Part shown: piece after piece, positions 1 to 64,000 of the stretch
Numbering within the stretch: the stretch's first letter is position 1
Layout of the letters: every line of letters starts with the position of its first letter
Assembly (NCBI RefSeq): GCF_024223415.1
Contig: NZ_CP100500.1
Source: Escherichia coli
Lineage (GTDB): Bacteria > Pseudomonadota > Gammaproteobacteria > Enterobacterales > Enterobacteriaceae
Reading direction: 5' to 3' (one strand)
DNA length: 64,000 nucleotides
The notes under the pieces: generated by a model
Told to the model about the DNA's origin: nothing
Databases searched by the model: none
Seen by the model: only the letters and a program-made list of their open reading frames with translations
Translations under genes and position numbers: made by a program

Positions 1-170
1 CCCTCACTGTCCAGCACCGGCGTACTGTTCAGCAGCACACTTTTTAATCCGTCCACCGGACCTTCAACCGGCCCTTCACTGATGGCGTCTATCACGCTCA
101 GCATCTGGGATGATTTCAGGTTGTCCTTCGCTTCGCGCGGGGTATGCCCCTTACTGCTGCCTTTACCCAT
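1..170 (-). CDS. J: Tail tip/host specificity protein J, N-terminal 56 codons (truncated by window edge)
   Basis: Reverse-strand translation from ATG at 170-168 gives MGKGSSKGHTPREAKDNLKS..., matching lambda gpJ N-terminus as recalled. Confidence 0.75.
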   Translation of the reverse strand, partial: MGKGSSKGHTPREAKDNLKSSQMLSVIDAISEGPVEGPVDGLKSVLLNSTPVLDSE

Positions 171-230
171 TCCTCACGCTCCAGAAACGACAAAACCGCC
201 CTGAGGCGGTTTCACATAAAACGTTTTTCA

Positions 231-878
231 TCAACGACCAATCACCACAACCTGACCACCGTCCCCCTCGTCTGCCGTGCTGATCTCCTGAGAAGCCACC
301 CGCGACCCCACGCGCATTTCACCGTACAGAACCGGCAGAACATTGCCCTGAGCAACCATGTTATCCAGTGAGGAGAAATAGGTGTTCTGTTTGCCGTTAT
401 CTGTACTGGCTGCCGTGGGCGTCCTGGCTTTCGGTGCCAGCATCTGCGCCACACCGCCCAGGATCATACTGGCCCCTGCCGCATACATGCCCGATACAGC
501 CGCGGCACCCAGCCAGCCCACAGGGTTCCACCATGCCACCGCAATCAACGCCGCCCCCAGCACCACCTGAAATACACCGCCACTTTTAGCCCCCGCCAGA
601 CGCGGCACGATATGGATCACGGCACCATTTGCCAGCGGCTCATTAAGACGGGCAGATAATTCGGTTTCACCTGCATCACGCCCGGCAATGCGCACCTGAT
701 ACCAGCCATCATTCAGTTTCTGACGAAACGCCGGGACCTGTGTGGACAGCGCCCGGATGGCTTCAGCCCCCGTTTTCACACGAAGGTCGATGCGGCGGCC
801 AAATCGTTGTAAATCCCCGTAAAGGCAGATGCGTGCCATGCCCGGTGACGCCAGAGGGAGTGTGTGCGTCGCTGCCAT
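231..878 (-). CDS. I: Tail assembly protein I
   Basis: 215 aa; MAATHTLPLASPGMARICLYGDLQRFGRRIDL... and C-terminal NGKQNTYFSSLDNMVAQGNVLPVLYGEMRVG near-identical to lambda gpI as recalled. Confidence 0.9.
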   Translation of the reverse strand: MAATHTLPLASPGMARICLYGDLQRFGRRIDLRVKTGAEAIRALSTQVPAFRQKLNDGWYQVRIAGRDAGETELSARLNEPLANGAVIHIVPRLAGAKSGGVFQVVLGAALIAVAWWNPVGWLGAAAVSGMYAAGASMILGGVAQMLAPKARTPTAASTDNGKQNTYFSSLDNMVAQGNVLPVLYGEMRVGSRVASQEISTADEGDGGQVVVIGR

Positions 879-1519
879 TTGTCGGTATACCTCTCTCGTT
901 TACTCAGTTGTTCAGGAATATGGTGCAGCAGCTCGCCGTCACCACAGTAAATAGCGGCATGATTCGGCACCGATGAACCAAAACAGCACAGCAGCACATC
1001 GCCCGGCTGCGCCGCTGACAACGGCACCTGATATAGCCCCGTTGCCTCCAGATTATCCAGATAGAGATTCTGACCGTGACGCCACCAGTCATCCTCACGA
1101 TGAAAATCCGGCATCTCAATCCCCGCCAGATGGTAAGCATCCCGGAACAGCGTGTAACAGTCCGTCACCCCGTGCTCAAAGCGCCGCCCGGTGAGATGCG
1201 GCACACAGCGGAATTTATGAATCTCACCCCGGCAGACCAGCCACCACGGCAAATCACTCTGCACCTGCAGCCGCCGGTCGGCCTCACTCAGCCAGGGCAG
1301 ACCACCGGGGTGGCTGTGGACCAGCGCCACAATCTCACCCTGCATCTCTGCCCGCAGCCAGTCCTCCGGCGACATCCGGAAATACGCCTCCGGCTCACCG
1401 GAGATATTCACGCAGGGAAAATATCTTTCCCCCTCCGGTGTTCTCACCACGAAGCCGCACGACTCCGCTGGCGCACATCGCCGGGCGTGCGCCAGAATCG
1501 CTGATTCTGTCTGTGTCAT
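776..1519 (-). CDS. K: Tail assembly protein K (NlpC/P60 + JAB-like)
   Basis: From internal Met MTQTESAILAHARRCAPAESCGF...; near-identical to lambda gpK; ORF extends upstream to 1594 but lambda-like start is at 1519. Confidence 0.9.
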   Translation of the reverse strand: MTQTESAILAHARRCAPAESCGFVVRTPEGERYFPCVNISGEPEAYFRMSPEDWLRAEMQGEIVALVHSHPGGLPWLSEADRRLQVQSDLPWWLVCRGEIHKFRCVPHLTGRRFEHGVTDCYTLFRDAYHLAGIEMPDFHREDDWWRHGQNLYLDNLEATGLYQVPLSAAQPGDVLLCCFGSSVPNHAAIYCGDGELLHHIPEQLSKRERYTDKWQRRTHSLWRHRAWHASAFTGIYNDLAAASTFV

Positions 1520-1523
1520 GGGA

Positions 1524-2222
1524 TTACTGCGAAAGTTTGTTAATGGAAAGGAAGCCGCCAAAGTTGCCGACGTTATTGCGAAACTTACAACCACTCAGGC
1601 ATTTGCTGCATTTATCCTTCGTGATATCGGACGTCGGCTGGTCATATTCATCAGCGACAGCCGGACCGCTATAACCGCACTCATCACCGCGATAGGTCCA
1701 GGTGCAGGTGTTGGCCAGCATGATGCGCCCCGGAAAAACAGCACCATCCGTTTCCGTCGGTGTGGAGAGCACAAAGGAGGCACTGACCGCACTCAGTTCG
1801 CTGCACTGCTCGATGCGCCAGCGGCTGATCACCTCCTGCTCCGGATCGGCGTCACTGTTTCCGTTGACGAAGTTCACCGCATCCAGAAAACGGGCGTAAA
1901 CCTTACGCCGGACCACCGTTCCTCCGACCAGACTCTGCAGGTCTTCCGCCATCCCGGTGACCATGCCGTGCAGGTTAGAAACCGTCAGTGTCGGACGGGC
2001 AGCACTGCCTTTGCCGTTCAGTTCAAATCCCGTCCCCTGAATGGGATACGCCTGATACTGTCGCCTCTGCCAGGTGACCGGCTCACCTTTATCGTTCTGC
2101 TCATTACAGAAAAAATAACGTTCTCCACCGACCACTGTCAGATCGATTTCCCAGAGCACCACCTGGGCTGACTGAGTGAGGCGTGTCGTCTCATGATGTG
2201 TTTCCTGTGGAATATCCTGCAT
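1524..2222 (-). CDS. L: Minor tail protein L
   Basis: 232 aa, MQDIPQETHHETTRLTQSAQVVLWEIDLT...; lambda gpL-like including C-terminal Cys cluster CSKCLSGCKF. Confidence 0.9.
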   Translation of the reverse strand: MQDIPQETHHETTRLTQSAQVVLWEIDLTVVGGERYFFCNEQNDKGEPVTWQRRQYQAYPIQGTGFELNGKGSAARPTLTVSNLHGMVTGMAEDLQSLVGGTVVRRKVYARFLDAVNFVNGNSDADPEQEVISRWRIEQCSELSAVSASFVLSTPTETDGAVFPGRIMLANTCTWTYRGDECGYSGPAVADEYDQPTSDITKDKCSKCLSGCKFRNNVGNFGGFLSINKLSQ

Positions 2223-2231
2223 CAGAGACTC

Positions 2232-2561
2232 CTATGCCACGACCTGTTCAAAATCTGCCGTTATGGTTACCCACAACGCCCCCACGCTTGCCGACCATTT
2301 ACGACAAACCACCCTGATCGGCTTCCAGTCATAAGGTGGCGTCCACTGAAATGCGCGGACGCCACCGTGCCGTTCCAGAAAGGCTTTTAAAGATGGGTGT
2401 TCACATTTACGAACACGTATCGTCACGCTGTAAATCGACAACTGGTTATTCAGTCCCGCCGCACGACGCTGTTCATAACCATCGCCCAGCTTCACTGTCA
2501 CCACTTTCGGCTCTGATACCACATTCATATCCGGGCGCACTTTCCAGTGAAACGTCTCCAT
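2232..2561 (-). CDS. M: Minor tail protein M
   Basis: 109 aa ORF at the lambda M position between L and H. Confidence 0.8.
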   Translation of the reverse strand: METFHWKVRPDMNVVSEPKVVTVKLGDGYEQRRAAGLNNQLSIYSVTIRVRKCEHPSLKAFLERHGGVRAFQWTPPYDWKPIRVVCRKWSASVGALWVTITADFEQVVA

Positions 2562-5500
2562 TACCGATATGCTCCACTTAACCGACCACCATCACGGGCC
2601 TGCTGTTGCATAAAGTCCGCTGCCGCTTTTTTCCCAAGGTCATAAACCACCTTCAGGGCAGCCGGACCTATCTGCCCGTTCGTGCCATCGTTATTGATCT
2701 CGATGTTGTACTGCGGGGCAAACATCGCCATACCTGAACCACCAATATCCGCCACAACCCCCAGCTTACCGTCAGCACCACGACGCAGTGGCAGAATGGC
2801 TTCAGGTCCAGCTTCCCCCATCACACCCGCGCCTTTTGCAAAAGCAAAAAACGTCGGACGGTTAACCACCGTGCCACTGTAACGACTCAAATCAGCAGAC
2901 TGATAAATCCCCCCATTGGCATTCAGGGAAAGGCTGCTGAGATCAAATCCCAGTACACTGCCAATCCCTTTTATCGATTTCATCATGGTTGCCTGCGCCA
3001 GGATTTTCGCCATATCTGACAGCACCGAAGAGGTGAAGGATTTGAAGTTGAGTTTGCCGGTAGTGACAAAAGTTGCCAGGCCATTTCCCATGTTGCTGAA
3101 GGCTGATGAGAACACCTGTTCTGCTGTTCCTGCCGTATTGTCTGCATCCACGGTAAAATCCTGAAATGCACGCAGGACTCCGTTTTTCCAGTTACCCTGC
3201 ACAACTTCAAGCTGTTGCCAGTAACGGCGATTCTCATTCAGTTGTCGGTTCAGGCTCTCCGTCAGCGCCTGCTCGGCCTTTCTGTAGTCATCCGTGTTAT
3301 ATGTCCCTTTCTGCTCACTATCCCGCCTCAACTGCTCCAGCTGTTGCTGGTATTTCTGGCGAAGACTCAGTTGTACCTGATATCGCTGCCGCTGCTGATC
3401 ACCCATACCCACCGTGGCGATATCCAGGTCATGTTGCTGACGCTGAGCGCGCTCTTCTTCAGCCAGTTGACTGGTCAGCTGAATTGTTTTTTTCTTCAGA
3501 TCGTTGAGTGCCGTTTGTTTCTGAAGCTCCTGCTGTTTTACATCCAGCAGCGTCAGTGCCTGAATCAGTTCATCTTTACGGGCCAGCACACTCTTTTCAT
3601 CTGCCGTCAGTTTTTTCCCGTCCAGGTCGCTGATGCGCTGCTGCAGAGCCAGAAGCTGTTTATGCGCTTCTGTCATCCTGTCAGTGGCAATGCCTGCTGA
3701 CTGTCTGGCAGCAGCAATCTGCCCTTCCACCTGTGCCTGTTGCTGGCTGTACTGCAGCAATAACCGGGTGGCCTCATCATTACGGGTTTCGCGTGTTTTT
3801 TTCTTACCGGATGCCAGGGCTTTCTCGTAACGTTCATTTTCACGTTGTATCGCCGCATCCCTGACAGCCTGATCGGCGTACTGCATGGCATTAATACGCG
3901 CAATTTCACGCTGATGTCGTGCTGCTTCCGTTTCATTCATCCGGTTCAGTGCAGCATTTTCAGCATTACGGCGTTTCTGTTGCTCCTGATAATTCCGCTC
4001 TGCCTGCTCTTTTGCATCCTGCAAATCCTTCTGGCGTTTTTTCTCCTGAAGCTCGTTAAGACGCTGCTGATCGTATTCAACCTGAGAAGATGATGCCGTC
4101 CAGGGGAGTCTTTTCGCCCGCGATACTTTCTCCTGCAAAGTGGCAATCTGCGCATCCAGCGAATCTTCACGACCAATATTCATGGCCGCATCCCAGAACT
4201 GCTTCCACCAGTCAGACAAGGTTTGCAGCGTACTACCCAGCGCATTGAGGTTATTATCAATATCCGCAGTACGCCGACCGGTTTCCTCTGCCAGTGCAGA
4301 CATGGCTATCCGTGCCGCATCACTGGAGCGCCCCTGCTCTCCAAGGACGCGTATCTGCTCAAGCTGAGTGGCAGTAAGAAAATGCAGCTCATTGTCCAGA
4401 GCCTTCGCGGCATTTACAGGATCATCCTTCAGCCGCTTAAACTGATTTATGGTATCGCTGATCGACTGGCCAACCGATCGCTCCATCTGTGCGGCAGCTC
4501 TCGCCACCATACCGATATCGTTTCCACGAAATGCACCACTCCCCACCACCTGAGCCAGCGCACCGGCTGCAGCATGTTGCGTGATACCATTCCCGGAAAT
4601 AGCACGACTGAGCGTCCACAGCTGCCCGGCAGTGACTCCGGCATAATGCCCCGTCAGCGACAGCTGGCGGTTAAATTCTTCCCCCTCCTTCTGACCGTCA
4701 TACCAGGCTTTACCCAGACCATAGACGGCCGCGGTAATACCGCCAATAACCCCGCCCAGCATCATGCCTTTCGGTGACATCAGTGTGTCTATCCATCCGG
4801 CACGGTTAGCCAGCGTTATCCCGGATCCCCTCAGCGCCCCTAAATTGCCGCGGGCCAGTTCACCTATCAGAACGCCTATCTCCTGGCGGGCCGCTGCACT
4901 TTTCAGACCCAGCGAATGCGTGGCTTTTCCTGCCCGCTCCATTTTGCGGATATACACTTCTGCAGCACTGCTTACCCCCAGCTGGGCAGCCCTGGCACGA
5001 AGCAACTCAGAAGAAGAAAGATTCTGGCGGGTTGCCTGCTCTTTAAGCTGACGGATAAACGCCACTTTCTGTCGGGTAGCCTCTGCCTCAGCCTGCGTAA
5101 GAACACGGGTTTTCGCCGTAACCTCAGAAATCAGCGCCAGATAATCCTGCTGACCAATCCCGCCACTGTTTCTGGCCTGTCGGATCTGCTGCTGAATACG
5201 CTGTAACTCCTGCAACCCCGCACTGGCCTGTTTCACACTGTCAATCTGACGATAAAACGCGGCAGCCGCTTTATCCTGAGCCTCCGCCAGAGCCATGGCC
5301 TGCGCCTGTTCCTCGCGCATTTTCTGGCTCAGCGCCTCCATGCGCTGGCGGGTTTTCTCCACCTCGCGGGCCATGCGTTCATGAGCCTGTGCGTTCTTCT
5401 CCACCGTCTGCGCATGGACGGATGCGGCTGTTGCAGCCGAAGAAGCCGCCTGCGTTGTCTGCCGGGCGGCCTGAGTCTGACGCTCCATAAAACGCTGCAT

Positions 5501-5656
5501 ACGGGCAGAAGACCGTTCTGCATCGCTGGCTGCACCATTCAGAAGGTTTTTGATACGGGGAATTTCATTTTTAAATTCTGCCGCATCAATCCCCAAATCA
5601 ATGACCAGGTTGGCTATCTGGTCCATAACGCACACCTCCGGAAATACCTTCCCCAA
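2561..5656 (-). CDS. H: Tail tape measure protein H
   Basis: 1031 aa, long coiled-coil/Q- and A-rich central region, Gly-rich hydrophobic C-terminal segment; position between G/T and M. Confidence 0.85.
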   Translation of the reverse strand: MGKVFPEVCVMDQIANLVIDLGIDAAEFKNEIPRIKNLLNGAASDAERSSARMQRFMERQTQAARQTTQAASSAATAASVHAQTVEKNAQAHERMAREVEKTRQRMEALSQKMREEQAQAMALAEAQDKAAAAFYRQIDSVKQASAGLQELQRIQQQIRQARNSGGIGQQDYLALISEVTAKTRVLTQAEAEATRQKVAFIRQLKEQATRQNLSSSELLRARAAQLGVSSAAEVYIRKMERAGKATHSLGLKSAAARQEIGVLIGELARGNLGALRGSGITLANRAGWIDTLMSPKGMMLGGVIGGITAAVYGLGKAWYDGQKEGEEFNRQLSLTGHYAGVTAGQLWTLSRAISGNGITQHAAAGALAQVVGSGAFRGNDIGMVARAAAQMERSVGQSISDTINQFKRLKDDPVNAAKALDNELHFLTATQLEQIRVLGEQGRSSDAARIAMSALAEETGRRTADIDNNLNALGSTLQTLSDWWKQFWDAAMNIGREDSLDAQIATLQEKVSRAKRLPWTASSSQVEYDQQRLNELQEKKRQKDLQDAKEQAERNYQEQQKRRNAENAALNRMNETEAARHQREIARINAMQYADQAVRDAAIQRENERYEKALASGKKKTRETRNDEATRLLLQYSQQQAQVEGQIAAARQSAGIATDRMTEAHKQLLALQQRISDLDGKKLTADEKSVLARKDELIQALTLLDVKQQELQKQTALNDLKKKTIQLTSQLAEEERAQRQQHDLDIATVGMGDQQRQRYQVQLSLRQKYQQQLEQLRRDSEQKGTYNTDDYRKAEQALTESLNRQLNENRRYWQQLEVVQGNWKNGVLRAFQDFTVDADNTAGTAEQVFSSAFSNMGNGLATFVTTGKLNFKSFTSSVLSDMAKILAQATMMKSIKGIGSVLGFDLSSLSLNANGGIYQSADLSRYSGTVVNRPTFFAFAKGAGVMGEAGPEAILPLRRGADGKLGVVADIGGSGMAMFAPQYNIEINNDGTNGQIGPAALKVVYDLGKKAAADFMQQQARDGGRLSGAYR

Positions 5657-5927
5657 GATGCATCAGTTCTTCGTCCGTTCGCTCCGGTATCCCGTTCTCT
5701 TCCGGTAAAAGGCTGAAATCAGCCACCGCAGCATCACTGCTGCCGGACACCATTCTCACGATCAATGCCTTCAGCGAGGCAAACTGCGCATCCATCCACA
5801 CATCACTGAAGCTCTGCATCCGGAAATAATCGCCCCACTCACCAAGCTCAGTGGCCGACATTTCCGACAGCATCCGCCGCCAGTCTGCCCGCCTGAACTC
5901 CCGGGCAAGCCGCATGACAAACTGCAT
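5598..5927 (-). CDS. T: Tail assembly chaperone T-frame segment (probable G-T fusion by -1 frameshift)
   Basis: 109 aa ORF in -1 frame relative to G, overlapping start of H; lambda G/GT arrangement. Confidence 0.6.
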   Translation of the reverse strand: MQFVMRLAREFRRADWRRMLSEMSATELGEWGDYFRMQSFSDVWMDAQFASLKALIVRMVSGSSDAAVADFSLLPEENGIPERTDEELMHLGEGISGGVRYGPDSQPGH

Positions 5928-5935
5928 TTCCCGCG

Positions 5936-6364
5936 TCAGGACTTTTCCGGCGTCAGCACCTCATGCTCCAAATCCCCGACATTCTCAATGGCTCCCATAC
6001 CGCTCAGCGACAGAACCATCTCCGCCCCCGCTCCCAGGGCATCATACGACCATGTTGTAATAACGGATGCGCAAAGCGTCTCAACATCCTGAGACTGTTC
6101 CGCATTCCACAGTGAGCGGGAAACCAGCCAGGCATTGATATCCATCCCCATCCGTAGAAAAGCAATCTGTCGTTCAGCCTCCGGCAGTTCTCCCTCTTCG
6201 GCATCAAACTTTGCCGTTCGCTGCTGAACAAACGCCAGATATTCAATTCTCTGCAGCCCGGACAGCTCACTGAGCACCACGGACTGCTTTTCATAATTAA
6301 ACGTGCCCTGTTTCAGAAACATCATGTTCTCCACCTGCAAAAAAGCCCCGGATAATCGGGGCAA
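5936..6364 (-). CDS. G: Tail assembly chaperone G
   Basis: 142 aa acidic protein directly downstream of V; ends ...HEVLTPEKS just before T frame. Confidence 0.7.
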   Translation of the reverse strand: MPRLSGAFLQVENMMFLKQGTFNYEKQSVVLSELSGLQRIEYLAFVQQRTAKFDAEEGELPEAERQIAFLRMGMDINAWLVSRSLWNAEQSQDVETLCASVITTWSYDALGAGAEMVLSLSGMGAIENVGDLEHEVLTPEKS

Positions 6365-6382
6365 ATGATGAGTATCGTCCTG

Positions 6383-7126
6383 TTAACCTGCGGCGCTGAC
6401 GGCCACCGTAGCCACTGCCACAAAATCGCCGTCAGAAGTCATGCCCACAATGCTGACACTGCCCTGCTTCACGCCTTTCACCGTGACCACAAGCCCGTTC
6501 AGGGTCACCGTGGCAGTCTGTGGATCTGTCGAATGCACACTGATCGCTTTGTCACTGGCTCCGTCAGGTTTTACTGTAAAGGTCAGCGTGGTGGTTGCTC
6601 CCACTTTTACACTGGCAGATGCCGGTGCCACCGTCAGCCCGGTAACGCCCACGATTTCAGTGCCTTCTTCTGCCAGATACGGACGCCCCACACCGCTGAT
6701 TTTCACTGTGCGGGTCATCACGTCTTTTGAGGCAATGGTTTTACCCAGTGAACTCAGCCAGCCACGGAAAACATCAACAGTACCGTTGGGATATTTGATA
6801 CGAAACGCGCAGACTTCACCGGAGTCGAACAACTGAACCAGTTTTTTCTGCCCGCTGTCACCCGGACGCCAGGCCAGCGTCGCCGAAGTATCACCGACGG
6901 ATTTCTGCCCCTGGGTTGTCGTTTTCCAGTCTGCATCTTCATCATCGAGATAAGTGTCATCTTCTGCATCAGCGGTCATTTCGCCAGGCTGCAGATCCTT
7001 CACCATCGCAAGACGCAGCCAGTCAGTGTCCGATAAAGGGTTCGCAAACGCATCGCCCTTGCCGGTGTACATCCAGAACGTCGTTCCCGCACCTTTCGTT
7101 TTTGCCAGTGGATTTGGTGTGGTCAT
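6383..7126 (-). CDS. V: Major tail protein V (with C-terminal Ig-like domain)
   Basis: From MTTPNPLAKTKGAGTTFWMYTGKGDAFANPLSD...; lambda gpV-like; C-terminal Big_2-like segment; ORF extends upstream to 7201. Confidence 0.85.
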   Translation of the reverse strand: MTTPNPLAKTKGAGTTFWMYTGKGDAFANPLSDTDWLRLAMVKDLQPGEMTADAEDDTYLDDEDADWKTTTQGQKSVGDTSATLAWRPGDSGQKKLVQLFDSGEVCAFRIKYPNGTVDVFRGWLSSLGKTIASKDVMTRTVKISGVGRPYLAEEGTEIVGVTGLTVAPASASVKVGATTTLTFTVKPDGASDKAISVHSTDPQTATVTLNGLVVTVKGVKQGSVSIVGMTSDGDFVAVATVAVSAAG

Positions 7127-7136
7127 TGCCACCTCC

Positions 7137-7550
7137 TTAATTCGTGTACGTGATCTGGTACGTGATTTCCGCCATCGCCCAGGTGGCCATCTCATTATCA
7201 CGTTGATAGTTAAAACCGAGTGGGATCAGGGTGTCGATGAGTCCGGAAAGTGCCGGTACATCATTCAGGGCCGGGAAAATGGTGCTCTCCATCCACATAT
7301 CCAGCTCTGAATCCGGTGCCTGTGCCCGGATGAAGACGGCAATATGCAGAACAGCCTGCCAGTCATCTTCATCCGTCATTTTTCCGGTGTACTGAGCATC
7401 ACTCAGCCACACCGCCACGGCAGGCAGTTCCTGCGCATCAATAAATGCCGGAAGCCCGTCAAAAAATGTGGCGCTGTCTCCACACTGTTCCCGAAGGCGT
7501 GCCAGTACGGCCTGGCGGATTTGTGTATGTCGGTTCATCGGGTCAGCCAT
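7137..7550 (-). CDS. U: Tail terminator protein U
   Basis: 137 aa at lambda U position between Z and V. Confidence 0.75.
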   Translation of the reverse strand: MADPMNRHTQIRQAVLARLREQCGDSATFFDGLPAFIDAQELPAVAVWLSDAQYTGKMTDEDDWQAVLHIAVFIRAQAPDSELDMWMESTIFPALNDVPALSGLIDTLIPLGFNYQRDNEMATWAMAEITYQITYTN

Positions 7551-8113
7551 AACCTCAGTTGTTGTTTCAGTGCATACCCCAGCTGTTTCGGCATTTCCGC
7601 AGCAATGATGCGCTCGCGGGCATCTTCAAATGCCTGTGTCAGCGGTCCGGACAGCGGGATTTTCACCACATCAATGGGGTAACGATTTTTGCCATCAATA
7701 CGCCGCATCACATGCCAGCGACCATTCGCCAGTTGCTGAATAAACGCATCCCGGAAAAGATATTTACCCACCTTCAGCACGCTGCCACGGTACTGCAGTT
7801 TTCCACCACGCCGGGCCAGTCTGACCCGGGCTGTCCCCAGCTTAATGGCGGGCAGATTGCCCCGGTTAACGCGGATCCTGGCCGTCATTTTTCCTGACGG
7901 ACTGGCTTTAAACACCCGGACACGCTGACGTACCAGTTTCAGGGGGATCCCTTTCACCTGGTTATCTCCCGCAACGGTATTCCCGGCAACCTGCCGGGTG
8001 GCAACCGAGACCGCTTTCTGTGCCACACGGTTTATCGCCCATGCGCTGGCCTGTGGCACCATACGGGTATCAAGGCTGTTCAGATTGCGGATGGCATTCT
8101 CAAGCCCCTTCAT
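7535..8113 (-). CDS. Z: Tail completion protein Z-like
   Basis: 192 aa basic protein at lambda Z position. Confidence 0.65.
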   Translation of the reverse strand: MKGLENAIRNLNSLDTRMVPQASAWAINRVAQKAVSVATRQVAGNTVAGDNQVKGIPLKLVRQRVRVFKASPSGKMTARIRVNRGNLPAIKLGTARVRLARRGGKLQYRGSVLKVGKYLFRDAFIQQLANGRWHVMRRIDGKNRYPIDVVKIPLSGPLTQAFEDARERIIAAEMPKQLGYALKQQLRLWLTR

Positions 8114-8124
8114 CCCACACCTCT

Positions 8125-8400
8125 TTACTCAATAAAGATCATTGGCTTACCGTTAAAGCGTTCATGCCGTGTGACCGTCCATTGTTGTCCGTCATAAACA
8201 ACGCGATCCCCGCGCCGTGGGCGGTATCCCGAAGAAAACACCACCAGAGAGACCGCAGGTCCGGACAGAGCATTCAGCTCTGCCAGTGTTTCTCCCGGGA
8301 TCACGGTCATATCGACATCATTAATCGAGGCTGTCTTTCCCATCTTTCTGACCGTGATAGCATCCATACGCGCTGCCAGCCGGGAAAAGGGATCAGACAT
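8125..8400 (-). CDS. Head-tail joining protein (FII-like)
   Basis: 91 aa ORF between head and tail modules; assignment by position. Confidence 0.45.
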   Translation of the reverse strand: MSDPFSRLAARMDAITVRKMGKTASINDVDMTVIPGETLAELNALSGPAVSLVVFSSGYRPRRGDRVVYDGQQWTVTRHERFNGKPMIFIE

Positions 8401-8716
8401 TGAGTTTTACCGGCACTTCTTCTGCACTGGTTCCGGCATCTGCCCAGACAACCCCGACCAGCGGATCAGAGCCGCTGTTAGTCAGCTGAACTTTTCCGGA
8501 CTTCAGATAAACCTTCTTACCCGTTTTCATGTCATCCGTTTTCAGCTTAGGCAGCATAAACACACCTTCGGTCATACCGTCGCCTGTTTCACCCTGTGGA
8601 ATATCGGTCAGCGCCACCGCAAAAACATCACCCACCTGCACCAGATCTCCGCTGCTGATGGCTGCACTGGCAACAATCGCCACCGTTTTTCCTTCTTCTA
8701 CAAAATTCTTTGCCAT
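8393..8716 (-). CDS. Small head-associated protein (decoration/DUF2190-like), start uncertain
   Basis: ORF downstream of capsid gene; start set at MAKNFVEEGK; family assignment tentative. Confidence 0.4.
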   Translation of the reverse strand: MAKNFVEEGKTVAIVASAAISSGDLVQVGDVFAVALTDIPQGETGDGMTEGVFMLPKLKTDDMKTGKKVYLKSGKVQLTNSGSDPLVGVVWADAGTSAEEVPVKLNV

Positions 8717-8802
8717 AACTGTCTCCACACAGCCCCGTTCAGGGGCTGATTTCAGGTACAAAAAAAGCCCTTACGGGCCATCAGAGTTGTTGTCTGCGAT
8801 GT

Positions 8803-10761
8803 TTACGCCGTACATTTCACCAGACCGCGGTGATCAACTGGCGCGACACCGGCGTCAATACGCACTTTCGTTGTCACGCCATCCACACTGAAGCCCTCCA
8901 TCTGATCAATATATGGCGTATCCACACCGTTGAGATAAGCCACTTCAATCGTATCGGAGCCTTTTGACGCAGCCAGGTAGAAGGTGGTCTGGCTGTTATC
9001 ATCAAGACGAGGCTCTGCAATAACGGTCGCAAAATCTTTCACCGGGTTAATAATACCGGCGTTAATGTCAGCCCCCTTGACACTTGAGGAGCGAATGACC
9101 TGGTTAGCAACAGACTCCATCGCCGTCGGTACCAGTACGAACGCAGGACGAATATTCAGATGACGCTCCCCCTCTTTCTGAACACGCATCAACTGGCGGG
9201 CTTTATCCAGCGATGCCACGTCCATTGCAGCGTCCTCCAGTACGTTTGCATGTTTCGCTTTATCGAACAGACTTACATTATCTGTGGAGATTTTCGGGTT
9301 AGACGTCAGAATGGCATAAACCAGATCGGCAATAGTGGATTTCGCCGCACGGCCCAGCTTCATCGGGACATCGGTCAGCATATTCAGATCATCATTGATA
9401 ATGGCCTGACGGGTGATACTGAACAGCTCGCCATAGGTCGCCAGTGCAATAGTGGCCTGTTTATCTCCGGTGGTGACGTATTTATATTCCGCCCCTTCAC
9501 GCACCTGACGCAGAGCACTGAAGCCCCCTATACCCACGCGATGGGCAATTTTAAAATCAGACAACTGACCTTTCCGCGTCCACTGTTCATAGGTTTCAGG
9601 GGCATCTTCCCAGCCCTGCAGAATGGCTTTGTTCGCAACATCCAGCAGAATATTACCGAAGTCAGACGTACTGTGTGTGAACGCCGCACCGACCATCTGC
9701 ATCGGGTTATAACCGGAAACCCCAATACCCCGTTCAGTCAGTGACATACGGGCATATTCACGCAGGGTCATCCCGTTGTAGACATTATCACGTTCGGTTT
9801 TTTCAAATCCGGCACGCGCCATCAGCGCCTGGCGGATCCCGTCCCCCACAAAATTACCGTTACCGGCATAAATATGAGCCGGGGTATTTTTATTGGATGG
9901 CGTGGACTCGCGCCCCATCTCGTTCAACAGCTTTTCGCGGGCCTGCTCCAGCGAACATTCAGGATCGGCAAGACACTGAGCCTGCAGCGTCTGATAACGC
10001 CCGCCAAACATGGCAAACAGATCATTAATACCGTTTACACGCGCTTTTTGCTCTGCCAGTACCTGCGCACGGATACTGTTTTCATCCACCACGGGTGCTG
10101 CTGCCTGCACTGGCGTCCGGGAGGCTGCAGGTTCATTATCCTGTACGCGTGGAGCACTGTTGCGTGGCGGAGTAATCATGTTTCGAATGGATTCCGGCAT
10201 CTTTTTAAATTCCTCTGTACGTTTTGACTGAATACATGCCATTGCCTTAACGGCTGGCGTCACCTGATCAGCAAATCCATGTGCCAGACATTCGGCACCG
10301 GACATCCAGGTCTCATCCGCCAGCATGGCAGCAATTTCATCGGTGGTTTTCCCGGTTTTCTGTGCATAAGCGGGTAACAGAACCGCCTCAACCTTATCGA
10401 GCAGGTCGGCATAGGTGCGCATGTCCTCCGCATCACCGCCCGTAAAGCCAAATGGTTTATGAATCATCATGAAGGTGTTTTCCGGCATAATGACCGGTTT
10501 TCCCACCATCGCAATGACCGACGCCATTGACGCCGCCACACCGTCGACATAAACGGTAATGGACGCACCATGTGTTTTCAGCGCATTAAAAATGGCGATG
10601 CCTTCAAAGACATCGCCACCCGGTGAATTGATATGGAGATTAATGTGGGTGATATCGCCCAGTGCATTCAGATCACTGATAAACTGCTTCGCTGTAACAC
10701 CCCAGAAACCAATCTCGTCATAAATATAAATATCCGCGTCACTCTGGTGACCAGCCTGCAT
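8803..10761 (-). CDS. Head maturation protease (ClpP/S14-like) fused to major capsid protein
   Basis: N-terminal region IYIYDEIGFWGVTAKQF...HINSPGGDVFEGIAIFNALK...MASVIAMVGKPV is ClpP-like; about 450 aa C-terminal domain; lies between portal and head-tail genes; start set at MQAGHQSD (ORF extends to 11022). Confidence 0.7.
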   Translation of the reverse strand: MQAGHQSDADIYIYDEIGFWGVTAKQFISDLNALGDITHINLHINSPGGDVFEGIAIFNALKTHGASITVYVDGVAASMASVIAMVGKPVIMPENTFMMIHKPFGFTGGDAEDMRTYADLLDKVEAVLLPAYAQKTGKTTDEIAAMLADETWMSGAECLAHGFADQVTPAVKAMACIQSKRTEEFKKMPESIRNMITPPRNSAPRVQDNEPAASRTPVQAAAPVVDENSIRAQVLAEQKARVNGINDLFAMFGGRYQTLQAQCLADPECSLEQAREKLLNEMGRESTPSNKNTPAHIYAGNGNFVGDGIRQALMARAGFEKTERDNVYNGMTLREYARMSLTERGIGVSGYNPMQMVGAAFTHSTSDFGNILLDVANKAILQGWEDAPETYEQWTRKGQLSDFKIAHRVGIGGFSALRQVREGAEYKYVTTGDKQATIALATYGELFSITRQAIINDDLNMLTDVPMKLGRAAKSTIADLVYAILTSNPKISTDNVSLFDKAKHANVLEDAAMDVASLDKARQLMRVQKEGERHLNIRPAFVLVPTAMESVANQVIRSSSVKGADINAGIINPVKDFATVIAEPRLDDNSQTTFYLAASKGSDTIEVAYLNGVDTPYIDQMEGFSVDGVTTKVRIDAGVAPVDHRGLVKCTA

Positions 10762-10774
10762 CCTGAACCAGGAA

Positions 10775-12355
10775 TTATTCTTCGGACTGGTCGTCGGTGT
10801 GCTGCGGCTCCTGTCGTTTCGTTGCGGCACTGCTGCCTCCTTTATCACTGGCCGGATCGGTATCAAATACCAGATCCAGCTTGCGGTTTTCATCAATTTC
10901 GGCCTTGCGCCGACGTTTGACATCATCCGGATTACGACCACCTGCACGTACCCAGTCTGATTCTGTCGCCGCTCCACCACGAATCTGGATTTTCCAGGCC
11001 TCAGCCTCCTTAACAGGGTCAATCCACGGCATCACCGGTCCGGAATACACCGCGGTATACAGTGAAGAACGGTCAAGATCGCGGGGTAGCCTGATAACAC
11101 CGGATGCCACAGCCTGTTTCAGCCAGGCACGGTACATCGGGCGGGTGACGGCACCAATAAACCAGTCCTGCAGGATCAGGTAGCCATCAGTGGATTCAAC
11201 CAGCTCCTGACGCTGGGCGCTGTAAGTGCCGTTATAGTTGCGCGCTGTACTGGAAAAACTCAGACGACTGCCAGCCGCCACTGCACGCAACTGACCATTA
11301 CGAAAAGTTTCAAGATTAGGATTGGGGCGATCCGACTTCACCATTCCGATTTCTTCGCCGGGTTTCAGATCGTCGTAAATAATGCCTGGCTGAATGGTAA
11401 GCTCGCGTTCCTTATCCTTGCTGCCATTACCATCCGGTTCATAGCTCTGCCCGTCGCCTTTGCGGATGTACATCCCCAGAGCAGCGGCGATCCTTGCTGC
11501 AGTCAGCTCATAATCTTCATAATCTTTCAGGGCACTGAGGCGGATCAGCACACCGGACAACAAAGACGTCCCGCGCATCTGGTGCAGACGGCGAACAAAT
11601 TTAAGATGCAGCATTCGCTCTGCATCCACTTCTTTGGTTTCCATCTGCCGTCCGGATACGGGACGGCTTTTATACACCAGATATTTTTCGGGACGCCCCC
11701 AGTCATCAACAAACACGCCCTGATTCAGCCTGTTGCTCTCATCACTGGTCATGGGAATAAAGTCCGGCTCGAGCGCCTCCAGCCAGAAATGAACACCGGC
11801 AGAAGGCGTCAGGCTGTTTATGCGCCCGGAAACCATCTGGGCAAACACCTCACCATCGCGCAGCCAGGTACGCAGCATCAGACGTTCCAGTATCGGACGG
11901 GTAAACTGCCCGGTGACTTCCGGGCTGACAGACCATTCACTCCATCGGGTGCGAATCTCCGCTGCCAGATCACGGGCAATGGCCCCATTGCGTAATACCG
12001 GATGTGGCTCGACAATAATCCCGTTTTTCCCCACCACCCGTTCTTCCCGCTTGTCAAATACACCAATAACCAGATCGTGGTTGTTATCAAGGTAACGGGC
12101 CTGCTCACGTAACGACACGGCCCCGTACTGGCTTAGCTGGTCGGCAGTTCGGTTCTCCCGTCGGGCTTTGTGTGTCCGCGTCGTTTTTACGGCTTCATAA
12201 GCCTGGATCACCGCACGGGAACGCAGCCTTGCCGCTTTCCATCCAGGTGAAAAAACGCCAATCACATCATCAAGAATTGCCATCAGAACCTCGCCAGCCG
12301 GTACCCGGGATGCCCCCGTCGTCGTGTAATCAGAGCCGCAAGGCGGCGCTCCCAC
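10775..12355 (-). CDS. Portal protein (lambda gpB-like family); true start possibly 12283
   Basis: 526 aa ORF immediately downstream of terminase/W; portal-like size and position. Confidence 0.75.
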   Translation of the reverse strand: MGAPPCGSDYTTTGASRVPAGEVLMAILDDVIGVFSPGWKAARLRSRAVIQAYEAVKTTRTHKARRENRTADQLSQYGAVSLREQARYLDNNHDLVIGVFDKREERVVGKNGIIVEPHPVLRNGAIARDLAAEIRTRWSEWSVSPEVTGQFTRPILERLMLRTWLRDGEVFAQMVSGRINSLTPSAGVHFWLEALEPDFIPMTSDESNRLNQGVFVDDWGRPEKYLVYKSRPVSGRQMETKEVDAERMLHLKFVRRLHQMRGTSLLSGVLIRLSALKDYEDYELTAARIAAALGMYIRKGDGQSYEPDGNGSKDKERELTIQPGIIYDDLKPGEEIGMVKSDRPNPNLETFRNGQLRAVAAGSRLSFSSTARNYNGTYSAQRQELVESTDGYLILQDWFIGAVTRPMYRAWLKQAVASGVIRLPRDLDRSSLYTAVYSGPVMPWIDPVKEAEAWKIQIRGGAATESDWVRAGGRNPDDVKRRRKAEIDENRKLDLVFDTDPASDKGGSSAATKRQEPQHTDDQSEE

Positions 12356-12501
12356 TCCTGCCGTCCCTGCCGGATCTCAGATAAGTTTTCCATGGTCATC
12401 TGCTGACCATTAAAGGTGACGGATTTTCCGTCCAGCACCGCCATTTCAGCTTCCATATAACGCTGAATCATGGCTTCGATATCATTCTGGTTCATAACCA
12501 T
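12283..12501 (-). CDS. Head-tail joining protein W-like
   Basis: 72 aa, ends ...RRRGHPGYRLARF; lambda gpW-like size, position after terminase large subunit. Confidence 0.6.
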   Translation of the reverse strand: MVMNQNDIEAMIQRYMEAEMAVLDGKSVTFNGQQMTMENLSEIRQGRQEWERRLAALITRRRGHPGYRLARF

Positions 12502-14594
12502 CCTCCGGAAGTCAGCCAGGGGTTAACATCGTCAGTTACTGTTTTCTTCCGTTTTTGTTTTTTAACAGGCGTGGATACCGGTTCCGGTGAGGATGACGGT
12601 TCGGTACTGTCCTGGACACACTCCAGCCAGGTTTCCCGGCTCGCCCACTCCGGTGCATCCGGCCAGCGGATCTTTTCGTATCCATGCAGAATGACCAGAG
12701 CCTCGGCATACACCATCAGGTCAAAAGCTTCGTTGGCACCGCGACCCGGCTTACTCCATTTCCCGTCACTGCTCCGCTCTTCATACGTCAGTTCGTCGTA
12801 AAACCAGCTCCCCAGCCAGTCAGGGAAATGCACATAGCCGGGACCTGGCGAGTCACGCCATAACGCGTTATTCACCCGGTCTTTCAGTGCATCCGTCTGA
12901 AGAAGCCAGAGCGGCACATCACCTGCGGCCTGCGCCCGTCGGCCCGTTCGTCCGGTGTTATCAGGGAATGTACGGGTGATCAGTTTTGCGCGCCGGATGC
13001 TGTCGCCCTTAAACAGGTAAATACGTTTACCAAGGCCATCACGACGGCAACGACGCCAGAATTTATAGGCATTATCAGTGACCCCGTCTTCACCGCCGGA
13101 GTCCACCGCCATTGCCATCAGTCGCATTTGTTGAGAAGGATCGGAGGCCAGCGGCCAGCTTTTATGAAAAACATCCGTCAGCAGGACATCCCAGTCTTCC
13201 GGATAGCTGGCCGGATCAATTCGCTGGCTCTCCCCGTCGCTGTCACCGCGCAATGACTGCGTGATGTTGTAACGATCAATAATCCAGCGTTCGCCACGGC
13301 TGCCATAGCCCGTTACCTGAACCACAAAACGGCGATGACGTCCCGCCTGCACATCCACTGTCGCCACAAGGAAATTAACGCCATCCGGCACACTGCGGGA
13401 AGGAACTGGCTCTGCCCGCTGCTCAAGCAGTTCACTTTTTCGTTGCTCCATGCTGGCGCGGGGAAGATAAGGTAATCCCCAGTCGGTATTGATAACCGTC
13501 TTGAGTGTTTCTTCACTTCCGGTTGTCTCGTATTCCTGTTCTGCAGTAAGCAGTTTGTAAACGAGTTGCGAGAGTGTCTGGTAAGCAGCTGCCGGACCCT
13601 CCATCCAGAATGACGCAATACGTGAGCGTCGGGGATCACCATAACGACTGCCATCCGCATTGATGGATTCACCATCCCGCAACCAGACCCCACGTCCGTT
13701 CAGCTCACGTTTGTGTTCAGGCATAATCCGTCCTGAACAGGAAGGACACTGAATATAAGCCGCCTCACTTGCCAGCACGGGATCGGCAATATCACGGAAA
13801 CCAGCAACCACATCGCCGCAGGGCTGAAAATACTCACCACAGTGTGGACAGGGCCAGTACCAGCGACGGCGATCACCACGGTTATAGAGCGACAGGATCC
13901 CCGTGGTTGGTGGAGCCTCATGCGGTGAAGTCCGTCGCCATTTCACATCCTTCACATCCCTGCCGGGGGAACTCTCCACCAACGTCATACCGCTGGACAT
14001 AAATGTGGTGGTACGTTTTGAGGCAAGAGAGAAGGCATCCCCCTCGCCATCAATATCTTCCGGAAAACGGTCATAATCCGTCAGCGCGACGCATTTATAA
14101 TCTGATGAGGACATGATATTGACTGACGGCCAGCCGATTTTCAGGTAGTTGCCAGCAAGGAATGTTCTGTCATAAACGTTGTTGTCATTTTTGTTCGGAC
14201 TCAGGCGACTGACCACTTCCGGGCTGACGCGAAACGTTCTGGCGAGTCGTTTTTTGGAGTGTTCGCGGGCTTTTTCCTCCGTCATCTGAATGATCAGCAT
14301 ATCAGCAGGATCGCAAATCACGTTGTAAATCACCCAGCCGTCAATCAGGCCGATAGTCTTGCCGGTTCGTGCCGGGCCAACAAATATCACTGCGTCGTAT
14401 TCACGCGAGGCCAGGCAGTTCATCGGCTCAATAACATACGGTGCCACCAGCGGATCCCACGGGACTGAGTTCCCGGCCCCCATGGGCACCCGCATATACT
14501 GAGCAACGGCATCAGCAACCCGCATTCGTCTCGGTGCGCGAAGGATATAACCTGAATCGGTTCGTGCTGCCTTTGCGGTTTCCTGATTCAGCAT
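12492..14594 (-). CDS. Terminase large subunit (lambda gpA family)
   Basis: 700 aa; N-terminal ATPase region with FVGPARTGKT Walker A; lambda A-like. Confidence 0.9.
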   Translation of the reverse strand: MLNQETAKAARTDSGYILRAPRRMRVADAVAQYMRVPMGAGNSVPWDPLVAPYVIEPMNCLASREYDAVIFVGPARTGKTIGLIDGWVIYNVICDPADMLIIQMTEEKAREHSKKRLARTFRVSPEVVSRLSPNKNDNNVYDRTFLAGNYLKIGWPSVNIMSSSDYKCVALTDYDRFPEDIDGEGDAFSLASKRTTTFMSSGMTLVESSPGRDVKDVKWRRTSPHEAPPTTGILSLYNRGDRRRWYWPCPHCGEYFQPCGDVVAGFRDIADPVLASEAAYIQCPSCSGRIMPEHKRELNGRGVWLRDGESINADGSRYGDPRRSRIASFWMEGPAAAYQTLSQLVYKLLTAEQEYETTGSEETLKTVINTDWGLPYLPRASMEQRKSELLEQRAEPVPSRSVPDGVNFLVATVDVQAGRHRRFVVQVTGYGSRGERWIIDRYNITQSLRGDSDGESQRIDPASYPEDWDVLLTDVFHKSWPLASDPSQQMRLMAMAVDSGGEDGVTDNAYKFWRRCRRDGLGKRIYLFKGDSIRRAKLITRTFPDNTGRTGRRAQAAGDVPLWLLQTDALKDRVNNALWRDSPGPGYVHFPDWLGSWFYDELTYEERSSDGKWSKPGRGANEAFDLMVYAEALVILHGYEKIRWPDAPEWASRETWLECVQDSTEPSSSPEPVSTPVKKQKRKKTVTDDVNPWLTSGGWL

Positions 14595-15088
14595 TACTCC
14601 TCCTGCTGTAATTCCTCCTCATCATCCGCACCTGCTTCAGTCACCCGCAGGGCTATCTGATCGCGCAGATCATCAATAATGGACTGAACACGGCTCACAG
14701 CGGCAGGCTGCAGACCGCAGTCACGTTCAAGAATATCCGGTAATGTCTCCAGCACCTGCACGACCGCTTTTGCCCAGATGGCAAACTCCCGTCTGACATC
14801 ACTGGCCGGAATGAGTTGTGCCGTTTCCTGTTCGAACTTAAGACGCTCACGTTCAGACTGATACCAGGCTTTGCGCTCATGCGCGTCCATTTCGCCTTCT
14901 GCAACCGGCGGTGGTAATGCCAGAAATGCCGACACAATATCAACCACCCGATAAAGCTTGAGGTTGCTTTCATGCCCCCCTGCAACGGGTAGATTTTGCA
15001 GCCTTGCCGCAGCAGTCTGGCGATGTACACCTGACAGTGCCGCCAGTTGACTGATATTAAGCGTCAGATTTTTTAACTCTCGATCCAT
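14594..15088 (-). CDS. Terminase small subunit (Nu1-like)
   Basis: 164 aa; N-terminal HTH LNISQLAALSGVHRQTAAARL; acidic C-terminus; precedes terminase large subunit. Confidence 0.75.
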   Translation of the reverse strand: MDRELKNLTLNISQLAALSGVHRQTAAARLQNLPVAGGHESNLKLYRVVDIVSAFLALPPPVAEGEMDAHERKAWYQSERERLKFEQETAQLIPASDVRREFAIWAKAVVQVLETLPDILERDCGLQPAAVSRVQSIIDDLRDQIALRVTEAGADDEEELQQEE

Positions 15089-15409
15089 ACCCGCTCCAGA
15101 ATGTTTTAAACATGCATCTTGCGAACAACTTTAGGCAAACGGTGTTAGTGATGAACAAAAAACAATCAAAATCGACACTACAAAAATAAAACCACTGTAA
15201 TATCAATCTATTACAGTAGTGGTGATGACGAATGAAATTTCAAAAACTAGCCTTTTTCCGCGATGCTCCCGCCCCGTGCCAGCCTCCCCCATTAGGAGGA
15301 CCCACATTTCTTATCAGGTATTCAAAACGCCCACCTCAATGAGGTCGGATCAGATTGATGTGAGAGAACAAATCATGCAAACTATCTAAGCTCATGGTAA
15401 GAAGTAGCA

Positions 15410-15835
15410 GTGACAAGAGGATATTTCCTGATGGAGCAGGCAAATATTTTTCAAGAGATATTCGAACACGTTAGAAGTAATTTATACTTCCCATGGTTTT
15501 ACTCCGAATTAAAACGCCATAATATTGCGCATTATATTTATTATCTGGCTACTGATAATATAAGACTAATTACTCATGATGATAATGTTTTATTAGTTCG
15601 AGGCAGTAGAGGACTTGTGAAAGTTAGCACATCAAAAAAACCAGAGTTAATTAAAGAAGCAGCCAGGAATCTTATATCAGGTAAATCTACATTTCACCAA
15701 TATCGTCTCACTTTAGCAAAAGCAGGTGTTTATCGCTGGATTACAGATATAGATAAAAACATACGGTTTTACTATTCGTTTGATCACGATCTTTTGTACA
15801 TGGAAGATGTTGAAAATAACAGACCATTAATATAG
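15410..15835 (+). CDS. Hypothetical protein (AT-rich orphan cargo gene)
   Basis: 141 aa ORF on opposite strand to the late operon in an AT-rich island between Rz and terminase; Tyr/Asn/Ile-rich; no recognisable family. Confidence 0.4.
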   Translation: MTRGYFLMEQANIFQEIFEHVRSNLYFPWFYSELKRHNIAHYIYYLATDNIRLITHDDNVLLVRGSRGLVKVSTSKKPELIKEAARNLISGKSTFHQYRLTLAKAGVYRWITDIDKNIRFYYSFDHDLLYMEDVENNRPLI

Positions 15836-16152
15836 GAATTAATTAAATCAGCAGTCCGGTTTCATACACCTCTGTACCGGACTAGCTGCATGAAGAGCAA
15901 ACCCGCGAAGCATAAAAGCGGTAAACCCAGGTGTGTATCGTTTTTTATTATTCCCACACACTCGTGCTCCCCGTCGGACTACACTCATGGTTAACGAAGG
16001 AATACAGCGACGATACGGCGCACAGAAATAAATCAGGCATCTATTGACCTCATAAAAACGATGCATTGCCTTGCTATGAGTAATGGTGTCAATTAAAGCT
16101 TTGGCTCTCTCTAGCCCCGGCGAATCTTCAGCGGATTATCCTTGGCCGGTTT

Positions 16153-16617
16153 TTATCTGAGGCATTGCTCTCGAATGTATAGCTGTGCCCCTTCAAGTTG
16201 TTTTTGCATTATTATCAGTCGCTCTCTGAGGGTGAAATAATCCCGTTCAGCGGTGTCTGCCAGTCGGGGGGCGGCTGCATTACCCACGCCGGAGGCGGCG
16301 GTGGCTTCACGCACGGTCTGACAGACTGCTCTGATGCGCAACCGACGACGACCAGCGGCAATATCATCACGAAGAGCATCATTTTCAGCTTTCGCATCAG
16401 CTAATTCCTTCAGGTATTTTGCATCGAGTGCAGTAATATCACGCTGGCGCTGCTGCATGTCAGTAATGGCTGCATTCGCCTGGCTGAGTTTTGTCTTCGC
16501 ATCATCTCTCTGCTCTTTGTAGATGATGGCATTATCGCGGTAATGGGCTATTGCCAGCAACAGCGCACCACTGACCACCAGTAGAATAACAATCACCGCA
16601 TACAGAACCCGTTTCAT
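16153..16617 (-). CDS. Rz i-spanin
   Basis: From MKRVLYAVIVILLVVSG (N-terminal TM) with coiled-coil periplasmic region; Rz1 ORF embedded in +1 frame. Confidence 0.85.
   Translation of the reverse strand: MKRVLYAVIVILLVVSGALLLAIAHYRDNAIIYKEQRDDAKTKLSQANAAITDMQQRQRDITALDAKYLKELADAKAENDALRDDIAAGRRRLRIRAVCQTVREATAASGVGNAAAPRLADTAERDYFTLRERLIIMQKQLEGAQLYIREQCLR
16215..16397 (-). CDS. Rz1 o-spanin lipoprotein (embedded in Rz)
   Basis: 60 aa; lipobox LVVVGC and Pro-rich body PPPPPAWVMQPPPDWQTP; fully nested within Rz in another frame. Confidence 0.8.
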   Translation of the reverse strand: MRKLKMMLFVMILPLVVVGCASEQSVRPCVKPPPPPAWVMQPPPDWQTPLNGIISPSESD

Positions 16618-16914
16618 TTCACCACCAGCGTATCTGAGCAATGAAATAACCGGAGGCCATAATCGCAAACACCAGCCAGAAAAGAATGAATTTCCAGGTG
16701 GATAATTTTTCAGCCATAGTTCGAATCTCCCGAATCAGTTTGCTAAAATCAAACACACTTTCTCCTTTGGCTTTTCCGGAGTCAGGAAACACAAAAAACC
16801 CGACTGTTCGCGCAATCGGGGGTCTGCTCTTATTCACTACTTCAATTCATTTATGACTAATATCGTGTTATCCACCCGCGTTGGCCAACGTCATTTTTCA
16901 GAGAAATATTCTGC

Positions 16915-17448
16915 TTATCTGTCGATCCCCCAGCACACTAACGCGCTCTCCTGATCACGACGAATAACCTGACCGTAACAGTTATTTGAACGAATGCGGC
17001 AATCACGCCCCCTGTCCTTAATCCACCAGCGAATCGCCTCGCATGCACCTTTACGATCACCAGCATTCAGCCGTTTATAAAACGTCGACGGAAAACACTT
17101 ACCGGGGCCAATGTTATAGGGACAAAATGACGCGATACCCGCTTTTTGTGGTTCGGTCAGTGGTACTTTAATATTGCGCTCCACCCATGCCAGAGCCTTA
17201 TCACGCTCAATAGCGTTAACCTGGTCGCATTTTTCCTTCGACAGTTTCATATTGGGAAAAACGGGTTTTCCATCCACCACTGTGGCACCCCGACAGATGG
17301 TCCATATGCCGGAACCATCACGGTATGCCATTGTGTGGTTACCTTCTTTTTCGTCCAGAAACTGGTCAAGTATCTGAGGAGCAGATGCACCAGCACCAAT
17401 CAGCGCCAGAACGGCAGCCGACAGGCCGTATTTGACTTTTACGTTCAT
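16915..17448 (-). CDS. SAR endolysin (phage lysozyme)
   Basis: 177 aa; N-terminal signal-anchor-like hydrophobic stretch YGLSAAVLALIGAGASA followed by lysozyme-like region (…GSGIWTICRG…). Confidence 0.8.
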   Translation of the reverse strand: MNVKVKYGLSAAVLALIGAGASAPQILDQFLDEKEGNHTMAYRDGSGIWTICRGATVVDGKPVFPNMKLSKEKCDQVNAIERDKALAWVERNIKVPLTEPQKAGIASFCPYNIGPGKCFPSTFYKRLNAGDRKGACEAIRWWIKDRGRDCRIRSNNCYGQVIRRDQESALVCWGIDR

Positions 17449-17553
17449 GGATATTTATCAGGATTTATCGATTTCTGAACCCAGGATATGTTTATCTGTC
17501 CCAACCTGTTGAATCAGGCGGAGAACAGGTAAATACAATCAAGAGGATTATTT

Positions 17554-17826
17554 ATGGACAATAACACCATTTCTCTTCAGGAGTTGCTCGACTGCATTTC
17601 CAGGCTTCGGGATGATGTTAATGCCCTTACTGTCGCATTTTCATATCTGGCATTGTCAATTCCCAGGGAACAAATGCAACCAACACTGGCATCGCTCCAG
17701 CTTGAATCACACAGCCCAAAATGGTCCCAGGAACAACAAAATTCCTTCAAGTGGCTGGTGGCATTACTGGAAGATAAATATGCTGTTAAAATTAAAATTC
17801 CGGCGGAGTCTTCAGAGAACCAGTAA
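17554..17826 (+). CDS. Hypothetical protein (inserted in lysis cassette)
   Basis: 90 aa ORF with AAGAGG RBS about 6 nt upstream and promoter-like TTGAAT/TAAATA; convergent with the 114-aa ORF. Confidence 0.4.
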   Translation: MDNNTISLQELLDCISRLRDDVNALTVAFSYLALSIPREQMQPTLASLQLESHSPKWSQEQQNSFKWLVALLEDKYAVKIKIPAESSENQ

Positions 17827-18136
17827 TTTTTCCCGGTAGCTTTACTTTGTAAGTTATCCACACATTCTGCGCCTCTAAAATTATGGGGTGCTTTTCTGGC
17901 GACAGCTCATTCCCTTCACATAACCCGGCAGCAACATCCAGGAAGACCTGTCTGATTCTCCTTCTGGCTGCTGCCTCATAAAACTCCAGTGCAGCACCTT
18001 CAACACGATCCATAGTGATATCAAGGTCAAAAATCTCACCGTCAAAGCGTTCTTTGTCTTGTAAGGCTAAAGTTACCGCAACTTTATTCTCAAAATTACG
18101 GACTCCTTTCACAACCAGTTCGTAGACTTGAGTCAT
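17792..18136 (-). CDS. Hypothetical protein between holin and endolysin
   Basis: 114 aa ORF starting 5 nt after the holin stop on the same strand; no TM segment, no recognisable family. Confidence 0.45.
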   Translation of the reverse strand: MTQVYELVVKGVRNFENKVAVTLALQDKERFDGEIFDLDITMDRVEGAALEFYEAAARRRIRQVFLDVAAGLCEGNELSPEKHPIILEAQNVWITYKVKLPGKITGSLKTPPEF

Positions 18137-18140
18137 TGGA

Positions 18141-18356
18141 TTACTCTCCTCTCTCAGCCTTACGCCTGTCTTCTTTAATCTTGAAATAAAGGTTAGTCAG
18201 ATACGTCAGCATGCCAAATACCAGACTACCCAATACACCTATTGCCGCCCACTGTGAGGGCGTGACTTTATCGAGCAACTGTAAAAACCAGTAGCCAGCA
18301 CTGCCTGCAGAGGTGCCGTAGGCGATGCCCGTTGTTAACTTATCCATGGATTTCAT
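18141..18356 (-). CDS. Holin/pinholin (S21-like, class II) with dual-start motif
   Basis: 71 aa from [28 protein letters not shown]...; two TM segments; the M-K-S-M dual start suggests holin/antiholin forms. Confidence 0.8.
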
Positions 18357-18445
18357 AGCCTCACCTCCGCAGATAACGGATGGTGTACACGGTTTGGTTC
18401 GAAGAAGGAAAAAAGTTACATTAACGTAAGGCCCGAACATCTATT

Positions 18446-18478
18446 CAAAAAGAAAAACGCCAGCAATTATTCTGGCGT
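18446..18478 (-). terminator. Rho-independent terminator downstream of AraC gene, upstream of holin
   Basis: Minus-strand hairpin ACGCCAG-loop-CTGGCGT followed by a T-run. Confidence 0.5.
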
Positions 18479-18539
18479 AGCTGAAAGCATCATACAATTA
18501 TCAAATACGAAAATTACAAAATCATTAAAACGCATCACG

Positions 18540-19280
18540 TTACATCATGTCTTTTTCTAAAAAAAATCTTGATGAATATTGATGGGGAGGAACACCAAAA
18601 TATCTTCTGAAAACACTTACAAAATATGACGTGTTTTCATAACCGCATATCTCAGCAACTTTTCCAACAGAATATAAATTGTAGCTTAATAACCTTTCCG
18701 CCATCACCATTCGCTCTTCAAGAATTAACTTACTAAATGATAAGCCTTCGTGCTTTAATTTTCTTTTTAACAGGCTTTCACTCAGATACAGTCTTGAAGA
18801 TATATCACAAAGTCTCCATGCTGCAGATATATCCGTGTGAATAATAGCCTTAACTTTACTTCCTAAACTATTAAGACATCCAAATAAAAAACTTTGCACT
18901 GTTTTCTCTGAAGATAAGATAGCAAGACATGCAAGTGATATTTGATTTCTAACAAAATCCACAGTTCTGCCATCAAAATTCAAGCATGCAATCAAATTCT
19001 TTAACAATGAAAAATCTTCACATTCCACCATCAAGTATGCCGGATAAAACCTTCTTACAGAAAAAGGTGAGAGTGTGTTGTTTTTAAAGAAATCATTAAC
19101 TGTTTTCTCTTCAACATCTACGATCATTACATGATCTATATTTGATGAAAAAAAATCTTTTAAATTGTAATCAATGAGAACAGCACTTCCTTTTTTAAAC
19201 AAAATATCTTCTTTACCAATTCGGACATCAAACGAGTTCAACACCAAAATGATAGAACATATGTATGGCATATTATCCAC
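18540..19280 (-). CDS. AraC-family transcriptional regulator
   Basis: 246 aa; C-terminal AraC HTH (...VGKVAEICGYENTSYFVSVFRRYFGVPPHQY); AT-rich. Confidence 0.8.
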   Translation of the reverse strand: MDNMPYICSIILVLNSFDVRIGKEDILFKKGSAVLIDYNLKDFFSSNIDHVMIVDVEEKTVNDFFKNNTLSPFSVRRFYPAYLMVECEDFSLLKNLIACLNFDGRTVDFVRNQISLACLAILSSEKTVQSFLFGCLNSLGSKVKAIIHTDISAAWRLCDISSRLYLSESLLKRKLKHEGLSFSKLILEERMVMAERLLSYNLYSVGKVAEICGYENTSYFVSVFRRYFGVPPHQYSSRFFLEKDMM

Positions 19281-19622
19281 CTGATATCATTGGGGTTACA
19301 CCAGGTAAGTATAGGTGGAAAATCAATATTCGCCAGTTCAACAATAAGGAAAATCTCATTGCATCACAAGTATAAAATTATGTATTTAACTCACAAAGAC
19401 AAATTATTAAACCAATCTGTTATATTATATATAGCTGCGTGGAATCATAATATTATATATTTTGACTGGCATGTTTACCAACTTTAAGTTGCATCTCAAT
19501 GGTTTCTTCAGCGTAAACAGAGTTTTTATACAAACTGACACTCTGGGTATCATAGTGTAGTTTTTACGATTGTAAATATCCTGCATGCAGGAACTCATCC
19601 TTTTGGATGATATCGCATACAA

Positions 19623-20582
19623 TTAATTTACCATCAGTCTTAGAGCCAGTTCGTCCGGATAGGGATCGAAGTAATTCTGTGTAAGCAAGTAGTCATTAGG
19701 ATACTCACCCAGATAATGCTTCAGCAGAGTCAACGGCGCAAGAAGAGGTAATGTGCCAGAACGATAGTTAAGTATAACCTCGCTCAACTCTTTACGCTGG
19801 CGTGTACTTAAGTAGTTACTAAAATACCCCTGTATATGCATCAGCACATTCGTGTGATTTTTACGTGATGCAGGTTTTCTGAGAATCGCCATCAGCTTAT
19901 CACGATACACCTCAAAGTATGATTCAAGGTCCGCCCACTCGTGTATTGCAGCCACAAATGGTCCCATATCTTTATAGCCTGCCTGACTATGCGCCAACAA
20001 CTGAAGCTTATAACGACTATGAAAAGCTAATAACTCTCTTCTTGATAATTTCTCCTTGTAAAGGTGATTGAGCTCATGCAAAGCAAAAACTCTTTCAACA
20101 AAATTCTCACGAAGCACTGGATCATGTAATCGCCCATCCTCTTCAACCGGTAGCCAGGAAAACTTTTCCATCAAAGTGCTCGTAAATAGTCCCACTCCAT
20201 CTTTACGACCTCGATTACCATTTTCATCATAGACACGCACGCGCTCCATGCCACAGCTGGGAGATTTAGCACAAACCACAAACCCCGATACATCCTTTAA
20301 TTTGTCCATATAAGAACGACTAAACTCTGTCATTCTCTCTGTCACATCCTCATTCTGGTCGTGGCTGAAACACATCCGTATATTTCCTTGCGTCGAGCGC
20401 ACAAGACGTAGAGCAGGACGCGGAACTGGCAGCCCTATAGCCATTTCCGGACATACTGGTCTGAATGTTACCCATTCCACTAATTTGTCCATTAAAAAGT
20501 CAGCTCTTTTGTGACCACCATCAAAACGAACAGCAGAACCGGCCAAACAACCGCTGATTCCAATCACAGGTTTTTTTATCAT
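19623..20582 (-). CDS. DUF523 (TudS/YbbK-like) - DUF1722 (YbgA-like) fusion protein
   Basis: 319 aa; N-terminal GISGCLAG Cys-containing motif typical of DUF523, C-terminal YbgA-like region; assignment from motif recall. Confidence 0.6.
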   Translation of the reverse strand: MIKKPVIGISGCLAGSAVRFDGGHKRADFLMDKLVEWVTFRPVCPEMAIGLPVPRPALRLVRSTQGNIRMCFSHDQNEDVTERMTEFSRSYMDKLKDVSGFVVCAKSPSCGMERVRVYDENGNRGRKDGVGLFTSTLMEKFSWLPVEEDGRLHDPVLRENFVERVFALHELNHLYKEKLSRRELLAFHSRYKLQLLAHSQAGYKDMGPFVAAIHEWADLESYFEVYRDKLMAILRKPASRKNHTNVLMHIQGYFSNYLSTRQRKELSEVILNYRSGTLPLLAPLTLLKHYLGEYPNDYLLTQNYFDPYPDELALRLMVN

Positions 20583-20774
20583 ATCCTCCCCCTTGACTAA
20601 TTCATTAACACATAAACTGTGTAGTGCACGGAATAAATTGCCTTTCTGGCGTCATCACTGACAATTTTTCTGTTATGGACTATTCCTAATATAGTATGAA
20701 AGTTCTTTAAGTGATCGGTCGTAATCATCTATCTTTCATACTTACTCTCAACTATCAAAAGTACAGGATTTATT

Positions 20775-21299
20775 ATGAAGTTATGGCCTGTGTTGACTGG
20801 CATTGCACTCTCTTTCACTCTTATAGCATGTAAGGCCCCGACACCACCTAAAGGTGTGCAGCCGATTACAAATTTTGACGCCAACCGCTACCTCGGAAAA
20901 TGGTATGAAATAGCTCGCCTCGAGAACCGGTTCGAACGTGGTCTGGAACAGGTCAGCGCTACTTATGGAAAACGGAACGACGGAGGGATTCGTGTACTTA
21001 ACCGTGGATACGATCCAACGAAAAATAAATGGAGCGAGAGCGAAGGTAAAGCATACTTTACTGGAGATACTAAAACTGCAGCGTTGAAGGTTTCGTTTTT
21101 TGGCCCCTTCTATGGTGGCTATAATGTAATCAAACTGGATGATGAGTATAAGTATGCTCTTGTCAGTGGTCCGAACAGAGAATACCTATGGATTCTGGCA
21201 AGGACCCCAACTATTCCAGATAAAGTAAAAGCAGACTATGTGCGAACCGCTCAAAAGTTGGGATTCAATGTCAATGAATTATTATGGGTTAAACAATAA
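20775..21299 (+). CDS. blc: Outer-membrane lipocalin Blc homologue (lipoprotein)
   Basis: 174 aa; lipobox LIAC; GKWYEIARLENRFERGLEQVSATY and KVSFFGPFYGGYNVI closely resemble E. coli Blc as recalled. Confidence 0.85.
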   Translation: MKLWPVLTGIALSFTLIACKAPTPPKGVQPITNFDANRYLGKWYEIARLENRFERGLEQVSATYGKRNDGGIRVLNRGYDPTKNKWSESEGKAYFTGDTKTAALKVSFFGPFYGGYNVIKLDDEYKYALVSGPNREYLWILARTPTIPDKVKADYVRTAQKLGFNVNELLWVKQ

Positions 21300-21327
21300 A
21301 ATCCCTACCCGAAATGATACTTATTAG

Positions 21328-21355
21328 AAAAAAACCAGCCTTTGGGGAGGCTGGC
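21328..21355 (-). terminator. Intrinsic terminator downstream of Q (tR'-like)
   Basis: Minus-strand hairpin CCAGCC-loop-GGCTGG followed by TTTTTTT, about 100 nt downstream of Q stop. Confidence 0.55.
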
Positions 21356-21454
21356 TAAATCAGAAAACAAGCTGTTATATGATAATAACTACGTTGCGAT
21401 TCCAACATTTAAAATGTTAGACTAATGACAATCAGACAGCAACTTTTCCTTTAA
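21356..21454 (-). promoter_or_regulatory. Probable late promoter pR'/qut region
   Basis: Position between Q stop and the tR'-like terminator by analogy with lambda; promoter elements not identified. Confidence 0.3.
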
Positions 21455-21847
21455 TTATTTCGGACAATCAGCATCCATCTCCAATCGGAGATCCAACACC
21501 ATCAGCATGCCCTCCACTACGCCCTCAGCTTTCTGGAGCATCCTGCCAACCCAACAATCAGATCGCCCATGCTTACGTGCAAGCGCCATAAAAGTCATGC
21601 CGCCGACATAATAGTCCACCAATAAATCATGCAAATCGCTGTTGTTTTTTTTCAGGCGAGCCATACATCCACAAATGATCATCGCGTCATCGTCACAACA
21701 TTGCGGGCGAGATTTTACTTTTGAAGGAATTAATCCCTTAAAACCGGCGGCAATGGACGACCAGGTCACATCTTCATGATTATTAGCCGCCCACGCTCCC
21801 CAACGCTCAAGAACCATCTGAATATCACGCATCAACTTTCTCCACAA
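21455..21847 (-). CDS. Q: Late antiterminator Q (phage 21/82-type)
   Basis: 130 aa with Cys-rich zinc-binding region ([16 protein letters not shown]...CWVGRML); followed by terminator; start may be MRDIQ at 21832. Confidence 0.8.
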
Positions 21848-21849
21848 AA

Positions 21850-22845
21850 TCAGGCCAGCACACCAATCGCCAGCGCACGATCGATAAAACGAAATATCAG
21901 CTCCAGCTGGGAGCCATACTTCTCTTCGAATGCCACATTATCCGCATGCAGCTCGTCGTGATGCTTTCTGCACAAAGGCAACACAAAGAGGTCATGCGCT
22001 TTTGTCCCCATTCCACCCTGACCGTGGCCTATCAGGTGGTGGGGATCATCAGCAGGTTTTCCACAACATGCGCACGGCTGCGTCTTAACCCATCGCGTGT
22101 ACTTTTCATTAACCCAGCGGCGACGTTTTGGGCGTAACATAAAAGAGTCCGGCGACTCCGGATCCACTTTCAGCGCCAACACCTTTTTCGCTTTATCCTG
22201 GATGATGCTGGTGGCAGGAACCGAAGGCACCAGGTCACTTTCCCGGGTGACAGACGGCACAACAGGCTTCGGTAATCTCAGTGCCTTACGGGCTGCACTT
22301 TCCGGTAAGGCATCCGCCAGATCATTACGAATCAGCCACCAGCACAGTTCCGGCATTGTCACAACGTGACTGTCATCAAAACCGAGATCCCGACGCACAA
22401 CAGACAACACCCAGCGGGCACAGTTATCCGTTGCCATTGATTCCAGCCGTTCCGTGAACTGATCGCGCAGTTGGTTATCGCAGTGCCAGCACAGACGGAT
22501 TGCGCCCGGCGCGTGTCGCATTGTGGTCATGTTCTCGCTGTGCCAGTCGGAATGAGGCCACTGGCAGCCTTTTTCACGAAGTAACCAGCTTTCAAGACAT
22601 TCCACGCCACCAGCACGACGGATCACTGCCTCATTGCGGAACACGGCCCGAACGGCAGGATCATCCGCCAGCGGTTGTGATGCAGCCGGAACGGCACCAC
22701 TGGCAAAAGATGAATAACGTTCCGGCTCAGGCTCCAGCAGGACACGCCCCTGCATAAACAGGGGCATCAGCTCTGAACCTGGCCTGAACAATACGATCCC
22801 CATACGCGGGGCAATTTCAGGGGTCAGTAGTGCTCTCACGGTCAC
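21850..22845 (-). CDS. DUF968-family protein (HNH-like, nin region)
   Basis: 331 aa; C-terminal CxxC...HH...H motif (QPCACCGK...[10 protein letters not shown]...CRKHHDELH). Confidence 0.65.
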
Positions 22846-22846
22846 C

Positions 22847-23656
22847 TCAATGAACGGTATCGAGCAGCTTTAACAGCTCAGGGAATCGGGATTCGAAGAA
22901 ATGCGGCTGCGTCTCGCGCGGATTTGCGGGACTGGTGATGTTCTTGCCGAACATGCAGCCTTTCGCTGTCAGCGACCAGAATTTTTTGATGTTGTTAATC
23001 GCGGTACGGCTGTATCGTTCGCGTTGTTCAACGATCCCCAGCTTCGCCATCTGGTGATATGCCTGATTAGCCGTCAGGCGGATACCATACTGCTTCAGCA
23101 GTGCACTCAGCGACAGCGTCGGGCGGCTTGAGCCATCAGGCGCGTCAGCAGGTGCATCAATGGCATAGCGCGGTGCCAGATTCGGTAAGCCAACAGCCTC
23201 CTGGAGTTTCTGACAGGCCCCAAGCACAGATGAGTTAGACAGATTTAACTCCCGGCGCATAAAGTCCAGCAGAATCACGCCAGCCTGCATCTTGTCAGCA
23301 GCCTGTCCGGATAACTTTTCCGGCGCGCTGGTTACCATATCGAAAGTACGGATCACCTTCAGATGGAATGACGGGCTGATCCACATTGCATAGGCATACA
23401 CCAGTTCCTTACAGACATACGTTCCCCGTTCATTTCCCCCATGAATCACGCTCACCGGGTCAACACCCAAATTCTGGGTGTTGGTTAATTCATGAACAAG
23501 CTCAACAGTTTGTTGGCTGGAAAGAAACTTTCCTGGCTCCTTGGTTCTGGCATTTGCACCAGATGCTACTGCTGCGCGATGCAGATCGTTCAGGCTGTAA
23601 CGCCCATAAGCATCACGACGAACTTCAATACCATCAATGACCATCAGATTATTCAT
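22847..23656 (-). CDS. KilA-N domain protein (putative antirepressor)
   Basis: 269 aa; N-terminal KilA-N-like region (IDGIEVRRDAYGRYSLNDLHRAA...). Confidence 0.65.
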   Translation of the reverse strand: MNNLMVIDGIEVRRDAYGRYSLNDLHRAAVASGANARTKEPGKFLSSQQTVELVHELTNTQNLGVDPVSVIHGGNERGTYVCKELVYAYAMWISPSFHLKVIRTFDMVTSAPEKLSGQAADKMQAGVILLDFMRRELNLSNSSVLGACQKLQEAVGLPNLAPRYAIDAPADAPDGSSRPTLSLSALLKQYGIRLTANQAYHQMAKLGIVEQRERYSRTAINNIKKFWSLTAKGCMFGKNITSPANPRETQPHFFESRFPELLKLLDTVH

Positions 23657-23675
23657 ACTTCGTTTCTCCTCTTAA

Positions 23676-24065
23676 TCAGGCAGCTGCACCCGCCGTTTTC
23701 TCGTACTTACTGATAGTGATCTCGACCTTCCCTTCCGGGATAACCGGTCCCCACTCCACCAGCATTCTTTTCACCTGACTGTCGTCTTCCCACACCCCCG
23801 CGTGGGTCAGGGCGTCAAACAGCGCCTTGTTATAGTTGTCCAGATCGCGGATCCTGTTATCCGGAGGAAACAACACGATCTCCACTGAAGCAGGTGCCGA
23901 CGTTGGTTTCGGCAGACGACGTAACTGCTCAACTATTGCTGCGCACGCCGCGCTCTGGAATTTTCGCCCCGCCGCGCTTATCAGGCTCTTACCTGCAAAC
24001 GCCCCTTTGTTAGGGTGTCGCCAGTAAGTGTTCACGCTGGGCGGGAAAGGCAGGATAAGCTTCAT
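23676..24065 (-). CDS. rusA: Holliday junction resolvase RusA
   Basis: 129 aa; LPFPPSVNTYWRH...DLDNYNKALFDALTHAGVWEDDSQV matches RusA motifs. Confidence 0.85.
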   Translation of the reverse strand: MKLILPFPPSVNTYWRHPNKGAFAGKSLISAAGRKFQSAACAAIVEQLRRLPKPTSAPASVEIVLFPPDNRIRDLDNYNKALFDALTHAGVWEDDSQVKRMLVEWGPVIPEGKVEITISKYEKTAGAAA

Positions 24066-24388
24066 ACTTTCAGGCCCCTCTCATGTAACCAGTGAGTTGC
24101 ACGCAGCCTGGCGTTTTCCTCACCGGCAAGCAGTGCGCGGATAATCCCGGCTGCCTCGCTGTCGTCGTCCTTCACTGTGGTATGAAGCGTGATACCCCGG
24201 GCCACGCCACGCTTTATCGTGATGACGCCTTTTTTCTCCAGTGCGCGAAGATGCTCCACCGCTGCATTCACCGAACGGTATCCCAGCATGGCTGCCACCT
24301 CCTGATTGGTTGGCGGGAAACCACGTTCTTTCTGATAAGAAATCAGCATATCCAGCACCTGCTGCTGGCATTGAGTTAACGTCGTCAT
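24062..24388 (-). CDS. LexA-like winged-helix DNA-binding protein
   Basis: 108 aa; N-terminus resembles LexA DNA-binding domain (LTQCQQQVLDMLISYQKERGFPPTNQEVAAMLGYRS). Confidence 0.5.
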   Translation of the reverse strand: MTTLTQCQQQVLDMLISYQKERGFPPTNQEVAAMLGYRSVNAAVEHLRALEKKGVITIKRGVARGITLHTTVKDDDSEAAGIIRALLAGEENARLRATHWLHERGLKV

Positions 24389-25071
24389 GCCGCCATCTCC
24401 CTGACCAGTTTTTCTGCCTGCTGGCGAACCTGCGCCAGAAAGGCCTCACCACATGCCTCAAGTTCATCGCGCCCGATGTAGCTGATTGCCGGTCCCTTCC
24501 AGGTCTTGTCGAAAACAGCAATAGCACCAGCGAAGAAAGCGCCTGTCGGCACCTGCTTCTCATCCTTCGGGATAAACCAGGCAGGCAGTTCAAAACCAAT
24601 ACGCCCGCGAATAAAAGCAATATGATCTACATCTTCCGGCCACCACACTTCGCTGGTGGCAGCTTTGATCAGGAAAACATAGCGCCCGCCTTTATCACGC
24701 ATGGCACTGGCATGCTTCATGATGTAACGCATGCCGGTGATGTATTGCCCCTCATGCTGACTGGCGCGGCTGTATGGGGGATTACCAAAGGCAGCACCTT
24801 TAAGCTCCGCAAGGCGTTCTGACCAGTCATGCGCCAGCGCGTTGTCTTCCGCCGTGTAATACGCAGCACATTTGGCGTTATCACCGTCAGTGAACAGATC
24901 CAGAACAAACGGGCCAAACAGGGTGTTAATTCCCCAGAAAATGTTGTCCGGCGTGCGCCACTGATCGCCCACTTCCTTCAGTTCATGGGCTGGTTTGTTC
25001 CGCAGTTCCACCAGCGCCTGGCAATATTTATTACTCATTAAGCCCCCACGTAATTCCCTGAGAGATACCAC
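24385..25071 (-). CDS. Phage DNA N6-adenine methyltransferase (orphan)
   Basis: 228 aa; NPPY catalytic motif (FGNPPYS); no adjacent restriction endonuclease. Confidence 0.8.
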   Translation of the reverse strand: MVSLRELRGGLMSNKYCQALVELRNKPAHELKEVGDQWRTPDNIFWGINTLFGPFVLDLFTDGDNAKCAAYYTAEDNALAHDWSERLAELKGAAFGNPPYSRASQHEGQYITGMRYIMKHASAMRDKGGRYVFLIKAATSEVWWPEDVDHIAFIRGRIGFELPAWFIPKDEKQVPTGAFFAGAIAVFDKTWKGPAISYIGRDELEACGEAFLAQVRQQAEKLVREMAA

Positions 25072-25532
25072 TCTTCACCTGATGCAGCCCGCTTACTGCT
25101 TTTCCGTAAACACCGTTCACGACGCGCCAGAAAATTGTTTCGTTCTGGCAGGGAGTGGCTTTCACGGAATGCCGCCATCCACACCGTTGCAGCACGACGG
25201 TATAAGCCCCTGGACTCCAGTTCTTCCGCCTGGCGGGTCAGGCACAAAATCACCCGCGGGTCGTTAGTGCCGACATAGAAATTGCGCACAGGTCTGGTTT
25301 CACGAACTGGTTGTGGTTCCGGATCCTGCGCTCTCTCAGTCAGGCGCGGGAAATGTCTGTGTGTATCTCCTTCACAACGGTGAGCCACACGCCCACTCTG
25401 ACGTAACTTGCTTGCTGACTGCAGAACGCGCTGCCGTGAGTAACCTGCAAAAGCATCCGCAATGTCTCCGGAAGTACAGCCCGGATGGGCTTCAATGAAT
25501 TTCTGAACGTCATTCAAAAGACTCATGCTCAC
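25038..25532 (-). CDS. PerC/ANR-like putative transcriptional regulator
   Basis: 164 aa; motif EELESRGLYRRAATVWMAAF; a paralogous motif occurs in ORF 58540-58812. Confidence 0.4.
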   Translation of the reverse strand: MSMSLLNDVQKFIEAHPGCTSGDIADAFAGYSRQRVLQSASKLRQSGRVAHRCEGDTHRHFPRLTERAQDPEPQPVRETRPVRNFYVGTNDPRVILCLTRQAEELESRGLYRRAATVWMAAFRESHSLPERNNFLARRERCLRKSSKRAASGEEWYLSGNYVGA

Positions 25533-26470
25533 CCCCTGAATCCTGCCGGGATCTGGCTGTAGTCCACATTGTCGTAACTGGCTTTGAAGTACGGGTCTTC
25601 GCGTTTTTCTGTGTACGTGCTGACGGACGGCGATAAGCGCAGGGAAAGCTCATCCCATTTTTCCCGCAGCTTCGACGGGCTGAGCACGTTACGGCACCAG
25701 AACGGATCGCGGCTGACGCGGCTGTAAATCTCGCAGATTTGTTTGTGAGTACGACCATCCTGCACACACATCAGGCGAATTTCGTTTGCCCAGGCTGTCC
25801 AGTTCGGTTCTTTGGGACGAACCACCTCGCCGTCACATTCGGCAGCCTGCTCGTACAGGGCGATGATTTTTTTCCAGAGCCACTGTGCGCAGGTCAAATC
25901 ATCCTGCGTCCCCCACTGGCGTTTTTTAGGGCTGAATACAACCGCATCAGGATGGCGAGTTAAAAAATCCTGTTCAGCCGTCTGCGTGTCCGGTTGCGAA
26001 GAGTCCGGACGAGAAGGTTTTTTATCTGACGGATCATGTTTTGATTTTACTGACGGATCCCCGCCAGATTCTGACGGGTGAAAACCCGCTTTTTTGCCAG
26101 ATTTCGACGCATCAAATTTTGACGGGTCAGATTTTGATGCGTCAGATTTTGACGGGTCAGAATCTGACAGTTGAGAAAATGCCGCTGCCTGAAGCTTCGC
26201 AACGTTAAGCTGATAAACATTCGACGCATTGCGGTTACCCTGGCGACGCGCCTTACGCGTTAACCAGCCTTCTGCTTCCAGCCGTGCGATAGCCGTTCTG
26301 ACGGTACTCATCCCCGCGCCAATCTGGCGGGCAATGGTTTCAATCGATGGCCAGCACACACCTTCGTCATTACTGAAATCAGCCAGGCGGGCCATAATTG
26401 CCACGCTGGATAATTTCATGCCTGACGCTGCGCAACCATCCCATACATAGCCGGTTAATTTAGTGCTCAT
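25529..26470 (-). CDS. Replication initiation protein (O-like, HTH N-terminus, iteron-containing)
   Basis: 313 aa; N-terminal HTH; central SDPSKSD repeats encoded by DNA iterons; lies between Cro-side genes and nin region. Confidence 0.7.
   Translation of the reverse strand: MSTKLTGYVWDGCAASGMKLSSVAIMARLADFSNDEGVCWPSIETIARQIGAGMSTVRTAIARLEAEGWLTRKARRQGNRNASNVYQLNVAKLQAAAFSQLSDSDPSKSDASKSDPSKFDASKSGKKAGFHPSESGGDPSVKSKHDPSDKKPSRPDSSQPDTQTAEQDFLTRHPDAVVFSPKKRQWGTQDDLTCAQWLWKKIIALYEQAAECDGEVVRPKEPNWTAWANEIRLMCVQDGRTHKQICEIYSRVSRDPFWCRNVLSPSKLREKWDELSLRLSPSVSTYTEKREDPYFKASYDNVDYSQIPAGFRG
26042..26172. repeat. Replication origin iterons inside O-like gene
   Basis: About 7 direct repeats of GATTTTGACGGGTCA-like units at 15-16 bp spacing. 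Confidence 0.6.
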
Positions 26471-26681
26471 GACCGACCTCTATTTCCCTGAATTTACGAC
26501 GAAACTGTTCGAGCGGACTGAAGCACTCATGCTCATAGCCTTCGCGGAGGTAGATAACCCGTTGTGTTTCCGGTTCCCAACGAATGACTCTGACGGGCAC
26601 TCCGTAGTGATCTTTGAACCAGCGGTTAACTTGTCGCAAAGGACTGTCTCCTTCTGCCGGTTGAAATCCCCCACAGCCCAC
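26460..26681 (-). CDS. Small conserved protein upstream of replication gene
   Basis: 73 aa; C-terminal ...[24 protein letters not shown] is paralogous to ORF 61519-61818 (...RITYRREGYEYDCVMPVYQFRRDF); overlaps O start. Confidence 0.5.
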
Positions 26682-26814
26682 TCTGCAAAGCTGTGGGTTA
26701 CAATTTCCCTGTCACCTGGTACATTCACTGCATAGCAATATTCCACCTTCGCTTTTCCACCCGGTACAGGAAGCGCAATCAGTTGCGAGCGACGGTAGTG
26801 TGTTGTTAAACTGT

Positions 26815-27429
26815 TCATGCGTTAGTTTCTCCACAACCAGAAGCAATCGACGCCACGACGCCCGGAGCTGCACACTCGCGGGCGTCATTACTTTCTGAAA
26901 TGCAAAAGATTTTGTAGACCAGTGCTGCATGCTCCTGCAGCTTCGAAATTGAGAGATACAGCTCGTCGTTAATTGCTGTCTTCTCATGCGGTTCCACTAC
27001 ACCGTCTTCGATTGCTGAACGAATCTGTTTTGAATAACTGCCGATCTGTTCAATGACTTCCAGCAGACGCTGGTTAATATCGGCGTTGTCCACATCCTCG
27101 ACGTCAGGAAGAGACACAAAGACGCCATTTGCAGACTGCGCCACAGCGTCAGCAATGAAGTGAGTTCCACCAGCACGTTGCAAAATCATTGCCCATCCCA
27201 GCGGGAAAATCTGATCGCCATCGGCACGAAGGCGGTTAAATAATGCGTTCTCTGTTACATCCAGCCAGTCAGCTGCTTCAGCGTAACCACCCGGCAACTT
27301 TGCGATAGTTTTTCTGACAGCTTTCACGTACCACTCAGGCTGTTTTTCTACTTTCCAGTGATGCTTACCCACGGTTAGCCTCATCGTTCTGTGGTTTCTG
27401 TTAATCGATTTATCCATTAGATTTTTCAT
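26815..27429 (-). CDS. YdaT-like regulatory protein (CII-position gene), start uncertain
   Basis: ORF immediately downstream of Cro-like gene; Rac-type racR/ydaS/ydaT arrangement; candidate starts at 27429, 27417, 27384 (ORF extends to 27486). Confidence 0.45.
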
Positions 27430-27610
27430 AAAGCTCAGGTTTAAATGGCAACCGTCCGCAAGTTCTATATGCAGCTTCTGCTGCACGTCCTTTTGGAATT
27501 AACTGGCCCGGACGGTTTCGCCACTGATAAACGGCTTCAGTTGTTATGCCGAAAAAAGCAGCAACTTTCTCAATACTGCCGAAGTAGCTTTCGATATCGT
27601 CAGTTGTCAT
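27410..27610 (-). CDS. cro: Cro-like repressor (YdaS-type HTH)
   Basis: 66 aa HTH protein (FGITTEAVYQWRNRPGQ) divergent from cI across an operator region. Confidence 0.7.
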   Translation of the reverse strand: MTTDDIESYFGSIEKVAAFFGITTEAVYQWRNRPGQLIPKGRAAEAAYRTCGRLPFKPELYEKSNG

Positions 27611-27707
27611 ACGCCCTCCAAACTAAGTTTTGTTAGATGCTAATTACAAATCTATCTTTGGTCAATAAAAACTAAGATTACTTAGCAATTAAAGAAATGG
27701 TGCTCCT
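27611..27707. promoter_or_regulatory. OR-like operator/promoter region between cro and cI
   Basis: Divergent intergenic region with ACTAAG half-sites including palindrome CTAAG-N4-CTTAG at about 27672-27685. Confidence 0.5.
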
Positions 27708-28334
27708 ATGGAAACGGTTGGTCAGCGTATAAAAGCTCTGAGAAGAGTTACCAGAACGTCCCAGAAAGAATTGGGTAAATTTTGTGGAGTAAGCGACGTT
27801 GCTGTGGGGTACTGGGAGAAAGACATCAATACCCCTGGTGGGGAGGCACTTTCGAAATTAGCGAAGTTCTTCAATACGTCAATAGATTACATTCTTTATG
27901 GTGCTGAGTTTGAAGGCAAACTCGTCACAAACATGCGCAGAGTTCCTGTAATATCGTGGGTTCAGGCTGGGCAGTTTACTGAGTGCAGGGCAGCAGAAGT
28001 GTTTAGTGAAGTGGACAAGTGGGTAGATACATCATTAAAGGTTGGTGATAACTCATTTGCATTAGAGGTTAAAGGTGACTCCATGACTAACCCTAATGGC
28101 CTCCCAACAATACCAGAAGGCGCAACAGTGATTGTAGATCCAGATGCAGAACCTCGTCATGGAAAAATAGTCATCGCTCGACTTGATGGAACAAACGAAG
28201 CTACAGTAAAAAAATTAGTCATCGATGGCCCTCAAAAGTTTTTAGTGCCATTAAATCCTCGGTATCCCAACATCCCTATCAATGGTAATTGCCTTATCAT
28301 TGGTGTAGTCAAAGGAGTTCAATACGAACTCTAA
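27708..28334 (+). CDS. cI: CI-like prophage repressor (HTH_XRE + S24 peptidase)
   Basis: 208 aa; N-terminal HTH; C-terminal LexA-like autocleavage domain with GDSM and KKL catalytic motifs. Confidence 0.9.
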   Translation: METVGQRIKALRRVTRTSQKELGKFCGVSDVAVGYWEKDINTPGGEALSKLAKFFNTSIDYILYGAEFEGKLVTNMRRVPVISWVQAGQFTECRAAEVFSEVDKWVDTSLKVGDNSFALEVKGDSMTNPNGLPTIPEGATVIVDPDAEPRHGKIVIARLDGTNEATVKKLVIDGPQKFLVPLNPRYPNIPINGNCLIIGVVKGVQYEL

Positions 28335-28339
28335 GGCCT

Positions 28340-28415
28340 CTCTTCTCTAACTAAGGCACCGAACTAAGAAAAGTTTGGTGTTTTCTCTTGCCATAATAAC
28401 TAAGTTAAGTTAGAT
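28340..28415 (+). promoter_or_regulatory. OL/pL-like operator region downstream of cI
   Basis: Recurrence of ACTAAG operator-like half-sites (about 28350, 28363, 28400) as in the cro-cI intergenic region. Confidence 0.4.
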
Positions 28416-28499
28416 TTTATATCAAAGATAACGAACAGGCAGGACGCCCACGAAGTAGCCGCCTGGGGCATATAAAGTCCAGGATGATTCGTTAGCAAC

Positions 28500-28521
28500 A
28501 AAAAAGCGCCCTACAGGACGC
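28500..28521 (-). terminator. Intrinsic terminator of the antisense immunity-region gene
   Basis: Minus strand GCGTCC-TGTA-GGGCGC hairpin followed by TTTTTT, 44 nt downstream of the ORF stop. Confidence 0.5.
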
Positions 28522-28564
28522 TTAGCTCTTTAACAATCTGGGTATCATCCAACCAATGCAAGAT

Positions 28565-29086
28565 TTAAGGAATCCAAGGCGAATTCAGATCTCGCCCCAA
28601 CTCACGTAATGATCTTGGTCGTTCGTACATCGGATTTTTTTCCATAAGAAATTTATTTTCACAGTGAAGGCAACGGCTTGTAAGAAAATGAGAAGTTTTA
28701 CCTACTGGAAGCGGATGAAGTATCGATTTTATATTTTTGGAATAACAAAGTGGGCACAGATGCACAGTTATTTCTTTTCCACTCACAATTTCATTTTTAG
28801 AGTAAACAAAAGCACCAGAGTCAAGCTGATCAAGGACATATCCTTCTACCTTGGCACAAAAATCTTCAAACTCTGCAATTTTTGCTTTGAGATGCATCAC
28901 CTCTTCATCACGAAGGCGGATCGCATCGCCAAGAGAGAAGCATTCTGCCTGAAGCGTGATTAGTTTGTTCTGGAGTTCAATGGTTGCAGCTTTAACTTCT
29001 GCATCCGTTTTCGCGTCATTAATAACCTTAGCAAGACCGGCAGTCTCCTTTATAGCGGCCATAGCCGCAGACAGTTCAGCTATCAC
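28565..29086 (-). CDS. Hypothetical coiled-coil / zinc-ribbon protein (antisense cargo gene in immunity region)
   Basis: 173 aa; Ala/Lys/Glu-rich helical N-terminus; C-terminal CPLCYS...CLHCENKF two-CxxC motif; AT-rich; own terminator. Confidence 0.55.
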   Translation of the reverse strand: MIAELSAAMAAIKETAGLAKVINDAKTDAEVKAATIELQNKLITLQAECFSLGDAIRLRDEEVMHLKAKIAEFEDFCAKVEGYVLDQLDSGAFVYSKNEIVSGKEITVHLCPLCYSKNIKSILHPLPVGKTSHFLTSRCLHCENKFLMEKNPMYERPRSLRELGRDLNSPWIP

Positions 29087-29089
29087 GTT

Positions 29090-29555
29090 GAATACTCAGC
29101 TAGTTGTTGGGGATATCCAGATTAACCAAATCCTTGTTGTTGGGGAATAACTAGGTCCACCTCGCCTGATGTGGCTAAAAGCAGGCACATAACAGCTAAG
29201 TATTTTCAACCAGAGAGAATCCTTAGCGTTGTGGTGAATGCGGCTCAGCGCACGCGGGTTAAGGTTGAGGCTGACAGTCGACCTTCTGTGGATACCCACC
29301 CGCCTGGTGTGCAACCTTCGCCAGGCACCGGGAGGCACCCGGCACCACAACTTTATGCTGTGTGTAGTCCTGGCGGTACCAGCTTGTACCCTTGCTTCCG
29401 GCTGGTACCGTCCTTTTTACAAAACAGAGAAGAGCATCACCGGACGACGGGCTCATAACCCAATCCATCCGGGCGGCAGTCACCGCAGGTGTTCTTCTCT
29501 GTTTTGTGGAGAAACTAACCGACCTTGCAGGGTCGATATGATGAGGAGCAGCAAA
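29090..29555 (+). other. GC-rich structured leader with multiple long inverted repeats (candidate antitermination/ncRNA element)
   Basis: Inverted repeats CGGTACCAGC/GCTGGTACCG (10 bp), CAAAACAGAGAAGA/TCTTCTCTGTTTTG (about 14 bp), CACCGGG/CCCGGCACC, and duplicated TTGTTGTTGGGGA; no convincing ORF. Confidence 0.3.
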
Positions 29556-29918
29556 ATGGCTAGCGAACGCAGTACTGATGTGCAGGCATTTATCGGGGAG
29601 CTGGACGGCGGCGTATTTGAAACCAAAATCGGCGCAGTTCTCAGTGAAGTCGCTTCCGGTGTGATGAACACGAAAACCAAAGGTAAGGTCTCGCTCAACC
29701 TAGAAATCGAACCGTTTGATGAGAACCGAGTGAAAATCAAACACAAACTCTCATATGTTCGCCCGACTAACCGCGGGAAAATTTCCGAAGAAGACACCAC
29801 CGAAACGCCGATGTATGTCAATCGCGGTGGTCGCCTGACTATTCTGCAGGAAGACCAGGGACAATTACTGACTCTTGCCGGTGAGCCTGACGGAAAACTC
29901 CGCGCAGCAGGTCGTTAA
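29556..29918 (+). CDS. YfdP-like early-left protein
   Basis: 120 aa from MASERSTDVQAF... with AGGAG RBS 7 nt upstream; directly precedes YfdQ/YfdR-like genes. Confidence 0.5.
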   Translation: MASERSTDVQAFIGELDGGVFETKIGAVLSEVASGVMNTKTKGKVSLNLEIEPFDENRVKIKHKLSYVRPTNRGKISEEDTTETPMYVNRGGRLTILQEDQGQLLTLAGEPDGKLRAAGR

Positions 29919-29983
29919 TATCGTTCTTAATAAACTGATTATTTATCTCATCACTGAATATCTTTATATAGTGAGGACTTATT

Positions 29984-30808
29984 ATGTCTCAGAACTTAGA
30001 CGCAACCGCAATTAATCAAATCCATGCCCTTATTTCTGCTCAGGGTGTTAATGAAATTATCAGTAAGATTGGTGCCGATGCTGTGGCATTGCCTGAGAAT
30101 TTCCGCATTCATGATCTGGAAAAACTTAATTTAAATCGCTTCCGTTTCCGTGGTGCGCTTTCCACTGCCAGCATCGATGACTTTACCCGTTATTCTAAAG
30201 ATCTTGCAGATGAAGGCACCCGCTGCTTTATCGATGCCGATAATATGCGAGCCGTCAGTGTGCTTAACCTGGGTACTATTGATGAACCAGGTCACGCAGA
30301 TAACACCGCCACTCTCAAACTGAAAAAGACAGCACCGTTCTCTGCCCTGTTGTCTGTTAACGGCGAGCGTAACTCCCAGAAGTCACTGGCAGAATGGATT
30401 GAAGACTGGGCCGACTACCTTGTGGGCTTTGATGCTAATGGTGACGCCATTCAGGCAACCAAAGCGGCTGCGGCGATCCGTAAAATCACAATTGAAGCGA
30501 ACCAGACCGCTGATTTTGAAGATAATGACTTCAGCGGCAAACGCTCCCTGATGGAGTCTGTCGAAGCGAAGACCAAAGACATTATGCCAGTGGCATTTGA
30601 ATTTAAATGCGTTCCGTTTGAAGGTCTGAAAGAACGTCCGTTTAAATTACGCCTCAGCATTATCACTGGCGATCGTCCTGTACTGGTACTACGCATTATT
30701 CAGCTGGAAGCAGTGCAGGAGGAAATGGCTAACGAATTTCGTGATCTGCTTGTTGAGAAGTTCAAAGACAGCAAAGTAGAAACCTTTATTGGTACTTTCA
30801 CCGCCTGA
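29984..30808 (+). CDS. YfdQ-like protein (DUF2303)
   Basis: 274 aa; size and order match the CPS-53 yfdQ/yfdR arrangement as recalled. Confidence 0.6.
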
Positions 30809-30936
30809 TTTCATTACTGCAAATGCCCCTGCGGGGGCATTTATGGAAACGTAATTGACTCAATATTCGCCTGATGGCGAGGTTTTTCTTTAACCAAATT
30901 TCAGCGCGGTGCAGCGCATATAACGTGGAGAACAAA

Positions 30937-31473
30937 ATGTCATTTATTAAAACTTTTTCCGGGAAGCATTTTTATTATGACAGGATAAATAAAGACAACA
31001 TCGATATTAACGATATCGCGGTTTCCCTTTCAAATATCTGTCGCTTTGCAGGACATCTTTCACACTTCTACAGCGTCGCCCAACATGCGGTGCTTTGCAG
31101 CCAGCTGGTACCGCAGGAATTTGCTTTTGAAGCGTTAATGCATGATGCAACAGAAGCTTATTGTCAGGACATCCCCGCGCCACTGAAACGCCTTCTTCCT
31201 GACTATAAACGGATGGAAGAAAAAATAGACGCCGTAATCCGTGAGAAATACGGGTTACCCCCGGTTATGAGCACGCCTGTGAAATATGCCGATCTCATCA
31301 TGCTGGCAACCGAACGCCGCGATCTCGGGCTTGATGATGGCTCTTTCTGGCCTGTACTGGAAGGCATCCCGGCAACAGAGATGTTCAACGTGATTCCACT
31401 GGCACCGGGCCATGCCTACGGGATGTTTATGGAACGTTTTAACGAGTTATCGGAGTTACGCAAATGCGCATGA
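30937..31473 (+). CDS. YfdR-like HD-domain phosphohydrolase
   Basis: From MSFIKTFSGKHFYY...; HD-type His/Asp residues (…FAGHLSHFYSVAQHAV…MHDATEAY…). Confidence 0.65.
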   Translation: MSFIKTFSGKHFYYDRINKDNIDINDIAVSLSNICRFAGHLSHFYSVAQHAVLCSQLVPQEFAFEALMHDATEAYCQDIPAPLKRLLPDYKRMEEKIDAVIREKYGLPPVMSTPVKYADLIMLATERRDLGLDDGSFWPVLEGIPATEMFNVIPLAPGHAYGMFMERFNELSELRKCA

Positions 31474-31742
31474 ATGTTTTCGAAATGGAAGGGTTTCTTC
31501 GTGGGAGATGTGTACCGCGAGATCTGAAAGTGAATGAAACAGATGCTGAATACCTAGTGCGCAAATTCGATGCGCTTGAAGCTAAATGTGCAGCACAGGA
31601 AAACAAAGCAATACCAGTGTCAACTGAACTGCCACCAGCAAATGAAAGTGTTTTGTTATTCGATGCTAACGGAGAAGGCTGGCTAATTGGCTGGTGTTCT
31701 CTCTGGTACACCTGGGGACAAAAAGAAACCGGAGAATGGTAG
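31464..31742 (+). CDS. Hypothetical early protein
   Basis: 92 aa ORF overlapping the upstream stop (coupled). Confidence 0.35.
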   Translation: MRMNVFEMEGFLRGRCVPRDLKVNETDAEYLVRKFDALEAKCAAQENKAIPVSTELPPANESVLLFDANGEGWLIGWCSLWYTWGQKETGEW

Positions 31743-31825
31743 TGGACATTTCAGGTCGGGGACCTTGAAAACGTCAATATCACTCACTGGGCAGTAATGC
31801 CAAAAGCACCGGAGGCTGGAGCATA

Positions 31826-32131
31826 ATGACCACATTTACCAATAAAGGACTGATTAAAGAAATCAAAGAACGAATCAGCAGCCTAGATGTTCGAGACGAT
31901 ATTGAGCGCCGTGCTTATGAAATCGCACTCGTATCTCTGGAAGTAGAGCCAGATGAACGCGAAGCCTATGAATTATTCATGGAAAAGCGTTTCGGTGACT
32001 TAGTAGATCGTCGGAGAGCAAAAAACGGCGATAACGAATACATGGCATGGGATATGACTCTCGGTTGGATCGTCTGGCAGCAACGAGCTGGTATCCATTT
32101 TTCAACAATGACACAGCAAGAGGTGAAATAA
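31826..32131 (+). CDS. Hypothetical early protein
   Basis: 101 aa ORF upstream of xis. Confidence 0.35.
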   Translation: MTTFTNKGLIKEIKERISSLDVRDDIERRAYEIALVSLEVEPDEREAYELFMEKRFGDLVDRRRAKNGDNEYMAWDMTLGWIVWQQRAGIHFSTMTQQEVK

Positions 32132-32502
32132 TGGAGCCATACAGCCTCACACTCGATGAGGCCTGTCAGTTTCTTAAGATATCCAGACCAACCGCCACCA
32201 ACTGGATACGAACAGGCCGCCTACAGGCAACACGTAAAGATCCAACCAAGCCAAAATCTCCTTACCTCACAACACGGCAAGCCTGCATTGCGGCGCTTCA
32301 GTCTCCGCTGCATACTGTCCAGGTGAGCGCGGGTGATGGCATAACAGAGGAAAGAAAATGTCACTCTTCCGCAGAAATGAAATATGGTATGCCTCGTATT
32401 CGCTCCCGGGCGGGAAACGAATTAAGGAATCTCTTGGCACAAAGGACAAGCGGCAAGCTCAGGAGTTGCACGACAAGCGAAAAGCAGAACTCTGGCGAGT
32501 AG
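32131..32502 (+). CDS. xis: Excisionase (AlpA/Xis-type HTH), unusually extended C-terminus
   Basis: From [35 protein letters not shown]; frame stays open to 32502, overlapping int start by about 145 nt. Confidence 0.5.
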
Positions 32503-33521
32503 AAAAGCTAGGGGATTTACCTGATGTCACTTTTGAAGAGGCCTGCCTAAGATGGCTTGAGGAAAAAGCTGATAAAAAATCTCTCGATTCAGATAAAAGC
32601 CGGATTGAGTTCTAGCTTGAACATTTTGAGGGTATAAGGCTTAAAGATATCTCGGAGGCAAAGATTTACTCTGCTGTAAGCAGAATGCATAACAGAAAGA
32701 CGAAAGAAATATGGAAACAGAAAGTTCAGGCCGCCATCAGGAAAGGTAAAGAACCGCCTGTTTATGAACCAAAGCCAGTATCAACTCAGACAAAGGCAAA
32801 GCATCTTGCCATGATAAAGGCCATTCTCCGTGCTGCAGAACGCGACTGGAAGTGGCTGGAAAAAGCGCCTGTCATCAAGATACCAGCGGTCAGAAACAAG
32901 CGAGTCAGATGGCTGGAAAAGGAGGAAGCAAAACGCCTTATTGATGAGTGCCCCGAACCACTGAAATCTGTCGTCAAGTTTGCGCTGGCAACTGGTCTGA
33001 GAAAGTCGAACATCATAAATCTGGAATGGCAACAAATCGACATGCAGCGACGAGTTGCCTGGGTGAATCCAGAAGAGAGCAAATCAAACCGCGCCATTGG
33101 TGTGGCGCTGAACGATACCGCCTGTAAAGTGTTGCGTGATCAAATAGGCAAGCATCACAAATGGGTGTTTGTACATACCAAGGCGGCTAAGCGAGCAGAT
33201 GGAACATCAACGCCTGCGGTCAGGAAGATGCGCATCGACAGCAAGACATCATGGCTATCAGCTTGTCGTCGTGCAGGAATTGAAGATTTCCGTTTCCATG
33301 ACCTCAGACACACCTGGGCAAGCTGGCTGATCCAGTCAGGCGTCCCATTATCAGTGCTTCAGGAAATGGGCGGATGGGAGTCCATAGAAATGGTTCGTAG
33401 GTATGCTCACCTTGCGCCTAATCATTTGACAGAGCATGCAAGGAAAATAGACGACATTTTTGGTGATAATGTCCCAAATATGTCCCACTCTGGAATTATG
33501 GAGGATATAAAGAAGGCGTAA
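32358..33521 (+). pseudogene. intD: Tyrosine integrase (IntD-type) interrupted by in-frame TAG at codon 86
   Basis: [19 protein letters not shown]...SRIEF then TAG at 32613-32615, then the same frame continues [11 protein letters not shown]... to the catalytic domain (…HDLRHTWAS…RYAHL…). Confidence 0.8.
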
Positions 33522-33536
33522 CTGATTGAATTGTAA

Positions 33537-33613
33537 TGGCGCGCCCTGCAGGATTCGAACCTGCGGCCCACGACTTAGAAGGTCGTTGCTCTATCCAACT
33601 GAGCTAAGGGCGC
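33537..33613 (-). tRNA. argU: tRNA-Arg (anticodon UCU)
   Basis: 77-nt cloverleaf on minus strand, anticodon loop CTTCTAAGT, T-arm GGTTCGAATCC, 3' CCA; immediately downstream of int. Confidence 0.9.
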
Positions 33614-33855
33614 GTTGATACCGCAATGCGGTGTAATCGCGTGAATTATACGGTCAACCCTTGCTGAGTCAATGGCTTTTGATCTGGTTGCTGAACAAGT
33701 GAACGACCGCGTCTGATTTTCTGATTTATTTCGCTATAGCGGCAAACAAATGCACACCGCTGCGCGTCTGAATCAAGAAAACCCGTATTTTCATGTATCA
33801 AAGTACAATTTACCGCCCTAACGGAAAATTGTCCGCTCCTATGAGACTGGTAACT

Positions 33856-34488
33856 ATGAAACCAACGTCGGTGATCATTATGGATACTCATCCTATCATC
33901 AGAATGTCTATTGAAGTTCTGTTGCAAAAAAACAGTGAATTGCAGATTGTCCTGAAAACGGATGATTACCGCATAACCATCGATTATCTCCGAACCCGTC
34001 CTGTTGATTTAATCATTATGGATATAGACTTGCCCGGAACAGACGGTTTTACCTTCCTGAAAAGGATCAAACAAATCCAGAGCACAGTGAAAGTGTTATT
34101 TTTATCATCGAAATCAGAATGCTTTTATGCTGGCAGAGCGATACAAGCTGGTGCTAACGGTTTTGTCAGTAAATGCAATGATCAGAATGATATTTTTCAT
34201 GCCGTTCAGATGATCCTCTCCGGATACACGTTTTTTCCCAGCGAAACGCTCAACTATATAAAAAGCAATAAATGTAGTACGAATAGTTCAACGATCACTG
34301 TACTATCTAATCGTGAAGTGACGATATTACGTTATCTGGTTAGCGGATTATCTAATAAAGAAATTGCCGATAAGTTATTACTTAGTAATAAAACAGTTAG
34401 TGCGCATAAATCTAATATTTATGGCAAGCTAGGTTTGCATTCAATTGTAGAGCTTATCGACTACGCCAAATTATACGAATTAATATAA
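33856..34488 (+). CDS. fimZ: Fimbrial response regulator FimZ (LuxR family)
   Basis: 210 aa from MKPTSVIIMDTHPII...; receiver domain plus C-terminal LuxR HTH. Confidence 0.9.
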   Translation: MKPTSVIIMDTHPIIRMSIEVLLQKNSELQIVLKTDDYRITIDYLRTRPVDLIIMDIDLPGTDGFTFLKRIKQIQSTVKVLFLSSKSECFYAGRAIQAGANGFVSKCNDQNDIFHAVQMILSGYTFFPSETLNYIKSNKCSTNSSTITVLSNREVTILRYLVSGLSNKEIADKLLLSNKTVSAHKSNIYGKLGLHSIVELIDYAKLYELI

Positions 34489-34490
34489 TA

Positions 34491-35006
34491 TTAATTATAA
34501 TTGATCATAAATATCGCATCCGCTTTCGCCACACCTGGCCGAACACCGCTGGCTAACGCTCGATAATTGGCAAAAAAGTTTAGTGTGACATTGCCATTTG
34601 CATCTACTTCCTCAGTCGGGCTCGCCTCCCCCAGTGCGAGCCGGGAGCGATCGCTATTACGTAATTCGATGGCGACGGTTTGTGCCATTGCGGGATCATC
34701 CAGAGCCAGCAGGTTGACATCAGATGCCGGCGTTCCCGTAAATAAAATCGCAACTGAACCCGGAGGACATCCCTCCAGCCGCAGGCTAAAAGGGACGAGT
34801 GCCGTGGTATCGCCAGCGGTCAGTAGTTGTGTCGTAGGCCATCTGCCTAAATCTACCGTCTTATCCTTATCTGCTGTGTTTACGGTACAGGAGAAATCAA
34901 CCACGTTACCGTGCAAATTGATATTAATCGTTCCTAAAGGGTCAACTGCCCATCCACTGGAACTCCACAGTAGCCCGCAGAAACAGCTAAAGAGTACTCT
35001 TCTCAT
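34491..35006 (-). CDS. sfmF: Fimbrial minor subunit SfmF
   Basis: 171 aa from MRRVLFSCFCGLL; type 1 pilin fold; downstream of sfmH. Confidence 0.85.
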   Translation of the reverse strand: MRRVLFSCFCGLLWSSSGWAVDPLGTININLHGNVVDFSCTVNTADKDKTVDLGRWPTTQLLTAGDTTALVPFSLRLEGCPPGSVAILFTGTPASDVNLLALDDPAMAQTVAIELRNSDRSRLALGEASPTEEVDANGNVTLNFFANYRALASGVRPGVAKADAIFMINYN

Positions 35007-35016
35007 TCTCCGTACC

Positions 35017-36024
35017 TCATTGATAATCGACGCGTAAATACCCCAGCGCGCTAAACGGCCCTTCGGTCGGTTTTTGACCGGTAATACTGATAGGCCAGGC
35101 GCGAAGTGTGACATTGGCTACCGCAGCTGCATCCAGACGGAAAGGAATAACGCTATTGAGATCGTTAGGCGTGATCGGCGTATCGTTCTGATCGGCGACA
35201 ATAAAACCTAAATCCTGATTGTCCGACACCATCGCCTGACCAGAAACGGCACTGGCTTCCAGACGCATTGTTAAATAAGCCTGCGCAGCAACATTCGTAC
35301 ATTTGACCGCAATGCTCTTGGTTTGCGGCATGACACCAGCAGGTCGATTACCCGGCCCTGCCGCACTAAATAACGATGCGCCGATATCACCAAAATCAAA
35401 TTCAACAATCTGCCCGGCATTTAATTCGCAGTTTTGCGGTACTTCAACCCGGCCACCAAAACTAATGGTATAAACAGGTGTAACCAACGGATCGTAAGGC
35501 GTTGATGTCACATACACGGTAAACATCACCTGTCTGGGGATCTCCACCATGTTAATAAAGGGCCGAATAACCTTTAAACGAAATATCAAACGAGAATCCA
35601 TCACCCCGAACGGAAGGTTTTGCGAAACGTTAGGATCTGTTCCCATACGAATATAATTTTGCGGGGAAAATTGAATATCCATCACACTATCAACCAGACT
35701 CATCGCACCTAATAGATAATCATTTAATTGCATATATTTATAATTATCTATAGTTTCCTGAACAATAAAGTTAGTGACATAACTACGGTATGTATAATTC
35801 ACCAGCGTGCCGGGTGGACAAATTGCTGACACACCTACCCAGCCGGATTTTTCCGGTAAAACAACAATCTGCCCTGGCTGGTTATTGGTGCTATTAAAGA
35901 CATTTGAGAGATCATAGTGCTCATCTTCTGCTACGCCAGTACTATTTGCACAAACAGTAGCCCAGGATATGTTTGCCAGACACAAACATGCCATCGCCAA
36001 TAATAATCTGCAGATTATCTTCAT
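35017..36024 (-). CDS. sfmH: Fimbrial adhesin-like protein SfmH
   Basis: 335 aa, signal peptide MKIICRLLLAMACLCLA, FimH-like two-domain size. Confidence 0.85.
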   Translation of the reverse strand: MKIICRLLLAMACLCLANISWATVCANSTGVAEDEHYDLSNVFNSTNNQPGQIVVLPEKSGWVGVSAICPPGTLVNYTYRSYVTNFIVQETIDNYKYMQLNDYLLGAMSLVDSVMDIQFSPQNYIRMGTDPNVSQNLPFGVMDSRLIFRLKVIRPFINMVEIPRQVMFTVYVTSTPYDPLVTPVYTISFGGRVEVPQNCELNAGQIVEFDFGDIGASLFSAAGPGNRPAGVMPQTKSIAVKCTNVAAQAYLTMRLEASAVSGQAMVSDNQDLGFIVADQNDTPITPNDLNSVIPFRLDAAAVANVTLRAWPISITGQKPTEGPFSALGYLRVDYQ

Positions 36025-36036
36025 TGATAATTTCCT

Positions 36037-38646
36037 TTATGAGCCAGGATGTGTGCAAACTGCCGAAATAACAGTGACGGCTTGCTGTAAGCTTTGCTTC
36101 GGCAATACATAGTGCGCAATGCAGCGTGAGTTCGCGCCGTCTCCCCACTGAACCAGTAATTCACCAGACAATGGCGCACCACTTAAATAAACTTGCCCGT
36201 CATCACCCACCATACTGGTTATTCCGGTACTGTTTTCCCGTACCAGTGATCCAAACGGCACCGGTTTTCCGCCCTGGGTAACGGTAATGAGCGCCCGCAC
36301 GCCTATGCGGGTATCAAAATTGGCACGAACCAACGCGCCTTGCGTCGGCACAACGCTGCTAATATTTTTTTCAACATCGATGGAATTCCCCATCGTATTG
36401 GTATCAAGCGCGATACGGTTATACCGATAAACCGTGGCATACGGCATCACCGCATAGCCGCGCCAGTCGGTTAAAATGCCAGTTTGATTTTCAATGCGTA
36501 CACCGCCTGCGCCAGGCGCTTTAATCAAAACATTGGTATCCCCTAAAGGCTGGCTCAGCGTTATGCCATTTTCATGCCCGACCACACCGCCAGACAGCTG
36601 CCAGTTAACGTCATGTTGATCGCGGTCGTAGTTATACCCGATCCCCAGCGTACCGTAAGCGGCCTGCCAGTTTGCCGTGGCGCTGCCCGTGTACCCATTA
36701 TTCGAAGTATCGCCCTGGCTTACGTGATAACTCAGGTTGTGGCCTTCCAGTAAGGTCCCACCAACGCCTGCCAGCCAGCTATTTTGCCCGTTGCTATTAC
36801 GGTTAGCGTTAAAGGAGGCATAAGCGCGGTCGAGCGCATTTTCCCGGGTGTAGCGACGTTTGGTCAAAACATTGAAAGGCACTGAAACATTAAGTCCGAC
36901 AATACGTTCATTATCGGGGATCCCTACAGATTCATTCCACGAAAATGAGAGCGAATAACTGATGCCAACCCAGCTGCTGGTATACCCCACCTGATACCAC
37001 GTATCTGAATCCGAAGTATTCCAGTATTTTTGATGGGTACCAGAAATATAAAGCGAGCCAAAGTCATTAAGTGATTGTGAAATATTTAACTGCAAACGGT
37101 CTTTACGGCTAAAGCGTAAATTGTGGTAATTCACGATTATCGGTTCATCGCGATGCTCACCGTCGTAATCGTAATCATATTCGTACCCCTCCATTCGACG
37201 ATACGCAACATCATCAAGGGTATAAAAACCTTGTGTCGAATAGCGGTAACCCATTAACTGAAAATTGGTGCCGAAGGTGTTCATCGATTTCGCATAGAGG
37301 AAGCGAATAGAATCCCCCTCATGACGACTATCGTCGGCTAACTGACTGCGCGCATGGGTCACATCCAGAGATACTGCCCCCCAGTTTCCGAGATTGCGCC
37401 CCAGCCCTAATAAAAAGGCGGTGTAATTGGCAGATAATTGTGTCCCGCCGTAGGCAGTAAATTCCTGTGGTAAACCACCGAGTGCCGTGCCCTGAAAAAA
37501 GAAAGGTGATGATTGCTGACTATTACCGCTACGAAAATCGCCCGCCGTCAGGTCAAATTTGAAACGCCCTTCGCGTTGTAAAATTGGCACTGTTGAATAC
37601 GGAATTGTGTAATTCTGCTGATTACCATCGCGCTCGTCGATGGTGACGTCCAGATCGCCATTTGAAGATGTCGGGTGCAAATCTGTAATTTCAAAAGCGC
37701 CGGGGGAAACATAGCTTTGATAGATAATAAAACCATTTTGCCGAATCGTTAGCTGGGCCGCCGTACGGGCAATCCCACGTACTGTTGGGGCAAACCCTTG
37801 CTGGCTATCAGGATACATATTATCGGAAGAATAAAGCCGTACACCACGAAATCCAACACCATCGAAAATATCACTTCCTGTATTGCCGTCTCCCATTACC
37901 AGTTCACTTTTCAGTGGAATAATGGCGCGCTGTACCCAGGTGCCAATATTATTCCACTGTTCTGAATGATATCCATTTCCGCGAAAATAGTTCCAGGAAC
38001 CATTGTTGCGTAAACGCCACGGGCCAATATTAATCCCGCTGAGCTCACTAAAAAAATAGCTATCGTTACCATTACCTCTGTTACCGGTGAAATTATAATT
38101 CAGGAGTAAAGCAGGAATACCTTCATCCCACTCTTCAGGCGGAATGTAACCGTGAGCGCTACTCAGCAACGCTATCTGTGGAATAGTGATGTTCAGGCGC
38201 ATCGCTGCAAAATCAAAGTTAATTGTGGCATCAGGTACAGCTTTCAGTAAATTAATACATTTATTATTTTGCTGCTGGGCTAACTCGGGAAATGCACTGC
38301 TATTAAGGCCAATTCGTTCAAGGAGTACCTGGTTAAAACAGGGCATTAACCCACCTGATTTATCACCTGTATTTTCTGTTGTCGATTCAAATACGATATC
38401 CTGTGAACCAATGAACTCATCATTACGCCAGAGATCCACCCGATACACACCCGCAGGTTGATGATTACCTCTCTCAAAGCGCGATAAATCAGCAACGGAT
38501 GTGCCATTCTCTAATAAAAATGCCGGGTTGAAATAACTTTCCGCATAGCTTAAAAAGGAGGGTAAAATGGCAAGAGATGAATAACAAATTCCGGCCAGAC
38601 ACCAGGTATACCTCTGCGGAATATCCGTAGTAGTGGGTATTTTCAT
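36037..38646 (-). CDS. sfmD: Fimbrial outer-membrane usher SfmD
   Basis: 869 aa usher-family protein. Confidence 0.9.
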
Positions 38647-38676
38647 AATTAGCTCTGATATTGTCAGATGATTCGG

Positions 38677-39369
38677 TTAGTTTAAGTTCACTTCTCTGAC
38701 CGGGGTTACTGAACCATAATCATTAACGGTCTGAAATTTCAGCTTTCCCTGCACTCCTGAGGGTAAGGGAATTTGTGAATTAACTCTGGGTGCAGCCATA
38801 GCATTCCCCAACTTTTGGCTGCCCACTTGTAAGTTAACCAGGGTGACATAAAAAGGTGATGGATTATGAACATTGATATAGTTACCGGATCGCGAAAACT
38901 TGAGTGTGTCCGGCGCTTCTGCGGGTAATTCTTGTAGTTGAATTGGACGGAGAAATAACTTCATGCGCGATAAAATCGCCAGTTGCAAAACATTCCTGCC
39001 GTTCAATGCATTTTTATCTACCGAAGGGATCGTCTTAACATTCATCCAGAACAGAGACTCACGATCTGCCGCCAGCGGTGGACCGGTGTAAATAATACGC
39101 AAAGTATTTTCGCTTTTGGGTTCACTAACAAATAGTGGCGGTGTAATGATGAATGACTTTTCTTTTACACCGCTGCTGTTTTCAATCCACGAATTGACCA
39201 GAAAACGCTCATTGGTATGGCTATTTCTAATCCATACCGCAGTCTGTTTAGCATCAGCGGGATAAATAATACGCGTGGCACCTAATGCGATCCCTCCGGC
39301 AGCATGGGCGCTGGCCGAAATGATTAAATAAAATATAATGAGCATCAATAACTTTATTTTAGTCATCAT
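38677..39369 (-). CDS. sfmC: Fimbrial periplasmic chaperone SfmC
   Basis: 230 aa PapD-like chaperone with signal peptide. Confidence 0.9.
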
Positions 39370-39588
39370 AGTTAATACGCCTTGTGTATTCCTGACGGCA
39401 AAAATAAGAAATATAAAGAAATGATTGCTTTGGTTTCTTACAACACATCATTCCCTTTTCATTTAATAAAGCGGCATGATACAAAGTGAACATGATTTCG
39501 ATTTACATTGCCACCATACCGCTTCAGACAACCGGTACATTACTTTGTTATAAGACGTGATATATAATTCAAAACAACGTGGTTTTGA

Positions 39589-40131
39589 TTATTCGTATCT
39601 CATAATAAAAGTCGCGTCAGCATTTGCTTGCCCTGCTGATGCACTTGTACCGGTGCCTTTATAACGTGCAGAAAAATGAAGAACGTTGGTCCCGGGGATC
39701 AAGTTCTGGTTGGTTGAGAAGCTATTCCCATCAGGTTTGAGAATTGCGGATGTATTATCAAGTATTTCAATACCGACACCCGTTGCTGTTGTTGTATTGG
39801 TACTGGATGCAATGGCCAATAAATTATCATTGATTGCATCAGCCTGACCAGAAAATGCAACGGCAGCATTAGCGGCAACAACAGGATCGCAGTCGTTCAA
39901 CTGTATAGTGAATGGAATTAATGCAGAGGTATTACCAACAGCATTGAAAATATCGGTACGATATTGACCGAGTGTGACAACCTGGTCTGCCGAGTCAGTA
40001 TTCACTGAACAGGCAGCATTCACCAGTTCGCCTTCAAAGTGAATTGTACCGCCATCTACAACGGCAGCATAACTACCCGTAGCGGCGAATAGTGCGGCAG
40101 CCAGCGCAGACGAAATAAATCTTAATTTCAT
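39589..40131 (-). CDS. sfmA: Fimbrial major subunit SfmA
   Basis: From [22 protein letters not shown]; pilin-like; ORF extends upstream to 40164. Confidence 0.85.
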
Positions 40132-40601
40132 ATATATTCCTTCAATCTCATTTATCGACTCCACATCCGTATATAACCGATTACTTTATTTAAGACACTG
40201 ATAGTAGTAAATTCCTTTTTATCCTCTAAGAATGTCTTAATTGAAAATATGCACTCTATTCTAAAAAATAGAGAGCCCCGTTAGATGAATACTTCCGCGC
40301 AAAATATATTCAACACAAATATAGACCTGAAGCGGTAAATTACCAGGCTGAAAATTCTTTTTATATTGTCAGGTATTTCTTAAATTATCTTAATCCTTTG
40401 ACAAGGAAATAAGTCAGTTCCAGATTTACAACGCCATCATGGACGAAAAATGAAGCTTTCAATCTCAGCGACAGTGCGCCTCACCTTCGCAAGAGGTCGC
40501 TTCACGCGATAAATCTGAAACGAAACCTGACAGCGCGCCCCGCTTCTGACAAAATAGGCGCATCCCCTTCGACCTACGTAACAGATGGAATCCTCTCTCT
40601 G

Positions 40602-41468
40602 ATGGCAGCAAAGATTATTGACGGTAAAACGATTGCGCAGCAGGTGCGCTCTGAAGTTGCTCAAAAAGTTCAGGCGCGTATTGCAGCCGGACTGCGGGCA
40701 CCAGGACTGGCCGTTGTGCTGGTGGGTAGTAACCCTGCATCGCAAATTTATGTCGCAAGCAAACGCAAGGCTTGTGAAGAAGTCGGGTTCGTCTCCCGCT
40801 CTTACGACCTCCCGGAAACCACCAGCGAAGCGGAGCTGCTGGAGCTTATCGATACGCTGAATGCCGATAACACCATCGATGGCATTCTGGTTCAACTGCC
40901 GTTACCGGCGGGTATTGATAACGTCAAAGTGCTGGAACGTATACACCCGGACAAAGACGTAGACGGTTTCCATCCTTATAACGTCGGTCGTCTGTGCCAG
41001 CGCGCGCCGCGTCTGCGTCCCTGCACCCCGCGCGGTATTGTCACGCTGCTTGAGCGTTACAACATTGATACCTTCGGCCTCAACGCCGTGGTGATTGGCG
41101 CATCGAATATCGTTGGCCGCCCGATGAGCATGGAACTGTTGCTCGCAGGTTGCACCACCACCGTGACTCACCGTTTCACTAAAAATCTGCGTCACCACGT
41201 AGAAAATGCCGATCTACTGATCGTTGCCGTCGGCAAGCCGGGCTTTATTCCTGGTGACTGGATCAAAGAAGGCGCAATTGTGATTGATGTCGGCATCAAC
41301 CGTCTGGAAAATGGCAAAGTTGTGGGCGACGTCGTGTTTGAAGACGCGGCTAAACGCGCCTCATACATTACGCCTGTTCCGGGCGGCGTTGGCCCGATGA
41401 CGGTTGCCACGCTGATTGAAAACACGCTACAGGCGTGCGTTGAATATCATGATCCACAGGGTGAGTAA
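40602..41468 (+). CDS. folD: Bifunctional methylenetetrahydrofolate dehydrogenase/cyclohydrolase FolD
   Basis: 288 aa, [19 protein letters not shown]... Confidence 0.95.
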
Positions 41469-41469
41469 C

Positions 41470-41682
41470 ATGGCGACATTTTCTTTAGGTAAACATCCGC
41501 ACGTTGAGCTGTGCGACTTGCTGAAACTGGAAGGCTGGAGCGAAAGCGGCGCGCAGGCGAAAATCGCGATTGCCGAAGGCCAGGTGAAAGTCGACGGTGC
41601 GGTTGAAACGCGCAAACGCTGCAAAATCGTCGCCGGGCAGACAGTGAGTTTTGCAGGTCACAGCGTACAGGTTGTTGCCTGA
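41470..41682 (+). CDS. ybcJ: S4-like RNA-binding protein YbcJ
   Basis: 70 aa from MATFSLGKHPHVELCDLLK. Confidence 0.8.
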   Translation: MATFSLGKHPHVELCDLLKLEGWSESGAQAKIAIAEGQVKVDGAVETRKRCKIVAGQTVSFAGHSVQVVA

Positions 41683-41789
41683 TCCCTTTCCCGGCCTGTA
41701 TCAACAGGCCGGTTCTCTTTTCAGACTTTTGCCCTCTACGCCCCGTTCATCCATGCTGATAGCATCGACATTTTGCCGAAGCGACCATC

Positions 41790-42311
41790 ATGCCAACCGT
41801 TATTACGCACGCCGCCGTTCCCCTATGCATTGGTTTAGGGTTGGGTTCGAAAGTCATCCCTCCGCGTCTGTTATTTGCCGGAATCATCCTGGCGATGCTG
41901 CCCGACGCAGACGTATTGTCGTTTAAATTTGGCCTTGCTTACGGCAATGTTTTTGGTCATCGCGGGTTTACCCATTCGCTGGTGTTTGCGTTTGTTGTCC
42001 CGCTGTTATGTGTGCTGATTGGACGCCGATGGTTCAGGGCTGGGCTGATTCGCTGCTGGCTGTTTTTAACCGTCTCGTTGCTATCGCACAGCATGCTGGA
42101 TTCGGTAACCACTGGCGGTAAGGGTGTTGGCTGGCTGTGGCCGTGGTCAGATGAACGCTTTTTCGCTCCCTGGCAGGTGATTAAAGTCGCGCCGTTTGCA
42201 TTGTCTCGTTACACCACAGCGTACGGGCATCAGGTGATTATTTCTGAATTGATGTGGGTGTGGTTGCCGGGGATGCTACTGATGGGAATATTGTGGTGGC
42301 GCAGACGATAA
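41790..42311 (+). CDS. ybcI: Inner-membrane metal-dependent hydrolase YbcI
   Basis: 173 aa multi-TM protein. Confidence 0.8.
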   Translation: MPTVITHAAVPLCIGLGLGSKVIPPRLLFAGIILAMLPDADVLSFKFGLAYGNVFGHRGFTHSLVFAFVVPLLCVLIGRRWFRAGLIRCWLFLTVSLLSHSMLDSVTTGGKGVGWLWPWSDERFFAPWQVIKVAPFALSRYTTAYGHQVIISELMWVWLPGMLLMGILWWRRR

Positions 42312-42346
42312 CCGGATGCGAAAACTCGCATCCGGCAATAGCGCAA

Positions 42347-43732
42347 TTACTTACGACGCCAGGTGGTCCCTTGCGGGCCATCTTCCAGCACGATCCCCAT
42401 CTCGTTAAGACGGTCACGCGCCGCATCTGCCGCCGCCCAGTCTTTCGCTTTACGGGCATCCAGACGCTGTTGAATTAACGCTTCAATCTCAGCCACTTCG
42501 CTGTCATCTGCCTGCGCGCCGCTTTGCAGGAACGCTTCCGGTTCTTGCTCCAGCAGGCCCAATACAGCGGAAAGTTTACGCAGGTGAGATGCCATTGCAT
42601 TCGCCGCTGCCATATCTTCTGCTTTCAGACGGTTCACTTCACGCGCCATATCAAACAGCACGGAATAGGCTTCCGGGGTGTTGAAATCGTCGTCCATCGC
42701 TTCAATAAAGCGCGCTTCAAACGCTTCGCCACCGGCAGGCGCAACGGTTTTATCTGTGCCGCGCAGCGCAGTGTAGAGACGCTCCAGCGCCGCACGCGCC
42801 TGCTTCAGGTTCTCTTCGCTATAGTTCAGCTGGCTGCGATAGTGGCCCGACATCAGGAAGTAACGCACGGTTTCCGCGTCGTAGTATTTCAGCACATCGC
42901 GCACGGTAAAGAAGTTACCCAGCGATTTGGACATCTTCTCGCGGTCAACCATCACCATCCCCGAGTGCATCCAGTAGTTAACATACTGACCATCATGGGC
43001 ACAGGTGGACTGCGCGATTTCATTCTCGTGGTGCGGGAACATCAGGTCTGAACCGCCGCCGTGGATGTCAAAGTGGTTACCCAGCTGCTTGCAGTTCATT
43101 GCCGAACATTCAATGTGCCAGCCAGGACGGCCCGCGCCCCACGGAGACGGCCAGCTCGGTTCGCCCTCTTTCGACATCTTCCACAGAACGAAGTCCATCG
43201 GGTTGCGTTTGTCGTCGACCACGTCAACGCGCGCGCCTGCCTGCAGCTGGTCGAGATCCTGACGCGACAGCACGCCATAAGTTGGATCGGTCGGGACGTC
43301 GAACATCACGTCGCCGTTGTCCGCCACATAAGCGTGACCTTTGGCGATCAGTTGTTCAGTGAGTTCAATAATTTCTGCGATATGGTGCGTCGCGCGCGGC
43401 TCCATATCCGGGCGCAGAATGTTCAACGCATCAAAATCTTTGTGCATTTCGGCGATCATGCGATCCACCAGCGCCACAAAGCTTTCGCCATTTTCATTGG
43501 CGCGTTTGATGATTTTGTCGTCGATATCGGTAATGTTGCGTACATACTTCAGCTTATAGCCGAGGAAACGCAGATAGCGCGCAACCACGTCAAAGGCAAC
43601 AAAGGTACGCCCGTGACCGATATGACAGAGATCGTAAACGGTGATTCCACACACGTACATGCCGACTTCCCCGGCGTGAATAGGCTTAAATTCCTCTTTT
43701 TGGCGTGTCAGAGTATTGAAGATTTTTAGCAT
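42347..43732 (-). CDS. cysS: Cysteinyl-tRNA synthetase
   Basis: 461 aa; HIGH motif (CHIGHGRT) and KMSKS motif. Confidence 0.95.
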
Positions 43733-43905
43733 CGAAGATTCCGTTTAGACATGTGTGGGTAATTGAGTTGCGTATAATACCCATATTTCCCGCGCGAATC
43801 AGCATACATTGCGTGATGATCCGATCGTGCGGTTATGCTATAACACCACCCTATATATGACCCGAACTGGGTTGAAGCACCAATCAAACGGAACAGGATG
43901 CAAAA

Positions 43906-44400
43906 ATGGTTACTTTCCACACCAATCACGGCGATATTGTCATCAAAACTTTTGACGATAAAGCACCTGAAACAGTTAAAAACTTCCTGGACTACTGCCG
44001 CGAAGGTTTTTACAACAACACCATTTTCCACCGTGTTATCAACGGCTTTATGATTCAGGGCGGCGGTTTTGAACCGGGCATGAAACAAAAAGCCACCAAA
44101 GAACCGATCAAAAACGAAGCCAACAACGGCCTGAAAAATACCCGTGGTACGCTGGCAATGGCCCGTACTCAGGCTCCGCACTCTGCAACTGCACAGTTCT
44201 TCATCAACGTGGTTGATAACGACTTCCTGAACTTCTCTGGCGAAAGCCTGCAAGGTTGGGGCTACTGCGTGTTTGCTGAAGTGGTTGAAGGCATGGACGT
44301 GGTAGACAAAATCAAAGGTGTTGCAACCGGTCGTAGCGGTATGCACCAGGACGTGCCAAAAGAAGACGTTATCATTGAAAGCGTGACCGTTAGCGAGTAA
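43906..44400 (+). CDS. ppiB: Peptidyl-prolyl cis-trans isomerase B (cyclophilin)
   Basis: 164 aa cyclophilin, [21 protein letters not shown]. Confidence 0.95.
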
Positions 44401-44402
44401 TC

Positions 44403-45125
44403 GTGGCGACACTCTTTATTGCAGATCTTCATCTCTGCGTGGAAGAACCGGCGATCACCGCCGGTTTTCTGCGTTTTTTAGCGGGGGAAGCTCGCAAGGC
44501 CGACGCGCTGTATATTCTTGGCGATCTGTTTGAAGCGTGGATTGGCGACGACGATCCCAACCCACTCCATCGCCAGATGGCGGCGGCGATCAAAGCGGTG
44601 TCCGATTCCGGCGTTCCCTGTTATTTCATTCATGGCAACCGTGATTTTCTGCTCGGCAAACGCTTTGCCCGTGAAAGCGGCATGACGTTATTGCCGGAAG
44701 AAAAGGTGCTCGAACTTTATGGTCGCCGGGTGTTGATTATGCATGGCGACACGCTGTGCACCGATGACGCGGGTTATCAGGCTTTTCGCGCCAAGGTCCA
44801 CAAACCCTGGCTGCAGACGCTATTCCTCGCCCTGCCGTTGTTTGTGCGCAAACGCATTGCCGCGCGAATGCGCGCGAACAGTAAAGAAGCCAACAGCAGT
44901 AAATCGCTGGCGATCATGGACGTTAACCAAAACGCGGTGGTCAGTGCGATGGAAAAACATCAGGTGCAATGGCTGATTCACGGGCATACCCATCGCCCGG
45001 CGGTACATGAACTTATCGCCAACCAGCAACCTGCTTTTCGCGTGGTACTCGGTGCCTGGCATACAGAAGGTTCGATGGTGAAAGTCACGGCGGATGACGT
45101 TGAGCTGATTCATTTTCCGTTTTAA
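44403..45125 (+). CDS. lpxH: UDP-2,3-diacylglucosamine hydrolase LpxH
   Basis: 240 aa calcineurin-like phosphoesterase, [11 protein letters not shown]. Confidence 0.9.
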
Positions 45126-45242
45126 AAAACCCGCAACTTTGCTGATTTCACAGCCACGCAACCGTTTTCCTTGCTCTCTTTCCGTGCTATTCTCTGTGCC
45201 CTCTAAAGCCGAGAGTTGTGCACCACAGGAGTTTTAAGACGC

Positions 45243-45752
45243 ATGTCTTCCCGCAATAATCCGGCGCGTGTCGCCATCGTGATGGGGTCCAAAAGCGACT
45301 GGGCTACCATGCAGTTCGCCGCCGAAATCTTCGAAATCCTGAATGTCCCGCACCACGTTGAAGTGGTTTCTGCTCACCGCACCCCCGATAAACTGTTCAG
45401 CTTCGCCGAAAGCGCCGAAGAGAACGGTTATCAGGTGATTATTGCGGGCGCAGGCGGCGCAGCGCACCTGCCAGGCATGATTGCTGCCAAAACGCTGGTG
45501 CCAGTGCTGGGCGTGCCAGTACAGAGCGCCGCACTGAGCGGTGTCGATAGCCTCTACTCCATCGTACAAATGCCGCGCGGCATTCCGGTGGGTACGCTGG
45601 CGATTGGTAAAGCTGGCGCGGCAAACGCGGCGTTACTGGCAGCACAAATTCTTGCGACTCATGATAAAGAACTGCACCAGCGTCTGAATGACTGGCGCAA
45701 AGCCCAGACCGACGAAGTGCTGGAAAACCCGGACCCGCGAGGTGCGGCATGA
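45243..45752 (+). CDS. purE: N5-carboxyaminoimidazole ribonucleotide mutase PurE
   Basis: From [20 protein letters not shown]. Confidence 0.95.
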
Positions 45753-46816
45753 AACAGGTTTGCGTCCTCGGTAACGGGCAGTTAGGCCGTATGCTGCGTC
45801 AGGCAGGCGAACCGTTAGGCATTGCTGTCTGGCCAGTCGGGCTGGACGCTGAACCGGCGGCGGTGCCTTTTCAACAAAGCGTGATTACCGCTGAGATCGA
45901 ACGCTGGCCGGAAACCGCATTAACCCGCGAGCTGGCGCGCCATCCGGCCTTTGTGAACCGCGATGTGTTCCCGATTATTGCTGACCGTCTGACTCAGAAG
46001 CAGCTTTTCGATAAGCTCCACCTGCCGACCGCACCGTGGCAGTTACTTGCCGATCGCAGCGAGTGGCCTGCGGTGTTTGATCGTTTAGGTGAGCTGGCGA
46101 TTGTTAAGCGTCGCACTGGTGGCTATGACGGTCGCGGTCAATGGCGTTTACGTGCCGATGAAACCGAACAGTTACCGGCTGAATGCTACGGCGAATGTAT
46201 AGTCGAGCAGGGCATAAACTTCTCTGGTGAAGTGTCGCTGGTTGGCGCGCGCGGCTTTGATGGCAGCACCGTGTTTTATCCGCTGACGCATAACCTGCAT
46301 CAGGACGGTATTTTGCGCACCAGCGTCGCTTTCCCGCAGGCCAATGCACAGCAGCAAGCGCAAGCCGAAGAGATGCTGTCGGCGATTATGCAGGAGCTGG
46401 GCTATGTGGGCGTGATGGCGATGGAGTGTTTTGTCACCCCGCAAGGTCTGCTGATCAACGAACTGGCTCCGCGTGTGCATAACAGCGGTCACTGGACACA
46501 AAACGGTGCCAGCATCAGCCAGTTTGAGCTGCATCTGCGGGCGATTACCGATCTGCCGTTACCGCAACCAGTGGTGAATAATCCGTCGGTGATGATCAAT
46601 CTGATTGGTAGCGATGTGAATTATGACTGGCTGAAACTGCCGCTGGTGAATCTGCACTGGTACGACAAAGAAGTCCGTCCGGGCCGTAAAGTGGGGCATC
46701 TGAATTTGACCGACAGCGACACATCGCGTCTGTCCGCGACGCTGGAAGCCTTAATCCCGCTGCTGCCGCCGGAGTATGCCAGCGGCGTGATGTGGGCACA
46801 GAGTAAGTTCAGTTAA
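45749..46816 (+). CDS. purK: N5-carboxyaminoimidazole ribonucleotide synthase PurK
   Basis: 355 aa ATP-grasp protein, coupled to purE. Confidence 0.95.
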
Positions 46817-46832
46817 CCTGGTGCTCATTTGA

Positions 46833-46925
46833 TTGCCGGATGCGGCGTGAACGCCTTATCCGGCCTACACCGCTCCGGTACCCATTGTAGGCCTGATAAG
46901 ACGCGTCAAGCGTCGCATCAGGCAT
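46833..46925. repeat. REP/BIME extragenic palindromic repeats
   Basis: GCCGGATGCGGCGTGAACGCCTTATCCGGCCTAC and GTAGGCCTGATAAGACGCG...CGCATCAGGC REP-type palindromes between purK and ybcF. Confidence 0.65.
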
Positions 46926-46954
46926 GGTGCACCGATTGCTGGATGCTCTCATCA

Positions 46955-47848
46955 CTACAGCGAAATACAGGTCCCCGCTTCGCCCGCCAGCGTCTCTTCA
47001 ATTCGCGATAACGCCCCAATCCACGCGGGTTTACCACGGCTTCTGACATAACCACTCACCGCCGTTACCTTCGGCCCCATCGAACCATCGGCTTTGGCAA
47101 ATGGCGCTAACTCATCCGGTGTGGCATGGCGAATGGCACGTTGCTGCGGCGTTCCCCAGTTTTCATATACCGCATCAGCATCGGTGAGGATCACCAGTCC
47201 ATCTGCATTAATCTGCTCGGCGAGCAACGCAGCGGCGAGATCTTTATCAATCACCGCTTCACTCCCTGCTCCGTCATCCGTCACAGGCACACCGCCGCCG
47301 CCGCTGCAAATCACCACATGCCCCTCTTTGAGCAACAACTCGATGGCTTCGCTGTCGAGAATTTTACGCGGTTGCGGAGACGCCACCACCCGGCGCAAAT
47401 ATTTACCATCACGTTTCATCTGCCAGCCGTAAGCCGCTTCCAGTGCCTCTTGTTCTTCTGGCTGATAAACCGGACCAATAAATTTCTCTGGCTGCAAAAA
47501 CGCCGGATCATCAGGCGAAACTTCAATGCGCGTCAGCACCGTCGTGACAGGCGGCATCTGCGGCTGTGCGCTCAAACTCTGCGCCAGCATATAGCCAATC
47601 ATCCCCTGACTTTCTGCCACCAGCACATCCAGCGGATACGGTTCTACCTCTTTCCACGCCAGATTCTGCAATGCCAGCAACCCCACCTGCGGCCCGTTGC
47701 CGTGAACAATCGCCAGCCGATAAGAACGGGCCAGGCGCGCCAGCGCGGGTACAGCACTGGCGATATTGCGATATTGATTTTCTGCCGTCAGCGCCTCACC
47801 GCGCTGGAGTAAGGCGTTGCCCCCAAGAGCTACAACCAGTGTTTTCAT
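46955..47848 (-). CDS. ybcF: Carbamate kinase-like protein YbcF
   Basis: From [18 protein letters not shown]; amino-acid kinase family. Confidence 0.85.
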
Positions 47849-48660
47849 GGTTTTCCTTGTAATAATTGTTGGCCAAGCCAAAACCCCAGCAGCGTATCTG
47901 CCCCTGACGTATGCCCCAGCGCCAGCAGCGAATCAATCGCAACAGCGGTACGTTTCGGGCAACTCAGAGCATGAACAAAGTGCAGGAGTGGCGAGGCGAA
48001 ATATCCTTGCGCGGCATAACGTAAATAACTGACGCTCACCGCTGTGGTAACGAGTTGCAGATTGTCGGAACAGGCAAAAAACGGACGACCGGAGCGCGCA
48101 TCTAAAGCGCCATAATACCAGGCCGCCAGCAGCATTCCGCTCAGCGTGTCATCATGACTCGGCGTTAATCCGGGGCCTTTACCCAGCCAGTGCCGCCAGT
48201 CGGTCTTAACGCCATTGAGCGCGGCCTGAAAACAGTGACGAAACTGGCGTAACTCAGCAGGCAGCGGATCGCTTGCCGCCAACGCCAGTGGCCCGAAAAG
48301 CCCGTTTTCCTCCGCGCGTTGCATCCATGCAGCTGCAAGTGGTTGAGGATGCGCAGGCGGCGTAATACGCAGCAAACAATAACGCTGTGGCTGTTTAACC
48401 GTGAAACGCCCGAGGCGAATCCCTTGAGCCACAACCTGTGGTCGTTCATTGCCGCATAATCCACCGCATAACGCATCGAATTGCGCACGGCGAAGCACCC
48501 ATCCTCCGGGGCCGAAACCACTACCCTGACGATGCAGCGTTAACAGTTCGCCGCTTTCCGTCATCAGGTTAATCGCCCGCCGCCACACTCCCGCTAACCG
48601 CCAGGACTGGCGATAATTCGGTGCGCTACTACTGGCAAGCAGAGGATGGATGATCGTCAT
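47845..48660 (-). CDS. ylbF: DUF2877-family protein YlbF
   Basis: From [18 protein letters not shown]; start overlaps ybcF by 4 nt. Confidence 0.8.
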
Positions 48661-48670
48661 TGCGCGTTCC

Positions 48671-49930
48671 TCAACCAATCCCCATGCTTTCAGCCAGTGC
48701 TTCCAGCGCCTGTTCAAAACACGCCAGCGGTGCCCGCACGGTGCCTGCGCCAATCTGCCCGATCCCCGCCTCTTTATGGGCGATACCGGTATTGATGAGT
48801 GGCGTAATGCCGGTTTCTACCACGCGACGAATGTCCAGTCCCAGGCACGCGCCCTGAAAATCCCAGCTTGGGATCTGCAACTGCATATTGCGTTCAAGGT
48901 AAATTTCCGCCATCTCTTCAGATACCGCCCTGGCCGCTTCCATGCCACCCGCACCGACAAAGCGCGTTACGCCAGGCGCTGCGATCATTGCCGCACCTCC
49001 GATACCAAAGGTTTCGGTAATCGCGCTATCGCCCATATCCGGGTTCGCCTGCTCCTGCGAGAAGCCGGTGAAAAACAGACCTTGCGGAGTGTTTACAGGC
49101 GCAGTAAACCAGCGTTCGCCCAGCCCGCTTACCCGAATCCCGAACATATTGCCGTTGCGGGTCATTGCCGTGACGATGCTGCCTGCGCGGATCATCGCGC
49201 CAGCATCCATCGCCGCCTTGCAGTAAGCCATCGCGAGGTTGAGGAAGAACTGATCGGTCACGCTGAGGAAATCCATCACTTCCGCGATGTGCTGTTTATC
49301 ATGATCGAGGCGAGCAATTTGTGGGGCCAGCGCACGCATTAACAGTGCTGAGGAAGCAATATTGCGTTGATGGAACTCATCGCCCATCGTAATGCCCTGC
49401 GCCATCATCGCAGTAAGATCGATACCGCGCTCCATGCGCCCCAGCGCCGCGCTTAATACTGGCATTAACACATCGCGCATCCAGCGATGGCGAGTCAGGA
49501 CATCTTCGCCGTAAGCGCCAAAACGCATCACTTTGCCGATACCTTCGTTGAGGTTGCAGTACGCCCGGTTGCCGTCGGTCACGTTCTCGACCACCAGCAT
49601 CGGCATACTGGCAGAAGTAATACCGCCCATTGGCCCGACGGCATTCACATGGTGACAAGGAATGAAGTTCACTTCCCCCAGATCCAGCATCGCCAGTGCC
49701 TGCGCTTCATCTTTCGCCCAGCCTTCAAACAGACATGCGCCCACGCACGCCCCTTTCATTGGCCCGGTCATCTCCTGCCAGCGCATTGGTGGCCCGGCGT
49801 GAAGCAGTGTTTTGCCCTGGTTTAACGCACTGATGAGTGAAGATGCTGGTTTAACATCCAGCCAGTGTGGACGAGCGCGACGAATTTGTTCGATAACCGC
49901 AGCATTGGCTTGCGCCACTGATGTAAACAT
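48671..49930 (-). CDS. ylbE: DUF1116-family protein YlbE
   Basis: 419 aa ORF between fdrA and ylbF. Confidence 0.8.
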
Positions 49931-49939
49931 GGGAACCCC

Positions 49940-51607
49940 TTATTGCAAACGTTCTAATAAACGAGCCAGTTTTTTATTGCCGCCGGCGACTGGCGCCCAT
50001 TGGTAATGCACCACCGGTTTGCTGGCGCTTTGTAGTTCCAGCGCAAAACTGCGTAATCCGATGTTAATCACGGCGACGTTTTCCAGTAATGACGGTGTGT
50101 GTTGCTGTGCGGCAGGCGAGAGCGGATGAATTAACGCTGCCGCCAGCAAGGTGGCTTCCGGTAGCGAACTCACGACCGCAATCCCCGCATCTTCCAGCGT
50201 GGCGATTTGCTGCGAGCGGCATTGCGGGTCACGTTCAGTGCCTGTCACCGTGGCAATGGCATACAGTGGTTGATTGTCTGAACGCGCAGCACAGGCTTTT
50301 TGCCAGGCGCTTACCAGCGAGGCGGCAGGATCGGCGGTCGCACCGAAGCCAATCACGACATCAAGCAGCAGCACACGCACTTGCGGTTTAGCGCCGAGAT
50401 CGGCAATTAACTGGTTGCGTAAGGTTGGGTCGATCATCGGATGGGGACGCCCGACTGTGTAGAAATCATCGCCGAGGTCAATAATCTGGTGACCATCGGC
50501 GTCGAGCATCATGCCGTGATGATGGGCATCATCGGCTTCCACGCCAAGGTGTCCGGCAAGTAATCCCGCCGCTTCGGCAGCCAGCGTACCGCCGGTATAC
50601 AAACCGCAAATAAATCCGCTGCTGGCAGGCGTTATCGCGTTACGTCGCGCCGTAACGCGTGAAAGCAGGCAAGCCAGGCGTGCGGCCTCATCCAGCGAGG
50701 AGGCAAACCAGACATTCTCGTCGCGGGCCACCGCCGGGGTATAACCTAAAAACAGCGCCACCGTCGGTTTGCCGGTTGCTTTCATGGCATTAACAATTTT
50801 CAGACGCACCGCTTCGGCAGGTGGTTTTGAAACAAATGCCAGCACTTCGCTTTTCTCGTCTGCACTGAGCATCTCCAGCGCCGTCAGCGCACTGATGCCG
50901 CCCACTTCACGGCTGAGGTCGCGGCCGCCAAGGCCAATCGCGTGAGTAATTCCCTCCCCTGCCAGCGCAATCTGCGAACACAGCTCCTGAATCCCGGTAC
51001 CGGAAGCGCCAATGACGCCAATATTGCCTTCCGGCATCACGTTAGCAAAAGCCAGCGGCGTGGCGGCAATCATCGACGTACCGCAGTCCGGCCCCATCAC
51101 CAGCAAGCCTTTTTCCCGCGCGCGGGTTTTAAGTTGGATTTCATCTTCCAGCGTGACGTTATCGGAGAACATCATCACGTTGAGGTTGCGATCCAGCGCC
51201 TGATTCGCCAGCTCCGCCGCATACTCGCCAGCCACTGAAATCAGCGCCAGATTGGCATCGGGTAATTTCTGACAGGCACTGTCCCAGCGACGCACCTGCG
51301 TCAACGCCTGGCTGCTGCCTGACCCCTGCGCCAGTTGTTTTAGCGCCTCTTCAAGCTGCTGCATAATCGCCTGCGCGATCCCCGCATCCGCCGCTTCGCT
51401 ACGAATTGCCACGCAAATATCGTTCGGCGTGGCGTTATTAAAATCGTCATGCCAGAAACCTGTGGTATCTAATAACGCTTTATTGGCGGGCGTACCCATC
51501 ATTACGGAAACATCATCAACATTTTCTGATTCGCTGAGTTTTCGTGAAATAATCATTAAACTGACCGAATCCTGAAAACACCCTTTTTTAATAAAGGCGT
51601 GGATCAT
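49940..51607 (-). CDS. fdrA: FdrA (acyl-CoA synthetase/CoA-binding-like)
   Basis: 555 aa; succinyl-CoA synthetase-like domains. Confidence 0.85.
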   Translation of the reverse strand: MIHAFIKKGCFQDSVSLMIISRKLSESENVDDVSVMMGTPANKALLDTTGFWHDDFNNATPNDICVAIRSEAADAGIAQAIMQQLEEALKQLAQGSGSSQALTQVRRWDSACQKLPDANLALISVAGEYAAELANQALDRNLNVMMFSDNVTLEDEIQLKTRAREKGLLVMGPDCGTSMIAATPLAFANVMPEGNIGVIGASGTGIQELCSQIALAGEGITHAIGLGGRDLSREVGGISALTALEMLSADEKSEVLAFVSKPPAEAVRLKIVNAMKATGKPTVALFLGYTPAVARDENVWFASSLDEAARLACLLSRVTARRNAITPASSGFICGLYTGGTLAAEAAGLLAGHLGVEADDAHHHGMMLDADGHQIIDLGDDFYTVGRPHPMIDPTLRNQLIADLGAKPQVRVLLLDVVIGFGATADPAASLVSAWQKACAARSDNQPLYAIATVTGTERDPQCRSQQIATLEDAGIAVVSSLPEATLLAAALIHPLSPAAQQHTPSLLENVAVINIGLRSFALELQSASKPVVHYQWAPVAGGNKKLARLLERLQ

Positions 51608-51923
51608 AACAACTCCTTAAAAATTGCACCCATGGCAATTGCACGAGCAGTGTTAATGTGGCGATTACGGTATCGATGACAACGAGTAAATAAGGTGATG
51701 AATATCACACAGGGATTATTAACAAAAGAATTCAAATAACCGCCAGACTATTACGCGTTATTTTTTAATAAGCATGGTTGTTTTAAAAACCAGGTTAAAA
51801 GCGCGAAGATTATCAAATAAATTCTAACTATATTTTTTTGCCTGTCTGGATCACATAATCCAGATATTTTCCCTGTATGTTAATTGCAGTCATGCTTCAC
51901 ACCGTCGTTAAAAAGGAAGACAG

Positions 51924-52973
51924 ATGAAAATCAGTCGGGAAACACTCCACCAGCTAATTGAGAATAAACTCTGCCAGGCTGGGTTAAAACGTGAGCACGC
52001 TGCAACCGTGGCTGAAGTATTGGTTTACGCCGATGCCAGAGGGATCCACTCTCATGGCGCGGTGCGCGTGGAATACTACGCGGAACGCATTTCAAAAGGC
52101 GGCACCAACCGCGAACCGGAGTTTCGTCTTGAGGAAACCGGGCCGTGCTCGGCAATTTTACATGCCGACAATGCCGCCGGACAGGTCGCGGCGAAAATGG
52201 GTATGGAACATGCCATCAAAACCGCCCAGCAAAATGGCGTTGCGGTGGTCGGTATCAGCCGGATGGGTCACAGCGGCGCAATCTCTTATTTTGTGCAGCA
52301 GGCAGCCCGCGCCGGATTAATTGGCATTTCGATGTGCCAGTCCGATCCAATGGTGGTGCCGTTTGGCGGCGCGGAAATTTACTACGGTACTAACCCACTG
52401 GCCTTTGCCGCGCCGGGAGAAGGCGACGAGATCCTTACCTTTGATATGGCGACTACCGTACAGGCATGGGGAAAAGTGCTCGACGCCCGCTCGCGTAATA
52501 TGTCTATCCCGGATACCTGGGCGGTCGATAAAAACGGTGCACCAACAACCGATCCGTTCGCGGTACATGCTCTGCTCCCCGCAGCCGGGCCGAAAGGGTA
52601 TGGCCTGATGATGATGATTGACGTCCTCTCAGGCGTCTTACTCGGCTTACCGTTCGGGCGACAGGTTAGTTCGATGTATGACGATTTACACGCCGGGCGT
52701 AATTTGGGGCAATTACATGTAGTTATTAACCCGAACTTTTTCTCCTCCAGCGAATTATTCCGTCAACATCTTAGCCAGACCATGCGCGAATTAAATGCCA
52801 TTACCCCCGCGCCCGGTTTTAATCAGGTTTATTATCCCGGACAGGATCAGGATATTAAACAACGCAAAGCCGCCGTCGAAGGCATCGAAATTGTTGATGA
52901 TATTTACCAGTATTTAATTTCCGACGCGCTTTATAACACGTCATACGAAACGAAAAATCCCTTTGCGCAATAA
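51924..52973 (+). CDS. allD: Ureidoglycolate dehydrogenase AllD
   Basis: 349 aa Ldh_2-family protein. Confidence 0.9.
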   Translation: MKISRETLHQLIENKLCQAGLKREHAATVAEVLVYADARGIHSHGAVRVEYYAERISKGGTNREPEFRLEETGPCSAILHADNAAGQVAAKMGMEHAIKTAQQNGVAVVGISRMGHSGAISYFVQQAARAGLIGISMCQSDPMVVPFGGAEIYYGTNPLAFAAPGEGDEILTFDMATTVQAWGKVLDARSRNMSIPDTWAVDKNGAPTTDPFAVHALLPAAGPKGYGLMMMIDVLSGVLLGLPFGRQVSSMYDDLHAGRNLGQLHVVINPNFFSSSELFRQHLSQTMRELNAITPAPGFNQVYYPGQDQDIKQRKAAVEGIEIVDDIYQYLISDALYNTSYETKNPFAQ

Positions 52974-52994
52974 TTATTGAGACAGGACTTTCTT

Positions 52995-54230
52995 ATGATT
53001 ACACATTTTCGTCAAGCCATAGAAGAAGCGCTGCCCTGGCTTTCCTCATTTGGCGCTGACCCAACGGGTGGGATGACCCGTTTACTTTATTCGCCGGAAT
53101 GGCTGGAAACCCAGCAGCAATTTAAAAAAAGAATGGCCGCAAGTGGGCTGGAAACACGTTTCGATGAAGTGGGGAATTTATACGGTCGCCTGAGTGGCAC
53201 CGAATATCCACAGGAAGTGGTTCTGAGCGGTTCGCATATCGATACCGTGGTTAACGGCGGTAACCTCGACGGGCAATTCGGCGCGCTGGCGGCGTGGCTG
53301 GCAATTGACTGGCTGAAAACTCAATACGGCGCACCGCTGCGTACGGTTGAAGTGGTGGCGATGGCGGAAGAAGAAGGCAGCCGCTTCCCGTATGTTTTCT
53401 GGGGCAGTAAAAATATCTTTGGGCTGGCGAATCCTGACGACGTGCGGAATATCTGTGATGCCAAAGGAAATAGTTTTGTCGATGCGATGAAGGCTTGCGG
53501 ATTTACTCTGCCGGACGCCCCGCTAACTCCGCGTCAGGATATTAAAGCCTTTGTCGAACTGCATATCGAACAGGGCTGTGTGCTGGAAAGTAATGGGCAA
53601 TCAATTGGCGTGGTGAATGCAATTGTCGGGCAACGTCGCTATACGGTGACGCTGAACGGCGAATCAAACCATGCAGGCACCACGCCGATGGATTATCGTC
53701 GTGATACGGTTTACGCTTTCAGTCGCATTTGCCATCAGTCGATCGAAAAAGCGAAAAAGATGGGCGACCCGCTGGTGCTGACCTTTGGTAAGGTGGAGCC
53801 GCGCCCGAATACGGTGAATGTGGTGCCGGGTAAAACCACGTTCACCATTGATTGTCGTCATACCGACGCCGCCGTGCTGCGTGATTTCACCCAACAGTTA
53901 GAAAACGACATGCGGGCGATTTGCGATGAAATGGACATTGGTATTGATATCGATTTATGGATGGACGAAGAACCCGTGCCGATGAATAAGGACCTGGTCG
54001 CCACCCTGACAGAATTGTGTGAAAGTGAAAAACTGAATTACCGGGTGATGCACAGTGGTGCCGGGCACGACGCGCAAATTTTCGCGCCTCGCGTGCCGAC
54101 CTGCATGATTTTCATTCCCAGCATCAATGGGATCAGCCATAACCCGGCGGAACGCACCAATATTACCGACCTTGCCGAAGGGGTCAAAACGTTGGCACTC
54201 ATGCTTTATCAACTTGCCTGGCAGAAATAA
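52995..54230 (+). CDS. allC: Allantoate amidohydrolase AllC
   Basis: From MITHFRQAIEEALPWLS; M20 peptidase family. Confidence 0.9.
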   Translation: MITHFRQAIEEALPWLSSFGADPTGGMTRLLYSPEWLETQQQFKKRMAASGLETRFDEVGNLYGRLSGTEYPQEVVLSGSHIDTVVNGGNLDGQFGALAAWLAIDWLKTQYGAPLRTVEVVAMAEEEGSRFPYVFWGSKNIFGLANPDDVRNICDAKGNSFVDAMKACGFTLPDAPLTPRQDIKAFVELHIEQGCVLESNGQSIGVVNAIVGQRRYTVTLNGESNHAGTTPMDYRRDTVYAFSRICHQSIEKAKKMGDPLVLTFGKVEPRPNTVNVVPGKTTFTIDCRHTDAAVLRDFTQQLENDMRAICDEMDIGIDIDLWMDEEPVPMNKDLVATLTELCESEKLNYRVMHSGAGHDAQIFAPRVPTCMIFIPSINGISHNPAERTNITDLAEGVKTLALMLYQLAWQK

Positions 54231-54644
54231 GGAGTCATAAATGGGATATATCTATAACTTATTTTCAATAAGGTATTGATTTAATTAAACAACTTACACT
54301 ACAAAAAGTGCCAAAAATCGCAAATTAACTACACCATTAACTACACCGTTCGGCGCACTGTATGAAACAACGTGGAACAAATAGGCACAAGAAATATAAA
54401 GGCGGGTAATTTTAAGGGGGCGTTGCTGTCGATACGGGGATCCACATATCGAGATTGATACCTGGCTTTTTTTCCGGTTAACCTTTAATCAGGCTGGTGG
54501 GCTTTACCTGTTCTGTAGGAGTGGTCATTATGACCATTCAGCCAATGACCTTAATCAGAATTTTTCGCTAAAAAATGACGTTGGCCACGTCATCCGGAAA
54601 GCACAAAATCACGTCGATTTTTAATGGATGGTTAAACCGTCTTT

Positions 54645-54950
54645 TTGTCACGGTGTGTCACTGGTTGTCACGCTCTGTCACGATGTCCGGCCTCCTCACA
54701 TTGAGGATTGTGGAAGAATCAATGGGTTAGTCTTACTACCCAAACTACGGGTAGTTTCCGTAGTTTCATGGTCGAGTTGCAGATCTGCAACTCCCCCATC
54801 AACCACAGGCGAATTTCCGCCTTCGGTCATTCCTTAATCATCTGCGTAATCATAATGATTATTCAGCCACCTCAATTTTGAGGTTTGCTTTAAGTTCAGC
54901 GAGTTACCGCGCCGACTTCCTCAAATTGAGGTTTCCGAAAATATCAGTGG
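54645..54950. repeat. Repeat-dense non-coding region (phased TGTCAC repeats, CCTCA-N-TGAGG palindromes, 20-bp perfect palindrome)
   Basis: TGTCAC x4 at exactly 10-bp spacing (54645-54680); palindromes CCTCACATTGAGG (54693), CCTCAATTTTGAGG (54870), CCTCAAATTGAGG (54919); GAGTTGCAGATCTGCAACTC (54774-54793). Confidence 0.6.
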
Positions 54951-55087
54951 GTTAGCGATTAAGCTGACCATTAATTAAACTGCGAAAATTTCGTAGTTTG
55001 TGACTGTCTTTCAGGCAGCTTGTTATCAGTCCTCAGATGTGAGGGATGTAGCCAGCGCAATTTTGCGTTATCGGGAATATCAGCAAG

Positions 55088-55369
55088 TTACCGCCGTAAC
55101 CGTTCCGGCTTCTTCCACTGATAAGTGTTTTTCGCGCTCTCCTGATACATCGCCACGCGTCGACGGTATGCCAGCAACTCTAGTACTCTGATTCGTATGT
55201 CGCGCATATCCACGCCGTTAAGCTCAATACCATCACGGCGCATTACATCAGCAACAACACGCACGTAATTTTCGGCGATCACGCTGTCCGGCTGCGTGGC
55301 CTGTTCGTCATGCTGCTGGCTGATTCCGGTAACGCGGCGGATTAATCCCAGTAGTTCGGCTTCTGTCAT
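55088..55369 (-). CDS. Hypothetical protein
   Basis: 93 aa ORF at the end of the element's minus-strand gene series. Confidence 0.35.
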   Translation of the reverse strand: MTEAELLGLIRRVTGISQQHDEQATQPDSVIAENYVRVVADVMRRDGIELNGVDMRDIRIRVLELLAYRRRVAMYQESAKNTYQWKKPERLRR

Positions 55370-55661
55370 TGTGCCCCCATCGCTCTGATAGTCTGGTGTC
55401 GTCGGGTCCTTCTGGAATTATGGCCCGTTACGGGGCGTCGACCTCGCGGTTTTTCGCTATTTATGAGCTTTTTTAGAGGGAGGTTGTTGTTTAATTGTTT
55501 GTCATATCCATTTGATAACTAAGTAAAAATAAAGAGCAATACAACAACCTGATAGTGTTTTTTTGATGCTAAAAATAAAAAAATACTAATTGAATCAAAT
55601 AGTTTTAAAAAAATACGTGGTTGTTGTATTGCGTATTTGATGGCGTAACAGAAAGTGATTT

Positions 55662-56102
55662 TTAACTTTGCTGTTCTGTAACGACTGATTGTTCCATGCT
55701 GGCACGGCGAACGCTTACGGCATGACGCCACCCAGCCAGAAAGCCAGCCATTTTATTTCGTGCCTTGCTCACATCTTCCGGTGAATAGCCGTAAATATGC
55801 AAACCTTCATCAAATCGCTGTTCTGTTTCTTCACTGAAATACTCGTCGCGCTCTGACGCAATCAACCTGGCAACCATAATCTTTTCCAGTGCGCTGGTTT
55901 CTCCGTGGTACTCAATAGCATCAAGATGGCTTTTACCCATGCACCAGAATAATGTGTGTCCGATGTGATAACCGCCGGACTTTCCGCGATCCGCATCAAG
56001 ATATGGCATGCCCTGTTTGGTCCATGCGCGAATAGTGGTTCTGTTGACCTTGAAATGTTCTGCTATTTCCTGCTGACTCACAAAACAAGCTTTATCAATC
56101 AT
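55662..56102 (-). CDS. Nu1-like HTH protein (terminase small subunit-like / packaging specificity candidate)
   Basis: 146 aa; N-terminal SQQEIAEHFKVNRTTIRAWTKQGMPY...GGYHIGH resembles lambda Nu1 N-terminal DNA-binding domain. Confidence 0.45.
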   Translation of the reverse strand: MIDKACFVSQQEIAEHFKVNRTTIRAWTKQGMPYLDADRGKSGGYHIGHTLFWCMGKSHLDAIEYHGETSALEKIMVARLIASERDEYFSEETEQRFDEGLHIYGYSPEDVSKARNKMAGFLAGWRHAVSVRRASMEQSVVTEQQS

Positions 56103-56235
56103 AATGTTACCTTAATCATGCGATTAAATGTTAATCAAGTGGTGGTGGTGTCACCTTCACGGAAAAACGTCATAAATAGCGAAAACGCGCGAGGTCGACG
56201 CCCCGTAACGGGTCCACATGCCGGAAAGGACCCGC

Positions 56236-56258
56236 AAAAAAAGCCGGATTTCTCCGGC
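56236..56258 (-). terminator. Intrinsic terminator
   Basis: Minus-strand hairpin GCCGGA-loop-TCCGGC followed by TTTTTTT, downstream of ORF 56265-56678. Confidence 0.45.
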
Positions 56259-56264
56259 CTTGTC

Positions 56265-56678
56265 TCAGATGGTTTTCAGTATGCGATCGATGTCGCCGTC
56301 ATCGCCCTGGTTTGTGCCATCGTATGCCATGCCAGCTGATACGGCTTTCGGGCTGTGCATGTCCATAAAGTTTTCAAAGGCTGAAGTAAGCTCTGGTGCA
56401 ACCTTCGGGCGTTCCTGCTCTATGGTCATGCTAAGGATGCTTTTAGCCGTACCAACATCGATACAAGGCACGTTAGCCATTGCACGTAACAGCGGCTGGT
56501 AGTCGTCAGATTCATGAAGCGCCATAATCGCATCAGCGCGCGGCTTGTCCTGTTCTTCCAGTTTGTTGAGTCGGTGTATGGCCTCGTAGGTTGATAAACC
56601 TCTGTCAGCCATTGCCCGCGCTTCGGCTTTAAATTTACTCGCCAGCGGTAGCTTCATGATACTTTCATTCGTTGCCAT
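56265..56678 (-). CDS. Hypothetical head-module protein
   Basis: 137 aa acidic protein directly downstream of the gpD-like gene. Confidence 0.35.
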   Translation of the reverse strand: MATNESIMKLPLASKFKAEARAMADRGLSTYEAIHRLNKLEEQDKPRADAIMALHESDDYQPLLRAMANVPCIDVGTAKSILSMTIEQERPKVAPELTSAFENFMDMHSPKAVSAGMAYDGTNQGDDGDIDRILKTI

Positions 56679-56690
56679 CGTTCCCCCTGC

Positions 56691-57026
56691 TTATCGTGCC
56701 AGCGGCTGAACGGATACGCCGGAACCCGCAAAGGCGGCGCATTTTTTCGCATCGGTGTCGACGCTATCAGGCCAGTTAACGGCGGCAATATTGAATATCC
56801 CCGTTTTGTAACACTGTGCTGATTTCTGCTTTGACGTGTCCACGGGGTGCGAAGTCAGATAAACAGCTTTGCCAGATTCCTGACCATCCCACGCCTTAAA
56901 CTCGCCATTGTCTGCCAGCATCAGCGGGGTAAATTCCTGAATAACGCCAGCATCAGCGGCAAAATGTACCAGCGTCGTGGATACCTGCTGGCTGCCTGAA
57001 AATAACTCAATGTATGGAGCGTCCAT
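56691..57026 (-). CDS. Head decoration protein (lambda gpD-like)
   Basis: 111 aa; ...LMLADNGEFKAWDG...AAFAGSGVSV resembles gpD; adjacent to gpE-like gene. Confidence 0.6.
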   Translation of the reverse strand: MDAPYIELFSGSQQVSTTLVHFAADAGVIQEFTPLMLADNGEFKAWDGQESGKAVYLTSHPVDTSKQKSAQCYKTGIFNIAAVNWPDSVDTDAKKCAAFAGSGVSVQPLAR

Positions 57027-57037
57027 AGAATCCCCCG

Positions 57038-58093
57038 TTAAGCAATTTTGACGGTAACAAATTTGCGAATATCTGCCGGTACCGGCTGCGGTGCGCTGTG
57101 CGTCTGCACGTACTCAATCGCCGGATCGCCGTCCTCAATCCAGTTTTTCGGGTAGTACATGTTTTGCGTTGCGCCCGTTCTTACCGCTTCCTGATCCATA
57201 ATCGCACCATATGCCACCAGCCCTTTATTGTTGGTGTTACCCAGGACCAGCAAATCAGGCTCAAGGAAATATTTTTCGGTGCCGTCGCTGTCAGTGTATT
57301 TGCCGGAATAGACGATAAGGGCCAGATCACCAAGATAGCCTTTAAAGCTCACCACTTCGCCCAGGTTTTTACAGGCCAGCTCGGCGGCGGATTCTGACCC
57401 ACGGGAAAGATCGTACAGTTCACGGAATTTTTTAAAGCTGCGTAATGTGCGCCATACCTCACCGCCCATAATCATGACGTTGGCGGGGCAACCTGCCTGA
57501 TCAGCATAAAGCTCGATGTCATAGATTGGGTCGTGCATGTCTTTATCCTGCTGGGACCATTTTTTACCACTGGCCTGCTGTATGATGCAGTTTTCCGGTA
57601 TTTTCCAGTCGATTTCATAGCGTTCTATGCCTTCGCCCTCAATGATGTTTTTTCCGGTCGTTACCGCATTCACCGCCAGCCATTCAACACGCGCTTTAAT
57701 GGCGTTTACCTGGCGGCGCATGTTGCCAGTAATCAGGCGCATACGGCGATAGGTTGGGTCGTTAAGCTGTGCCGGATCTTCTCCAGCCATGCGCATGATG
57801 GTCTTTGTTGGATCGATTTCGTGCTTTGGCTTCATGTAGCCTGGTTTAATCGTGCTGGTTTCGTACCCTTTATCGCGCTGGACCTGACTACCCACCATAG
57901 GAGAACAGAACGCAGACATCGTAACCTCTTCAATGTCCAGGGTGTCCAGCATGATGTTTTGGGTGTTGAAGGTCGCCACGTTCGGGAAAAACAGCGTGGT
58001 AAACAGCGGACTAAATTTAAATTCCGAAATATCCCCGCGATTCAGGTACGCGAAAAGCTGGTTAGTTGTAAGTGCCGTTGCTTTGCCTGTCAT
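57038..58093 (-). CDS. Major capsid protein (lambda gpE-like)
   Basis: 351 aa; shares with lambda gpE the blocks PGYMKPKHE, EDPAQLNDPTYRR, YSGKY, YPKNW..GDPA, SAP. Confidence 0.8.
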   Translation of the reverse strand: MTGKATALTTNQLFAYLNRGDISEFKFSPLFTTLFFPNVATFNTQNIMLDTLDIEEVTMSAFCSPMVGSQVQRDKGYETSTIKPGYMKPKHEIDPTKTIMRMAGEDPAQLNDPTYRRMRLITGNMRRQVNAIKARVEWLAVNAVTTGKNIIEGEGIERYEIDWKIPENCIIQQASGKKWSQQDKDMHDPIYDIELYADQAGCPANVMIMGGEVWRTLRSFKKFRELYDLSRGSESAAELACKNLGEVVSFKGYLGDLALIVYSGKYTDSDGTEKYFLEPDLLVLGNTNNKGLVAYGAIMDQEAVRTGATQNMYYPKNWIEDGDPAIEYVQTHSAPQPVPADIRKFVTVKIA

Positions 58094-58299
58094 TATTCAC
58101 CTCCGTGAACCTGATTGATACCCAGCGCCGCACGTAAATAGGTGCGCACCTGCCAGCCTGTTGACGGCTCAACCATCGCCAGCGGATCAAGTCCTGCCGC
58201 AATGCCTGCTTTTACATTCTGCTGGTGGCGTTCCTTGAGCGCCTCCACGATGTCGGGGCTTATGTAGACCGTCACCCCGCCTTTTTTCTCTTCTGCCAT
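58093..58299 (-). CDS. Hypothetical small protein upstream of capsid gene
   Basis: 68 aa ORF whose stop overlaps the capsid start. Confidence 0.3.
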   Translation of the reverse strand: MAEEKKGGVTVYISPDIVEALKERHQQNVKAGIAAGLDPLAMVEPSTGWQVRTYLRAALGINQVHGGE

Positions 58300-58466
58300 A
58301 GTCAGAAATTCCTCTTTGACTTAAAAAATCATAACTGGATGTTCATCCAGTCCTGATTATAATCATGATTGCATTTTGTGCAATAATGTTGAGTTGTGTT
58401 GCAAATTATGAAATGATTATCCCGATCATGTGTGTCAGTGCACCATAAAAAACCTCGTATACAAAA

Positions 58467-58532
58467 GCCCGATAAGCCCCCTGTGACCTTATCGGGCTTT
58501 TTTTAGGCGTAAAAAAGCCGGATTGCTCCGGC
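58467..58532. terminator. Back-to-back intrinsic terminators
   Basis: Plus-strand hairpin GCCCGATAAG-loop-CTTATCGGGC + T7 (58467-58504) and minus-strand hairpin GCCGGA-TTGC-TCCGGC + T6 (58511-58532) just downstream of the PerC-like gene. Confidence 0.5.
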
Positions 58533-58539
58533 TGTGTGC

Positions 58540-58812
58540 TCACTTCTGCGGGTAGTTGCGCCATATTGCTTTGCCAATACCAGCTATCCCCATTTGTTTT
58601 TCAGTGCGATTAACTGACCTTTTCAGAGCGCCTAAATCATCCGGCGGCTCCGGTGGCCTCTGTGCCTTCCGTGAACATTCCAGCCGTCGCATTGCCACCT
58701 GTGCGCGTTCCTTGTCTGTCTCCACCAGCATCATCACTTCACCCCATCGCGCGGCCGCCCTCCGGTAAAATCCTTTCGCCTCCAGTTCCTCCGCTATCCG
58801 GTCATGTACCAT
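58540..58812 (-). CDS. PerC/ANR-like putative regulator
   Basis: From MVHDRIAEELEAKGFYRRAAARWGEV with GAGGGGG RBS; motif shared with prophage ORF 25038-25532. Confidence 0.4.
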   Translation of the reverse strand: MVHDRIAEELEAKGFYRRAAARWGEVMMLVETDKERAQVAMRRLECSRKAQRPPEPPDDLGALKRSVNRTEKQMGIAGIGKAIWRNYPQK

Positions 58813-58822
58813 CGTCACCCCC

Positions 58823-59233
58823 TCAGAACGGAATATCATCACCGTAAGGGTCATCGCCTCCCGCTGGTGGCTGATTACCCTGTGTGCCTGTGGTTTTGCG
58901 TCTGTTCCCGCCAGGACGTGCCGCACGGGCACTGATTACGCTGTCTGCGATGACCTGCCAGCCCTGCCGCGTTTCGCCGTTCTGGCCTGTCCACTGGCTT
59001 ACCTGCATGTTACCCGCCACGCTCACCAGTTCGCCTTTGTGGTGTCTGGCCAGTGCGTCGGCCTGTCTGCCAAACGCCAGGACGGATAACCACATCGTCG
59101 CCGTTCCGTCATCTGCCTGGCTGCATGGCAGGGGAACCGCCATACTCGCCATCGCCATTTGTGTCCCTTTGCTGGTCTGTTTTGTCTGCGGGTCGTCCAC
59201 CAGCCGCCCGTAAGCCGCTATCTGTGCTGTCAT
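58823..59233 (-). CDS. ssb: Single-stranded DNA-binding protein (SSB)
   Basis: 136 aa; OB-fold-like N-terminal region, Gly/Pro/Gln-rich linker, C-terminal acidic tip ...GDDPYGDDIPF typical of SSB. Confidence 0.7.
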   Translation of the reverse strand: MTAQIAAYGRLVDDPQTKQTSKGTQMAMASMAVPLPCSQADDGTATMWLSVLAFGRQADALARHHKGELVSVAGNMQVSQWTGQNGETRQGWQVIADSVISARAARPGGNRRKTTGTQGNQPPAGGDDPYGDDIPF

Positions 59234-59487
59234 GCTGTCTGCTCTCCGGTTTTAACATTGATGGTTGTCACCTGTTCCGCTCCGGCAATCTCCCGCTCTG
59301 TCAGCGTGGCAAAGTTTGCCGCCGTCGTTGTCATGAATGCGCTTATCAGTTCGGGATGTGCTTTCGCGTATCCTTCCCCCGTGTTGCGGTCGATGATTTT
59401 TATCGCCACCCTCAGCCAGTGCTCTGTAAGGTCAATGGCGCGGTTATGTGATTTCTTCTGATTGTTAAATTTTTCTGATGTGTGCAT
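59230..59487 (-). CDS. Hypothetical protein
   Basis: 85 aa ORF between origin and SSB, coupled to SSB start. Confidence 0.35.
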   Translation of the reverse strand: MHTSEKFNNQKKSHNRAIDLTEHWLRVAIKIIDRNTGEGYAKAHPELISAFMTTTAANFATLTEREIAGAEQVTTINVKTGEQTA

Positions 59488-59533
59488 TTTTATTTTTACC
59501 CCCTCGTTTAAAAAGTTTTGAGTTGTGGTGCAC

Positions 59534-59766
59534 CTCCTCTACCTCTCTACACAATCATCTTTCAGGTCAGTAATGGCGCGGCTTTCAGCGGGGTAGAGGG
59601 CTTTTTTGGCCCTCTACCCGCCATCTACCACCCCCTCACAAATGCCCTGAATTATGGTAGAGGGTGTAGAGGGCTTTTAAGTACCTTCTACCTGCCATCC
59701 ACCCAATCTATCCACATGAAATATATGTAATTATTTTCTTAAGGTAGAAGGGGTAGAGGGCTTTTG
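59534..59766. repeat. Iteron-type replication origin of the second element
   Basis: Multiple direct and inverted copies of GGTAGAGGGCTTTT (and variants GGTAGAAGG, rc CCCTCTACC) immediately 3' of the primase gene. Confidence 0.65.
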
Positions 59767-59773
59767 TCTAAAA

Positions 59774-61522
59774 CTATAAAAACGCGTCGCAGTCGTCTGT
59801 TGTTGTCACGTTGGTTTGCGTAAACCCTTTAATCCTGCGCGTTATATATTCATGACCGTAAACTTTCGCCGCTGGCTTCATGGCCTTGCTGAACTCAGCC
59901 ACGTTCAGCGGTTTGCTCCTGCCTGCATACGCCATAAACGCCAGATAGACGCGGTAAAGGCTGTTTCTGGTCGTGTACTTCACTGAATCGCCACCGCCGC
60001 CCATCATCAGGCCACGTGCTTCCTCCAGAAAATTCAGGAACTGGCAAAACTCAATAACCGGATCCGTCTGTTGCTTTATTGCCAGAGCTTCATCACCGTC
60101 TCGCTGTTCAATGAGTAAAGCCCGTGCCTTTTCAGGGTCGGCAAAGTTCGCCAGCAAGCGGCGGATAATGACAGGGATTTCAGCCGCGATCTTTTCCGGT
60201 AGCTCCCTGTCTTTTTCTGCCTCGCTTACGATGTTATCGAACCGGAATATCACCCGACGACGTGACACGCCTCCTGCCCGTTCGGTGAATATCATCGGGT
60301 TATTATTGGTTGCCAGCACAACCGCCCTGATTACCGCCGTGAATCGCTTTTCATATTTCGGGTTGATTTCCACGGGGTCGCCGCCCGTGATTTTCTTGAT
60401 GCCCGTTCCTTCGCCTGTATATTTCGGCTGGTCTGCCAGGACAATAAGCCTACTCCCGACAACCTGCGCACGCCCACCAGCATCATCAAGCGATGTCATC
60501 TCAGCGCTTACCGTGTTCTGTTTCCCTGCCAGAAGGCTGGCTATGTGTGTGAATGTACTTTTACCGCTCCCGCCGTCTCCGGTGGCCTCAATAAACATCT
60601 GCCAGTCGTACCGGTTCGCCATAATCATGTACAGCGCGGCACATATACGCATCATCTTGCGCGGGTCTTTTCCGGCAGCGTGATCAAGCCATTTATGAAA
60701 GTTTGGCGCGTTGTCGCGGATATTCTCACCTGGTACTGGCGGCGTGTACTCAATGCCGTTGTGTGTGGTGATCCAGTTCTCCGGCGTGTGCGGGGAAAAT
60801 TCCCCCGTTTTCAGGTCAAGCGCACCATTGGCGAACGGCAGCAAATCGCCGGACGGCTCGCCCATTGGTTCGGCAATAACTTTTAACGCTTCCACGGCGT
60901 TACTGATTACGCGCTTGCTGAAAGTGGCCCTGTGCTCTGAATAGATCGCCACCATTTCGCGGCTCAGTTCCATTGTGCTGACCGGACACCATACCCCGCC
61001 GCGCCATACGTGAACGATTTCACTTTCCAGATGCACACAAACGCCATCAAATCGACCAGCAAGCATCTGTGCGCGCTCACTGTCTGCCATTTGTGCCAGT
61101 TGCGTATTTTTCTGCTCCGGCATGGTAAGCCCTGCGGCAATATTTTCACGCTCAGCATTCAGATAGCGCCGCCAGTTTTCACACTTCTGACCGTGCATTC
61201 CTTCAGAGTAAAAATTCGCATCCTGAATATCTGCCGCCGCCAGCTTCTGACCAATCTTTTTGGTCTCCACTAAATCCAGTTCTCCGGCCTGGTACAGCCT
61301 TACGCGTTTTTTTCCATCCGGAACAATTTTCAGCGCATCAAGTTCAGCAAGCTGATTTGGCCCAAGCCACACAGGCGGCACATTATCGCCGGATGCGGGA
61401 CCGTCCTTCTCCTGCCACTGTTGTGCATGCGACCAGGCATCACTACCCGCAAAGATAATTACCTCTGTGTCTTTGTGTTTTATTCCGCGTGGCTGTTTTT
61501 TTACGTTCGGTGCCAGTTTCAT
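59774..61522 (-). CDS. Primase/replicative helicase (D5_N/Primase_C + SF3 helicase, P4-alpha/PICI Pri-Rep type)
   Basis: 582 aa; Walker A GDGGSGKST; origin iterons directly downstream. Confidence 0.8.
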   Translation of the reverse strand: MKLAPNVKKQPRGIKHKDTEVIIFAGSDAWSHAQQWQEKDGPASGDNVPPVWLGPNQLAELDALKIVPDGKKRVRLYQAGELDLVETKKIGQKLAAADIQDANFYSEGMHGQKCENWRRYLNAERENIAAGLTMPEQKNTQLAQMADSERAQMLAGRFDGVCVHLESEIVHVWRGGVWCPVSTMELSREMVAIYSEHRATFSKRVISNAVEALKVIAEPMGEPSGDLLPFANGALDLKTGEFSPHTPENWITTHNGIEYTPPVPGENIRDNAPNFHKWLDHAAGKDPRKMMRICAALYMIMANRYDWQMFIEATGDGGSGKSTFTHIASLLAGKQNTVSAEMTSLDDAGGRAQVVGSRLIVLADQPKYTGEGTGIKKITGGDPVEINPKYEKRFTAVIRAVVLATNNNPMIFTERAGGVSRRRVIFRFDNIVSEAEKDRELPEKIAAEIPVIIRRLLANFADPEKARALLIEQRDGDEALAIKQQTDPVIEFCQFLNFLEEARGLMMGGGGDSVKYTTRNSLYRVYLAFMAYAGRSKPLNVAEFSKAMKPAAKVYGHEYITRRIKGFTQTNVTTTDDCDAFL

Positions 61523-61818
61523 TTTTTACCCCTGAATACGTTAAGCATCTTTTTTATTTCCTGAATATTGGCGCGTGCTTTCTCCCTGCTGGTTGGTTTA
61601 CTGCGGGGCGCTGCCTGTACCAGAGAAAAATCACGCCGGAACTGATAAACAGGCATCACGCAATCATATTCGTAGCCTTCACGGCGGTAAGTGATGCGCC
61701 GTTCCTCCACGCCTTTAATCGTTACCGTGCCGCCGTACTGGTCGCGGTAAATATCGCCGTTCATAAATTCAGGCCGAGCGGGGCCGCTGGCATTAACGCC
61801 AGTATTTTTCATTCCCAT
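61519..61818 (-). CDS. Small conserved protein upstream of primase
   Basis: 99 aa; motif RITYRREGYEYDCVMPVYQFRRDF shared with prophage ORF 26460-26681. Confidence 0.45.
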   Translation of the reverse strand: MGMKNTGVNASGPARPEFMNGDIYRDQYGGTVTIKGVEERRITYRREGYEYDCVMPVYQFRRDFSLVQAAPRSKPTSREKARANIQEIKKMLNVFRGKK

Positions 61819-61822
61819 ATAA

Positions 61823-62065
61823 TTAAATTCCGTTTGTGTGGTGTTTTAATTCGTCAATTTTTTCTAATGCTTTGTTTATCTTGCTGGTGGAAATATCCAG
61901 CAATTCAGAAATAGCAAATATAAGTCTTGCCGTTGATTCATCTCTTTCGTTGTTTGACAGCAATTGAAACCACACGTTTGTAATTTCAATTGCCGAATTA
62001 TTATAGGTTATTGCACTGTTCATGTATTCCGACACCTCTGCAAGCGAAAGTTTATTATTCTCCAT
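61823..62065 (-). CDS. Hypothetical protein
   Basis: 80 aa ORF in tightly packed minus-strand operon. Confidence 0.3.
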   Translation of the reverse strand: MENNKLSLAEVSEYMNSAITYNNSAIEITNVWFQLLSNNERDESTARLIFAISELLDISTSKINKALEKIDELKHHTNGI

Positions 62066-62246
62066 AACGTTCTACCCTCTCATCAATTAACCACAGTGCA
62101 ACACTTCCTGACAGTCTTGCCAGAAGGCCAGCTAATGCGGATATATCATCATCATTTAATTTATTAGGGTACGCTTCAAGAAGTCTGCAAATAATTTCGG
62201 TTTGGTGGGCGCGTTCAGCGGCTTCGTGTAATGTAATTTCCTTCAT
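62055..62246 (-). CDS. Hypothetical protein
   Basis: 63 aa ORF, overlapping neighbours. Confidence 0.3.
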   Translation of the reverse strand: MKEITLHEAAERAHQTEIICRLLEAYPNKLNDDDISALAGLLARLSGSVALWLIDERVERYGE

Positions 62247-62431
62247 TAATGCACCTCTTTTAATTCATACACTGCTGAAATAATGACTTGTGATAAGCCA
62301 TATTCTGATGATTCGCTTCTCACCGCAGCAATAGCCGTCTGAACATTAACAGCCTTCACATTCTGAGCGATACCAATTGTGTGGCCTAGTGGGTTAACAG
62401 CTCGGGCAAATACACGGAAGGTTTTAAGCAT
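62246..62431 (-). CDS. Hypothetical protein
   Basis: 61 aa ORF, overlapping neighbours. Confidence 0.3.
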   Translation of the reverse strand: MLKTFRVFARAVNPLGHTIGIAQNVKAVNVQTAIAAVRSESSEYGLSQVIISAVYELKEVH

Positions 62432-62831
62432 GGCGCACCCCCTGAATAACCTGATATCCGCAACTGGTCAGCAATTCGATAAATTCCGGCAGAGTGCCAA
62501 AACAGCAATCAGTGCGTAGCTGTTCGCAGGATACCTCAACGCCGTTTTCGTAATGGCTCACTATGCGCCCGGTAAAATGCGGATCATCATCGTGATGGCA
62601 CGTTGACGGTTTCATCAGCCGCGCGCGTTCCGCCAGTTCCAGCAATGCTTCAACGCTTCCGGCAATTGCACCATCCGGCAGGTGATAATTACTTACTACG
62701 CGTCCATTCTCTACATTGACCAGTAGCTGTCCGGTAAATTTCTCACGAAACTGAACGCGGTTAAGATCGGTAAGTGACAGGTTAATCATGGCACACCTCC
62801 TGACGAATACGGGCGGCGAATACAGCGACAC
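62424..62831 (-). CDS. Hypothetical protein
   Basis: 135 aa ORF at head of the minus-strand operon. Confidence 0.35.
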   Translation of the reverse strand: MSLYSPPVFVRRCAMINLSLTDLNRVQFREKFTGQLLVNVENGRVVSNYHLPDGAIAGSVEALLELAERARLMKPSTCHHDDDPHFTGRIVSHYENGVEVSCEQLRTDCCFGTLPEFIELLTSCGYQVIQGVRHA

Positions 62832-63172
62832 AACCGGACGGGCAACGGTTACGCGCTTCGCGTTCTGTCCAGGCGGTCACGTGGATAATTTGAGATTCTC
62901 CGGCACTCAGTGCCAGAAAACGCCACACAAAGGCGGTTTGTGTGTGCGCAAGGCGTGGGGTATGCTGTGTTCCAGCCATAATCGTTACCTCAATTAATGG
63001 TTTGGTTAGAAGCCCGTTGGTGTTCATAGCGCCAGCGGGCTTTGTCTTTTCATCGATTACCTCAATAAAGGTGTCAGCCACTATACTAGTAACAGGTGTC
63101 AGCCACGTCAATAGTGTTTTTCCATTTTCTTGTGTGTATACTGTCAGCCACCTAATAACAAGGAAATCAGAT

Positions 63173-63352
63173 ATGGCAACGAAAGCAGTTAATGGAAAAT
63201 CCAAAAAACTTGAGGCACGAGTCCCCCATGCAATAGCTGACGCTTTAGAAAATTTAAAGGAAGAAGGCGAAAGCACTGGGCAATTTATCGTTTCGGCACT
63301 TGAAGGCGAGATCAAACGCCGCCAGCGCCGGAAGGCCAAAGAATCAGAATAA
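63173..63352 (+). CDS. Small basic protein (possible DNA-binding regulator)
   Basis: 59 aa from MATKAVNGKSKKLEARVPHAIADALENLKEEG...; divergent from the minus-strand operon. Confidence 0.35.
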   Translation: MATKAVNGKSKKLEARVPHAIADALENLKEEGESTGQFIVSALEGEIKRRQRRKAKESE

Positions 63353-63409
63353 TCACTATCAGCGCCGTGGTGTGAGGTACTGCGGCGCATTGTTTTAAAG
63401 GTGATAATT

Positions 63410-63601
63410 ATGAATAACCAAGAACTACAAAATAAAGCATTATCAATTATCATGCGCCAGCGTGAGAAAACCCGCAGGGAAATAAATAAGGCATTAACCC
63501 GCACTGAAAATCTTAAAGTTCCTGATAAGTTCGCCCTTGATCCTTTTGTCGAGAAATACCCTCGGCGCTTAAAAGCAAACAAAAACCGCCCACCTGGCTG
63601 A
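63410..63601 (+). CDS. Hypothetical small protein
   Basis: 63 aa ORF followed by an intrinsic terminator. Confidence 0.3.
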   Translation: MNNQELQNKALSIIMRQREKTRREINKALTRTENLKVPDKFALDPFVEKYPRRLKANKNRPPG

Positions 63602-63635
63602 CAATCCACCAGCAAGCCAGGACACTGATCACATT

Positions 63636-63663
63636 GGCCACCGTGACAGGTGGCCTTTTCTTT
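63636..63663 (+). terminator. Intrinsic terminator
   Basis: GGCCACC-GTGACA-GGTGGCC hairpin followed by TTTTCTTT. Confidence 0.5.
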
Positions 63664-64000
63664 GCCCGTTATCCGGCAATTGTGGCGCTTCGCCACACGG
63701 TTGATATAATCCCACTGCTCATATTCATTTTTTGCGCAGTAGGTTAATTGTTCAGAAAGGCGGCTCCTTATCGGGGCCGCTTTTTTTATGTCTGAAAAAC
63801 CGCGATTTTGTTGTTTTTCAGTTTCACAAGGCCGAACGAAGCCCCGCCCCTGTTCGGGCGTATATCCAGTCTTCATGGTTAAATCTCTGTATTAGTGGAT
63901 GGGTGGCGGCTGTGTGCCGCCAGTCTTTTTAGTGAACTGCCTCGCAGCTTTCCTTCCATGCCAGAACTTCGGATAAAGACCAGCCAACGGAACGACCGCC

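Follow-up and report, generated by a model that had tools for sequence, protein, structure and literature searches.

The closest described counterpart of the gene studied here is xis of phage P22. In the RefSeq P22 record this gene measures 351 nt (116 aa) and int starts 124 nt before the xis stop; the 116-aa sequence is that of UniProt entry VXIS_BPP22, and the P22 length used throughout rests on this record and on the UniProt name. P22 integrates at thrW. In lambda the overlap between xis and int is about 20 nt, against 124-145 nt in phages of the P22 type, and the C-terminal tail of lambda Xis contacts Int. The pI/pL arrangement of lambda has been described (PMC2951348), and Gifsy-1 Xis is 94 aa long (PMC2603039). 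According to the account given in PMC7498355, P22 Xis has been purified and binds and bends att DNA (Mattis et al., 2008).

We analyzed a stretch of 64,000 nt from Escherichia coli (contig NZ_CP100500.1 of assembly GCF_024223415.1; hereafter the window), in which an ORF with an N-terminal helix-turn-helix (HTH) extends far into the integrase gene of a prophage. This ORF (32131-32502, plus strand) is very probably an intact P22-type excisionase gene, coding for a recombination directionality factor, whose length and overlap with int are conserved family architecture and not damage. A P22-type xis with a normal int overlap is already known biology, the textbook P22-type int-xis layout.

The prophage at argU

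The argU gene, encoding tRNA-Arg(UCU), was located with ARAGORN at 33537-33613 on the minus strand. It is the integration site of the prophage, and its 3' end faces int. The gene order is that of E. coli K-12 (fimZ, argU, intD, xisD), and to the right of argU lie fimZ and the sfm fimbrial genes, again as in K-12. Positions 1-33580 of the window, up to argU, correspond to a lambdoid prophage whose far att site, together with the P arm at that end, is located beyond the window start; a second att copy was sought in the window, and only one chance 13-mer match was obtained, at 55411. Large ORFs on the minus strand in the first ~15 kb (for example 2561-5656, coding for 1031 aa; 8803-11022; 12492-14594) resemble structural and packaging genes, and plus-strand early genes extend from ~27.7 kb to int. 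The last but one gene of the leftward early operon is xis, directly after a yfdT-like gene.

The xis reading frame

The xis gene runs on the plus strand from an ATG at 32131 to a TAG at 32500-32502. The sequence, the ORF list and a direct check all agree that it comprises 372 nt, that is 123 sense codons and the stop, with no earlier stop in frame. The initial annotation had described a frame open from 32131 until 32502 and an Xis-type HTH beginning at 32131, and both descriptions are borne out, the second by a Pfam HTH_17 match at residues 6-36. Its product length of 124 aa has to be corrected to 123 aa, because the 372 nt include the stop.

A ribosome-binding site, AAGAGGTG, can be read from the sequence at 32118-32125 on the plus strand, 5 nt ahead of the ATG; its GAGG Shine-Dalgarno motif occupies 32120-32123, 7 nt before 32131. 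Upstream, the yfdT-like ORF (31826-32131) ends in a TAA at 32129-32131 that shares one base with the xis ATG. This 1-nt overlap of stop and start suggests that translation of xis is coupled to that of the yfdT-like gene.

Family assignment of Xis

Xis matches the PHROG family 2907, named 'excisionase', from residue 1 to residue 116 (profile positions 2-117 of 117; E = 1.1e-45). The only other PHROG matched is 10045, and that match is weak. A Pfam scan of the protein at E <= 0.01 returned HTH_17 only (E = 1.2e-8; 35.5 bits against a cut-off of 27) and no lambda excisionase family, and TIGR01764, 'excise', scored 27.7 bits, just below its curated cut-off of 28.8.

With P22 Xis, the protein shares 75.4% identity over query residues 1-122 (tblastn). 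A tblastn search of 50,697 phage records matched 162 of them, 161 with at least 80% query coverage. Among these records P22 and its relatives are about 75% identical to the window Xis, and 13 reach at least 99% identity, including the ECOR13 phages PhiR49_1 and PhiR29_1. An alignment of homologues contains 22 invariant columns, three of which are the tail residues L98, L102, and T106. The exact 123-aa protein is present on at least 1000 public contigs, where it is named 'excisionase' or 'DNA-binding protein', and at least 80% of the xis gene is found in 2129 of the 5426 complete E. coli genomes.

Length of Xis across the family

The initial annotation had taken about 55-80 aa as typical of Xis proteins. 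This range is valid for the lambda type only, since P22 Xis has 116 aa and Gifsy-1 Xis 94 aa. We compared 12 phage loci, whose hosts are Salmonella, Escherichia, Shigella, Cronobacter, Edwardsiella, Proteus, and the aphid symbiont Hamiltonella. All 12 phages have an xis of 110-123 aa with int starting inside it, always in the +2 frame. Eight of them have an overlap of exactly 124 nt, and the other four, PhiR49_1, POCJ13, APSE-7, and Proteus phage V3, one of 145 nt. An xis with a P22-like layout is annotated in SfV, HK446, ENT47670, ES18, and APSE-7.

A search of 5.8 billion proteins gave a similar picture, with two modes of Xis length, one at 115/116 aa and one at 122/123 aa. Homologues of 122/123 aa, with 58-93% identity, come from Salmonella, Citrobacter, Cronobacter, Atlantibacter, Serratia, Pantoea, and Rahnella. 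Since Xis proteins as long as the one in the window are found in many genera and in viable phages, the extended length is a normal family feature. The alternative of a genuinely extended Xis, also raised in the initial annotation, was therefore right insofar as the extension is genuine, but it is the norm of the family and nothing unusual.

Int codon 41 and the two length classes

The length class is set within a short segment at 32478-32502 on the plus strand, where Int codon 41 (32478-32480) is CGA, coding for Arg, and xis codon 117 (32479-32481) is GAA. When Int residue 41 is Leu (CTG or CTA, followed by A), the xis frame meets TGA or TAA, which gives an Xis of 110-116 aa and an overlap of 124 nt. 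When it is Arg (CGA or AGA, followed by A), the xis frame reads GAA instead; Xis then has 122/123 aa and the overlap measures 145 nt. In this Arg41 class, xis runs on for seven codons (EKQNSGE in the window) to a TAG formed from Int codons 48 and 49. All 13 loci compared, the window and the 12 phages, follow this rule. The window Xis is thus seven residues longer than P22 Xis because Int codon 41 is Arg (CGA) and not Leu (CTG).

The xis/int overlap and selection on the Xis tail

The overlap, given as about 145 nt in the initial annotation, is exactly that: the int ATG lies at 32358, so that xis and int share 32358-32502 on the plus strand, corresponding to Xis residues 76-123 and Int residues 1-48. 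On the Xis side it covers the end of a linker, a predicted helix at about residues 89-107, and the tail; on the Int side, the arm-binding beta-sheet together with the first part of its helix. A GAGGA at 32347-32351 lies ahead of the int ATG, and int is read in the +2 frame relative to xis.

Since an alternative frame that is open for 48 codons is unremarkable in a single sequence, constraint was assessed across the 12 phages. The pairwise difference at int third positions amounts to 0.41 for codons 2-41; for codons 50-90 it is 0.61 and for the remainder of int 0.59, while amino-acid identity of Int is similar in the three parts (0.675, 0.674, and 0.654, respectively). The third-position divergence in the overlap is below that of all 293 other 40-codon windows of int. 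Translated in the xis frame, the overlap has an identity of 0.48, against a mean of 0.33 elsewhere, a value equalled or exceeded in 8 of the 293 windows. The alternative frame is open over the first 41 or 48 int codons in all 12 phages, and each of the 293 other windows is interrupted in this frame by a stop in one or more of the phages, the average being 11 of the 12. The open xis frame across the start of int is not a chance feature. Third positions of int are second positions of xis, and their low divergence in the overlap indicates that the Xis tail is under purifying selection of its own.

A promoter scan for a pI-like promoter inside xis found none on the plus strand between 31400 and 33700, and the scan total was no higher than in shuffled sequences. 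A weak sigma-70-like site is present on the minus strand at 31776-31803 (TTGGCA, a 16-nt spacer, and GATATT; 9 of 12 matches); it faces away from xis and lies ~330-355 nt upstream of it. The P22 and ES18 records carry an antisense promoter, PaI, ~150-215 nt upstream of their xis.

Damage in the prophage

The partner of xis is an intD-type tyrosine integrase gene with a frame of 387 codons (32358-33521, plus strand). The frame is interrupted by an amber at codon 86 and is present as two pieces in one frame, 32358-32615 (85 aa) and 32685-33521 (278 aa; PF00589, E = 7e-47), whereas relatives have an intact intD of 1164 nt at the equivalent place. The initial annotation had mentioned a nonsense codon in the integrase, and this we could confirm: the codon is a TAG at 32613-32615 on the plus strand that replaces W86, with A at position 32614 where the close relatives E. 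coli PF9285 and PhiR49_1 have G (TGG). A 61-nt segment of int occurs in 1635 complete E. coli genomes, all of which match at 98.4%, with one mismatch. We infer that this mismatch is base 32614 and that the amber is consequently absent from these genomes. The exact 85-aa Int fragment is found in 41 blocks of a contig collection, and the amber allele occurs in two early-region backgrounds, one of the yfdQRST type and one of the RecT/YqaJ/DUF4222 type, which suggests that it was spread by recombination or arose by recurrent mutation.

A second nonsense codon affects an EaE-like gene upstream of xis, at 31464-31826, where an amber at 31740-31742 (Q93) replaces the CAG of relatives. The encoded 'phage protein' has 120 aa in relatives and 92 aa here. 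The same truncation is found in contig UDHK01000010.1 (E. coli assembly GCA_900482235.1), to which the window is identical over 6258 nt; because of this identity the sequence of the window is taken as natural.

In xis itself there is no amino-acid change relative to E. coli PF9285 and PhiR49_1. Its DNA is identical across 32020-32613 to that of PF9285, which has an intact intD, and the Xis protein of PhiR49_1, whose int is also intact, is identical to that of the window. The decay of the recombination module proposed in the initial annotation thus applies to int, through the W86 amber, but not to xis. Decay in this prophage is real and confined to int and the EaE-like gene. Because int has an amber at codon 86, Xis has no working partner here, and the prophage should be unable to excise without Int provided in trans or suppression of the amber. 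Such an inability to excise would be attributable to the int amber and not to xis.

Alternative explanations for a long, intact xis

One of the two readings offered in the initial annotation treated the long frame as decay: the xis stop would have been lost by mutation, and a once-short Xis would now read through into int. Two nonsense mutations in the same prophage (32613-32615 in int, 31740-31742 in the EaE-like gene) and the shortness of lambda-type Xis proteins speak for it, yet the same xis DNA accompanies an intact intD in PF9285, the same protein is encoded by PhiR49_1, and the frame is open for 110-123 codons in all 12 phages, P22 Xis itself having 116 aa. Moreover, the 122/123-aa homologues come from seven other genera. 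Homologue lengths in many genera and in viable phages refute a loss of the stop, and we consider it extremely improbable. The intactness of xis next to a dead int could otherwise be explained if Xis had been retained or co-opted for another function, such as transcriptional regulation of prophage or host genes. Regulatory directionality factors exist, such as Apl of phage 186 (PMC7498355), and xis is intact in all six examined contigs with the int amber allele, across the two early-region backgrounds. Against this, the int amber is a single change that appears recent, given its inferred absence from the 1635 complete E. coli genomes with the segment, and the analysis turned up no regulatory target of Xis. 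As a recent amber has left little time for decay, an intact xis is expected even without selection, and we regard a second role as unlikely. Quite improbable, too, is the idea that the length classes, tied as they are to residue 41 in the arm-binding domain of Int, might reflect co-adaptation of Xis and Int, with the 7-residue extension and the changed Int residue together modifying Xis-Int contact or directionality control, and that, separately, a regulatory role might preserve xis in a prophage whose int is dead.

Two further possibilities concern the product of the gene. The true Xis might be longer, starting at an ATG at 32047 and reaching 151 aa, as the xis frame is already open from there, databases list entries of 144-151 aa, and the SfV record places the xis start further upstream. 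The 28 additional codons, however, fall within the yfdT-like gene in a different frame, family conservation starts at the Met of 32131, and the strong GAGG lies 7 nt before that codon. P22, HK446, and ES18 have other genes upstream and are nevertheless annotated from the equivalent Met. On conservation, the ribosome-binding site and these annotated starts, the 32047 start was rejected as very improbable. The int frame is also the -1 frame of xis, and a programmed -1 frameshift in the overlap would yield an Xis-Int fusion. The overlap does contain a single in-frame X XXY YYZ heptamer, G GGA AAC, at 32412, but this heptamer is found at that position in only 2 of the 13 loci (the window and PhiR49_1), plus a variant in HK639, and 7 of the 13 have no slippery heptamer anywhere across the overlap. 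Int has, in addition, its own ATG and GAGGA ribosome-binding site. A fusion was rejected on the lack of conservation of the heptamer, and its probability is close to nil.

Predicted structure and function of Xis

An AF2 model of Xis was built on 30 homologues. Residues 1-60 (32131-32310, plus strand) are predicted by HTH_17, AF2, and Foldseek to form a winged helix-turn-helix (wHTH) DNA-binding domain, modeled with block-mean pLDDT of 80-94 and the elements E5-7, H8-15, H19-28, E45-48, and H49-57. It is followed by a low-confidence linker (62-87), a helix at 89-107 (pLDDT ~58-69), and a low-confidence tail. The best match among solved structures (Foldseek) is the Xis of mycobacteriophage Pukovnik, 4j2n, with a target-normalized TM-score of 0.73-0.75 and an rmsd of 1.9-3.0 A over ~54 residues at ~25% sequence identity; the profile match has an E-value of 0.021. 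The next matches are BldC and MerR-type wHTH proteins. A sequence search of solved structures matched the HTH part weakly and returned nothing for the C-terminal half.

On the model of its homologue P22 Xis, the wHTH domain would recognize direct repeats in the att P arm and bend the DNA, and the bent P arm would lead Int to excise rather than integrate. Xis would thereby act as the recombination directionality factor of the argU lambdoid prophage. The C-terminal half may contact Int, mediate Xis-Xis cooperativity, or both, by analogy with the tail of lambda Xis. We modeled with AF2 a fusion in which Xis is joined to Int residues 1-66 through a GS linker of 30 residues, using a shallow paired alignment of 12 rows. 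In the fusion, Int residues 2-51 are represented by the elements E155-159, E162-168, E174-178, and H184-204. In this shallow-alignment model the Xis helix did not gain confidence, with block pLDDT of ~55 and 49, against 69 and 58 for Xis alone, and the model thus gave no support to docking of the helix on the arm-binding domain of Int.

Annotation of xis

On identical DNA, RefSeq/PGAP annotates a pseudogene of 63-66 nt, 'helix-turn-helix domain-containing protein, incomplete, missing C-terminus', equivalent to 32131-32196 of the window. Strains annotated in this way are PF9285, 789, and Nico21(DE3) (records NZ_CP038791.1, NZ_CP010315.1, and NZ_CP053600.1). Since the xis frame is whole, we read the label of partial pseudogene as an annotation artefact. 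The gene callers of the contig collection leave the xis stretch empty, and several phage records have no xis feature. Missed and partial calls of this kind look like a systematic artefact of the long int overlap. In K-12, the xisD pseudogene (2338-2580 of the K-12 locus used) is annotated to the P22-equivalent end; its frame is actually open seven codons further (EKQNSGE), as in the window, so the annotation matches the length in P22 and not the real stop.

In prophage surveys, a long xis overlapping int should not be counted as decay, and censuses of intact recombination modules that are based on annotation under-count xis in argU prophages. For the biology of the prophage the consequences are small, the xis gene and its overlap being those of a normal P22-type module.

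Comparison with known excision systems

Lambda Xis is likewise a winged-helix directionality factor encoded just upstream of int, overlapping it and co-transcribed with it from pL. At 72 aa it is much shorter than the window Xis, which has no detectable sequence similarity to it. The window protein would work like lambda Xis, but it lies outside the lambda-type sequence family of lambda and HK022. Pukovnik Xis, the nearest solved structure, has only 56-58 residues and lacks a counterpart of the 60-residue C-terminal half.

P22 Xis (VXIS_BPP22) has the same N-terminal HTH and the same place directly upstream of int, and both P22 and the window prophage are integrated into the 3' end of a tRNA gene. 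The window Xis differs from it by the seven additional residues EKQNSGE and the corresponding overlap of 145 nt instead of 124 nt; in addition, the window prophage sits at argU and has an inactivated int.

The cryptic prophage DLP12 of K-12 occupies the same site and has an int of the same family, and the Xis tails of the two prophages differ at a single residue. The state of the two genes is reversed between these prophages: in DLP12, intD is intact and the N-terminal HTH part is missing from xisD, a true remnant, whereas in the window xis is complete and int carries an amber.

Follow-up and report, generated by a model that had tools for sequence, protein, structure and literature searches.

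The integrase gene beside argU in this Escherichia coli chromosome is interrupted by one amber codon, in a prophage that looks otherwise close to complete. The question raised by the locus is whether this stop is real and, if it is, whether it keeps the prophage from leaving the chromosome. We addressed it within a 64-kb stretch of DNA (64,000 nucleotides, referred to here as the window) and by comparison with related genomes, prophages and free phages.

The integrase gene and its amber codon

IntD, the integrase of the cryptic prophage DLP12 of E. coli K-12, is a heterobivalent tyrosine recombinase of the P22/lambda type that integrates at argU. The window holds a gene of this type:

32358–33521, plus strand: intD-type tyrosine integrase gene (int) of 387 codons with one amber, a pseudogene (translation, Pfam, AlphaFold2 model, 99.7–99.8% identity to annotated intD).
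32613–32615, plus strand: amber TAG at codon 86, TGG (Trp) in relatives, through a G to A change at 32614 (base-level comparison with relatives).

Translated in a single frame, int runs from MSLFRR to a normal stop at codon 388 and contains one internal stop, at codon 86. The peptide preceding this stop ends in SRIEF, the frame continues beyond it to the end of the gene, and the 301 codons on its 3' side are free of stops. The original prediction of a single in-frame amber was thus accurate in its coordinates, codon number and flanking peptide. In the list of open reading frames the gene accordingly appears as two pieces, of 85 amino acids (32358–32615) and 278 amino acids (32685–33521). Over its 1164 nt, int shares 99.7–99.8% identity with intD or integrase annotations in many complete E. 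coli genomes, none of the complete genomes matched being identical to it throughout. Each half of int shares about 99.7% identity with intact alleles, and the frame stays open for 301 codons beyond the stop; TAG86 is therefore not a chance occurrence, and int is, on its sequence, a genuine nonsense pseudogene.

The K-12 intD gene is nearly identical, differing from the window at six positions (32450, 32614, 32755, 33332, 33440 and 33493), and has the same start, the same three-domain architecture and the same position beside argU, with fimZ and sfm beyond. This near-identity, together with a location directly beside argU, identifies int as an intD allele of the DLP12/argU type. In K-12, however, codon 86 is TGG and all 387 codons of intD are open, within a prophage that has suffered heavy deletion, whereas the window has an amber codon in a nearly complete one. 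The Trp expected at this position from K-12 IntD is present there and in every relative inspected base by base: G is present at 32614 in intD of K-12 MG1655, in strain E2865, in two further assemblies and in phages Kati, 2G7b and Turner. The closest complete genome, GF43, shows two differences from the window in int, of which 32614 is one (G in GF43, A in the window; TGG versus TAG).

Searched with a 61-nt probe centred on codon 86, 1635 complete E. coli genomes and 14 phage records gave matches, all at 98.4% (one mismatch); an identical match to the TAG86 probe was found in 0 of the 1635 genomes and 0 of the 14 phage records. The argU-type lambdoid phages (Kati, Turner, 2G7b, ev243, PhiR26_1 to PhiR68_2) have an xis-int-att module 99.4–99.7% identical to that of the window. 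They differ in that all 14 records are one base off in the probe, with TGG in Kati, 2G7b and Turner, and in having been recovered as free phages. An exact 41-mer with TAG86 found no match in IMG/VR, hence no examples on viral contigs. In an alignment of 50 distant homologues, column 86 has a hydrophobic residue in 47 (L 19, W 13, F 6, V 5, I 4).

That TAG86 is a single-base difference from all complete genomes matched would also be expected of an error of sequencing or assembly in the source record, but the same base recurs elsewhere. The window is 100% identical over 10,258 of 10,258 nt to contig UDHK01000010.1 of the E. coli assembly GCA_900482235.1, where the fragment is annotated as SRA08811.1, and over 4,087 of 4,087 nt to the Logan assembly of a different run, SRR8689735. 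Three further assemblies carry TAG86 on other haplotypes: GCA_965257805.1 (L003), SRR6764081 (L005) and ERR9384424 (L012). The exact 85-residue product, deposited as SRA08811.1, is present on 22 contigs, although some of these are partial genes cut at a contig end. As judged from these matches, a sequencing error is an unlikely source of the stop, and we give an error in the source record almost no weight.

Domains of the integrase and its predicted truncated product

A conceptually repaired integrase, with the stop read through, contains the Pfam domain PF00589 (Phage_integrase) at residues 184–355 (E=5.5e-47; 160.2 bits against a cut-off of 27.1). The residues R215, K242, H314, R317, W340 and Y349 are invariant in the 50-sequence alignment, which comprises representatives at 31–64% identity and also served as input for an AlphaFold2 model, and all six are encoded in frame 3' of the stop. 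The full tyrosine-recombinase catalytic domain expected beyond the amber is indeed there. The AlphaFold2 model of the repaired protein (mean pLDDT 91.3) has an arm-binding domain with a three-stranded sheet (residues 3–25) and a helix (31–51), a core-binding domain with helices at 59–69, 76–90, 100–108, 113–128 and 143–163, and a catalytic domain at 188–367. A Foldseek comparison matched the whole length of the model to lambda Int (1z1b, 1z1g and 5j0n; E about 1e-9). Model and Foldseek alignment together give the arm-binding, helical core-binding and catalytic domains of a heterobivalent, lambda Int-like integrase.

Residue 86 falls within helix 76–90, the second helix of the modelled core-binding domain. 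Because the stop lies in this helix and the catalytic residues are all encoded downstream, the whole catalytic part is lost from the product. The two parts of the gene are as follows:

32358–32615, plus strand: predicted 85-amino-acid product, consisting of the arm-binding domain (sheet 3–25, helix 31–51), helix 59–69 and part of helix 76–90 (open reading frame list, AlphaFold2 model).
32616–33521, plus strand: remainder of int, predicted to be untranslated, encoding the core-binding domain from the stop onward and all of the catalytic domain (open reading frame list, alignment, AlphaFold2 model).

The 85-residue product contains none of the catalytic residues. The next in-frame start after TAG86 is the ATG at 32685 (M110), which is preceded by CTGTAAGCAGA; no good Shine-Dalgarno sequence is found in that segment, and a protein starting at M110 would be without three core-binding helices of the model. 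Judged from the sequence, a proper start is available for a single product, the arm-binding fragment of 85 residues. In its fold, its catalytic residues and its place in the genome, int is an IntD-type integrase, and the one feature of a functional enzyme that this allele lacks is an open frame joining the arm-binding and catalytic domains, which is interrupted by TAG at codon 86 and resumes with an in-frame start only at M110. We did not take the occurrence of the 278-residue downstream reading frame in 119 blocks as a sign that int is frequently broken, as M110 is called as the start in intact TGG alleles too (L017, L020). Gene callers choose M110 even there probably because the true int start overlaps xis.

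The surrounding prophage and a second amber codon

The elements around int are listed below:

1–33536, no strand assigned: the part of a lambdoid prophage that lies in the window, from tail tip assembly genes to int, with its left end, including J, the tail fibres and the other att site, beyond the window start (mEp460-like structural genes, CPS-53/e14-like early region).
32131–32502, plus strand: xis, an intact excisionase gene of 123 amino acids with an HTH_17 domain, overlapping the int start (Pfam HTH_17, E=1.2e-8).
33537–33613, minus strand: tRNA-Arg(TCT) gene argU, the integration site (ARAGORN; the sole tRNA in 64 kb).
31464–31826, plus strand: yfdS/DUF551-like early gene with a second amber, CAG to TAG at 31740–31742 (codon 93) (one stop by tblastn; codon comparison with L023 and L003).

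The structural proteins are 94–100% identical to those of phage mEp460, and for the regulatory genes, early and late, the matches are in strain GDSC2BY4G and phage PhiR40_1. The xis product is 80% identical, over its full length, to an annotated 116-amino-acid protein of GDSC2BY4G, and its DNA is that of phage Kati except at position 32283. At the other end of int, identity between the prophage and the free phages in our SNP table (Kati, 2G7b, Turner) extends to 33581, within argU. Positions 33537–33581 would therefore be the 3' part of argU supplied by the phage, holding the att core; a second copy of the att-core segment was not found in the 64-kb window. Beyond argU follow fimZ and the sfm fimbrial operon, as at the classical DLP12/argU locus.

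About 40 reference prophage proteins align full length to the window without a stop or frameshift, the exception being the yfdS-like gene, whose product is 92 instead of 120 amino acids long. The expectation that the rest of the prophage is largely intact thus holds for xis, the argU junction and some 40 genes within the 33.5 kb of prophage in the window, and fails for this one gene, which the second amber cuts short. The 92-residue product (SRA08813.1) is found on five contigs. The yfdS-like amber is common to GCA_900482235.1 and SRR8689735 and absent from L003; since L003 has TAG86 without it, the two ambers are separate events. A general pseudogene load or a mutator signature was considered and rejected, as the compared chromosomal genes (33.8–54 kb), the satellite-island genes beyond them (to 64 kb) and the other prophage genes were without stops.

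Several features of the neighbourhood may be recorded here. When window positions 29556–32626 are compared with 22050–24200 of L023, a module swap is apparent, in which the CPS-53/KplE1-like genes yfdP, yfdQ, yfdR, yfdS and yfdT are joined to an integrase of the intD/argU type. A 97.7%-identical prophage in GDSC2BY4G has an IntS-like integrase instead, and the divergence begins at the int start. Between the antiterminator gene Q and the lysis genes (19623–21299) lie cargo-like genes for YbgA-family and lipocalin-family proteins, identical or nearly so to those of GDSC2BY4G. Beside allC, at about 54300–64000, a P4-like satellite or phage-related island extends past the end of the window; it resembles an island in strain AR_0085 and encodes a major capsid protein, head decoration protein, head-tail connector, SSB, PerC, primase/helicase, DUF4222 and an Icd-like protein.

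Probable consequences for excision, and recurrence of the stop

We consider it very probable that TAG86 is a real and recent loss-of-function mutation, Trp86 (TGG) to amber, in the int gene of an otherwise nearly intact argU lambdoid prophage, and that it locks this prophage in the chromosome. Translation of int would stop after 85 residues, leaving the arm-site-binding domain with a stub of the core-binding domain, and no polypeptide would have both the arm-binding and the catalytic parts. Recombination between attL and attR could therefore not be assembled, and the prophage would be locked in place. It could still escape if the codon reverted or was suppressed, through occasional readthrough, or with Int provided in trans. 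Traces of full-length Int could be made, because UAG followed by C, as here, is a comparatively leaky stop among E. coli termination contexts. The undecayed frame 3' of the stop is what a young lesion would be expected to show, and it would fit continued use as well.

Experiments on lambda Int bear on this reading. According to Williams et al. (2022, PMC9791396), the C-terminal part of lambda Int alone cannot recombine, and separate N- and C-terminal polypeptides, when mixed, are also inactive unless engineered. TAG86 lies about 20 residues past the boundary at which lambda Int was split (N-terminal domain, residues 1–64), and the window int would likewise yield an arm-binding fragment plus, at best, a catalytic fragment apart from it. 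It differs from the split enzyme in that no start is evident for its C-terminal part before M110 and that this part would miss three core-binding helices; the engineered lambda system itself needed an activating mutation and an added peptide to work. By this domain logic, and by analogy with the lambda experiments, the prophage is probably excision-defective, or 'grounded', as had been predicted.

Prophages are recognised to become grounded through mutation of the recombinase gene (Ramisetty and Sudhakari 2019, PMC6379469). Grounded or cryptic prophages that arise through int, xis or att lesions (PMC6379469) and the classical lambda int amber mutants share with the window a point lesion of the recombinase in an otherwise competent prophage; here the lesion is the int amber, while xis and the argU-side junction match the free phages. 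The phenotype expected of such prophages, immunity without excision, is for the window prophage predicted from sequence. It would differ from other grounded prophages in having only just begun to decay, two nonsense changes being seen across 33.5 kb. A nearly complete prophage that is probably unable to excise bears on predicted inducibility, phage release and stability of the element in this strain. It also captures the first step of prophage domestication cleanly, with a working integrase one base away. Prophages are known, and expected, to decay through nonsense mutations of their integrase genes, and stops comparable to this one are public at other intD codons, so that nothing here is new in principle; the int amber is an ordinary early step of that decay.

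TAG86 is found on at least three intD haplotypes in the SNP table: that of the window, a Kati-like type (L003) and an E2865-like type (L005 and L012). The L003 haplotype is the phage Kati allele with the single G-to-A change at codon 86, and the E2865-like haplotype also has the K-12 base at 32755. In L005 the stop is in another prophage, with the early genes Gam/Bet/Exo in place of yfdP to yfdT; in L012 the DNA upstream of xis differs from the window, and the contig is too short to identify the prophage. L003 belongs to a different host lineage, since its chromosomal flank has 66 SNPs relative to the window in 4,079 nt (1.6%). The available SNPs are compatible both with TAG86 having arisen more than once and with its having moved by short-patch recombination. 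Control look-ups of the products expected from other Trp stops showed W66 TAG (L028), W66 TGA (L029) and W119 TGA (L038) to be present in public assemblies, in line with ordinary mutational decay of intD. Three backgrounds for TAG86, against about one each for the other stops, do not amount to a convincing excess given how heavily E. coli is sequenced; these counts of nonsense alleles are lower bounds, with up to 24 contigs examined per look-up.

The same observations could be read as a sign that the amber is silent or leaky, with a suppressor tRNA, UAG readthrough or Int supplied in trans from another intD-type prophage providing enough integrase for the prophage to stay mobile. The 301 undamaged codons after the stop would suit such use, as would the second lesion in the same prophage being an amber too, with no other kind of lesion seen. 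The occurrence of TAG86 in three haplotype and prophage backgrounds and two host lineages could in principle reflect horizontal spread, and some genomes have up to three intD-like places from which Int might come. Lambdoid phages usually carry their tRNA genes between Q and the lysis genes, but that region has none here: argU is the only tRNA gene in the window, and ARAGORN found no suppressor tRNA with a CUA anticodon in its 64 kb, so the window itself gives no sign of a suppressor-dependent gene. The allele is also missing from all 14 isolated phages and all 1635 complete genomes. A supE suppressor inserts Gln, which would suit position 86 badly, as 47 of 50 homologues have a hydrophobic residue there. 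Finally, two ambers out of two transition nonsense mutations are not unusual, since stops that arise in one step come mainly from CAG and TGG. We regard a still mobile prophage as distinctly improbable.

A use for the fragment itself is less probable still. The 85-residue arm-binding product might, for example, bind at arm sites in related phages or in its own att region, in a dominant-negative or regulatory role, so that the allele would be kept by selection and recur. The model does predict a complete arm-binding fold in the fragment, and TAG86 recurs on three intD haplotypes, one of them the Kati allele with only this change. Against this, the allele is rare, stops at W66 and W119 occur in about one background each with no clear excess at codon 86, the database has N-terminal truncations of many other lengths at about the same frequency, and no experimental result points to such a function. 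N-terminal intD fragments of 65, 94, 91 and 85 amino acids, for instance, are found in the database cluster on 46, 31, 23 and 22 contigs, respectively. A loss-of-function stop in a young, grounded prophage remains the reading that we favour.

A few local explanations for a stop at this particular codon were also examined. Half of the contigs with the 85-residue product end at codon 85/86, and a polymorphism hotspot at codon 86 was considered from these contig ends. It was rejected, since the ends fall in all three codon phases and truncated products of 65 to 97 amino acids have similar contig counts; many retrieved contigs end at the queried codon because a look-up by one exact product length selects such ends. 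A Dcm hotspot was rejected as well, the wild-type context (TCTGG / CCAGA) not being a CCWGG site. TAG86 does lie within a 14-nt quasi-palindrome at 32607–32620, GTTC-T-(G>A)GCT-T-GAAC, in which the mutation adds symmetry and creates a central AGCT, and the codons for Trp66 and Trp86 share the motif TGGCTTGA, with amber alleles at the same G in both. With arms of only 4 bp, templating of the mutation by the quasi-palindrome is an idea of low probability from sequence, and the controls do not support it. One could go further and imagine TAG86 as a recurrent 'grounding' switch that has arisen or been kept on at least three haplotypes, lies in the quasi-palindrome that it makes more symmetric, yields a free arm-binding domain that could interfere with related phages and lets a one-base reversion re-arm the prophage; we would call this a long shot.

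Contig ends at another codon of int gave a separate observation. Seven of the eight contig-end cases shown for the 65-residue look-up stop right after the T of the Trp66 codon (gene base 196; 32553/32554). The 65-residue product is indexed in 103 blocks, which suggests a recurrent assembly-graph branch at 32554, and at this same codon the W66 amber allele of L028 exists.

What the first reader, a model, noticed from the sequence alone, without database searches (positions are those of the whole stretch)
54231..64000. Compact satellite-like element with primase-helicase, iteron origin, SSB and its own lambda gpE/gpD-type capsid genes
In under 10 kb this element packs a P4-alpha/PICI-type primase-SF3 helicase (59774-61522) with an iteron origin directly 3' of it, a phage-type SSB, a lambda gpE-like major capsid gene and gpD-like decoration gene, a Nu1-like HTH protein and several tiny ORFs. 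It has no tail, portal or large terminase genes in the window. Replication and regulation modules typical of phage satellites combined with a lambda-type capsid/decoration pair is not a combination I can match to P4-like, classical PICI or capsid-forming PICI families. It may be a satellite that remodels or supplies capsids while borrowing packaging and tails from a helper, possibly the neighbouring prophage.
Basis: partly seen in the sequence, partly recalled or inferred. Interest (0 to 1): 0.75.

Follow-up and report, generated by a model that had tools for sequence, protein, structure and literature searches.

The report
EcCICFT073-type phage satellite island (PICI)
This is an ordinary member of a well-studied family of E. 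coli phage satellites (EcCICFT073-type PICIs), whose capsid and decoration genes are a known feature of the family but still have no assigned function.

Summary
Window 54244-64000 holds about 9.75 kb of a roughly 11.5 kb island inserted at the start codon of allE. It is gene-for-gene collinear with EcCICFT073, the experimentally characterised Gram-negative PICI. Amino-acid identities to EcCICFT073 are: capsid protein 95%, decoration protein 94%, 137-aa protein 93%, Pri-Rep 89%, Rpp 89%, SSB 85%. The "Nu1-like HTH protein" is Rpp, which in EcCICFT073 redirects the helper's small terminase. It is flanked by two lambda-type cos sites. Nine GGTAGAGGG iterons lie 3' of pri-rep, and the last 23 codons of alpA sit at the window edge. 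The integrase lies beyond the window. The capsid and decoration genes (c1499, c1500) are already described in EcCICFT073; deleting them gave no phenotype.

Three smaller points go beyond what I found in the literature:
- The 137-aa gene (the c1501 homologue) is related to the C-terminal part of the lambda scaffold protein Nu3.
- The capsid gene is under strong purifying selection (dN/dS 0.06-0.14) and is at most 47% identical to any phage capsid protein.
- All published marked islands carry c1501::tetA or c1499::cat, so the intact capsid module appears untested.

The neighbouring argU prophage is not an obvious helper.

The parts
54244..54250 (.). attL core GGGATAT, inside the first codons of allE (ATG at 54242)
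   Evidence: Homology to empty-site E. coli genomes ends at 54258. The same core occurs at attL and attR of the AR_0085 island at this site.
54325..54347 (+). Two tandem TTAACTACACC repeats, likely arm-type integrase binding sites
   Evidence: 2 exact copies against 0.01 expected by chance. A 30-nt block containing them recurs next to int at the other end of the AR_0085 island.
54251..55087 (.). Non-coding left arm of the island. The 54645-55100 segment is absent from the AR_0085 island.
   Evidence: No Rfam match.
55088..55369 (-). 93-aa protein of unknown function (by position the c1504 homologue)
   Evidence: phrog_1561, E=6.5e-55. 78% identical to the CFT073 gene.
55433..55466 (+). cos2: a lambda-type cosN downstream of rpp, in inverted orientation
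   Evidence: 2 mismatches to lambda cosN, 0 matches expected by chance. Position and flank match CFT073 cos.2.
   Evidence: 89% identical to CFT073 c1503 RppA. E=1.7e-32 to RppC, PDB 6HLK/6HN7. N-terminal HTH resembles Nu1.
56170..56203 (-). cos1: a lambda-type cosN directly upstream of rpp, co-oriented with it
   Evidence: The sequence matches CFT073 cos.1 through to the rpp start. 81-89% identical over about 85 nt to the cos regions of 88 lambdoid Escherichia phages.
56265..56678 (-). 137-aa protein (c1501 homologue), related to the C-terminal part of the lambda scaffold protein gpNu3
   Evidence: phrog_1999, E=2.6e-61, and the C-terminus of phrog_53, E=5.3e-8. Lambda Nu3 hits phrog_1999 at E=2.7e-26. 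Bridging protein P0041 links the two. No Pfam hit.
56691..57026 (-). Head decoration protein, gpD-type (c1500 homologue)
   Evidence: phrog_49, E=3e-27. 36% identical to gpD. PF02924 is recorded for the equivalent genes in related islands.
57038..58093 (-). Major capsid protein, gpE-type (c1499 homologue)
   Evidence: phrog_29, E=3.5e-109. 43% identical to gpE. 95% identical to the CFT073 protein. dN/dS 0.06-0.14.
58093..58299 (-). 68-aa protein of unknown function; its stop codon overlaps the capsid gene's start codon
   Evidence: phrog_3255, E=8.7e-36. Conserved as part of the cassette in 594 genomes.
58516..58533 (-). Terminator-like hairpin between the perC-like gene and the capsid cassette
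   Evidence: This is a pattern match only.
58540..58812 (-). PerC-family regulator (probable ATG at 58812)
   Evidence: phrog_994, E=6e-42. RefSeq names the homologues PerC family. PF06069 is recorded in related islands.
58823..59233 (-). Single-stranded DNA-binding protein
   Evidence: TIGR00621 above its cut-off. phrog_44.
59230..59487 (-). 85-aa protein of unknown function
   Evidence: phrog_1231, E=3e-46.
59535..59760 (.). Replication origin: 9 GGTAGAGGG-type iterons in two sets around an AT-rich stretch
   Evidence: The layout matches the one described for E. coli PICI origins.
59774..61522 (-). Pri-Rep replicase (D5_N, SF3-type P-loop region, Pox_D5 C-terminal domain)
   Evidence: 89% identical to the EcCICFT073 Pri-Rep and 97% to that of STEC434.
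61519..61818 (-). DUF4222 protein
   Evidence: phrog_285. RefSeq and Pfam naming of the homologues.
61823..62831 (-). Four small early ORFs of unknown function (61823-62065, 62055-62246, 62246-62431, 62424-62831)
   Evidence: Each hits a PHROG of unknown function. No PADLOC or NCBIfam hits.
62782..62979 (-). Icd-like cell division inhibitor. The 364-aa ORF listed at 62782-63876 is spurious upstream of this stretch.
   Evidence: NF033153 at 64.9 bits, above its cut-off of 25. The PHROG hits fall only on residues 300-363 of the long ORF.
63176..63352 (+). YlcI/YnfO family protein
   Evidence: NF041551 at 62.2 bits, above its cut-off of 30.
63401..63601 (+). 66-aa hypothetical protein
   Evidence: 100% identical to a gene in the AR_0085 island.
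63929..64000 (-). 3' end of alpA (last 23 codons), cut by the window edge
   Evidence: 22 of 23 residues identical to the C-terminus of EcCICFT073 AlpA.

Best explanation
This is a classical Gram-negative, cos-type phage-inducible chromosomal island (PICI) of the EcCICFT073 family. It is integrated at the start codon of allE in an E. coli chromosome and truncated by the window edge just before alpA and int.

The mechanism below is shown experimentally for EcCICFT073 and inferred here from 78-95% protein identity and identical layout:
1. A lambdoid helper phage switches on alpA, and AlpA activates the leftward island operon.
2. The integrase excises the island.
3. Pri-Rep fires the iteron origin, probably with help from the island's SSB (my inference), producing concatemers.
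4. Rpp binds the helper's Nu1-type small terminase. The hybrid complex recognises the island's own cosB at cos1 instead of the phage cos site.
5. The helper's large terminase then cuts the lambda-type cosN and packages island DNA into helper-made heads, which receive helper tails. Helper packaging is blocked at the same time.

The gpE-like, gpD-like and Nu3-like genes form a conserved family cassette. It is under purifying selection, so it is presumably functional, but its role is not established.
For: - Collinearity and identity to the CFT073 island, which lies between phoQ and roxA.
- Islands of the same architecture at the same allC|allE site in AR_0085 and three other assemblies, each with a tyrosine integrase next to allE; AlpA is annotated in two of these four (AR_0085 and L008).
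- Rpp matches the solved RppC structure at E=1.7e-32.
- Two lambda-type cosN sites flank rpp, as described for cos1 and cos2 of EcCICFT073.
- An iteron origin lies 3' of pri-rep.
- The alpA C-terminus sits at the window edge.
- Published experiments on EcCICFT073 cover induction, AlpA, ori, cos, Rpp, c1499 and c1500.
- The capsid cassette is present in 597 of 5426 complete E. coli genomes.
- dN/dS for the capsid gene is 0.06-0.14.
Against: - The integrase, most of alpA and attR are outside the window, so the intactness of this copy is not shown.
- No complete E. coli genome in the collection covers more than 77% of the island in one place, so this exact mosaic has not been tested.
- Both cosN sites read GGGCGTCGACCT where lambda and the CFT073 cos sites read GGGCGGCGACCT. 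The effect of this change on helper range is unknown.
- No lambda-type helper is visible in the window.
Confidence: 0.93

Rival explanations
1. It is a decayed lambdoid prophage remnant that happens to retain E, D and Nu1-like genes.
For: The head genes are lambda-type. There are no portal, tail or lysis genes.
Against: - The gene order (E, D, Nu3-like, Nu1-like, all after a primase-ori-SSB module) is not lambda's order.
- The same cassette is conserved intact in 594 genomes, with dN/dS 0.06-0.14.
- The capsid protein is at most 47% identical to any phage capsid protein in 50,697 phage records, so it is not a recent phage leftover.
- The close homologue EcCICFT073 is a mobile, helper-dependent satellite.
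Confidence: 0.02
2. It is a capsid-forming PICI (cf-PICI) that builds its own small capsids and steals only tails.
For: It has its own capsid, decoration and scaffold-like genes.
Against: - cf-PICIs encode a portal, protease, head-tail connectors, HNH, TerS and TerL. None of these is present here.
- Complete relatives add only alpA and int beyond the window edge.
- It carries Rpp and cos sites, the strategy for hijacking the helper's terminase.
Confidence: 0.02
3. It is a P4-like satellite.
For: It has a P4-family primase C-terminal domain (just under the cut-off), an Icd-like gene and an AlpA/Vis-like regulator.
Against: - No Psu, Sid, Delta or Cnr hits in PHROGs or NCBIfam.
- The cos sites are lambda-type, not P2/P4-type.
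- The EcCICFT073 authors document that the two families are distinct.
Confidence: 0.01
4. It is an EcCICFT073-type PICI that is defective in this strain, for example with int or alpA lost or mutated beyond the window edge.
For: The right end cannot be seen. No lambda-type helper is visible nearby.
Against: All ORFs in the window are full length relative to homologues. The alpA C-terminus is intact. Four other islands at this site have int next to allE.
Confidence: 0.08

Closest known systems
EcCICFT073 (E. coli CFT073 PICI; Fillol-Salom et al. 2018 ISME J, 2019 Mol Cell)
   Same: - Identical gene order from alpA to the 93-aa gene.
- Protein identities: Pri-Rep 89%, SSB 85%, PerC 79%, 68-aa protein 93%, capsid 95%, decoration 94%, c1501 homologue 93%, RppA 89%.
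- cos1 and cos2 flank rpp.
- An iteron origin lies 3' of pri-rep.
   Different: - The integration site is the allE start codon rather than between phoQ and roxA.
- The small early ORFs are partly different alleles.
- The left arm carries about 450 bp of extra non-coding sequence.
- The cosN overhang reads GGGCGTCGACCT instead of GGGCGGCGACCT.
PICIs at the allC|allE site in E. coli AR_0085 (NZ_CP029741) and assemblies GCA_958429955, GCA_974490245 and GCA_016925075
   Same: Same attachment site. In AR_0085 the packaging and capsid module is 97-100% identical in protein, including an identical rpp.
   Different: Three of the four use a RepA/AAA_25-type replicase instead of the D5_N Pri-Rep. The fourth (L006) has the D5_N replicase but carries a Phage_Nu1-type gene and ProQ instead of Rpp, the 137-aa gene and PerC.
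cf-PICIs (EcCIEDL933)
   Same: The same int-alpA-rep backbone family, plus a satellite-encoded capsid protein.
   Different: cf-PICIs carry a complete head and packaging set (portal, protease, connectors, HNH, TerS, TerL) and make their own small capsids. This island has only the capsid, decoration and scaffold-like genes and relies on Rpp plus the helper terminase.
SaPIbov5 Ccm (a capsid-protein homologue used for capsid size redirection)
   Same: A cos-packaged satellite that encodes a homologue of its helper's major capsid protein.
   Different: Ccm has a demonstrated role in making small capsids. For the EcCICFT073-type capsid protein, no phenotype has been found and packaged DNA was phage-sized.

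Membership tests
Classical Gram-negative PICI (EcCICFT073 type) | alpA activator gene next to the integrase, at the head of a co-directional operon | tested here: met
   The last 23 codons of alpA lie at 63929-64000(-), 22 of 23 identical to EcCICFT073 AlpA. The rest is outside the window.
Classical Gram-negative PICI (EcCICFT073 type) | Tyrosine integrase at one end and a specific att site with a direct repeat | not testable with these tools
   The integrase and attR lie beyond base 64000. The attL core GGGATAT and arm-type repeats are present. Four related islands at the same site have int next to allE.
Classical Gram-negative PICI (EcCICFT073 type) | pri-rep gene with an iteron origin immediately 3' of it (two iteron sets around an AT-rich region) | tested here: met
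.
Classical Gram-negative PICI (EcCICFT073 type) | Packaging hijack module: Rpp plus the island's own cos site(s), with no terL | tested here: met
   Rpp is 89% identical to RppA and matches RppC at E=1.7e-32. cos1 and cos2 are present. No terminase large subunit is present.
Classical Gram-negative PICI (EcCICFT073 type) | Size of about 10-15 kb, with no lysis or tail genes | tested here: met
   9.75 kb lies in the window. Complete relatives are about 11-11.5 kb. No tail or lysis hits.
Classical Gram-negative PICI (EcCICFT073 type) | Helper-phage-dependent induction, replication and high-frequency transfer, with interference against the helper | not testable with these tools
   Shown experimentally only for EcCICFT073.
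cf-PICI | The island's own portal, protease, head-tail connectors, HNH, TerS and TerL | tested here: not met
   None was found in PHROG, NCBIfam or Pfam scans of all ORFs. Complete relatives lack them too.
P4-like satellite | The sid, psu and delta capsid and regulation genes, and P2-type cos | tested here: not met
   No such hits. The cosN is lambda-type.
Lambda gpE / gpD / gpNu3 head protein families (for the cassette) | Full-length homology to gpE, homology to gpD, and homology to the Nu3 C-terminal region | tested here: met
   gpE: 43% over 343 aa. gpD: 36% over 76 aa. Nu3: supported only at profile level and through a bridging protein. Direct BLASTP found nothing and a shallow hhalign was weak.

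The most novel reading that the evidence does not exclude
The 68-aa / gpE-like / gpD-like / Nu3-like cassette may be a working capsid-shell module. In an intact island it would build or remodel heads, either island-sized or chimeric, on the helper's portal and protease.

On this reading, the published 'no phenotype, phage-sized DNA only' result for EcCICFT073 arose because every marked island used was c1501::tetA (the scaffold homologue disrupted) or c1499::cat (the capsid gene replaced).

The evidence does not exclude this:
- The cassette is a satellite-specific lineage, at most 47% identical to any phage capsid protein.
- The capsid gene has the lowest dN/dS of the island genes compared here.
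- The cassette is kept as a unit in 11% of complete E. coli genomes.
Probability: 0.2. Interest if true: 0.6.

Novelty: already known. Interest (0 to 1): 0.2.

Why it matters
As filed, it matters little. It is one more mosaic copy of a family that has been dissected genetically and structurally and is already used as a delivery chassis. The residual value concerns the family rather than this locus. Its most widespread "late" genes (capsid, decoration, and a scaffold homologue not named as such in the papers I could search) are clearly maintained by selection, yet have no known role. The existing knock-out data appear to have been collected in backgrounds where the module was already broken. 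A clean test could reveal a further way in which satellites manipulate head assembly, or show that the proteins serve some other purpose such as interference or acting as a decoy.

Tried and rejected
- **Single-sequence AlphaFold2 of the 137-aa protein.** Mean pLDDT was 41, all-helical. This is too poor for a fold search, so none was run.
- **Direct comparison of the 137-aa protein with Nu3.** BLASTP found nothing. hhalign of a shallow 6-sequence alignment against Nu3 gave only E=0.016 and probability 2.8%, although it aligned the same region. The homology claim therefore rests on PHROG profiles and a bridging protein.
- **Word-indexed homologue search.** It returned only close E. coli relatives. 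The exhaustive search returned 9 representatives.
- **BLASTP and phmmer of all island proteins against lambda head proteins W, FI and FII.** No support that the 68-aa or 93-aa proteins are W-, FI- or FII-like.
- **Rfam on 54000-64000 at E<=0.1.** No matches.
- **PADLOC on the small ORFs.** No credible defence genes.
- **NCBIfam.** It names only SSB, the primase C-terminal domain, Icd-like and YlcI/YnfO.
- **Exact-protein look-ups to find the source contig and its right flank.** These failed for Pri-Rep and the 135-aa ORF. The 80-aa ORF led only to related mosaics.
- **Neighbouring argU prophage as helper.** Considered and judged unlikely.

Full report
**What is there**

All credible genes from 55088 to 62979 lie on the minus strand. 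In order of transcription they are:
- the last 23 codons of alpA at the window edge (63929-64000), 22 of 23 identical to EcCICFT073 AlpA;
- an Icd-like gene at 62782-62979;
- four small ORFs and a DUF4222 gene;
- a 582-aa replicase with D5_N, DUF5906 (the SF3-type P-loop region) and Pox_D5 domains;
- a 226-bp stretch with nine GGTAGAGGG-type iterons in two sets around an AT-rich core;
- an 85-aa ORF, SSB and a PerC-family regulator;
- a terminator-like hairpin;
- a tight four-gene cassette: a 68-aa ORF, a gpE-type major capsid protein, a gpD-type decoration protein and a 137-aa ORF;
- a lambda-type cos site, a 146-aa HTH protein, a second cos site in inverted orientation, and a 93-aa ORF.

Two small plus-strand genes, one of the YlcI/YnfO family and one encoding a 66-aa protein, lie between the Icd-like gene and alpA. 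There are no portal, protease, large terminase, tail or lysis genes in the element.

**Boundaries**

Homology to E. coli chromosomes lacking an insert ends at 54258. allE begins at ATG 54242. I compared this junction with both ends of an island at the same site in strain AR_0085. That comparison shows a 7-bp core, GGGATAT (54244-54250), at attL and attR. Two tandem TTAACTACACC repeats lie at 54325-54347 and recur near the integrase end of AR_0085, so they are probably arm-type integrase sites.

The island separates allE from its start codon and from allD and allC. The right end (the rest of alpA, int and attR) is beyond base 64000. Four related islands at this site have a 409-aa tyrosine integrase next to allE.

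**Identity**

A megablast search against 5,426 complete E. coli genomes returned many collinear islands at about 88-95% identity, but none covers more than 77% of the query in one place. One of them is the island between phoQ and roxA in strain CFT073. This is EcCICFT073, the model Gram-negative phage-inducible chromosomal island.

Protein identities to EcCICFT073:

| Protein | Identity |
|---|---|
| Major capsid protein | 95% |
| Decoration protein | 94% |
| 137-aa protein | 93% |
| 68-aa protein | 93% |
| 85-aa protein | 90% |
| Pri-Rep | 89% |
| HTH protein | 89% |
| SSB | 85% |
| PerC-family regulator | 79% |
| 93-aa protein | 78% |

The island in the window is a mosaic. Its packaging and capsid half is 97-100% identical in protein to the AR_0085 island, and its replicase is 97% identical to that of strain STEC434.

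**What the literature already shows for this architecture**

Fillol-Salom et al. 2018 (PMC6092414) reported the following for EcCICFT073:
- It is induced by helper phages (CFT073 prophage 4, lambda, phi80) through activation of alpA.
- It needs int and pri-rep, and it has an iteron origin 3' of pri-rep.
- It carries two functional cos sites, and it needs the helper's TerS.
- It encodes [quoted passage not shown]. Deleting either changed neither transfer nor interference.
- Packaged DNA was phage-sized.

Fillol-Salom et al. 2019 (PMC6739421) showed that c1503 (RppA) binds the phage TerS. The complex recognises the island's cosB at cos1 and no longer recognises the phage cos site.

The HTH protein in the window matches the solved RppC structure (6HLK/6HN7) at E=1.7e-32. 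The site at 56170-56203(-) matches the published cos.1 sequence right up to the rpp start codon, and 55433-55466(+) corresponds to cos.2.

A later survey states that a major capsid gene is present in 21 of 29 reference Gram-negative PICIs (PMC10111431).

**Rival classifications**

- cf-PICIs carry a full head and packaging set, which is absent here.
- The P4 hallmarks sid, psu and delta are absent, and the cos sites are lambda-type.
- A decayed prophage is contradicted in three ways. The cassette is present intact in 594 of the 597 complete E. coli genomes that match it. Purifying selection is evident. And no phage capsid protein in 50,697 phage records is more than 47% identical to this one.

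**Helper**

The cosQ-cosN part of cos1 is 81-89% identical to the cos regions of 88 lambdoid Escherichia phages. The lambdoid prophage at argU in the same window (about 1-33.5 kb) has a different head module, a protease-capsid fusion. Its TerS has no BLASTP similarity to Nu1 or to Rpp. Its TerL is 25% identical to gpA. Its cosN-like sequence, GGGCGGGAGCAT, differs at four of the 12 positions. It is not an obvious helper, and a lambda/phi80-type phage elsewhere in the genome or arriving from outside is more likely. This is an inference.

**Points beyond what I found in the literature**

1. The 137-aa protein is the c1501 homologue; c1501 is 137 aa in the supplement of PMC6092414. It belongs to phrog_1999 and also hits the C-terminal end of the gpC/Nu3 family phrog_53 at E=5.3e-8. 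Lambda Nu3 itself hits phrog_1999 at E=2.7e-26 with residues 117-200. A 195-aa scaffold-like protein (P0041), found by exhaustive search, aligns to both. Direct BLASTP to Nu3 finds nothing and a shallow hhalign is weak, so I rate this homology as probable rather than proven. RefSeq's name for some alleles, "head-tail connector protein", has no support here. I found no paper that calls c1501 a scaffold homologue.
2. Pairwise dN/dS among four islands is 0.06-0.14 for the capsid gene, which is the lowest range of the eight genes compared. It is about 0.15-0.22 for the decoration gene, leaving aside one near-identical pair with dN=0. It is about 0.21-0.24 for the 137-aa gene in the well-diverged pairs.
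3. In the accessible text and strain lists, every marked EcCICFT073 derivative is c1501::tetA or c1499::cat, and the c1499 and c1500 deletions were made in the c1501::tetA island. The conclusion that the capsid genes have no phenotype and that only phage-sized capsids are made was therefore, as far as I can see, never tested with all three head-gene homologues intact. This is my reading of the papers, not a demonstrated flaw.

**Verdict**

The element is a member of an already characterised family, so both novelty and interest are low. The only open question worth following up applies to the whole family, namely what the conserved capsid-decoration-scaffold cassette does.

Noticed in passing
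window 54645-55100: This is a non-coding segment of about 450 bp, absent from the otherwise near-identical AR_0085 island. It holds four TGTCAC motifs at exact 10-bp spacing (54646, 54656, 54666, 54676). It also holds three CCTCA-N(3-4)-TTGAGG palindromes (54694, 54870, 54919). Part of it is shared with the STEC434 island. Its function is unknown and it has no Rfam match.
   Followed up: partly
window 54242-54258, with L003 27780-27830: Island integration separates allE ((S)-ureidoglycine aminohydrolase) from its ATG and ribosome-binding site and from the upstream allD and allC genes. In AR_0085 the attR side reads AAAAGGGATAT, so the start codon is lost, and RefSeq annotates a 247-aa allE from an internal start. 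The allantoin pathway may be impaired in carriers.
   Followed up: partly
window 55433-55466 and 56170-56203: Both cosN sites of this island carry the same change in the 12-nt cohesive end. They read GGGCGTCGACCT, whereas lambda and both CFT073 cos sites read GGGCGGCGACCT. The matching change at both sites may reflect adaptation to a particular helper terminase.
   Followed up: no
window 1-33613: A lambdoid prophage lies next to tRNA-Arg(tct) (33537-33613). It has TerS (14594-15088), TerL (12492-14594), a portal, a 739-aa protease-capsid fusion (8803-11022), a tape measure protein and an O-like replication gene. Its integrase ORF (32685-33521) is only 278 aa and aligns from about position 212 of the integrase profile, so it may be truncated.
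   Followed up: partly
window 62782-63876 (-): A 364-aa ORF in the mechanical list is an artefact. Only its last 65 codons (the Icd-like gene) have homologues, and real small genes lie on the opposite strand within it.
   Followed up: yes
L006 15431-16030; L007 and L010 14941-15483: Some sister islands replace the 144-146-aa Rpp with a 180-199-aa protein carrying a Pfam Phage_Nu1 domain, and one of them (L006) also lacks the 137-aa Nu3-like gene. The packaging end of the family is therefore modular.
   Followed up: no
window 58540-58812 (-): The island carries a PerC-family regulator gene. From my own knowledge, PerC/Pch homologues regulate the LEE pathogenicity island in EPEC and EHEC, and a 2025 paper (PMC11773190) links an E. 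coli PICI to LEE repression.
   Followed up: no

What the first reader, a model, noticed from the sequence alone, without database searches (positions are those of the whole stretch)
54231..55087. Island inserted directly downstream of allC where allE is expected
In E. coli K-12 as recalled, allD, allC and allE (ylbA) form one operon. Here allD and allC are intact, but no allE-like ORF follows allC on the plus strand; the island sequence begins within a few bp of the allC stop. The insertion may have displaced or deleted the 3' gene of the allantoin operon, and identifies this position as the integration site.
Basis: partly seen in the sequence, partly recalled or inferred. Interest (0 to 1): 0.4.

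Follow-up and report, generated by a model that had tools for sequence, protein, structure and literature searches.

The report
Phage satellite inserted into allE start
A roughly 11-12 kb phage satellite of a well-known E. coli family (an EcCICFT073-type PICI) has integrated by site-specific recombination across the start codon of allE. This separates the last gene of the allantoin operon from its promoter and start codon but does not delete it, at an attachment site I did not find in the PICI att-site table I could read.

Summary
allD and allC are intact. Homology to ordinary E. coli continues 19 nt past the allC stop, through the allE ribosome-binding site, the ATG (54241-54243) and two more codons. 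Satellite DNA begins at 54250.

The island is a classical EcCICFT073-type PICI. It has lambda-like capsid and decoration genes, an RppC homologue, two lambda-type cos sites, PerC, SSB and a D5-type primase. It runs off the window end. Integrase, attR and the rest of allE are expected about 1.9 kb beyond base 64000.

Twelve of 5,426 complete E. coli genomes carry the same allC-attL junction. In all twelve an attR-allE junction lies 10.4-14.9 kb away. In the five allE-site relatives read base by base, allE nt 3-786 is intact but ATG has become AAG, with an in-frame TAA just upstream. The 7-bp core GGGATAT is the direct repeat.

So allE is displaced and probably silenced, not deleted, and the insertion is intragenic, not intergenic. 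allE is absent from the 2018 table of eight E. coli PICI sites. Nearly identical integrases (1 aa difference) also serve tqsA, so the attP overlap may choose the target. This is an ordinary mechanism at a rarely used site.

The parts
51924..52973 (+). allD (ureidoglycolate dehydrogenase), intact
   Evidence: ORF. 347/349 residues identical to a K-12-like strain. Annotated as allD in relatives.
52995..54230 (+). allC (allantoate deiminase), intact; stop codon TAA at 54228-54230
   Evidence: 403/411 identical, same start MITHFRQAIE. Annotation under the match.
54231..54249 (+). Native allC-allE spacer with the allE Shine-Dalgarno (GGAG), the allE ATG (54241-54243) and codons 2-3. Here it is a 12-codon stub, MGYIYNLFSIRY*, that runs into the satellite.
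   Evidence: Sequence. Comparison with K-12 attB. Frame analysis.
54243..54249 (.). att identity core / presumed 7-bp overlap GGGATAT (attL copy)
   Evidence: attL, attR and attB compared across 6 allE-site loci. GGGATAT is the only block common to attL and attR.
54250..54349 (.). P' arm of the satellite att site. It holds the core-proximal half-site ATCTATAAC, an IHF-consensus-like site around 54266-54280, and two arm-type repeats ATTAACTACACC (54324-54335 and 54336-54347).
   Evidence: Conserved in PICIs at allE, tqsA and roxA-phoQ. Repeat family D3. The same arm repeats occur next to int at attR. The IHF assignment is by eye against the consensus WATCAANNNNTTR and is an inference.
54350..55087 (.). 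Non-coding satellite 'tail'. It holds four TGTCAC repeats phased at 10 nt (54646-54681) and four palindrome-plus-box units: 54687-54732, 54862-54910, 54912-54957 and 55046-55093.
   Evidence: No annotated gene in relatives. No Pfam hit for its small ORFs. No Rfam family at gathering score. Repeats. The stretch 54645-55100 is deleted in AR_0085.
55088..55369 (-). 93-aa conserved satellite protein of unknown function (phrog_1561); last gene before the tail
   Evidence: Present in both classical PICIs and cf-PICIs.
55433..55444 (+). lambda-like cosN (GGGCGTCGACCT), first copy, inside the left arm of a 64-nt inverted repeat (55410-55473)
   Evidence: The flanking sequence matches the lambda left end as I recall it. 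EcCICFT073 is reported to have two functional cos sites (PMC6092414).
55662..56102 (-). rpp (redirecting phage packaging protein, RppC-like winged-HTH)
   Evidence: PDB 6HLK RppC, E 1.7e-32. Weak TerS-like and HTH hits. The start codon lies 101-102 nt from the cos end at 56203, matching the 102 reported for PICI-C (PMC9026076).
56192..56203 (-). lambda-like cosN, second copy, upstream of rpp (right arm of the inverted repeat, 56163-56226)
56265..58299 (-). Capsid module: 137-aa scaffold-like protein (56265-56678), gpD-like head decoration protein (56691-57026), gpE-like major capsid protein (57038-58093), 68-aa protein (58093-58299)
   Evidence: Pfam PF02924 (2e-17) and PF03864 (1e-50). PHROGs. 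These correspond to c1499/c1500 of EcCICFT073.
58540..61818 (-). PerC-family activator, SSB, D5/P4-alpha-type primase (59774-61522), DUF4222 protein
61819..64000 (-). Small satellite genes and the regulatory region (Icd-like, YlcI/YnfO-like). The island runs off the window. alpA-like HTH, integrase, attR and allE are expected about 1.9 kb beyond 64000.
   Evidence: Alignment of the window end to relatives. Gene maps of relatives.

Best explanation
The sequence after allC is the left end (attL) of an integrated phage satellite, a classical EcCICFT073-type phage-inducible chromosomal island (PICI).

How it got there: a P4-family tyrosine integrase, encoded at the far end of the island, recombined the satellite's attP with a chromosomal attB lying on the first codons of allE. 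attP reads ...TTGATAAAA-GGGATAT-ATCTATAAC.... attB reads ...GTCATAAAT-GGGATAT-TTAAATAAC.... Strand exchange takes place across the 7-bp overlap GGGATAT, which is allE nt 3-9.

What integration leaves behind:
- The allE Shine-Dalgarno, ATG and two codons stay next to allC, as a 12-codon stub.
- The body of allE moves about 11-12 kb away, behind the integrase gene. There its first codon reads AAG and is preceded by an in-frame TAA.
- allE loses the allD promoter, its ribosome-binding site and its start codon. It is most probably not expressed while the satellite is resident.
- Precise excision would restore the gene.

What is shown: the junction, the identity of the island, the att anatomy, the recurrence of the site, and the state of allE in relatives.

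What is inferred: that this genome has the same right junction, that allE is silent, and that the overlap is exactly these 7 bp.
For: - Junction: K-12-type sequence ends at 54249-54258, inside allE.
- Island identity: lambda gpE/gpD-like capsid and decoration genes, PerC, SSB and primase; an RppC homologue; two lambda-like cosN. These match published EcCICFT073 features (PMC6092414; PMC9026076).
- att anatomy: the same conserved P and P' arms, with arm-type repeats, flank a site-specific core at allE, tqsA and roxA-phoQ. The cores I derive for tqsA (TGCTGTTAT) and ycfD-phoQ (AAATATGTCC) equal the published ones. At roxA-phoQ, attP is a perfect 8-bp inverted repeat around a 7-bp spacer.
- Recurrence: 12 of 5,426 complete genomes have the attL junction, and the same 12 have attR-allE 10.4-14.9 kb away. 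Further cases appear among draft and other NCBI assemblies and in IMG/VR. Occupants include different classical PICIs and a cf-PICI.
- State of allE: nt 3-786 is intact in 5 of 5 relatives, ATG has become AAG, and TAA lies one codon upstream. The first canonical in-frame start is GTG at codon 87, and there is no Shine-Dalgarno before CTG-15. No consensus promoter lies between int and allE.
Against: - The right end of this island is outside the window, and the source genome could not be found. The integrase, attR and allE of this strain are therefore unseen.
- A rearrangement is possible. One relative, L010, has a PICI flanked by two different sites.
- PGAP still calls a 247-aa allE from CTG-15 in AR_0085, so residual expression of a truncated AllE is not excluded.
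- No expression or growth data exist.
- The exact cleavage positions are inferred from sequence identity only.
Confidence: 0.85

Rival explanations
1. The insertion deleted allE (and perhaps neighbouring genes). The island replaced the 3' gene of the operon instead of splitting it.
For: No allE sequence beyond its first 9 nt is present in the window. The right junction is not visible.
Against: All 12 complete genomes with the identical left junction keep allE at the right junction. In 5 of 5 relatives examined, allE nt 3-786 and glxK follow attR without loss. Conservative site-specific recombination does not delete target DNA.
Confidence: 0.05
2. This is a simple intergenic insertion that leaves allE fully functional: either the satellite supplies a start codon or promoter, or the gene is reconstituted as in tRNA-targeting elements.
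For: The 7-bp direct repeat and intact allE body resemble benign integrations. PGAP annotates a 247-aa allE in AR_0085.
Against: The crossover lies inside codons 1-3. At attR the first codon is AAG with an in-frame TAA and TGA directly upstream. There is no ATG/GTG/TTG before codon 87 and no Shine-Dalgarno. int is transcribed away from allE, and no promoter-like site was found upstream of allE.
Confidence: 0.07
3. This is an accidental secondary-site insertion by a tqsA- or phoQ-directed integrase, a one-off and dead-end event, and not use of a genuine attachment site.
For: The site is rare: 12 of 5,426 genomes, against about 1,488 genomes carrying this family's tail. Integrases at allE are 98-99.8% identical to those at tqsA or roxA-phoQ.
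Against: Both junctions carry the same overlap GGGATAT, so the incoming attP already had it. A heterologous secondary-site event would leave different overlaps at attL and attR (reasoning from lambda secondary-site and saf genetics). The site holds several different PICI lineages and a cf-PICI in hosts with different allC alleles.
Confidence: 0.08

Closest known systems
EcCICFT073 and related classical Gram-negative PICIs (Fillol-Salom et al. 2018, PMC6092414; Rpp mechanism, Fillol-Salom et al. 2019, PMC6739421; Feiss et al. 2022, PMC9026076)
   Same: Same gene set and order: lambda-type capsid and decoration homologues, rpp preceded by a lambda-like cos, a second cos, PerC, SSB, primase and DUF4222. 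Relatives carry the same alpA-int end and the same P and P' arms as elements at ycfD(roxA)-phoQ and tqsA.
   Different: The chromosomal site differs. allE is not among the eight E. coli PICI attC sites in their Table S1. The attP overlap is GGGATAT instead of TGCTGTT or TATGTCC.
PICI integration into tqsA (EcCI042 and EcCIK1516 type; core ATAACAGCA)
   Same: Intragenic integration that splits and inactivates a host gene. The integrase is nearly the same (1 aa difference between L005 at allE and L007 at tqsA). The attP architecture and spacing are identical.
   Different: tqsA is cut about 50 codons in, whereas allE is cut at the start codon itself. As a result only translation and transcription signals are removed and the whole coding body survives.
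cf-PICIs (EcCIEDL933 family; Alqurainy et al., bioRxiv 10.1101/2022.09.08.507074)
   Same: They share the int-att module, the 93-aa gene and the non-coding tail. A cf-PICI occupies the same allE site in strain TUM1886.
   Different: The window element has no TerL, P27-type TerS, HNH, portal or protease, so it is not a cf-PICI.
Lambda/HK022-type tyrosine integrase att sites, including site-affinity (saf) variants and overlap promiscuity (PMC7736782 for HK022; lambda saf from my own knowledge)
   Same: Core-type inverted half-sites flank a 7-bp overlap. Arm-type sites lie in both arms and there is an IHF-like site. Target identity is confined to the overlap.
   Different: The integrase belongs to the P4-like group, with Arm-DNA-bind_3 plus Phage_integrase domains. 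No biochemical data exist for this system.

Membership tests
Classical Gram-negative PICI (EcCICFT073 type) | Size about 10-15 kb, bounded by att repeats | tested here: inconclusive
   The window holds 9.75 kb from attL to its end, and the right end is cut off. Relatives at the same site measure 10.4-14.9 kb between junctions. The extrapolated size here is about 11.6 kb.
Classical Gram-negative PICI (EcCICFT073 type) | Capsid (c1499-like) and head-decoration (c1500-like) homologues, but no portal, terminase, tail or lysis genes | tested here: met
   PF03864 and PF02924 hits. No TerL, portal, tail or lysis hits among the ORFs at 55088-61818. Published description.
Classical Gram-negative PICI (EcCICFT073 type) | lambda-like cos site followed by rpp (redirecting phage packaging) | tested here: met
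   cosN GGGCGTCGACCT at 56192-56203 lies 101-102 nt upstream of an RppC homologue (PDB 6HLK, E 1.7e-32). A second cos lies at 55433.
Classical Gram-negative PICI (EcCICFT073 type) | int, alpA-type regulator and pri-rep module, transcribed unidirectionally | tested here: inconclusive
   A primase and upstream small genes are present on the minus strand. int and alpA lie beyond the window and are seen only in relatives.
Classical Gram-negative PICI (EcCICFT073 type) | Induction, replication and high-frequency transfer by a helper phage | not testable with these tools
   This needs lysogen induction and transfer assays.
Classical Gram-negative PICI (EcCICFT073 type) | Attachment site never used by prophages | not tested
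   Only satellites were seen at allE in the genomes inspected. No systematic search for prophages at this site was made.
Tyrosine-recombinase (lambda/P4-type) integration | Short identical core present at both junctions and once in the empty site | tested here: met
   GGGATAT occurs at attL (window and 5 relatives), at attR (5 relatives) and in attB (K-12-like). attR of the window's own island is unseen.
Tyrosine-recombinase (lambda/P4-type) integration | Arm-type integrase binding repeats in both arms, and an integrase with an arm-binding domain | tested here: met
   ATTAACTACACC occurs twice at 54324-54347 and twice next to int at attR. Integrases of relatives carry PF13356 and PF00589.
Tyrosine-recombinase (lambda/P4-type) integration | Precise excision regenerates attB and attP | not testable with these tools
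   On paper, attL x attR across GGGATAT restores ATGGGATATTTAAATAAC exactly. Experimental proof needs PCR.
cf-PICI (capsid-forming PICI) | Own TerL, TerS, HNH, portal, protease and HK97-type capsid | tested here: not met
   None of these is present in the window element. They are present in relatives L004 and L016.
P4-like satellite | psu, delta and sid capsid-size genes, with integration in a tRNA gene | tested here: not met
   No Psu, Sid or Delta hits. The target is a protein-coding gene. Only the primase and an Icd-like gene recall P4.

The most novel reading that the evidence does not exclude
The attachment site may be chosen not by the integrase protein but by the 7-bp overlap carried in attP.

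Evidence for this reading:
- One and the same PICI lineage, 98.3-98.6% nt identical from int to the capsid genes, sits in tqsA in one strain and in allE in another. The two Int proteins differ by a single residue (T34S).
- A second Int allele, 20 aa different, is found both at allE and, at 98% identity, at roxA-phoQ.
- The tqsA and allE attP sequences differ essentially in the overlap: TGCTGTT versus GGGATAT.

On this reading allE would be a naturally 'reprogrammed' target, the equivalent of a lambda saf variant. It would create a reversible knock-out of the last step that yields ureidoglycolate in anaerobic allantoin nitrogen use.
Probability: 0.4. Interest if true: 0.5.

Novelty: new member of a known kind. 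Interest (0 to 1): 0.3.

Why it matters
- For annotation, this explains a 'missing' allE as a split gene, not a deletion. It also flags that carriers (about 0.2% of complete E. coli genomes) are probably impaired in the AllE step of anaerobic allantoin nitrogen recovery.
- For satellite biology, it adds an intragenic attachment site at a start codon to the EcCICFT073 and cf-PICI int-att module. It also gives a clean natural comparison: the same integrase with different overlaps at different targets. That comparison could be used to test how PICIs acquire new chromosomal sites.
- None of this changes how such elements are thought to work.

Tried and rejected
- Looked for the rest of allE in the window by blastn. 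None was found.
- Tried to find the source genome so as to read the right junction. The 582-aa primase is not on record. An 80-aa protein retrieved only related strains at 95-99% nt identity.
- Considered that the 857 bp hold a gene or a known RNA. Its small ORFs have no Pfam hit. Rfam gives only a sub-threshold manA hit (E 0.03, 19.7 bits against 55.2 gathering). Relatives annotate nothing there.
- Considered cosB-like terminase sites in the tail. Rejected because both cos sites lie further in (55433 and 56192), and published work places the Rpp site next to cosN.
- Considered a cf-PICI or P4-like identity. Rejected on gene content.
- Considered that integrase alleles would sort by site. They do not.
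- Checked EcCIDI14, because its published 'att core' equals the arm repeats seen here. It sits in an IS110 transposase gene, not in allE.
- Could not read Table S2 of the cf-PICI paper or Clerget & Boccard 1996 on Roi.

Full report
**1. What is at the coordinates**

The window is the reverse complement of the K-12 map. Reading left to right it has ylbE/allG (48671-49930, minus strand), fdrA/allF (49940-51607, minus strand), allD (51924-52973) and allC (52995-54230). Both all genes are intact: 347/349 and 403/411 residues match a K-12-like strain.

After the allC stop (TAA, 54228-54230) the native sequence continues. It reads GGAGTCATAA, which is the spacer with the allE Shine-Dalgarno, and then ATGGGATAT, the first three codons of allE (54241-54249). 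From 54250 the sequence departs from every ordinary E. coli genome. BLAST carries on to 54258 only because ATCTATAAC resembles the native TTAAATAAC. No other allE sequence exists in the window.

However, the junction lies inside allE, not between genes.

**2. What the island is**

Reading inward from the junction on the minus strand, the island holds:
- a 93-aa protein (phrog_1561);
- a 146-aa winged-HTH protein homologous to RppC (PDB 6HLK, E 1.7e-32);
- a scaffold-like 137-aa protein;
- a lambda gpD-like decoration protein (PF02924);
- a lambda gpE-like major capsid protein (PF03864);
- PerC, SSB, a D5/P4-alpha-type primase and a DUF4222 protein.

Two lambda-type cosN sequences (GGGCGTCGACCT) sit at 55433 (+) and 56192 (-), inside a 64-nt inverted repeat that flanks rpp. 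The cos site at 56192-56203 lies 101-102 nt upstream of the rpp start, matching the 102 reported for PICI-C (PMC9026076).

This is the published anatomy of EcCICFT073-type PICIs: capsid c1499, decoration c1500 and two functional cos sites (PMC6092414). The element has no TerL, portal, protease, tail or lysis genes, so it is neither a cf-PICI nor a prophage. It also lacks the P4 psu, sid and delta genes.

The island runs off the window. Aligned to relatives, base 64000 lies about 1.9 kb short of attR. That gives an element of about 11.6 kb whose alpA-like regulator and integrase are unseen here.

**3. The att site**

I compared six allE-site loci with tqsA-, roxA-phoQ- and IS110-site loci. The allE-site loci are the window, AR_0085 and four NCBI assemblies found through an exact-protein look-up.

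All share conserved arms:
- On the integrase side the sequence ...AACACTAATTGATAAA(A) runs up to the core.
- On the other side, a 25-nt variable block after the core is followed by ATTGATTTAATTAAA..., and then by two arm-type repeats ATTAACTACACC (window 54324-54347).
- The same repeat pair lies next to int.

Between the arms sits a site-specific core:

| Site | Core (overlap) |
|---|---|
| allE | GGGATAT |
| tqsA | TGCTGTT(AT) |
| roxA-phoQ | (AAA)TATGTCC |

My tqsA and roxA-phoQ cores equal those published, ATAACAGCA and GGACATATTT on the other strand. This validates the method. At roxA-phoQ the reconstructed attP is TGATAAAA-TATGTCC-TTTTATCA, a perfect 8-bp inverted repeat around a 7-bp spacer. 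That is the classical core-type layout of lambda-family integrases.

For allE the three sequences are:

| Site | Sequence |
|---|---|
| attB | GTCATAAAT-GGGATAT-TTAAATAAC |
| attL | GTCATAAAT-GGGATAT-ATCTATAAC |
| attR | TTGATAAAA-GGGATAT-TTAAATAAC |

The only block shared by attL and attR is GGGATAT (window 54243-54249). Integrases of relatives carry the Arm-DNA-bind_3 and Phage_integrase domains.

**4. Fate of allE**

Twelve of 5,426 complete E. coli genomes contain the allC-attL junction. The same twelve contain the attR-allE junction 10.4-14.9 kb away.

In the five relatives read base by base, allE nt 3-786 is intact with no frameshift or stop. The first codon, however, is AAG instead of ATG, and the two codons before it are TGA TAA in frame. 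The next canonical in-frame start is GTG at codon 87. CTG-15, which PGAP uses for a 247-aa call, has no Shine-Dalgarno.

int is transcribed away from allE, and no consensus promoter lies between them. The allD-allC-allE genes form one AllS-dependent operon (PMC12535856). The gene is therefore displaced and cut off from its promoter, ribosome-binding site and start codon. It is not deleted, and it would be restored by precise excision.

That it is silent is an inference. That this particular genome has the same right junction is an inference from 12 of 12 complete genomes.

**5. Is the site known?**

The 2018 survey lists eight E. coli PICI attC sites: ycfD-phoQ, tqsA, yejM-luxR, cspD-clpS, lysR-smrA, an IS110 transposase, yicC-dinD and frmR-thiM. 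allE/ylbA is not among them. A full-text search for PICI together with allE, ylbA or allC found nothing.

The cf-PICI paper mentions six attB sites in a table I could not read, so prior listing is not excluded. The site is used both by classical PICIs (the window, AR_0085, L005, L006, L008, L011, and IMG/VR L065) and by a cf-PICI (TUM1886).

It is rare. About 1,488 complete genomes carry this family's tail sequence, mostly at tqsA.

**6. Integrase versus site**

Integrase alleles do not sort by site:
- The Int of L005 (allE) and L007 (tqsA) differ by one residue (T34S).
- The two elements are 98.3-98.6% identical in nucleotide sequence from int through the capsid genes.
- The Int of L008 (allE) is 98% identical to that at roxA-phoQ, yet 20 residues different from L005.

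The tqsA and allE attP sequences differ essentially in the overlap and one adjacent base. An IMG/VR tqsA element (L031) even has the allE-like 25-nt block.

In lambda and HK022, overlap identity between attP and attB, not its sequence, is what recombination requires (PMC7736782; lambda saf mutants from my own knowledge). A reasonable reading is therefore that allE became a target through a change of the attP overlap.

The rival reading is that resident and incoming PICIs recombine in situ and shuffle int. The even divergence between L005 and L007 argues against a local patch but does not exclude this.

**7. The rest of the 857 bp**

Beyond the P' arm, the tail (54350-55087) is non-coding in all annotations. 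It has no Pfam or Rfam identity.

Its contents are:
- four TGTCAC repeats phased at 10 nt (54646-54681);
- four copies of a 48-54-nt unit made of a short palindrome (CCTCA..TGAGG or GCGCA..TGCG), a T-rich stretch, and a conserved box (...AATCARYGGGTTAG or ...AGTTACCG).

Across 62 tails there are 49 distinct units. Of these, 42 have a perfect palindrome of at least 5 bp at the same place, against about 6 (maximum 13) in shuffles. There are 20 different stems, many differing on both sides in a compensating way.

One unit is 90-94% identical to a 50-nt stretch inside the roi (Rha plus KilAC) gene of lambdoid and Stx phages. In some PICIs the units are tandem with a 54-nt period and an open frame. 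The peptide is not conserved there while the symmetry is.

I could not assign a function. AR_0085 lacks the whole array, so it is not needed for maintenance.

**8. Verdict**

This is a well-understood kind of element, a classical PICI, integrated by an ordinary mechanism. The site is rarely used and apparently unlisted, and it happens to be the start codon of allE.

Interest is modest. The integrase/overlap pattern and the tail repeats are the only parts that go beyond routine.

Noticed in passing
window 54687-55093 (units at 54687-54732, 54862-54910, 54912-54957, 55046-55093): The satellite tail carries an array of 48-54-nt units, each a short palindrome plus a conserved box. Across 62 tails there are 49 distinct units, and 42 have a perfect palindrome of at least 5 bp, with compensatory changes between units. 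One unit is 90-94% identical to a 50-nt stretch inside the roi (Rha/KilAC) gene of lambdoid and Stx phages (L097 1501-1550). Units are tandem with a 54-nt period in L016, L006 and L008. Function unknown.
   Followed up: partly
window 54646-54681: Four TGTCAC hexamers are spaced exactly 10 nt apart (iteron-like). They are present only in one tail variant (window, L003, L005, L008, L011).
   Followed up: no
window 55410-55473 and 56163-56226: The two lambda-like cos sites are in inverted orientation inside a 64-nt inverted repeat flanking rpp. Next to it, window 55403-55552/55737 aligns in reverse orientation (81-85% identity) to L007, L009 and L010. This suggests inversion by recombination between the cos repeats.
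   Followed up: partly
L010 (GCA_002573055.1 contig MOXV01000017.1): This PICI is flanked by tqsA on the integrase side and by clpS-clpA on the tail side. That implies a chromosomal rearrangement between two PICI copies at different att sites (tqsA and cspD-clpS).
   Followed up: no
L001 (AR_0085) 16743-18408 and 21445-21478: The closest complete-genome relative has a deletion fusing fdrA/allF and ylbE/allG into pseudogenes. It also has a 455-bp deletion of the satellite tail (window 54645-55100). The window has both regions intact.
   Followed up: no
window 54324-54347; L015 (E. coli clone D i14): The 'att site core' given for EcCIDI14 in Table S1 of Fillol-Salom 2018 (CGGTGTAGTTAATGGTGTAGTTAATT) is the reverse complement of the arm-type repeat pair found in both arms of these elements. 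It is not a crossover core. EcCIDI14 itself sits in an IS110-family transposase gene.
   Followed up: partly
integrases of L003/L004 versus L001/L005/L007 (residues 1-42), with arm repeats at their att sites: The N-terminal arm-binding region of Int comes in two variants that go with two arm-repeat variants (TTAACTACACC versus GTGACTACACC). This looks like protein-site co-variation, independent of the chromosomal target.
   Followed up: partly
window 62446-62803: An approximately 358-bp segment carrying most of a 135-aa ORF is absent from most relatives. It is bounded by a 22-bp direct repeat (62424-62445 and 62782-62803). It is present in AR_0085 (L001).
   Followed up: no
L063 and L056 (IMG/VR): Further variants of the same att module have other cores and flanks (for example ...GGAA-TGCTGAC-ATACATAAC...). 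This indicates additional chromosomal targets, or tqsA of other species.
   Followed up: no
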